From assembly GCA_035304185.1 (NCBI GenBank), contig DATGQN010000114.1, positions 1 to 22,578 of the forward strand: a stretch of DNA of 22,578 nt. Direction: 5' to 3'. Shown piece by piece: positions 1-22,578 of the stretch. Origin of the DNA: Myxococcaceae bacterium. GTDB lineage: Bacteria > Myxococcota > Myxococcia > Myxococcales > Myxococcaceae. The translations under genes were made by a program, and so were the position numbers. The first letter of the stretch is position 1, and each line of letters opens with the position of its first letter. Under the pieces are notes generated by a model. That model made no database searches. It saw nothing but the letters and a program-made list of their open reading frames with translations, and was not told the origin of the DNA.

Positions 1-1118
1 CACATCTTGATGCGGATGTCGCCGGCGAAGGTCACGTCCCACGCGCTCGCGTGGCAGACCACGTCGCGGTCGCGCGGCTTCACGAACTGGCTGCGCTCCC
101 AGAAGGTCTCCGGCAGCTTCTCCAGGCCCAGCGAGGTGAAGAAGGACTCACCGAGCTTCACCATCTTGAGGTGGTCCCACTTCTGCGCCTGCAGCTCGCG
201 CGTCACGTCCAGGCTCGCCTGGCCGGGGTACGGCTCCATCAGCGGGTAGATGTTCATCCACTCCTGCGCCCACATGTTGCCGAGCAGGTGCGCGGGGATG
301 GGCTCACCGGCGGGGACCTTGTCCTCGCCGTACTGCTTGGCCAGGCGGCCGCGGACGTAGCAGTGCAGCTCCTCGTACAGGGGCTGGACCTGCTGCCACA
401 GCCGGTCGGTCTCCTTCTCGAACGCCTCGGGGGGCATGTCGTAGCCGCTGCGCCAGAGGTCGCCCAGATCGTTGAAGCCGATCTCGCGCGCGCCCTCGTT
501 CCCAAGCGTCACCATGCGCTCGAAGAGGGGGCGCATCGGCGGGGAGACGGTGCGCCAGCCGACCCAGGCCTCCAGCAGCTCGTCGTAGTTGCGGCTGGTG
601 TCGATGACCCGGGAGAGCTCGAGCAGATCCCGGCACTCGCCCTTCCCGTCCTCACCGCAGTACCTGCCCTTGCCGTAAATCCCCTCGAGGCGGGAGGCGG
701 TGGTGGCCAGCTCCTCGCGCTTGGCGGGATCCGACGGCGCCGGCAGTGAGGAGGAGAGGCGCAGCAGCTCCAGTTGGCGCTTGGTGTCGGGGTTGGTGGC
801 GACGTCCACGAACGAGGCGGCCTTGGGGATGGCGGTGGAGAGGTAGGCCATCACCGCCTCGTTGGCGGTCGCGGCGTTCCGCTCGGTGTCGCCGGTGATG
901 TAGGTGGCCTTGATCCACTCGGCGGTGGCCGCGCGGGTCCAGAGCTCCTTGAGCTCGGTGTTCACCTGCTTGGCGTAGGCATCCGCCTCCTCCGCGGTGG
1001 GCGCCTTCTCGGCCTCAGCCTCGGCGGGTTCGGGTGCGGCAGCGGGAGGTGTCTCCTGCTTGGAAGGACAGGCACTCAGGCCCAGCAGCATCAGGGAAGC
1101 TAGAAGCAGTCGTCTCAT
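1..1118 (-). CDS. M2-family zinc peptidyl-dipeptidase (angiotensin-converting-enzyme-like) lipoprotein; 5' ~372 codons only, the gene continues past the window start
   Basis: Reverse-complement translation from the ATG at 1118..1116 gives [17 protein letters not shown] (signal peptide with lipobox LSAC). Further in it reads ...[32 protein letters not shown]...FFTSLGL...VVCHASAWD...IRIKMC. I recall this as matching human ACE ([22 protein letters not shown]...FFTSLGL...[10 protein letters not shown]...FRIKQC). The frame is open to position 1, and the HEMGH zinc motif would lie just outside the window. This frame runs off the window edge, so the ORF track does not list it. The + ORF 51..749 is antisense to it. 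Confidence 0.85.
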   Translation of the reverse strand, partial: [372 protein letters not shown]

Positions 1119-1223
1119 GGGGCGCGTACCCTACTCAGGGATGTTGGCCGGCCGCCACGACTCAAGCGCCCCTCCGGCCCCGCCGTTGCCGCCAGCGGGG
1201 AGCGTGGACAGCGTGCCCGCGGC
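1119..1223. promoter_or_regulatory. 105-bp divergent intergenic region between the ACE-like gene and the AI-2E transporter gene
   Basis: Positional only. The AI-2E start is uncertain, so the region may be larger. Confidence 0.25.
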
Positions 1224-2438
1224 ATGGATCCCGAAGAGCCAGCCGGACCGACGCCCCCCTCCGCTCCCCCGTCGGAGCCGATGCCGGAGGGGGCATCCCC
1301 TTCACCGACGTCCAACCGGGGGCCCTCCTTCCCGGAAGGCTCGCCCCTGCCGCCCGGCGATCCCTCCCAGCTCCTCTCCCGCGCGGATCTGGCCTTCGCC
1401 GTCACGCTGCTGGTGGGCCTGCTGCTCACCCTGGTGATCTACGCCTTCTTTCCCACCATCATCGCGGTCTTCCTGATCTCCTCGGTGGTCACCTACGCAC
1501 TGGTCCCGCTCGCCGATCTTCTCGAGCGGCAGGGCCTCAACCGGACCGCGGGCGTGGCGCTCGCTGGCCTGGCGGGGATCGGCGCGGTGACGGTCATCGT
1601 CCTCCTCATGGCACCCACGGTCAGTGAGCAGGTGCAGCAGTTGCCCGGTGCCATCAGCCGGATGGGAGACCGGGTGCTCGAGCTGTGGGAGTCCCTCACC
1701 ACCGCCCTTCCGCCGGTGGTGATCCAGACCACCGAGCGGATCGTGGGCGGTGTCTGGCAGGAGCTCTCCGGCTTCCAGGGCGTCGGGGGCGGGCTGTTGG
1801 CCCGCTACGCAGGAACCGCCGCCAGCGGCGTCACGGCGGTCGCCACCTCCCTCATCCTGGTCCCGGTCTTCACCTTCCTCATGTTGCGCGGCTACCACCA
1901 GTTCATCGGCGGCATGTTGGAGCTGGTCCCCTACCGCTGGCGTCCGCGGTTCAAGCAGCGGACCGGCGAGGTGGACGTGGTGCTCTCCGGCTTCATCCGC
2001 GGCCAGCTCACCATCTGCGCCATCCTGGTGGTCCTCTACGCTGTCGCCTTCTCCATCATCGGCGTGCCCCTGGCGATCCTCATCGCCATCCTGGGCGGGG
2101 TGGGTGAGCTCATCCCCTACCTGGGGAACGTCCTCGCACTGACGCTGGGGATGCTGCTTGCCTTCGCGGGAGGCTCCGCGATGGACGCGGTCTGGGTGGC
2201 GGTCGCCTACCTGGTGATCCAGGGCATCCAGTCCGCCGTCATCTCGCCCTACATCATGGGACGTCGGGTGAGCCTGAGCCCGGTGACCATCATCGTGGCC
2301 CTGGCGATCGGTGGGCAGATCCTGGGCTTCATGGGACTGCTGTTCGCGGTGCCGGCCGCGGCGCTGCTCAAGGTCGGTGCGCGCTCGGCGCTGAGCTCGT
2401 GGCGCCTGAGCGGCTTCTATCGCAAGACCCCGGGCTGA
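1224..2438 (+). CDS. AI-2E family transporter (UPF0118/PerM/TqsA-like inner-membrane protein) with a Pro-rich N-terminal extension
   Basis: 404-aa ORF with about 8 predicted TM segments. C-terminal half reads ...GELIPYLGNVLALTLGMLLAF...VISPYIMGRRVSLSPVTIIVALAIGGQILGFMGLLFAVPAAALLKV, typical of PF01594 AI-2E transporters. The first ~55 aa are Pro/Ser-rich and low-complexity, so the true start may be further downstream; no clear Shine-Dalgarno (SD) sequence precedes any candidate start. It is divergent from the ACE-like gene. Confidence 0.8.
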   Translation: MDPEEPAGPTPPSAPPSEPMPEGASPSPTSNRGPSFPEGSPLPPGDPSQLLSRADLAFAVTLLVGLLLTLVIYAFFPTIIAVFLISSVVTYALVPLADLLERQGLNRTAGVALAGLAGIGAVTVIVLLMAPTVSEQVQQLPGAISRMGDRVLELWESLTTALPPVVIQTTERIVGGVWQELSGFQGVGGGLLARYAGTAASGVTAVATSLILVPVFTFLMLRGYHQFIGGMLELVPYRWRPRFKQRTGEVDVVLSGFIRGQLTICAILVVLYAVAFSIIGVPLAILIAILGGVGELIPYLGNVLALTLGMLLAFAGGSAMDAVWVAVAYLVIQGIQSAVISPYIMGRRVSLSPVTIIVALAIGGQILGFMGLLFAVPAAALLKVGARSALSSWRLSGFYRKTPG

Positions 2439-2573
2439 AGGCCGTCGGCAGCAGTCCCCGGAAGGCGCCCAGAAATATTCAGACGCGCGGCAGATCCAAA
2501 CGCGGAGGGAGTGCGTTCGAGCAGCCACCTCAACGCTCCCGCTCCCGGGACCTCACCCTCGAGGGTCTGCCGC

Positions 2574-4391
2574 ATGAACGTCCAAACCTCCCGCGCGCTG
2601 CTCGCCGCGTGCGTCCTGTTGATCGGCACCGCCTGCCACCGCAGCTCCCATTCTCCCTCCGAGCCCGCCGCGATGCAGGGCAACGACGACACGCCGGGCG
2701 TCACCGTGGAGGCGCTGGTCGTCCGCGATGTCCGGGAAGTGCCTGCGGAGCCGGCTCGCCCCGCGCCGGCCCCTCCTCCTGCCGCCGAGCTCAGGGAGGA
2801 GTCGCGGCGCAGCCGGGATTCGCTGGTCTCCCGGGCTTCAGAGAAGCTGCGGAACCTGATGGGAGCCGGCGCCAGCGTCCAGTCACTCTCCGGCACCGAT
2901 GGCCCCTCCCTCTCCCTGTCGGCGGCGCGGCCGGCCCATTCGTTCGAGCAGGAGGCGAAGCGGTCCGCGCTGCCGCCGGCCAGGGATGGCAATCGCTTCC
3001 AGGGGATGGAGCCCAACCCCTACGTGCGCACCGCCGACGATGCGCTCTCGACCTTCGCCATCGACGTGGACACCGCGAGCTACTCGGTGAGCCGGCGCTA
3101 CCTGATGCAGGGAGCCCTTCCGCCGGCGGACGCGGTGCGGGTGGAGGAGTTTCTCAACGCCTTCACCTACCGCTACCCCGCGCCCCGGCGTGAGCCCTTC
3201 TCCGTGCACCTCGAGGGCGCGCCCTCTCCGCTCACCTCCGGCCGCACCCTCCTGAAGGTGGGCGTTCAGGGACGCCAGGTCTCCCGCGCGGATCGCAAGC
3301 CGGCCAACCTGGTCTTCCTCGTGGACACCAGCGGTTCCATGAACCATCCGGACAAGCTCCCGCTCGCCATCGATGCCCTCAAGCTCCTGGTGAAGAACCT
3401 CAACGAGCACGACACCATCGCCCTCACCACGTACGCCGGCTCGACCCGGGATGTGCTGCCTCCCACCCCCGCCACCGAGTACACCCGCATCTACCGGGCG
3501 CTCGATTCGCTGAGGTCGGGTGGCGGAACGGCGATGGGGGCGGGGCTCACCACCGCCTACGCCCATGCGCTCAAGGGCGCCGGCAGCGGACGCAACTCGC
3601 GGGTCATCGTGCTCACCGATGGCGACGCGAACCTGGGTCGCAACCTCACCCCGGACGCGATGCTGGAGAGCGTGAAGGCGGGTGTCGAGGAGGGCGTTAC
3701 CCTCACCACCATCGGCCTGGGGATGGGCAACTACCGCGATGATCTGCTCGAGCGCCTCGCCAACCGCGGCAACGGCAATGCCTTCTACATCGACAGCATG
3801 AAGGAGGCCCGGCGGGTGTTCGAGACGCGGCTGGCCGGCACCCTCGAGGTCATCGCCAAGGACGTGAAGATCCAGGTCGAGTTCAACCCGAAGGCCGTGT
3901 CCGGGTACCGGCTGCTCGGCTACGAGAACCGTGACATCGCCGACGAAGACTTCCGCGACGACAAGGTCGACGCCGGCGAGATCGGCGCGGGCCACAGCGT
4001 GACCGCCCTCTACGAGGTCGCGCTCACCGGTAAGGACGACACCCTCGCCACCGTCCGCGTGCGCGCCAAGGCGCCGACCGGCACCCGCGCGACCGAGTCC
4101 GCCTTCACCTTCGGACGTGACCGCCTCTCCAGCACGCTCGAGGGTGCCTCCCCGGACCTCCGCTTCGCCGCCGCCGTGGCCATGACCGCCGAGGTGCTCC
4201 GCCGCGCCCCCGACTCCGAGTCCATCTCCCTCGAGCGGGCACACCGCCTGGCCAAGGGAAGCATCCAGCGCGACGAGGACCGTGCGGAGTTCGTCAAGCT
4301 GCTCGAGTCCGTGCAGCAGCTGAGCTCGCGCGTCGCGCGGAGCCCCTCGCCCGCGCCGCGTCACGCCCCGATGCCGGAGCACGCCTACTGA
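2574..4391 (+). CDS. von Willebrand factor type A (vWA/MIDAS) domain lipoprotein, YfbK-like (vWA_N2 + vWA + DUF3520-like C-terminus)
   Basis: Start taken at ATG 2574 (MNVQTSRALLAACVLLIGTAC, signal peptide with Cys lipobox); the track ORF begins upstream at 2511. N-terminal block NPYVRTADDALSTFAIDVDTASYSVSRRYL...VEEFLNAFTYRYP. vWA fold with MIDAS motif LVFLVDTSGSMN...TAL...GGGTAMGAGL...VIVLTDGDANLG. C-terminal VKIQVEFNPKAVSGYRLLGYENRDIADEDFRDDKVDAGEIGAGHSVTALYEV matches the YfbK-family tail as I recall it. Confidence 0.8.
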   Translation: MNVQTSRALLAACVLLIGTACHRSSHSPSEPAAMQGNDDTPGVTVEALVVRDVREVPAEPARPAPAPPPAAELREESRRSRDSLVSRASEKLRNLMGAGASVQSLSGTDGPSLSLSAARPAHSFEQEAKRSALPPARDGNRFQGMEPNPYVRTADDALSTFAIDVDTASYSVSRRYLMQGALPPADAVRVEEFLNAFTYRYPAPRREPFSVHLEGAPSPLTSGRTLLKVGVQGRQVSRADRKPANLVFLVDTSGSMNHPDKLPLAIDALKLLVKNLNEHDTIALTTYAGSTRDVLPPTPATEYTRIYRALDSLRSGGGTAMGAGLTTAYAHALKGAGSGRNSRVIVLTDGDANLGRNLTPDAMLESVKAGVEEGVTLTTIGLGMGNYRDDLLERLANRGNGNAFYIDSMKEARRVFETRLAGTLEVIAKDVKIQVEFNPKAVSGYRLLGYENRDIADEDFRDDKVDAGEIGAGHSVTALYEVALTGKDDTLATVRVRAKAPTGTRATESAFTFGRDRLSSTLEGASPDLRFAAAVAMTAEVLRRAPDSESISLERAHRLAKGSIQRDEDRAEFVKLLESVQQLSSRVARSPSPAPRHAPMPEHAY

Positions 4392-4437
4392 CCCGGCCCG
4401 GGCTCCCGCGTCGGTAACAAGCCCGCTGGTATCCCGT

Positions 4438-4466
4438 GGCCCTCCGTCTCCGCGCATCGGAGGCCG
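4438..4466. terminator. weak hairpin between the convergent vWA and giant-ATPase genes
   Basis: CCTCCG (4441-4446) pairs with CGGAGG (4458-4463), 6-bp stem with an 11-nt loop. A palindrome CCCGGcCCGGG lies immediately after the vWA stop (4392-4404). Confidence 0.25.
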
Positions 4467-4501
4467 GGGGCCACGTCGCTTTGAAGGGCAGGTACTGCCG
4501 C

Positions 4502-7500
4502 TCAGGCGGGAGGGCGGATCCCGCGCAGGAGCTCGAGGGCTTCACTCACCTGCTTCCACACCTGCATGGCGCGCACATACCCCTCGCCCTCCTTCAGGTG
4601 CGAGCGGGCCAGACGCGCGAGCGGAACCAGCATCCCCTCGAGCAGGACGAGCTGGCGGGCGACGTCGTCGGGCACCATCACCAGCGGCGGGGCTCCACTT
4701 CCCGCGGCGGCCGGTACCGCCATGGGCATGGGACCGGAATCCACGGGCGCCGGGCGGGACACCGCATCCACCGTGCTCTGCTGCGCGGGGCGACTGGCCA
4801 GGATTTCGAGCACCCGTCCCAGCTGCTCCAGGTAGGGAGCGAGATCGGGCGCCGATGCCGCCTCGGCCTTCTCGCGCTTGGGAAGGGGCGGCGGACGCTG
4901 CTGCTGCTTTCCGAGGTCGGCGGCCACGTTGACCAACTGCTGAAGCGACTGCTCGAGCGTGTTGAGCCGCGGCTCGATGAGGCCCCAGGTCGGGCCCGGT
5001 CCGGACGGCGTGGTCTCGGGCTGGCTTCGGGCCTCGGCCGCGGTGCGCGCCGCCTCCAGGATGCCGGTGCGGATCCCGGTGAGCTGCTCGCCGACTTCCG
5101 AGAGTTCGGCGGTGACGCGGGTGACCGGATCATCGTCGGAGCCCCCCTGGCGCACCACGCGCGCGAAGCCCCGCTTGAGCTCGTCCCAGCGCGCCTTCTC
5201 CTCGGCAGAGAGCCGGCCGCGAAGCTCACCGAGCTTGAGGAGGTTGCCCTCGGCGCCGGTGGTGAGGGTCTGAGACTCGCCGCGGTAGTGATCGTCGATG
5301 AGCTCCTCGAGCTCCGCGTCGGTCATCGCCGAGACCACCTTGGAGGCCAGCCGCGACATGTTGCGGTAGCTGCCCTGCAGCTTGAAGGGGGGCTCGGTGC
5401 GGAAGCGATCGTCCTGCGCCGCCGAGGCGATGTAGGCCGCGTTCACCTTGCCCAGGGTCTGCTGGACCTTGAGCAGCCGCTGCAGCACCGCGACCATCTC
5501 CTGGACCTCGACCGCCGACCAGCTGCCCTCGAGCGCGTTGGCGCTCTCCTCCCGCCCCTGCGCAATCCGGATGAGCAGCTGGGTGTCCTTGCGATCCCGG
5601 AGGGCCAACGGTGCCAGGACCTCGTTGGAGGTCAGCGCGTTCTCCACGAAGGAGAGGGCGAAGAGCTCCTCGCGCCCATTGAGGATGTCACCCAGGTTGT
5701 AGGTGTCGGCGCGGTTGGCGAGCATGTCCGGGATGCGGAAGCGCTCGCCGGTCTCGTTGTAGGGGTTGCCCGCCATGACCACGGCGAACTTCTTGCCCCG
5801 CAGATCGTAGGTCCGCGTGCGGCCGTTCCAGACGCCCTCGATGCGGCGCTGCCCGTCGCAGAGGCTGATGAACTTCTGGAGCAGCTCCGGATCGGTGTGC
5901 TGCACGTCGTCCAGGTAGAGCATCACGTTGTTGGCCATCTCGAAGGCCAGGTTGATGCGCTCCACCTCCTGCCGCGCGGTGGCGTTGGGCGCCTCGCTCG
6001 GATCCAGGGACTTCACCGCGTGCCCCAGCGCCGGCCCGTTCACCTTCACGAAGGCGAGGCCCAGGCGGCTGGCCACGTACTCCATCAGGGTCGTCTTGCC
6101 GTAGCCCGGCGGGCTCATGAGCAGCAGAAGGCCCTGCCGATCGGTGCGCTTGTTCTCGCCCACCGTTCCCAGCTGCTTGGCGAGGTTGTCGCCGATGAGG
6201 GGCAGGTAGACCTCGTCGATGAGCCGGTTGCGCACGAAGGTGCTGAGCACCTTGGGCTGCAGCTCGTCGAGCCGGAAGCGCCGCCGCTCGCGCTCGATGA
6301 GCTCGCGCAGGGCCTTGCGGTAGGCGTGGAAGGCCGGGACCTCGACGTGGCGGAAGTGCCCGATGCGCTCGAGGAAGGCGTCCAAGCGCAGGTCCAGCTT
6401 CCCCTCCCGGATGCGCGGATGGCTTCCGAGCAGCCCGGAGACCTCGCCGGCGATCAGGGCGCTCGCGCTCACCCGATCCAGCTGGGCACCGGTGAGCAGC
6501 ATGACCGCCGCCTCGTCCAGGGCGTGCGCCCGTGCCCCGGCGTCCGCGTCGGTCCTCACCAGGCCGGAGAGCCAGGCGCGCATCAGCCCCAGACGCTCAG
6601 GGAGCCGCTTCTCGAGCGCCCGCAGATCCTCCTCGAAGACCGACCGGGTCCCCCGCGCATCGAGCAGCGCCATCAGCCGGTCGCAGAGCCACTCGGCGTC
6701 CGCGCTGCTGGTGAAGCGTGGATGCTCGGCGGTCAGCTCCTCACTGAGGTAGCGCCCCGCGACCCGGGTGACGCCCGGGGCATGCGGGATGCGGTGGGCG
6801 TCGAGGAAGGCCGCGATGCGCTCGGCGAGCTCATCTCCCAGCTCGAGCAGCGCGGGGGCCTGCTGGAAGACCGTCCGGAGGCGGCCCAGCGATCGCGCGC
6901 GGCTGTGCAGCTGATCCCGCTCGCCGGCATCCTCGAGGAAGGCCCAGTAGAGACAGGCGAAGGCCCGAGGCGTGGGCGCGTGGCGCAGCAACCCCGCGCC
7001 GTCATGGAGCGCGAGCAGCTTGCCCAGGATGACGCTCGCGTCGACGTCGTGAACGCCCCGCTCGTAGCCCTCCTCGTAGCGATCGGCGGCGACCTTGCGC
7101 ACCAGCCCGAGCAGCCCGTCCGGCGCCAGTGCCGCCTCGTGGAGCGCCGGGACCGAGAGACCGTTCTGCTGCTCCTCGGCGTCGAAGAGGATGCTCCCCG
7201 CCAGGTACTCCGCCCGGTAGACCTCCGGCGACTCCGAGACCAGGTGCTGATCGAAGCGCGAGGTGTGCTTCAGGATCTCCGGATCGGTGATGGGCTCCGA
7301 GAAGTCGGTTCCCAGGATGTTGAGGGACAGGCCGCCATCACGGGGGAGCACCGTGAGTTCCAGCGCCTGGGTGCTCACGCTGAAGCGGTGCGTCCCGAGC
7401 CGCAGGACGTTCTCGCCCCCCTCGAAGATCTCCGCGCGATCGCGCAGGCCTCGCAGCCCGTCCTGGCGCGCGGTCTTCAGCCGACCTTCGAGCTCGTCCC

Positions 7501-9985
7501 CGCGGACCGGATCGCCCAGCTCGACGAGCTGCTTGGCCATCTCGCGCAGCTTGAAGACCATCGCGTCGGTGGCGAAGTAGGCGTTGAGCGCGTCCTCGTC
7601 GGAGAAGCCCTGCGCCCGGCGCAACACGCCCTGCAGGATCCGCTCGGCGGCGGTGAAGAGGTTCTGCGCGCGGCGGTGTCGCTCGTCGAGCAGGGCCTGC
7701 TTGCGCGCACCGAAGGCCTCGTAGAGCTCCTCGCGGCGCTCCTGGAGCTGCTCCAGGAAGCCGTCGAACTCGCTGAAGCGCCCTTCGAGTTCCTCGAGCT
7801 GCACGGTCAGCCGGCCCAGGGACTCGTCGCAGTCCTCGGGCGTCTCCACCCGCGCGAGCGCGCTCTCCATGGCCTGGCCCAGCAGCCGGAACTGGGCGCT
7901 GAACTCGACCTTCTTCTCACTGCCCAGCAGTTCCCGCCGCCGCGCGGTGAGCGTCGCTCGGACGCGGTTGACCGTTCCGAACAGCTCGCCGATGCCCTCG
8001 AGGATGGTTGCGCGTGCAACCGGGTCACCGACCTGGAGGCCGGAGACCACCTCGGAGAGGACGTCCAGCCCGCGCGAGGTCTCCTCCAGCTGCTCGACCA
8101 GCGGCTCCATCTCGAGCGTGGTGGTGGCGGGGCCCGCGCGCTCGAGCAGGCTCTCGAGCTGCTGGGCCAGGGGGCGCAGCGCCTTGTCGTCGCGCAGGAA
8201 CGTGACGCAGCCCTCACTCACCTCGTCGGTGGTGCGGGCGATCTCCTGCTCCATCGCCTCGAGGCGTGCGCGGTCGATGTGGCGCAGTTCCTTGAGGGTG
8301 ATGAGGTGGCCGCGGTGGTTGCGCAGCTGCTCGAGCGCACGCATGAACTCCTCTGCGGTGGAGAGGTGCTCGGCGCGTGCATCCCGGAGGATCTCGAGCT
8401 GGGTCGCCTCGGCCTTGGTGAGCGCCTCCTCGGCGCGACGGCGGAGCGCGAGGACCTTCTCGTACTCATCGATGATGAGCTCGGCCGAACGCCGCAGCGC
8501 CTGCATCGGCTCGGACAGGCCGATCTCCTCGTGCCCCAGCCAGTGGTAGGCGTCCGCGGCCCGGGTCACGCCGGCGATCAGATCCTCGAAGGTCCGCCGG
8601 TTGGGCTCCTGCGCATTGGCCACCCGCCGAAGTGTCAGGGCCTCGGAGATGCCGCGGACGAGCTCCGCGTTGCCGATCTTGCCCAGGAAGCCCGGGACGG
8701 GAGGCGCCTGGGCGGCAAACTCCATGGAGACGAAGGGCGTCTGCCAGATCTGGATCGGATGCACCCGGGTGGGCTCGGTCAGGGTGCTGCGGAAGATCGC
8801 CATCCGGCCGTCGGCGAAGAGGCTGTAGCCGTGGCATTGGATGGGGGTCTGCATCTCCTTGCGCACGATGTTGTAGGGGAAGAGGACGTAATCCCCCTTC
8901 TCACGCGCGTGGAAGACGTAGAGGACGTCCTCGCCGTTGGGGCTTCGGAGGACGCGCTCGTACTCGAGGTCGGGGGGCTGTCCCTCGAAGCGCTTGAAGT
9001 CCCCGGTCTGGAGGTAATAGCCGCCGGGGAAGACCAGCCCCTGATCCTCCGGGAGCTGGATGCAGGCGTGCCCGATCTCGTCGACACGGGCCACCTGCTC
9101 GGTGCGGGTGTTGAAGACGAGGTAGCGCCAGGTCTCCTCCCGATAGGGGAGGATCTTCAGCAGGATGAGCGAGCCCACCCGCGCGTACTGAATGGTCGCG
9201 TCGTCGAGCGATTGATCCGGCGAGTCCACCGGTTCGCTGTAGATGCCCTGCCCTTCCTCGGTGTTGTTCTCGATCTTGACGGTGAGGTCACCCTTCACCG
9301 TGTCCACGAAGATCGTGTCGAGGATGTTGACGTGGGGGTGCTCGCCCGTGACGAAGTTCTCACGGGTGGCGGTCGTCCACTCGAAGTCGTGGCTGCGCGG
9401 GAAGACGTATTCGCGCTCGCCCCGGTTGTCGACGTAGGTGACCGCCCCGTCGGTGCCGATGTTGAAGCGGAAGACCCGGACGTCGGTCTGGCGCTCGCCG
9501 GTCTGGAAGACGGCGATGAAGCCGCCCTCGGTGCGCCGCAGCTGCAGGAGCTTGGCGCCCTTGTAGTAGCGGAAGAGCTCGGTGAAGTCCTTGACGAAGC
9601 GGGGGTCGGAGAGGAACGCCCCGCCCTCGGAGGCGGGGACGGGATCGACGTCGAACCCATCCTCCCGCTCCTCGAAGCGATGGAGGCTGAAGACGTCCGC
9701 GACCGTCGTCTCCTGGCGCAGTCCCAGGAAGACGTCGAAGCCGAAGAGCAGATGCGGCCCGACCGCGATGATGTCGCGGGGCAGGCAGTTGTTCTCCGTC
9801 CGCGCGCGCTCGTTGCCGATGACGCTGAGCTCGGTGCCACCGAAGAGCTCCTTGCGCCGTTCGTTGAGCGCCTCCGCCTTCTCCCCCACGGCCAGGGCCT
9901 GGGAGAGGAGGCGTGCACGGATCACCTCATAGCTGCCGCCCTCGGGTCCTTCGACCTGGGCGGCGGCCTTCGCTTCGTTCGTCAT
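4502..9985 (-). CDS. giant (1827 aa) multidomain protein with one dynein/MoxR-type AAA_5 P-loop ATPase module near residues ~1280-1440. It has an N-terminal ~470-aa beta-rich globular region, a ~750-aa alpha-helical/coiled-coil middle, and a Pro-rich C-terminal tail. No TM segments or signal peptide. Function unknown.
   Basis: Single uninterrupted minus-strand ORF. Walker A LLLLMSPPGYGKTTLMEYV (K codon at 6097..6095). Walker B NNVMLYLDDVQHTD. Sensor-like FAVVMAGNPYNETGERFRIPDMLANRADTYNL, the AAA_5 pattern (h-h-a-t-NP ... R..D..L.NR). Amino-acid composition is diverse, not just GC-driven; the antisense 1866-aa + ORF is G/A/R/L/P/E/V low-complexity. Only 25 bp separate its ATG from the flotillin stop. 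My unverified recollection is that similar ~1700-1800-aa proteins are annotated in databases as 'DNA repair ATPase-like' (DUF3686 plus AAA) with no experimental function. Confidence 0.75.
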   Translation of the reverse strand: MTNEAKAAAQVEGPEGGSYEVIRARLLSQALAVGEKAEALNERRKELFGGTELSVIGNERARTENNCLPRDIIAVGPHLLFGFDVFLGLRQETTVADVFSLHRFEEREDGFDVDPVPASEGGAFLSDPRFVKDFTELFRYYKGAKLLQLRRTEGGFIAVFQTGERQTDVRVFRFNIGTDGAVTYVDNRGEREYVFPRSHDFEWTTATRENFVTGEHPHVNILDTIFVDTVKGDLTVKIENNTEEGQGIYSEPVDSPDQSLDDATIQYARVGSLILLKILPYREETWRYLVFNTRTEQVARVDEIGHACIQLPEDQGLVFPGGYYLQTGDFKRFEGQPPDLEYERVLRSPNGEDVLYVFHAREKGDYVLFPYNIVRKEMQTPIQCHGYSLFADGRMAIFRSTLTEPTRVHPIQIWQTPFVSMEFAAQAPPVPGFLGKIGNAELVRGISEALTLRRVANAQEPNRRTFEDLIAGVTRAADAYHWLGHEEIGLSEPMQALRRSAELIIDEYEKVLALRRRAEEALTKAEATQLEILRDARAEHLSTAEEFMRALEQLRNHRGHLITLKELRHIDRARLEAMEQEIARTTDEVSEGCVTFLRDDKALRPLAQQLESLLERAGPATTTLEMEPLVEQLEETSRGLDVLSEVVSGLQVGDPVARATILEGIGELFGTVNRVRATLTARRRELLGSEKKVEFSAQFRLLGQAMESALARVETPEDCDESLGRLTVQLEELEGRFSEFDGFLEQLQERREELYEAFGARKQALLDERHRRAQNLFTAAERILQGVLRRAQGFSDEDALNAYFATDAMVFKLREMAKQLVELGDPVRGDELEGRLKTARQDGLRGLRDRAEIFEGGENVLRLGTHRFSVSTQALELTVLPRDGGLSLNILGTDFSEPITDPEILKHTSRFDQHLVSESPEVYRAEYLAGSILFDAEEQQNGLSVPALHEAALAPDGLLGLVRKVAADRYEEGYERGVHDVDASVILGKLLALHDGAGLLRHAPTPRAFACLYWAFLEDAGERDQLHSRARSLGRLRTVFQQAPALLELGDELAERIAAFLDAHRIPHAPGVTRVAGRYLSEELTAEHPRFTSSADAEWLCDRLMALLDARGTRSVFEEDLRALEKRLPERLGLMRAWLSGLVRTDADAGARAHALDEAAVMLLTGAQLDRVSASALIAGEVSGLLGSHPRIREGKLDLRLDAFLERIGHFRHVEVPAFHAYRKALRELIERERRRFRLDELQPKVLSTFVRNRLIDEVYLPLIGDNLAKQLGTVGENKRTDRQGLLLLMSPPGYGKTTLMEYVASRLGLAFVKVNGPALGHAVKSLDPSEAPNATARQEVERINLAFEMANNVMLYLDDVQHTDPELLQKFISLCDGQRRIEGVWNGRTRTYDLRGKKFAVVMAGNPYNETGERFRIPDMLANRADTYNLGDILNGREELFALSFVENALTSNEVLAPLALRDRKDTQLLIRIAQGREESANALEGSWSAVEVQEMVAVLQRLLKVQQTLGKVNAAYIASAAQDDRFRTEPPFKLQGSYRNMSRLASKVVSAMTDAELEELIDDHYRGESQTLTTGAEGNLLKLGELRGRLSAEEKARWDELKRGFARVVRQGGSDDDPVTRVTAELSEVGEQLTGIRTGILEAARTAAEARSQPETTPSGPGPTWGLIEPRLNTLEQSLQQLVNVAADLGKQQQRPPPLPKREKAEAASAPDLAPYLEQLGRVLEILASRPAQQSTVDAVSRPAPVDSGPMPMAVPAAAGSGAPPLVMVPDDVARQLVLLEGMLVPLARLARSHLKEGEGYVRAMQVWKQVSEALELLRGIRPPA
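5665..6150 (-). other. AAA_5-type ATPase core (Walker A, Walker B, sensor/arginine region) inside the giant gene
   Basis: GYGKT P-loop at ~6110..6095, LYLDD at ~5920..5905, VVMAGNPY...FRIPDMLANR at ~5800..5720 (forward coordinates of minus-strand codons). Confidence 0.7.
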
Positions 9986-10010
9986 CTTGGACGCCGGCCT
10001 CTTGGGTCAG

Positions 10011-12095
10011 TCAGTCTTTGGATTCGGGCTTGGTGACCTTGGCGGTCCGGGCCAGGAGCGCCGCGGCGGCCAGGTTCTGAACGTCCTGGGTCGCGCCGGG
10101 CTTGCTGAGCACCTCCTTGAGGTCCTCGGCCAGGTCCTTGCTGCCATCCAGGTAGTTCTTGAAGAAGCCCTGCAGCTTCTCGCTGGAGTCGATGGCCGCA
10201 TCCACGCCGGTCCCGAAGGACAGGGAGCGGACGAAGCGCTCGAAGAACTCGCCGTCGCCGCCGACGATCTTGAAGTCGGCATTGGCGAGCGCCTTTCCGA
10301 GCACCTCGGCCTGGGCGAGCGCCACGCTCTGGCGCACGTTGATCTCCGCCAGCGCGACCTCCTTCTCCTTCTCGATCTGGAGGCGGAACTCCTCGTGCTC
10401 GCGGCCGACCCCGTCCAGGGCCTTCATGGACTCGGCCTTCTCGGCCAGACCGCGGGCCTCGGCGATGAGGCGCTCCTGGATCGCCTGGGCCTCGGCCTCG
10501 CCGCGCTTCTGGATGGCAAGCGCCTCGGCCTCCTGCACGCGGATGGCGGCCAGCCCCTTCTGCTCGGTGCCGGTGGCTTCGGCGACCATCTGCTCGCGGA
10601 CCACCGCGGCCTGCGCGATGCCCTGCTTCTCGATCGCGGCGGCGTCGGCCTCGCGGACGCGCACGGACGCCATGCCCTGCTTCTCCTGGGCAAGCGCCTC
10701 GGCCTCGAGCACGCGCGCCCGGGCGAGGCCTTCGGCAGCGGCTTCGGCCTGGGTGCCCTCGGCGATGCGGACCTTGGACTTGGCGATGCGGTCGGCAGCC
10801 TCCAGCTCGACGTCGGCCAGGGTCAGCCGCTCGCGGGCGGTGAACTTGGCGACCTCGGCGGCGACCTCGGCGGCCTTCATCTCCTTGACCAGGCGCTCCT
10901 GGGCCTCGGCCTCGGCGGCGATCACGCGCGCGTCCTTGCCTCGGGTCGCCTCGGCGACCACGCGCAGATCCTTGATGGCCTCCTCCTCCTGCGCCACGGT
11001 CTTCTCGACGACGATGCGGGTGCGGATGACGTCGGCGATGGCCTTCTTCTCGGCCTCAATCGCCTTCTCCTTCTCGATCCGGCGCAGCTCGACCTCGCGC
11101 TCGCGGAGCAGGGCCTCGAGCTGCTGATCCTTGGTGACCCGCTCGGTCTCCACCAGGACCACGCGCTCGCGGTTCTTCTGCGCCACCTCGATCTGGCGCA
11201 GCTTGTTCTGTTCGTTGACGAAGATCTCCTCCTCGGCGCGGATGCGGGCCATCTCGGCGCGCGCGTGCTCCTCCTGCCGCACGAGCTCCGCCTGGGCGTG
11301 CTCACGGGCGCGGATGGTGGCGATCTCCCGCTGCTGCTCCTCCTCCGCCTTGGCGCGCTGGCGCTCGAGGGCGAAGACCGCCTCGTCGGCCTCGACGCGG
11401 CGCTTGGTGATCAGCATGCGCTCGTTCTGGCGCAGGTCCTCGGTGGCGATGTTCTCCACCGTGGTGATCTGGGTGATCTTCTTGATGCCGACCGAGTCGA
11501 GGACGTTGCTCGGATCGAGCACCTCGAGCGGGGTCTGCTCCAGGAAGTCGATGGCCACGTCTTCGAGGGTGTAGCCGTTGAGGTCCTGGCCGATGACCTT
11601 GACGATCTCGTCCTTGAACTCCTGGCGCATCGTGTAGAGCGCCTCGAAGTCCATCTGCTTGCCGACCGTCTTGAGCGCCTCGGAGAACTTGGCCTCGAAG
11701 AGCTCCTTGAGGGTCAGCTCATCCGACGCGCGCTCACAGCCGATGGCCTGCGCCACCTTGAGCACGTCCTCGCGGGTGCGGTTCACGCGGACGAAGAAGG
11801 CCACCTTGATGTCCGCGCGGATGTTGTCGCGACAGATGAGGCCTTCCTTGCCCCGACGATCGATGTCGACCGTCTTGAGCGACATGTCCATGACTTCGGC
11901 GCGGTGGATGATGGGCAGCACCACGCCGCCGGTGAACGTGACCACCGGCTCGCTCTTGAGCGTGTTGATGATGAGCACGTGGCCCTGCTCCACCTGTCGG
12001 TAGAAGCGGGCGACCATCATGCCCAGGCCACCGAGCACCACCGTGCCGCCGCCGGCGATGGTGCCGTAGAGAATCAGATCGTCCATTGGAGGCAT
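10011..12095 (-). CDS. flotillin-like SPFH/band-7 protein (YqiK/FloT-like) with an N-terminal membrane anchor and a very long EA-rich coiled-coil
   Basis: 694 aa. N-terminal hydrophobic segment LILYGTIAGGGTVVLGGLGMMVARFY. SPFH core ...GHVLIINTLKSEPVVTFTGGVVLPIIHRAEVMDMSLKTVDIDRRGKEGLICRDNIRADIKVAFFVRVNRTREDVLKVAQ... A ~350-aa Glu/Ala/Arg/Gln-rich heptad region follows (AEEEQQREIATIRAREHAQAELVRQEEHARAEMARIRAEEE...), typical of bacterial flotillins. AGGA sits 6 nt upstream of the ATG. Confidence 0.85.
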   Translation of the reverse strand: MPPMDDLILYGTIAGGGTVVLGGLGMMVARFYRQVEQGHVLIINTLKSEPVVTFTGGVVLPIIHRAEVMDMSLKTVDIDRRGKEGLICRDNIRADIKVAFFVRVNRTREDVLKVAQAIGCERASDELTLKELFEAKFSEALKTVGKQMDFEALYTMRQEFKDEIVKVIGQDLNGYTLEDVAIDFLEQTPLEVLDPSNVLDSVGIKKITQITTVENIATEDLRQNERMLITKRRVEADEAVFALERQRAKAEEEQQREIATIRAREHAQAELVRQEEHARAEMARIRAEEEIFVNEQNKLRQIEVAQKNRERVVLVETERVTKDQQLEALLREREVELRRIEKEKAIEAEKKAIADVIRTRIVVEKTVAQEEEAIKDLRVVAEATRGKDARVIAAEAEAQERLVKEMKAAEVAAEVAKFTARERLTLADVELEAADRIAKSKVRIAEGTQAEAAAEGLARARVLEAEALAQEKQGMASVRVREADAAAIEKQGIAQAAVVREQMVAEATGTEQKGLAAIRVQEAEALAIQKRGEAEAQAIQERLIAEARGLAEKAESMKALDGVGREHEEFRLQIEKEKEVALAEINVRQSVALAQAEVLGKALANADFKIVGGDGEFFERFVRSLSFGTGVDAAIDSSEKLQGFFKNYLDGSKDLAEDLKEVLSKPGATQDVQNLAAAALLARTAKVTKPESKD
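10440..10760 (-). repeat. periodic ~54-66-nt coding repeats (E-K/Q-Q/K-G-x-A... units) in the flotillin EA-rich coiled-coil region
   Basis: Recurring gccctgcttctc (10621 and 10675) and cagccccttctgctc / cgcgcttctggatggc motifs. Protein units EAEALAQEKQGMASVRVR / EADAAAIEKQGIAQAAVVR / EQMVAEATGTEQKGLAAIRVQ / EAEALAIQKRGEAEAQAIQ. Confidence 0.55.
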
Positions 12096-12197
12096 TGCGT
12101 CCTTCGCTTTGGGGTCGTGCAGTTGCTGAGCGGGTGGTTGCAGAGCGCCCGATCGCCGCCGTCAGCAGATCGGCGAGTCGGGCGGAAGAGAAGAGAT

Positions 12198-13043
12198 CTA
12201 GGAGGCCCGTTCCTTGGCGCGGGCGAGCGCCGCGGCGCGGGAGGGATCGTCCAGCGCAGAGAGTTCCTCGGGCAGCAGCCAGTCCACCGGCTCCACCTCG
12301 TACACCTCGCGGGCGGGATCGAACTCCAGGATCAGGGCGCGGTCTCCGCGCTTGAGGGTGTTGGCCCTGGCGCACACCACGTGGAGCCGCAGGCCCGCGC
12401 CGCCGTCCTCGAGGATGGCCTGTCCGTGCCGGCCGTCCACCGAGCCGCTGTCGATGACGCAGACCCGGCCGAGGAGCGTGTTGCGGGTGGGCGCATGCTT
12501 GAACTTGAAGAAGGGTCGCAGCGGCTTGATGGCGAGCGCCGAGAGGCCCACGCCCAGCGCGCCCCCGCCGACGAACACCCCGCCCTTGAGGATCGGGCTG
12601 GGGAAGACGTCGGGGAGCGCGGGTCCGAGCCAGTGCATCCCGAGGAGGGTCGAGGCCCAGCCGATGAAGATCAGCAGGGAGAGCGCGATGGTGACCGGAA
12701 CCCCGCCGAGGCCGAGCACATCCAGCAACCCGTGCCCCTCGGCCCCCAGCGCTTCGGACTTTCCGGCGAGGGCCTCCGCCTTCCCCGCGAGGGCCTCCGC
12801 CTTGCCGGCAATCGCCTCCCCTGCCCCGTCCAGCCCATCACCGATCGCGCCCAGCGCCTCGGCCTTGCCGGAGAGGGCTTCCGCCGCCCCATCCCCGTCC
12901 AGGGCGTCCAGCCCCACCTGGCCCAGAATCACCGCGAGCCAGTAAAGGAACACCATCCCCATCAGCAGCGAGAACGGAAGAACCGGAAAGGTCAGGGCGA
13001 GGTTGAGGAGGTGCTCCATGGGCAGCGGCGCAGCATAGTCCAC
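12198..13043 (-). CDS. NfeD-like / YqiJ-like membrane protein (N-terminal TM helices plus C-terminal OB-fold NfeD domain), the usual flotillin partner
   Basis: N-terminal TM helices (LNLALTFPVLPFSLLMGMVFLYWLAVILG...; GVPVTIALSLLIFIGWASTLLGMHWLG). C-terminal NTLLGRVCVIDSGSVDGRHGQAILEDGGAGLRLHVVCARANTLKRGDRALILEFDPAREVYEVEPVD fits the NfeD beta-barrel pattern (G.v.v.d..v.G....a.ir..G...........i..G..V.V). Sits immediately upstream of flotillin on the same strand, the YqiJ-YqiK arrangement. Start is ambiguous: GTG 13043 or ATG 13019. Confidence 0.7.
   Translation of the reverse strand: MDYAAPLPMEHLLNLALTFPVLPFSLLMGMVFLYWLAVILGQVGLDALDGDGAAEALSGKAEALGAIGDGLDGAGEAIAGKAEALAGKAEALAGKSEALGAEGHGLLDVLGLGGVPVTIALSLLIFIGWASTLLGMHWLGPALPDVFPSPILKGGVFVGGGALGVGLSALAIKPLRPFFKFKHAPTRNTLLGRVCVIDSGSVDGRHGQAILEDGGAGLRLHVVCARANTLKRGDRALILEFDPAREVYEVEPVDWLLPEELSALDDPSRAAALARAKERAS
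12744..12890 (-). repeat. in-frame 21-nt tandem repeat (~3 perfect or near-perfect copies plus degenerate flanking copies) encoding AGKAEAL heptads in the NfeD-like gene
   Basis: Forward strand 12765-12827 reads cggcgagggcctccgccttcc / ccgcgagggcctccgccttgc / cggcaatcgcctcccctgccc, with a related copy at 12861-12888. Protein: ...AIAGKAEALAGKAEALAGKSEALGAEG..., sitting between the TM region and the OB-fold domain. Confidence 0.7.
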
Positions 13044-13210
13044 TGGGCGTCAGATTTTTCGACCGACCCGGCACGAAACCCGGTCTCCCTGTCGGATAGC
13101 GAGCAGGCGGAGATGCCTGGGGCCGCCAAAGCCCTTCCCACACCCCTTGTTGCGGCGGGAGCCCTTCCCGGCTCAGCGCGATCGCCACGCGAGAGGGACG
13201 TCGGCCGCCC
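13044..13210 (-). promoter_or_regulatory. 167-bp gap upstream of the NfeD-flotillin-ATPase cluster, candidate promoter region (no consensus identified)
   Basis: This is the only sizeable non-coding gap on the minus strand between the lipoprotein gene and the NfeD-like gene. Downstream junctions are 102 bp and 25 bp, consistent with co-transcription. Confidence 0.3.
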
Positions 13211-13948
13211 TCAGCGCGCGTCAAAGGCCAGGGAGACCGCGCCTTGGGGCTCGCCGGTGTTGGCGTCGACCCGCTCGAAGGAGAATCGGACCGACTGGGC
13301 CTGGGGAGGGAGGACGGGGAAGTAGATGAAGCCGTCCACCACGCCCCCTTCCTCGAGGACGCCTTCGGGCACCGCATGGACCAGCATGTCGCGGGTGGGG
13401 AGCTCCACCGGCCAGGCAGGAGGCGCCCACGACCAGGTTCCGCCATAGCCCCAGGGGCCGTACCAGCGGGGGATCCCCGGATAGTACCGGCGGTAGCCGG
13501 GGGCCACGTAGAAGCCGTGGGAGCGCATGGGGTGCCCGTACCAACCGAAGCTGCCGCCCATGGCGGGGCCGGCGTCGCTCCACGTCCGCACCCACGCCTG
13601 TCCCCGGATGTCGAGCGGCGGGACCGCGGCCATCACCATGCCTCCCTGCACGGCCAGCGTGAACGCGTCATAGGTGATGCGCAGGGGGATGCCGCTCTGG
13701 TTCTCGATCCGCACCCGCATCGGGATGGCGACCCCGAGATCGCGGGGGAAGGCCCGCCAGGCGTCGGCATCGGCGATCACCCGGACCCCGTCGGCCTCTC
13801 CGACGACGGCCGACGGGACGCCAGCCACCACCGTTTCGCCTTCGGCCGGCACCAGCGGCGGGGTGGTGGCGCAGGCCGACAGCAGGGCCATGGCTCCCAG
13901 AGCCGACCACCAGACATCACGCCGCTGCTGCCTGACCTCCGTCTTCAT
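13211..13948 (-). CDS. hypothetical lipoprotein with a Trp/Tyr/Gly/Pro-rich segment
   Basis: MKTEVRQQRRDVWWSALGAMALLSAC: signal peptide with lipobox LLSAC. Realistic composition. Aromatic-rich block YRRYYPGIPRWYGPWGYGGTWSWAPPAWP. No family recognised. Same strand as the NfeD-flotillin-ATPase cluster and 167 bp upstream of it. Confidence 0.55.
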   Translation of the reverse strand: MKTEVRQQRRDVWWSALGAMALLSACATTPPLVPAEGETVVAGVPSAVVGEADGVRVIADADAWRAFPRDLGVAIPMRVRIENQSGIPLRITYDAFTLAVQGGMVMAAVPPLDIRGQAWVRTWSDAGPAMGGSFGWYGHPMRSHGFYVAPGYRRYYPGIPRWYGPWGYGGTWSWAPPAWPVELPTRDMLVHAVPEGVLEEGGVVDGFIYFPVLPPQAQSVRFSFERVDANTGEPQGAVSLAFDAR

Positions 13949-14299
13949 CCTCGCTCCGCGTCGGGCCGGGCGTGCCCGTCCAAGACTTGAAGCTAGGTGG
14001 CGGACGTCTCAGAGGGGACCTTCCCGCCTCCGGGCAACCGCTGCCTCATGCCCCTTCGTCCGCTCCCCCGGGCAGAGGGCCTTCGGCTCTTTCCCTGGCG
14101 CGCACGACTTTCGCGTAATGAACGTTTAGGGCGTTCTGCTGCGACGAGACGTCGACAGGCCTTACGGCAGGCGGGCAGGCTTTCAGCCCGGTGGCCGACA
14201 CTGTCCGGAAGGGCAGTGTGCGTGCGGACGGGTCGGAGCGGGACCCGTTTCGGGCGCTTCGCGGCCCGGGCAGAGCGCGCGCAGGGCTGGAGGGGAGCC
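13949..14299. promoter_or_regulatory. 351-bp divergent intergenic region (lipoprotein gene <-> STAS-like gene) containing several inverted repeats
   Basis: GAACG-N7-CGTTC at 14120-14136. ACACTG-N10-CAGTGT at 14198-14219. Hairpin CGGGTC-N7-GACCCG followed by TTT at 14229-14250. SD GGAGGGGAG at 14288-14296. No convincing sigma70 or sigma54 consensus. Confidence 0.35.
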
Positions 14300-14716
14300 A
14301 TGAGGAACATCTTCGACGACGAGCACGTGACGGTGACCCTGGAGAACGGGTGCCTGCACCTGGGCTGGACGAAGGACGTGGTGGACGGTCCTGAAGCGGT
14401 CGAGCTGGCCCGCCGGCTGACGGAGGCCCTGGGCCGGGTGGTGCGCGAGGCGCCGCCCAAGTCCATGACCATGTTGGTCGACCTGATGGTGATCCAGAAG
14501 CCGGCCCCCAAGGCGAACGCGGTCTTCCTGGAGTGGCTCCGTCGGGACTGGCGCTCCTTCCGCGCCACCGCCTTCGCGTCGCGCAACACCCTGCTCCGCT
14601 CCACCATCAAGGTGGCCAGCCTCCTCCCCGGCATCCACGTCGCCGGCTTTGCCACGGTCGAGGAGGCCCGGGCCCATCTGGAGAAGCAGGTCGTGCTGGA
14701 GCCGGTTGCGGGCTGA
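14300..14716 (+). CDS. small cytoplasmic protein, possibly STAS/SpoIIAA-like fold (138 aa)
   Basis: ATG 14300 is preceded by GGAGGGGAG 4-12 nt upstream (strong SD). The in-frame upstream part of the track ORF (13997..14299) is Arg-rich junk. The alternating beta/alpha pattern HVTVTLENGCLHLGW...AVELARRLTEAL...MLVDLMVI...IHVAGFATVEEARAHL resembles anti-sigma-antagonist/STAS domains. Assignment is tentative. Confidence 0.5.
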   Translation: MRNIFDDEHVTVTLENGCLHLGWTKDVVDGPEAVELARRLTEALGRVVREAPPKSMTMLVDLMVIQKPAPKANAVFLEWLRRDWRSFRATAFASRNTLLRSTIKVASLLPGIHVAGFATVEEARAHLEKQVVLEPVAG

Positions 14717-14737
14717 TCGCCGCGGCCGCTGACGGCA

Positions 14738-14757
14738 AGGGGCCCCCGCGGCCCCTG
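14738..14757. terminator. GC-rich hairpin between convergent genes (possible bidirectional terminator)
   Basis: aagGGGCCcccgcGGCCCctg: 6-bp perfect G/C stem with a 5-nt loop, located between the STAS-like stop (14716) and the htrA stop (14786). No U-tract, which is common in high-GC genomes. Confidence 0.35.
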
Positions 14758-14785
14758 CCCCATTCAGCGTTGCCGGCCCCTCACC

Positions 14786-16228
14786 TCAGGGCATCTGGAG
14801 TGCGCGGATCGCCCCGCCCCGTCCGGAGGCGACGACCAGCAGCACCATCTGTCCCGAGCGGGCGGACTGCAGGACCTGGCGCAGGGCCTCGGCCGACTGC
14901 ACCCGCCGGCCCCCGGCCTCGATGATCAACATGCCCGGGCGGAGATCGGCGTAGGCGGCGGGAGACTCGGGTTCCACCTCGGTGATGATGGCGCCGGGCA
15001 GGCGACGACCACCGGCGCGGGGGGCGGCGTCCTCGAAGGACAGTCCCAGCTGCGCGAGGGGATCCGCGTTGCGTGCAGGAATGCCGATGCCCTCGAAGTC
15101 CGGGCGCTCCCCGAGCTCCACCTTGAGGTCACGCGTCTTCCCGTCCCGCTCGACGGTGAGGGTGACGGTGCGGCCCGGCGGCATGAGACCGATGCGCTGG
15201 GTGAGCATGCGCGCATCCCTCAAGGCCGCGCCATCGAGGGCGATCACCACGTCCTTGGCTCTCAGTCCTGCCGCCTCACCGGGGCTCCCCTCCCCCACCT
15301 CGGCGACCAGCGCGCCATCCTCCCGCGCGATCCCCAGGGCCTTCGCGATGGGGCTGGTGACGTCGGTCATGGAGACACCGATCCAACCGCGGCGGACCAC
15401 GCCCTGTTCGAGCTGCGGCATGAGCTCCCGGGCCATGTTGCTGGGGACCGCGAAGCCGATGCCCGAGGCGCCGCCGACGATGGCGGTGTTGATGCCGATC
15501 ACCTCACCGGCGAGGTTGAAGAGCGGGCCGCCCGAGTTGCCGGGGTTGATGGCCGCGTCGGTCTGCAGGAAGTCGTCATAGGGGCCGCTCTGGATGTCGC
15601 GGGAGCGCGCCGAGAGGATCCCGGCACTCACGCTGGAGGCGAGGCCGAACGGATTGCCGACCGCCACCACCCAGTCGCCGACGTTGAGCGCACGCGAGTC
15701 GCCGAACTGCACCGTGGGGAGCGGCTCCTTCACCCCCTCGAGCTGGAGCAGCGCCAGATCGGTCAGAGGATCGCGCCCCACGACCTTGGCAGCGAAGGAT
15801 CGCCCGTCATCGAGGCGCACGCGGATGGCGACCGCGCCCTCGATGACGTGGTTGTTGGTCATGACCTTGCCGTCGGCCTCCACGATGAAGCCGGAGCCCG
15901 CGCTCTGCTCGAGCTGTGGCGCCTGGGGACCGAAGAAGCGCTCGTAGGGGGACATGGGGCGGCGACGGCCGCCACTGCGCACCTGCACGTCGACGTTGAC
16001 GACCGCGCCCTTCACCCGCTCCACCAGCGGCGCGAACGAGGTCGGCGCCCCCATGGGCACAATGGGCTCCGGCGAAGGCGGAGGGGGCTCTTCGCGGACC
16101 CGGACCGGCGTGGGAGCCTCCGCGGGCTGGGGCTCGGGCACCTCCTGCTTGCACGCGGTGACGGTCACGATCGCCACCAGCAGCGAGGTCAATCCATGGG
16201 TGAGGGAGCGGGGATGTCGCGCGCGCAT
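14786..16228 (-). CDS. htrA: DegP/HtrA-family periplasmic serine endoprotease lipoprotein with two PDZ domains
   Basis: Signal peptide with VTVTAC lipobox. Trypsin-like core with catalytic His (MTNNHVIEGA), Asp (DLALLQL) and Ser (GNSGGPLFNLAGEVIGINTAI). Two C-terminal PDZ-like segments (GWIGVSMTDV..., GAIITEVEPESPAAYADLRPGMLIIEAGGRRV). Confidence 0.9.
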   Translation of the reverse strand: MRARHPRSLTHGLTSLLVAIVTVTACKQEVPEPQPAEAPTPVRVREEPPPPSPEPIVPMGAPTSFAPLVERVKGAVVNVDVQVRSGGRRRPMSPYERFFGPQAPQLEQSAGSGFIVEADGKVMTNNHVIEGAVAIRVRLDDGRSFAAKVVGRDPLTDLALLQLEGVKEPLPTVQFGDSRALNVGDWVVAVGNPFGLASSVSAGILSARSRDIQSGPYDDFLQTDAAINPGNSGGPLFNLAGEVIGINTAIVGGASGIGFAVPSNMARELMPQLEQGVVRRGWIGVSMTDVTSPIAKALGIAREDGALVAEVGEGSPGEAAGLRAKDVVIALDGAALRDARMLTQRIGLMPPGRTVTLTVERDGKTRDLKVELGERPDFEGIGIPARNADPLAQLGLSFEDAAPRAGGRRLPGAIITEVEPESPAAYADLRPGMLIIEAGGRRVQSAEALRQVLQSARSGQMVLLVVASGRGGAIRALQMP

Positions 16229-16273
16229 GGCGTCCTCCAGAGATCGGTTGGGGCAGCGGAAGGTCGGGGCGGC

Positions 16274-17899
16274 TCAGCTGGCGCGGAGGCCCGGCGCCTC
16301 CCGGCCGGTGCTGGCGACATACTCGGAGTAGCCGCCGCCGTAGGGACGCACTTCGTCCCCGTTGATTTCCAGGACGCGGTTGGACAGCGCGCCGAGGAAG
16401 TGCCGGTCGTGGGAGACGAAGAGCATGGTCCCCTCATAACCGGCGAGCGCGTCGATCAGCATCCTCTTGGTGGCCATGTCCAGGTGGTTGGTGGGCTCGT
16501 CGAGCACCAGGAAATTCGGGGGATCGAAGAGGAGCTGCGCCATCACCAGGCGCGCCTTCTCGCCGCCGGAGAGGACCCGGCACTTCTTCTCCACCTCATC
16601 GCCCGAGAATCCGAAGCAGCCGGCCAGCACCCGCAGCGCGCCGGTGTTCGCGCGGGGGAAGGCGTGCTCCAGGGACTCGAAGACGGTCTGGTTGCCGTCC
16701 AGCAGATCCATGGCGTGCTGGGCGAAGTAGCCCATCTTCACGGCGCTGCCGAGGCTCACCTGCCCCTTGTCGGGCTCGGTGTGACCGGCCACCAGCTTGA
16801 GCAGGGTCGACTTGCCCGCGCCGTTCGCGCCGAGCACGCACCAGCGCTCGCCGCGGCGCACCAGCAGATCGAAATCCGTGTAAATGCGCCGGCTGCCGTA
16901 GGCCTTGCTCACGCCCGACAGGCGCACCACGTCGTCGCCCGATCGCGGTGAGGGGGCGAACTCGAAGTCCACCTTCTGATGGCGCTTGGGGGGCTGCACG
17001 CGCTCGATCTTCTCGAGCTTCTTCACCCGGCTCTGCACCTGCGAGGAGTGGGACGCGCGGGCCTTGAAGCGCTCGATGAACTTGAGCTCCTTGGCGAGCA
17101 TGGCCTGCTGGCGCTCGTACTGGGCCTGCTGCTGCTGATCGTTCTGCGCGCGCTGCTGCTCGTAGAAGTCGTAGCCGCCCGAGTAGGTGGTGAGGCTGCC
17201 GCCGTCGATCTCGATGATCTTGGTGACGATGCGGTCCATGAACTCGCGGTCGTGGGAGGTCATGAGGACCGCGCCGTCGTAATCGCGCAGAAAGCCTTCC
17301 AGCCAGATGAGGGACTCGAGATCCAGGTGGTTGCTGGGCTCGTCGAGGAGCATGGCGTCGGGGCGCATGAGGAGGATGCGGGCCAGGGCCACGCGCATCT
17401 TCCAACCGCCGGAGAGGTTGCCGACGTCTCCGTCCATCATCTCCACGCTGAAGCCCAGGCCGCCGAGGATCTCCCGGGCGCGGCCTTCCAGCGCGTAACC
17501 GTCGAGCTCCTCGAAGCGGGCCTGCACCTCGCCGAAGCGGTTCACCAGCTTGTCGAGTTCGTCGGCGCGATCGGGATCGGCGAGGGCGAGCTCCAGCTCC
17601 TTGAGCTCCGCGGCCACCTGGCTCACCGGACCAGCGCCGTCCATGACCGCGGCGACCGCCGACTGGCCGGACATCTCGCCCACGTCCTGATCGAAGTAGC
17701 CGATGGTCACGCCCCGATCGATGGAGACCTGGCCTTCCTCGGGCTCCTCCTGGCCGGCGACGAGGCGGAAGAGGGTCGACTTGCCGGCGCCGTTCGGACC
17801 GACGAGGCCCACCTTCTCCCCGCGGTTGAGGGCGGCCGAGGCCTCGATGAAGAGGATCTGCTGTCCGTGCTGCTTGCCGATGTTGTCGAGGCGGATCAT
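16274..17899 (-). CDS. ABC-F family ATPase (two tandem ABC domains, no TM domain; EttA/YbiT-like translation factor or resistance protein)
   Basis: Start taken at MIRLDNIGKQ (ATG 17899; the track begins 14 codons upstream). First ABC domain: Walker A GLVGPNGAGKST, signature LSGGWKMRVALARIL, Walker B MLLDEPSNHLD. Inter-domain Q-rich linker. Second ABC domain: GANGAGKSTLLK, LSGGEKARLVMAQLL, LVLDEPTNHLD. Confidence 0.88.
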   Translation of the reverse strand: MIRLDNIGKQHGQQILFIEASAALNRGEKVGLVGPNGAGKSTLFRLVAGQEEPEEGQVSIDRGVTIGYFDQDVGEMSGQSAVAAVMDGAGPVSQVAAELKELELALADPDRADELDKLVNRFGEVQARFEELDGYALEGRAREILGGLGFSVEMMDGDVGNLSGGWKMRVALARILLMRPDAMLLDEPSNHLDLESLIWLEGFLRDYDGAVLMTSHDREFMDRIVTKIIEIDGGSLTTYSGGYDFYEQQRAQNDQQQQAQYERQQAMLAKELKFIERFKARASHSSQVQSRVKKLEKIERVQPPKRHQKVDFEFAPSPRSGDDVVRLSGVSKAYGSRRIYTDFDLLVRRGERWCVLGANGAGKSTLLKLVAGHTEPDKGQVSLGSAVKMGYFAQHAMDLLDGNQTVFESLEHAFPRANTGALRVLAGCFGFSGDEVEKKCRVLSGGEKARLVMAQLLFDPPNFLVLDEPTNHLDMATKRMLIDALAGYEGTMLFVSHDRHFLGALSNRVLEINGDEVRPYGGGYSEYVASTGREAPGLRAS

Positions 17900-18020
17900 G
17901 GGCGCGGTATATGCCAGCCCCCGTCCGCCTCGCCCGCCCAAATCCCGAGAAAATGAGCGTCGGAATGCGGGCGCATGGGTGGCTGCTCGCGCTCCGCGGG
18001 AAGAGGCGTGCTAGAGCGCG
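17900..18020. promoter_or_regulatory. 121-bp divergent promoter region between the ABC-F gene (minus) and the dprE1-like gene (plus)
   Basis: Intergenic position only; no consensus motif recognised. Confidence 0.3.
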
Positions 18021-19367
18021 ATGAGCATGAGGCCAGCGCAATCCTGGGGACGGTTCCCCCACGTTGAACCCGGCGAACAGGCGGAGATTCCGCTCCCCTG
18101 GCTGCCGACGGAGCTTCCAAGCCCCATCCAGGAGCGCACCCTGCTGCCCTACGGACTGGGACGCAGCTACGGCGACAGCTGCCTGAACCCGGGTGGCTCG
18201 CTGCTGCGCACCGAAGGGCTCGATCGGTTCATCGCCTTCGAGCCAGGGACCGGTCGGCTCCGTGCCGAGGCCGGGGTGACCCTGGACGCGATCCTCACCC
18301 GGGTGGTCCCTGATGGATGGTTCCTTCCGGTGACCCCGGGCACCCGCTTCGTGACCCTGGGTGGCGCCATCGCCAACGACGTCCATGGGAAGAACCACCA
18401 CGTCGCGGGGACCTTCGGTCGGCACGTTCTGCAGCTGGGGCTCCTGCGCTCGGATGAGGGACTGATCACCTGCAGCCCCACGGAGCGGCCGGAGCGCTTT
18501 GCCGCGACCATCGGCGGCCTGGGGCTCACCGGCCTCATCACCTGGGCGGAGATACAGCTCACCCGCATCGAGAGCCCCGAGGTGATCCAGGAGACCGTCC
18601 CCTTCGGTGGGCTCGACGAGTTCCTGGCGATCAACCGGGAGAGCGTCACCGATTGGCCCTTCACCGTGGCGTGGGTGGACTGTGTCTCGGGTGGCGACAA
18701 GCTGGGCCGGGGCCTCTACTTCCGCGGGCGACCCGCGCCGGCCGATCCTTCGCAGCGTGTCCGCCCCGTTCCCCGCGCTCCGCGGCTCTCGGTGCCCTTC
18801 CAGCTCCCCTCCCCCACGCTGAACCGATTCAGCGTCCGCGCCTTCAACGCGGCCTACCGCGCGATGCACCTCACCGGGCCGAGGACGCGGCGGGTGCACT
18901 ACGAGCCCTACTTCTATCCGTTGGATGGGGTGGCGGATTGGAACCGAATCTACGGATCCAAGGGGCTCCTCCAGTTCCAGTGCGTGGTCCCCGAGGCCGA
19001 CGGCGGGCGGGTCATGCACACCCTGCTCGATCGCATCGCCAGGAGCGGTCAGGCCAGCTTCCTCACCGTGCTCAAGTCCTTCGGCGTGCTGAAGAGCCCG
19101 GGGCTGCTCTCCTTCCCCAGGCCGGGGCTGACCTTGGCGCTGGATCTGCGGCACCGCGGTGAATCCACGCTCGCCCTGTTCCGGGAGCTCGAGGAGGTCG
19201 CGCGCGAGGCCGGTGGGGCCCTCTACCCGGCCAAGGATGCGTGCATGACGCCCGAGACCTTCGAGGCCTCCTATCCCGAACTCCCCACCTTCAAGCGCCA
19301 CGTCGATCCCGCCTTCTCCTCCGGCTTCTGGCGGCGGATGACGCGCGAGGCAGCAGGTGCCAAGTGA
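18021..19367 (+). CDS. dprE1: FAD-dependent oxidoreductase homologous to decaprenylphosphoryl-beta-D-ribose 2'-oxidase DprE1
   Basis: As I recall Mycobacterium tuberculosis DprE1 (Rv3790), it carries GLGRSYGDNAQN and VTVGGAIACDIHGKNHH. This ORF has GLGRSYGDSCLN and VTLGGAIANDVHGKNHH, and ...LQFQCVVPEA resembles the DprE1 ...FLQYQFVIP region. Length 448 aa. The stop TGA overlaps the next start (TGATG). Confidence 0.85.
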   Translation: MSMRPAQSWGRFPHVEPGEQAEIPLPWLPTELPSPIQERTLLPYGLGRSYGDSCLNPGGSLLRTEGLDRFIAFEPGTGRLRAEAGVTLDAILTRVVPDGWFLPVTPGTRFVTLGGAIANDVHGKNHHVAGTFGRHVLQLGLLRSDEGLITCSPTERPERFAATIGGLGLTGLITWAEIQLTRIESPEVIQETVPFGGLDEFLAINRESVTDWPFTVAWVDCVSGGDKLGRGLYFRGRPAPADPSQRVRPVPRAPRLSVPFQLPSPTLNRFSVRAFNAAYRAMHLTGPRTRRVHYEPYFYPLDGVADWNRIYGSKGLLQFQCVVPEADGGRVMHTLLDRIARSGQASFLTVLKSFGVLKSPGLLSFPRPGLTLALDLRHRGESTLALFRELEEVAREAGGALYPAKDACMTPETFEASYPELPTFKRHVDPAFSSGFWRRMTREAAGAK

Positions 19368-20104
19368 TGAACCGGATTCTCGTTCTCGGCGCGACCAGCG
19401 CCATCGCCCAGGCCACGGCCCGCCTTCTCGCCGAGCAGGGAGCGTCGCTGTTTCTCGTCGCCCGGAACGCCGAACGACTCGAGGCGGTGGCGCAGGATCT
19501 CCGGATCCGGGGCGCGTCAGTGGTTCATTCGGAGGTTCTGGATCTCGACGAGGTCGCGGCGCACGAGAGGCTGATCCACCGCGCTGATGTCGCGCTCGAG
19601 GGATTGGACGCGGCACTGCTCGCGCATGGCGTGCTGGGTGATCAGGAGGCCTGTGAGAGCGACTTCGCCTCGGCGGCCAAGCTGCTGCACACCAACTTCG
19701 TGAGCCCCGCGAGCCTTCTGACCCACCTGGCCAACCTGCTCGAGCCGCGAGGCAAGGGAACGCTGGTGGTGATCTCGAGCGTCGCCGGTGACCGCGGGCG
19801 GCAGAGCAACTACGTCTACGGTGCCAGCAAGGGCGGCCTCACCGTTTGGCTGCAGGGGCTGCGCAATCGACTTACGCCCCATGGGGTCCGCGTGCTGACC
19901 GTGAAGCCCGGCTTCGTGGATACGCCCATGACCGCGCACCTGCCGAAGAACGCGCTGTTCGCGCAGCCGGATGACATTGCTCGCGGGATCCTCAAAGCCG
20001 TGAAGGGCAAGCGGGATGTGATCTACCTGCCTGGCTTGTGGCGGCCGATCATGACTGCGGTGCGTGCGTTGCCGGAGGCGGTGTTCAAGCGGTTGAAGTT
20101 GTAA
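19367..20104 (+). CDS. dprE2: short-chain dehydrogenase/reductase homologous to DprE2 (decaprenylphospho-2'-keto-ribose reductase)
   Basis: MNRILVLGATSAIAQATARLL (Rossmann motif GxxSxIA). Catalytic segment SSVAGDRGRQSNYVYGASKGGL (YxxxK). C-terminal ...LPEAVFKRLKL parallels Rv3791 ...IPRSIFRKLPI as I recall it. Immediately downstream of, and overlapping, the DprE1-like gene. The start could alternatively be GTG 19364. Confidence 0.85.
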   Translation: MNRILVLGATSAIAQATARLLAEQGASLFLVARNAERLEAVAQDLRIRGASVVHSEVLDLDEVAAHERLIHRADVALEGLDAALLAHGVLGDQEACESDFASAAKLLHTNFVSPASLLTHLANLLEPRGKGTLVVISSVAGDRGRQSNYVYGASKGGLTVWLQGLRNRLTPHGVRVLTVKPGFVDTPMTAHLPKNALFAQPDDIARGILKAVKGKRDVIYLPGLWRPIMTAVRALPEAVFKRLKL

Positions 20105-20306
20105 GGCTTTGGCGTCGCGCTACGCTGGTAGCAGGACTCAACTGAACGAGTCTCCCAAGAGCCCGAGCGATTGACGCAGCCTCTGCGACGATCTCGACAT
20201 CCTCAGTAGGGTGTTGCAAAGGGGCGAACGGCACCTCGTACTCCGATGCGTGTCATTCCCCGTACGGCCGAACTCCGTTGCTTGCTCGCTCGCAGCACTC
20301 GCTTCT

Positions 20307-21053
20307 TCAGCGCCCAGCTACGGCGCCAAGACCTGCCGACACCAGCGTGAACAACGTAAAGCCACCGATGAACGCGAGCACGGACCTGCGGCTGTCGGTG
20401 TCAGCTTGGTGGGCCTCTTTGAGCATGTCCTCGACCGAGGCGACCGTGAGCAAGCCCGCGACGAACACGAGCGCCGCCACCTTCAACTGCTCCGGCGCAT
20501 TGCGGAGCAGGAAATAGGACGCGGTCGCGGAACCCACGACGTAAATGAAGAACGAGCCCGCGAACAAGAGACGCTTGCGTCTAGCCACGCCCTTGTCTCG
20601 AAAGTTTGCGACGGTTGCGTACCCTTCGGGCACGTCGGCGAGCACCTGGCCCGCGGCCAGGACGAATACGAGGCTCGAGGAGACAGCAGCGCCCGTGCCG
20701 ATCATCAGGCCGTCGCTGGTGAGATCGACCGCGACAGCCACATAGATCATCCACATCCGACCACGATCACCGCGCTCCAGCCTACCCTGCCGGTGTTCCA
20801 TGACAGCTTCGAGCGCGATGTAAGCCATCCCCCCCAAGGCGAAGGCGAGCGCAACCCACCAACCAGGGATTCTCCCGACGGAACGGGGCATGATCTCCAC
20901 GGCGACGATCGCGATGACGATGCCGGAGGCCGAATGTAGAGCCCAGTTGAGAAGCCGTGGCGGCGGCTTTCGAACCTCTGCGACCATCGCGCCAATGAAG
21001 ACACCGACTCCCGGGAGAAGAGACAAGAGTAAGACGGTCCAGATGCCGCTCAT
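20307..21053 (-). CDS. ZIP (ZupT-like) family membrane protein, divergent: the canonical His/Asn of the HNxPEG motif are replaced and the second motif copy appears absent
   Basis: 248 aa, multi-TM. [23 protein letters not shown] parallels ZupT [36 protein letters not shown] parallels ZupT [21 protein letters not shown] parallels SVDELMPLA. ATG 21053..21051 overlaps the upstream RND gene's stop by 4 nt (ATGA). Confidence 0.6.
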   Translation of the reverse strand: [248 protein letters not shown]

Positions 21054-22578
21054 GGACGCCCCTTGGCCACCTCGCCACCGAACCGGCTATAGATGGATGG
21101 AAGTACGAGCAACGTCAGTAACGTCGCCGTCACGAGACCGCCGATCACCACGGTGGCGAGTGGTCTTTGAACCTCTGCCCCCGCGCTCGTGGCTAGCGCC
21201 ATGGGAACGAATCCGAGAGAAGCCACGAGCGCCGTCATCAGCACCGGCCGCAGTCGGTCCCGAGCACCCTGTAGCGTCGCCTCCGACAGCGACAATCCTT
21301 CGCTCTGAAGCGTGCGGATGTGCGAGACCATCACAACTCCGTTGAGCACTGCGATACCGAAGAGCGCAATGAAGCCGACGGCCGCGCTGATACTGAGCGG
21401 CATCCCCCGGATGGCGAGCGCGAAGACGCCACCAACGGCTGCGAACGGTACGTTCAGGTAGATGAGCCCCGCTGGGCGCACCGATCCGTAGATCATGAAC
21501 AGCAGAAGAAAGATGAGGAAGAGCGCGGTGGGGACGGCGACAGAAAGCCGCTCGGTGGCCTCCTCCAGGTTCTTGAACTGACCGCCCCACTCGATAAAGT
21601 ACCCAGGCGGCATTTCGACCTGCGCGTCGATGCGCTTCTGCGCCTCGGATACGAACTCTGCGAGATCATTCCCACGCACATTGGCCATGATGGCCACTCG
21701 ACGCTGGATGTTCTCGCGTCCGATCTGAGCAGGCCCGTCTTCCAAGGTGAACATTGCTAACTCCCCGACGGGAACGGTCGTCCCGGCAGGCGTTCGTATG
21801 GGAACGTTGCGAATGGCCTCGATGTCGCGCCTCGTGCTCTCTGCCAGCCGGACCTGCAGCGTGAAACGGCGCTGGCCCTCGAAGACCTCGCCCACGGCGT
21901 GCCCAGCCACCGATGAAACGACGTCCATCACCTCTGCCACGCTCACGCCGTAACGCGCGATGGCCCGTCGGTCGATCTGAACGCGCAGGAATGGGAGCCC
22001 CGAGCTCTGCTCCAACTCCACGTCCCCCATACCGGGCACTTCTCTCACGATGCTCTCCACTTGCTCTCCGAGACTCGCGAGCTGGTCGAGATCGTCGCCA
22101 TAGATCTTGATGGCAATGTCCGCGCGCACACCACTGATGAGTTCGTTTGTACGTAGCTCGATGGGCTGCGAGAAAAGGTAGTTCTGGCCGGGCACTTCAC
22201 GCCGGAGCGTGGCTTGCATTGCCTCGACGAGCTCTTCCTTGGACTCAACCTTCCATTGGTCCGGTGGATTGAGCATGATAAAAATGTCCGACAGCTCGAC
22301 GCCCATGGGATCCGTGGCAATCTCGGCTCGGCCTGTGCGCGAGACCACAGTGTCGACCTCGTCGGGGAAGTGTTCGAGCAGGGTCGTTTCGATGCGCGAG
22401 GTGAAGCGAACCGACTCCTCGAGCGAGACCGACGGCAACCGCACCGCCTGCATCGCGATGGCTCCTTCGTCGAGACGGGGGATGAACTCGGTCCCAAGGA
22501 ACGGCACCGTCGAGGCGGCAGCGACCAAGAGCGCAATCGCGCCGGCGGCGGGAAGGAGTCGCCGCTTCGTCGTGAACA
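21050..22578 (-). CDS. czcA: heavy-metal-efflux RND permease (CzcA/CusA family), C-terminal ~509 codons; the gene continues beyond the window end
   Basis: The frame stays open to the window end (...FTTKRRLLPAAGAIALLVAAASTVPFLGTEFIPRLDEGAIAMQ...). The track 'M' at 22528 is an internal TTG codon, not a start. This segment aligns with the second half of CusA/CzcA (...GGEFLPQINEGDLLYMP... periplasmic loop, then TM8-12 ...ALVASLGFVPMALATSAGAEVQRPLATVVIGGLVTATLLTLLVLP). Confidence 0.88.
   Translation of the reverse strand, partial: FTTKRRLLPAAGAIALLVAAASTVPFLGTEFIPRLDEGAIAMQAVRLPSVSLEESVRFTSRIETTLLEHFPDEVDTVVSRTGRAEIATDPMGVELSDIFIMLNPPDQWKVESKEELVEAMQATLRREVPGQNYLFSQPIELRTNELISGVRADIAIKIYGDDLDQLASLGEQVESIVREVPGMGDVELEQSSGLPFLRVQIDRRAIARYGVSVAEVMDVVSSVAGHAVGEVFEGQRRFTLQVRLAESTRRDIEAIRNVPIRTPAGTTVPVGELAMFTLEDGPAQIGRENIQRRVAIMANVRGNDLAEFVSEAQKRIDAQVEMPPGYFIEWGGQFKNLEEATERLSVAVPTALFLIFLLLFMIYGSVRPAGLIYLNVPFAAVGGVFALAIRGMPLSISAAVGFIALFGIAVLNGVVMVSHIRTLQSEGLSLSEATLQGARDRLRPVLMTALVASLGFVPMALATSAGAEVQRPLATVVIGGLVTATLLTLLVLPSIYSRFGGEVAKGRP

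Follow-up and report, generated by a model that had tools for sequence, protein, structure and literature searches.

A conserved gene unit of a YqiJ-like protein, a YqiK-type flotillin and a giant MoxR-like ATPase: a candidate sub-membrane envelope-stress machine

Within the 22,578-nt stretch of Myxococcaceae DNA analysed here (the window), three minus-strand genes encode a YqiJ/NfeD-like small membrane protein, a flotillin of the YqiK type and a giant soluble ATPase, and they make up a conserved operon-like unit. Across phyla the three are passed on together, and translational coupling between them is frequent. We consider it reasonably probable that their products form a sub-membrane envelope-stress machine, in which a scaffold of flotillin and YqiJ-like protein docks the ATPase, and the latter remodels either the scaffold or clients. 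The locus is laid out as follows:

2511-4391, convergent to the ATPase gene: VWA/YfbK gene, with a lipoprotein-type signal
4502-9985, minus strand: giant soluble ATPase gene, 1827 aa, database label 'DNA repair ATPase'
9986-10010, minus strand: flotillin/ATPase junction, 25 nt, with a Shine-Dalgarno-like AAGAGG
10011-12095, minus strand: YqiK-type flotillin gene, 694 aa
12096-12197, minus strand: YqiJ-like/flotillin junction, 102 nt, with GAAGGA 5 nt before the ATG
12198-13043, minus strand: YqiJ/NfeD-like small membrane protein gene, 281 aa, 3 transmembrane segments
13211-13948, minus strand: lipoprotein gene, 245 aa, lipobox LLSAC

The four minus-strand reading frames, their coordinates and the junctions of 167, 102 and 25 nt given in a preliminary description of this DNA are all exact. 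The 167-nt gap between the lipoprotein gene and the YqiJ-like gene could be 191 nt, as an alternative ATG at 13019 matches the starts of homologues and is possibly the true start of the latter. A terminator or promoter in the 25-nt junction, named at that stage as evidence that would count against the cluster, was looked for, and the sequence scan found neither a terminator-like nor a promoter-like site there; the junction is too short for either. Likewise, no terminator-like site was found within the 102-nt junction. Co-transcription is suggested, indirectly, by short junctions with Shine-Dalgarno-like motifs, by the lack of terminator-like sites in them, and by stop/start overlaps in homologues, with the flotillin and ATPase genes overlapping by 4 nt in 14 actinobacterial loci.

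The strongest evidence for the unit comes from its conservation. Among 80 related genome loci, 78 were informative in having DNA upstream of the ATPase gene, and in 77 of these a co-oriented flotillin gene lies directly upstream, an arrangement that is far beyond chance. As such, the question raised in the preliminary description, namely whether the ATPase gene recurs next to flotillin in other genomes, has a strongly positive answer. A YqiJ-like gene precedes that of the flotillin in 75 loci; across the loci, no further conserved neighbour was found. These span at least eight phyla, with sources in Myxococcota, Actinomycetota, Gammaproteobacteria, Burkholderiales, Acidobacteriota, Planctomycetota and Eremiobacterota, and furthermore on replicons of Deinococcota and Bacteroidota. 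The module is present in organisms amenable to experiment, namely Myxococcus, Streptomyces and Proteus mirabilis, and on the Pseudomonas fluorescens plasmid pQBR103; its distribution is patchy and includes further megaplasmids, of Deinococcus, Hymenobacter and Streptomyces, and within the Myxococcaceae its synteny is stable. Pairwise identities of the ATPase and the flotillin correlate with r = 0.95. In Sorangium the ATPase gene has no flotillin pair alongside, which shows that it can be encoded separately from the flotillin and YqiJ-like genes.

While the three-gene core of the four-gene cluster proposed initially thus stands, the lipoprotein does not belong to it. No homologue occurs in any of the 80 related loci, a copy (63% identical, at the same position) is found solely in the closest relative, and neither Pfam, NCBIfam nor PADLOC gave a match, so that we regard it as a lineage-specific upstream neighbour. 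A DegP-like protease was likewise rejected as an operon member on comparison of the 80 loci. The VWA gene at 2511-4391 was considered as a partner of the MoxR type and rejected, being convergent, exported and not among the conserved neighbours; it is conserved in close relatives only (loci L003 and L086). Other genes accompany the module in subsets of genomes, and PspA, Tir, yjfKLMC, rhomboid and PLD were all rejected as general partners for that reason. In Hymenobacter the gene order is Tir-chaperone, PspA, DUF1449, flotillin, ATPase, with 42-44% identity to the window for ATPase and flotillin and 26% for the YqiJ-like protein (NCBI name 'DUF1449 family protein'), and with a LexA-family regulator encoded divergently. 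On pQBR103, yjfKLMC-like, Psp-associated genes lie directly upstream of the module. Five gammaproteobacterial loci carry an extra gene for an apparently active rhomboid protease, and in three of them a PLD/HKD gene (single-HKD, PLD-like) follows downstream. A tblastn search of the 80 genome loci found no PspA, and only a minority of genomes supports the Psp link.

The preliminary description took the cluster to be undescribed. This does not hold, since the same three-protein operon was described in silico by Ravi et al. (Ravi, Anantharaman, Aravind, Gennaro and colleagues; mSystems 2024, PMC11237479). Their study rests entirely on computation and devotes a single paragraph to the operon, with no name, structure or experiment; sub-membrane dynamics are proposed for it. 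A CesT/Tir-PspA dyad or a PLD gene extends it in some cases, and the more widespread version is an 'abbreviated' one that lacks PspA. The three protein architectures and their order are the same as in the window, and the order in their Dokdonia example (Table S3) matches that of the Hymenobacter orthologues behind Tir-chaperone and PspA. The PLD extension also recurs in gammaproteobacterial relatives of the window, whereas the window itself has neither the CesT/Tir-PspA dyad nor PLD. As the window yielded no homologue of PspA or Tir with either tblastn or Pfam, its module is the abbreviated form. Membrane remodelling or repair, and anchoring on a flotillin scaffold, are reasonable candidate roles that match the proposal of Ravi et al. 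Literature searches for DUF3686/PF12458, flotillin or SPFH together with this ATPase gave nothing relevant, and the ATPase goes unmentioned in Hinderhofer 2009 and in a 2026 survey of P. aeruginosa SPFH proteins.

For both members of the membrane pair, the labels given in the preliminary description are supported by profile comparison, though Pfam is blind on the window proteins themselves. The flotillin combines a Gly-rich hydrophobic anchor at its N-terminus with an SPFH/Band-7 domain and a long coiled coil, rich in Glu and Ala, whose repeat number varies within the family, and its C-terminal block (HEEFR ... IVGGDGxFF) is conserved; family identity across phyla is about 50%. Aligned by hhalign to E. 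coli YqiK, the family gives a probability of 99.9% (E 1e-32), with the SPFH domain and coiled coil covered. Band_7 is recognised by Pfam in 4 of 24 family members (2.3e-12 at best) and also in the closest orthologue; the window flotillin itself has no Pfam match even at E up to 1. Its match to NCBIfam FloT is weak (7e-7; 28.6 bits, with the cut-off at 700), and the sequence search found no relative of the family among solved structures. The YqiJ-like protein has hydrophobic segments at residues 12-48, 105-137 and 154-172 (Kyte-Doolittle), as well as a variable Gly/Ala/acidic linker and a beta-rich C-terminal domain. Its family aligns with E. coli YqiJ at a probability of 86.5% (E 4.6e-6, hhalign), and the beta-rich block lines up with the C-terminus of YqiJ. 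Pfam matches to NfeD and YqiJ_N are marginal, with PF01957 (NfeD) found in 1 of 23 members at E 0.27, and there is no NfeD match on the window protein. As such, the Pfam searches suggested earlier do find DUF3686 and AAA_5 in the ATPase, and leave Band_7 and NfeD unseen on the window proteins.

The giant ATPase runs from a beta-propeller (DUF3686) through a helical/coiled-coil region to a MoxR-like AAA+ module, with the following parts:

8543-9883, minus strand: DUF3686 domain, residues 35-481, beta-propeller-like, packed against N- and C-terminal helices
6266-8542, minus strand: helical/coiled-coil middle region, residues 482-1240 (about 750 aa), containing DUF7902
7931-8185, minus strand: DUF7902, residues 601-685 (Pfam, 8.6e-25)
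5066-6265, minus strand: AAA+ module and helical C-terminal domains, residues 1241-1640
6089-6106, minus strand: Walker A GYGKTT, residues 1294-1299
5906-5911, minus strand: Walker B DD, residues 1359-1360
4505-5065, minus strand: low-complexity Pro/Ala-rich C-terminal tail, residues 1641-1827, specific to Myxococcota

The DUF3686 match in Pfam is 2e-201 over residues 35-481. The AAA+ module is an AAA_5 profile match (25.8 bits, above the cut-off of 22; AAA scores 30.6 bits) with a MoxR-like fold, the closest folds in structure comparison being the MoxR chaperones NorQ and CbbQ; a sequence search of solved structures gave only generic P-loop matches. The motifs for ATPase activity are all intact and show extreme conservation: across the alignment of homologues the residues of Walker A, Walker B and the sensors do not vary, with N1407 as sensor-1 and R1425 as a conserved arginine. 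The family alignment shows no aromatic pore-loop motif in the AAA+ loop after beta-2, and substrate threading is therefore not evident. The middle region is rich in Glu, Leu and Arg and has weak coiled-coil-type matches to LmuB and JetC, while the tail (12% Pro, 14% Ala) is gapped in 53-73% of homologues. The core, residues 15-1640, is kept across phyla with a pairwise identity of at least 42%, and the family, with more than 4,556 relatives, forms only 767 clusters at 50% identity among 1.84 billion representatives. An exact look-up of the window ATPase among public assemblies gave no record. A Kyte-Doolittle scan found no transmembrane-like segment, in agreement with the earlier view of a soluble protein without transmembrane helices.

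The membrane pair is homologous to E. coli yqiJ-yqiK and B. subtilis yuaF-floT, where the gene of a small membrane protein likewise precedes that of a flotillin; E. coli yqiJK, however, has no ATPase gene downstream. The window flotillin is longer than E. coli YqiK (694 against 553 aa), only 28% identical to it and, unlike YqiK, has its own conserved C-terminal block. In HflK/C-FtsH and prohibitin-m-AAA, SPFH cages are partnered with AAA+ machines at the membrane, and the same pairing of SPFH scaffold and AAA+ machine is suggested here by the genes. FtsH, an AAA protease of the classical clade, is anchored in the membrane and surrounded by the cage, whereas the window ATPase is soluble and MoxR-like, lacks a protease domain, and has long helical arms besides a beta-propeller. 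Members of the MoxR family such as NorQ, CbbQ and RavA measure about 250-500 aa and operate together with proteins that contain a VWA domain. The window ATPase is far larger, at 1,827 aa, with some 1,240 additional residues on the N-terminal side, and it lacks a conserved partner of the VWA type. By analogy, the module may share with PspA/ESCRT-III and Vps4-type AAA+ the concept of an ATPase that remodels a membrane-bound polymeric scaffold, and in some lineages it is linked genomically to PspA. It differs in that the scaffold is SPFH and not ESCRT-III, the ATPase clade is unrelated, and the window has no PspA gene.

How might such a machine work? At the inner membrane, the flotillin and its YqiJ partner would build a cage or scaffold on the side of the cytoplasm, like other SPFH-NfeD pairs, of which QmcA-YbbJ is a known cage (cited in PMC13086221). 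The ATPase would oligomerise through its MoxR-like AAA+ ring, with the long helical arms and beta-propeller reaching the scaffold, and ATP hydrolysis would remodel the scaffold itself or membrane-protein clients held there. The module would in this way serve envelope stress or membrane maintenance, with coupling to PspA being possible. A more specific version, which we put forward tentatively and regard as rather unlikely, is that the ATPase is a dedicated ATP-driven assembly and disassembly factor for the flotillin cage, a counterpart of Vps4 for SPFH. Six beta-propeller-tipped arms would then grip the flotillin C-terminal block or the C-terminal domain of YqiJ, and by opening or recycling the cage they would release or extract clients under envelope stress. 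We know of no SPFH scaffold with a remodelling motor of its own.

Other readings of the same genes have to be weighed against this. NorQ/NorD, CbbQ/CbbO and RavA/ViaA provide precedents for a client-directed chaperone of the MoxR type, for which the scaffold would be only a platform, and the ATPase would act on a specific membrane complex by maturing it, providing it with a cofactor or taking it apart. This we regard as unlikely, since no conserved client gene and no conserved VWA-domain partner gene was found near the module among the loci, and the flotillin and YqiJ-like genes are the only universally linked ones; the VWA gene of the window, convergent and with its lipoprotein-type signal, is shared only with close relatives. 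The patchy taxonomic spread, the carriage on megaplasmids, the varying neighbours and the single-HKD PLD-like gene in three loci could instead point to a mobile anti-phage or abortive-infection module, in which the scaffold senses infection and the ATPase executes the response, in some cases with a PLD/HKD nuclease-like effector; HKD proteins can act as nucleases. We consider this distinctly improbable. PADLOC 2.0 gave no match for three of the proteins and, for the ATPase, weak partial ones only (E at least 4e-4, coiled coil or P-loop), most versions lack an effector domain, and no defence genes were seen in the annotated neighbourhoods inspected. Carriage by phages was rejected, with no homologue among 50,697 phage records. 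Furthermore, synteny is stable within the Myxococcaceae, and conservation, in both identity across phyla and number of clusters, is unusually high for a defence gene.

The database name, in turn, would make the protein a DNA repair ATPase. NCBI and Pfam names, the presence of RuvB among the Foldseek matches and the divergent LexA-family regulator of Hymenobacter speak for it. Searches of Pfam, NCBIfam and solved structures, however, found no DNA-binding or nuclease domain, nor any further domain, and no homology to a characterised repair ATPase in the giant protein, and RuvB is a generic P-loop match at 20 bits against an NCBIfam cut-off of 282. A role in DNA repair is thus highly improbable, and the label is unsupported. 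Carried by thousands of database entries, it is misleading and due for correction.

The function of bacterial flotillins is still unsettled, and their deletion phenotypes are frequently mild (PMC13086221). A flotillin subfamily that is hardly ever found apart from a highly conserved ATPase offers an experimental handle on this problem. If the envelope-stress machine proposed here is correct, it would broaden the recurring association between SPFH scaffolds and AAA+ machines to include a motor that is soluble and MoxR-like.

The four minus-strand ORFs for which a single cluster had been proposed are present exactly where the preliminary description had placed them, and the intergenic gaps between them measure 167, 102 and 25 nt, as claimed. 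The G+C content of the window is ~70%, and its best protein matches, which place it in the Myxococcota, are on a metagenomic contig (76% identity), followed by Hyalangium, Corallococcus and Myxococcus at 61-63%. The window carries the following:

~1-1130, minus strand: lipoprotein gene running off the left window edge; its product (MRRLLLASLMLLGLSAC...) presumably resembles M2 (ACE-like) peptidyl-dipeptidases
2511-4391, plus strand: YfbK-type VWA protein with a lipoprotein-like signal, convergent with the ATPase gene
4502-9985, minus strand: giant ATPase (1827 residues)
10011-12095, minus strand: flotillin (694 residues)
12198-13043, minus strand: YqiJ-like protein (281 residues)
13211-13948, minus strand: lipoprotein
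13993-14763, both strands: two candidate ORFs of ~240-256 aa, one per strand and overlapping, in the interval that separates the lipoprotein and DegP genes; Pfam matches neither
14786-16228: HtrA/DegP protease, between the oxidase/dehydrogenase pair and the module
16274-17941: ABC-F ATPase, likewise between that pair and the module
18021-20104, plus strand: FAD_binding_4 oxidase, then a short-chain dehydrogenase, which may resemble a DprE1/DprE2-like epimerase pair

The 25-nt flotillin/ATPase junction contains an AAGAGG motif, GAAGGA is located 5 nt before the ATG in the 102-nt YqiJ-like/flotillin junction, and no terminator-like or promoter-like site is found in either.

Scanning one genome per species yielded at least 585 loci with a relative of the ATPase, 80 of which were fetched. 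Using the window proteins as tblastn queries, we find the flotillin gene co-oriented with, and directly upstream of, the ATPase gene in 77 of 78 informative loci, two others (L021 and L079) having been left out because they begin at the ATPase gene. Whether this adjacency is conserved in related genomes, the question raised by the preliminary description, is therefore answered clearly in the positive, and refutation by lack of conservation fails decisively. The lone exception among the loci with upstream DNA is from Sorangium (L011), and a second, separately fetched Sorangium locus (L001) also has an ATPase without an adjoining flotillin gene; the giant ATPase gene thus stands without the flotillin/YqiJ pair in both, and in L001 a gene for a 979-aa cysteine-rich repeat lipoprotein lies upstream on the opposite strand.

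All-against-all ORF clustering leaves only three conserved flanking families, namely the ATPase, the flotillin (78 loci) and the YqiJ-like protein (75 loci), the remainder being shadow ORFs or lineage-restricted. The loci cover Myxococcota, Actinomycetota, Gammaproteobacteria, Burkholderiales, Acidobacteriota, Planctomycetota and Eremiobacterota, while plasmid and chromid records extend the range to Deinococcota, Bacteroidota, Proteus, Vibrio and the megaplasmid pQBR103 of Pseudomonas. A 4-nt overlap joins the flotillin stop to the ATPase start in 14 of the loci, all actinobacterial, the median gap between the two genes is ~20 nt (with starts taken from the longest ORFs), and their pairwise identities are correlated (r = 0.95; 65 loci). 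The triad is passed on as one unit, and coupled translation is frequent.

The lipoprotein (13211-13948) does not share in this conservation: tblastn returned no homologue in the 80 loci, and beyond the window it is found in the 76%-identical relative alone, which makes it a local neighbour outside the module. Of the proposed four-gene cluster, a real, operon-like unit of three genes remains. We also considered the VWA gene (2511-4391) as a MoxR-VWA partner of the ATPase; it is convergent and its position is kept in Corallococcus and the closest relative but nowhere else, which looks like local synteny instead.

Pfam gave no match for either the 694- or the 281-residue window sequence, and the earlier flotillin and NfeD labels therefore needed testing. 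Family alignments made from the related loci were compared with YqiK and YqiJ of E. coli. Across the SPFH domain and coiled coil, the flotillin alignment matched YqiK (probability 99.9%, E 1e-32), and the small-protein alignment matched YqiJ over a pair of TM helices plus the beta-rich block at the C-terminus (probability 86.5%, E 4.6e-6). Furthermore, Band_7 was found directly in the closest orthologue, as it was in 4 of 24 members of the flotillin family, and three hydrophobic segments occur in the small protein, although the PF01957 NfeD domain itself was undetectable in it by profile search. Together, these matches identify the two as a predicted divergent YqiJ/YqiK-type pair.

Within the giant ATPase, Pfam recognizes:

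residues 35-481: DUF3686 (E 2e-201)
residues 601-685: DUF7902 (E 8.6e-25)
residues 1287-1364: AAA (30.6 bits)
residues 1287-1415: AAA_5 (25.8 bits, cut-off 22)

The ~750 residues that separate the beta-propeller-like DUF3686 domain from AAA+ are rich in Glu, Leu and Arg and predicted to be helical or coiled-coil. Conservation is at least 97% for Walker A (GYGKTT, 1294-1299), Walker B (DD, 1359-1360), N1407 and R1425, and column conservation across phyla reaches 84-89% for residues 1251-1450. The predicted structure of residues 1181-1660 (pLDDT 84) has a complete alpha/beta core, and a beta-hairpin preceding the sensor-1 strand; its lid and C-terminal domains are helical. RuvB, Ycf2/FtsHi and NorQ come out level in Foldseek (E about 1e-6), a ranking by which the modelled AAA+ module is nearest the AAA_5/MoxR group, yet without a secure place in any MoxR subfamily; the AAA_5 affinity initially proposed thus holds. 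The tail (residues 1641-1827; window 4505-5065) is ~180 residues of Pro/Ala-rich, low-complexity sequence, specific to Myxococcota and missing from most other homologues, its final ~50 residues being conserved among Myxococcota. With only 767 DUF3686 clusters at 50% identity among 1.84 billion representatives, and full-length members mostly of about 1,600-1,950 residues, the family is compact, slowly evolving and of a single architecture.

Relatives carry optional neighbours. In pQBR103 (L083), yjfKLMC-like, Psp-associated genes adjoin the triad directly upstream (56-3110: DUF2491, DUF350, DUF1190 and a glutathionylspermidine-synthase-like gene), a set of the yjfK/L/M/C type, which in E. coli is found with PspA (YjfJ); the fetched stretch shows no PspA gene. 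A rhomboid-family gene with a conserved GASG serine motif and histidine lies directly 3' of the ATPase gene in five gammaproteobacterial loci, and in three of the five a cytoplasmic single-HKD PLD-like gene follows (rhomboid/PLD coordinates: L066 15254-16633; L074 15272-16524; L076 14889-16454; L069 15424-15939; L081 7259-7792). These extra genes (PspA, rhomboid, PLD, yjf) are mostly membrane-related, the function of PLD/HKD being ambiguous. A Hymenobacter plasmid (L084) has the order Tir-chaperone, PspA, DUF1449 (YqiJ), flotillin, ATPase, with a divergent LexA-family regulator (HTH + peptidase; 574-1359) that is the counterpart of 'cHTH+Protease', listed for Dokdonia in Table S3 of PMC11237479; this gene hints that the operon's long form may be under autoproteolytic-repressor control.

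Literature searches on the Pfam names of the ATPase families gave no relevant result. However, the cluster is not undescribed, as had been supposed: the band-7 operon section of Ravi et al. (mSystems 2024, PMC11237479; preprint 2020) combines CesT/Tir-PspA with three further genes, among them a 3-TM YqiJ/YuaF protein, gives a Dokdonia example with that domain order, and reports a phospholipase D gene in some Proteobacteria, leaving the rhomboid unmentioned. According to that paper, abbreviated operons are more widespread, in which the flotillin protein and YqiJ stand by themselves or, in some cases, with the ATPase. Both variants are reproduced in our loci, and the window is thus an instance, in abbreviated form, of a gene neighbourhood already recorded computationally.

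What, then, might the module do? The ATPase is predicted to be soluble, no TM-like segment being found, in line with the preliminary description, and its catalytic motifs are intact; the other two products of the triad are membrane proteins, one from the flotillin family and one from the YqiJ family. On membranes, SPFH-NfeD pairs assemble into cage-like oligomers, and AAA+ machines, FtsH among them, are partners of SPFH cages. By this precedent, the flotillin/YqiJ scaffold would most likely dock the ATPase, which would most likely form a ring through its MoxR-like module and then use ATP to remodel the scaffold or its clients, a reading that we favour with some reserve. That the scaffold is no more than a base from which a client-directed MoxR chaperone works seems rather unlikely to us.

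A defence module, to which a patchy occurrence, partly on plasmids, and the HKD gene in some loci would point, is improbable, as meaningful PADLOC matches are absent, the system is not in the 50,697 phage records searched, and its conservation is unusually strong. The "DNA repair" function given by the database label is scarcely credible, generic P-loop similarity being its sole support; the label probably stems from coiled-coil resemblance to SbcC/SMC proteins. Literature and structure searches returned no experiment, structure or name for the system, which is known only computationally and to which this window adds no new category. Docking of the ATPase by the flotillin/YqiJ scaffold remains our preferred reading of a system that is widespread and mislabelled in databases, and that gives experiments a direct way into what flotillins do.
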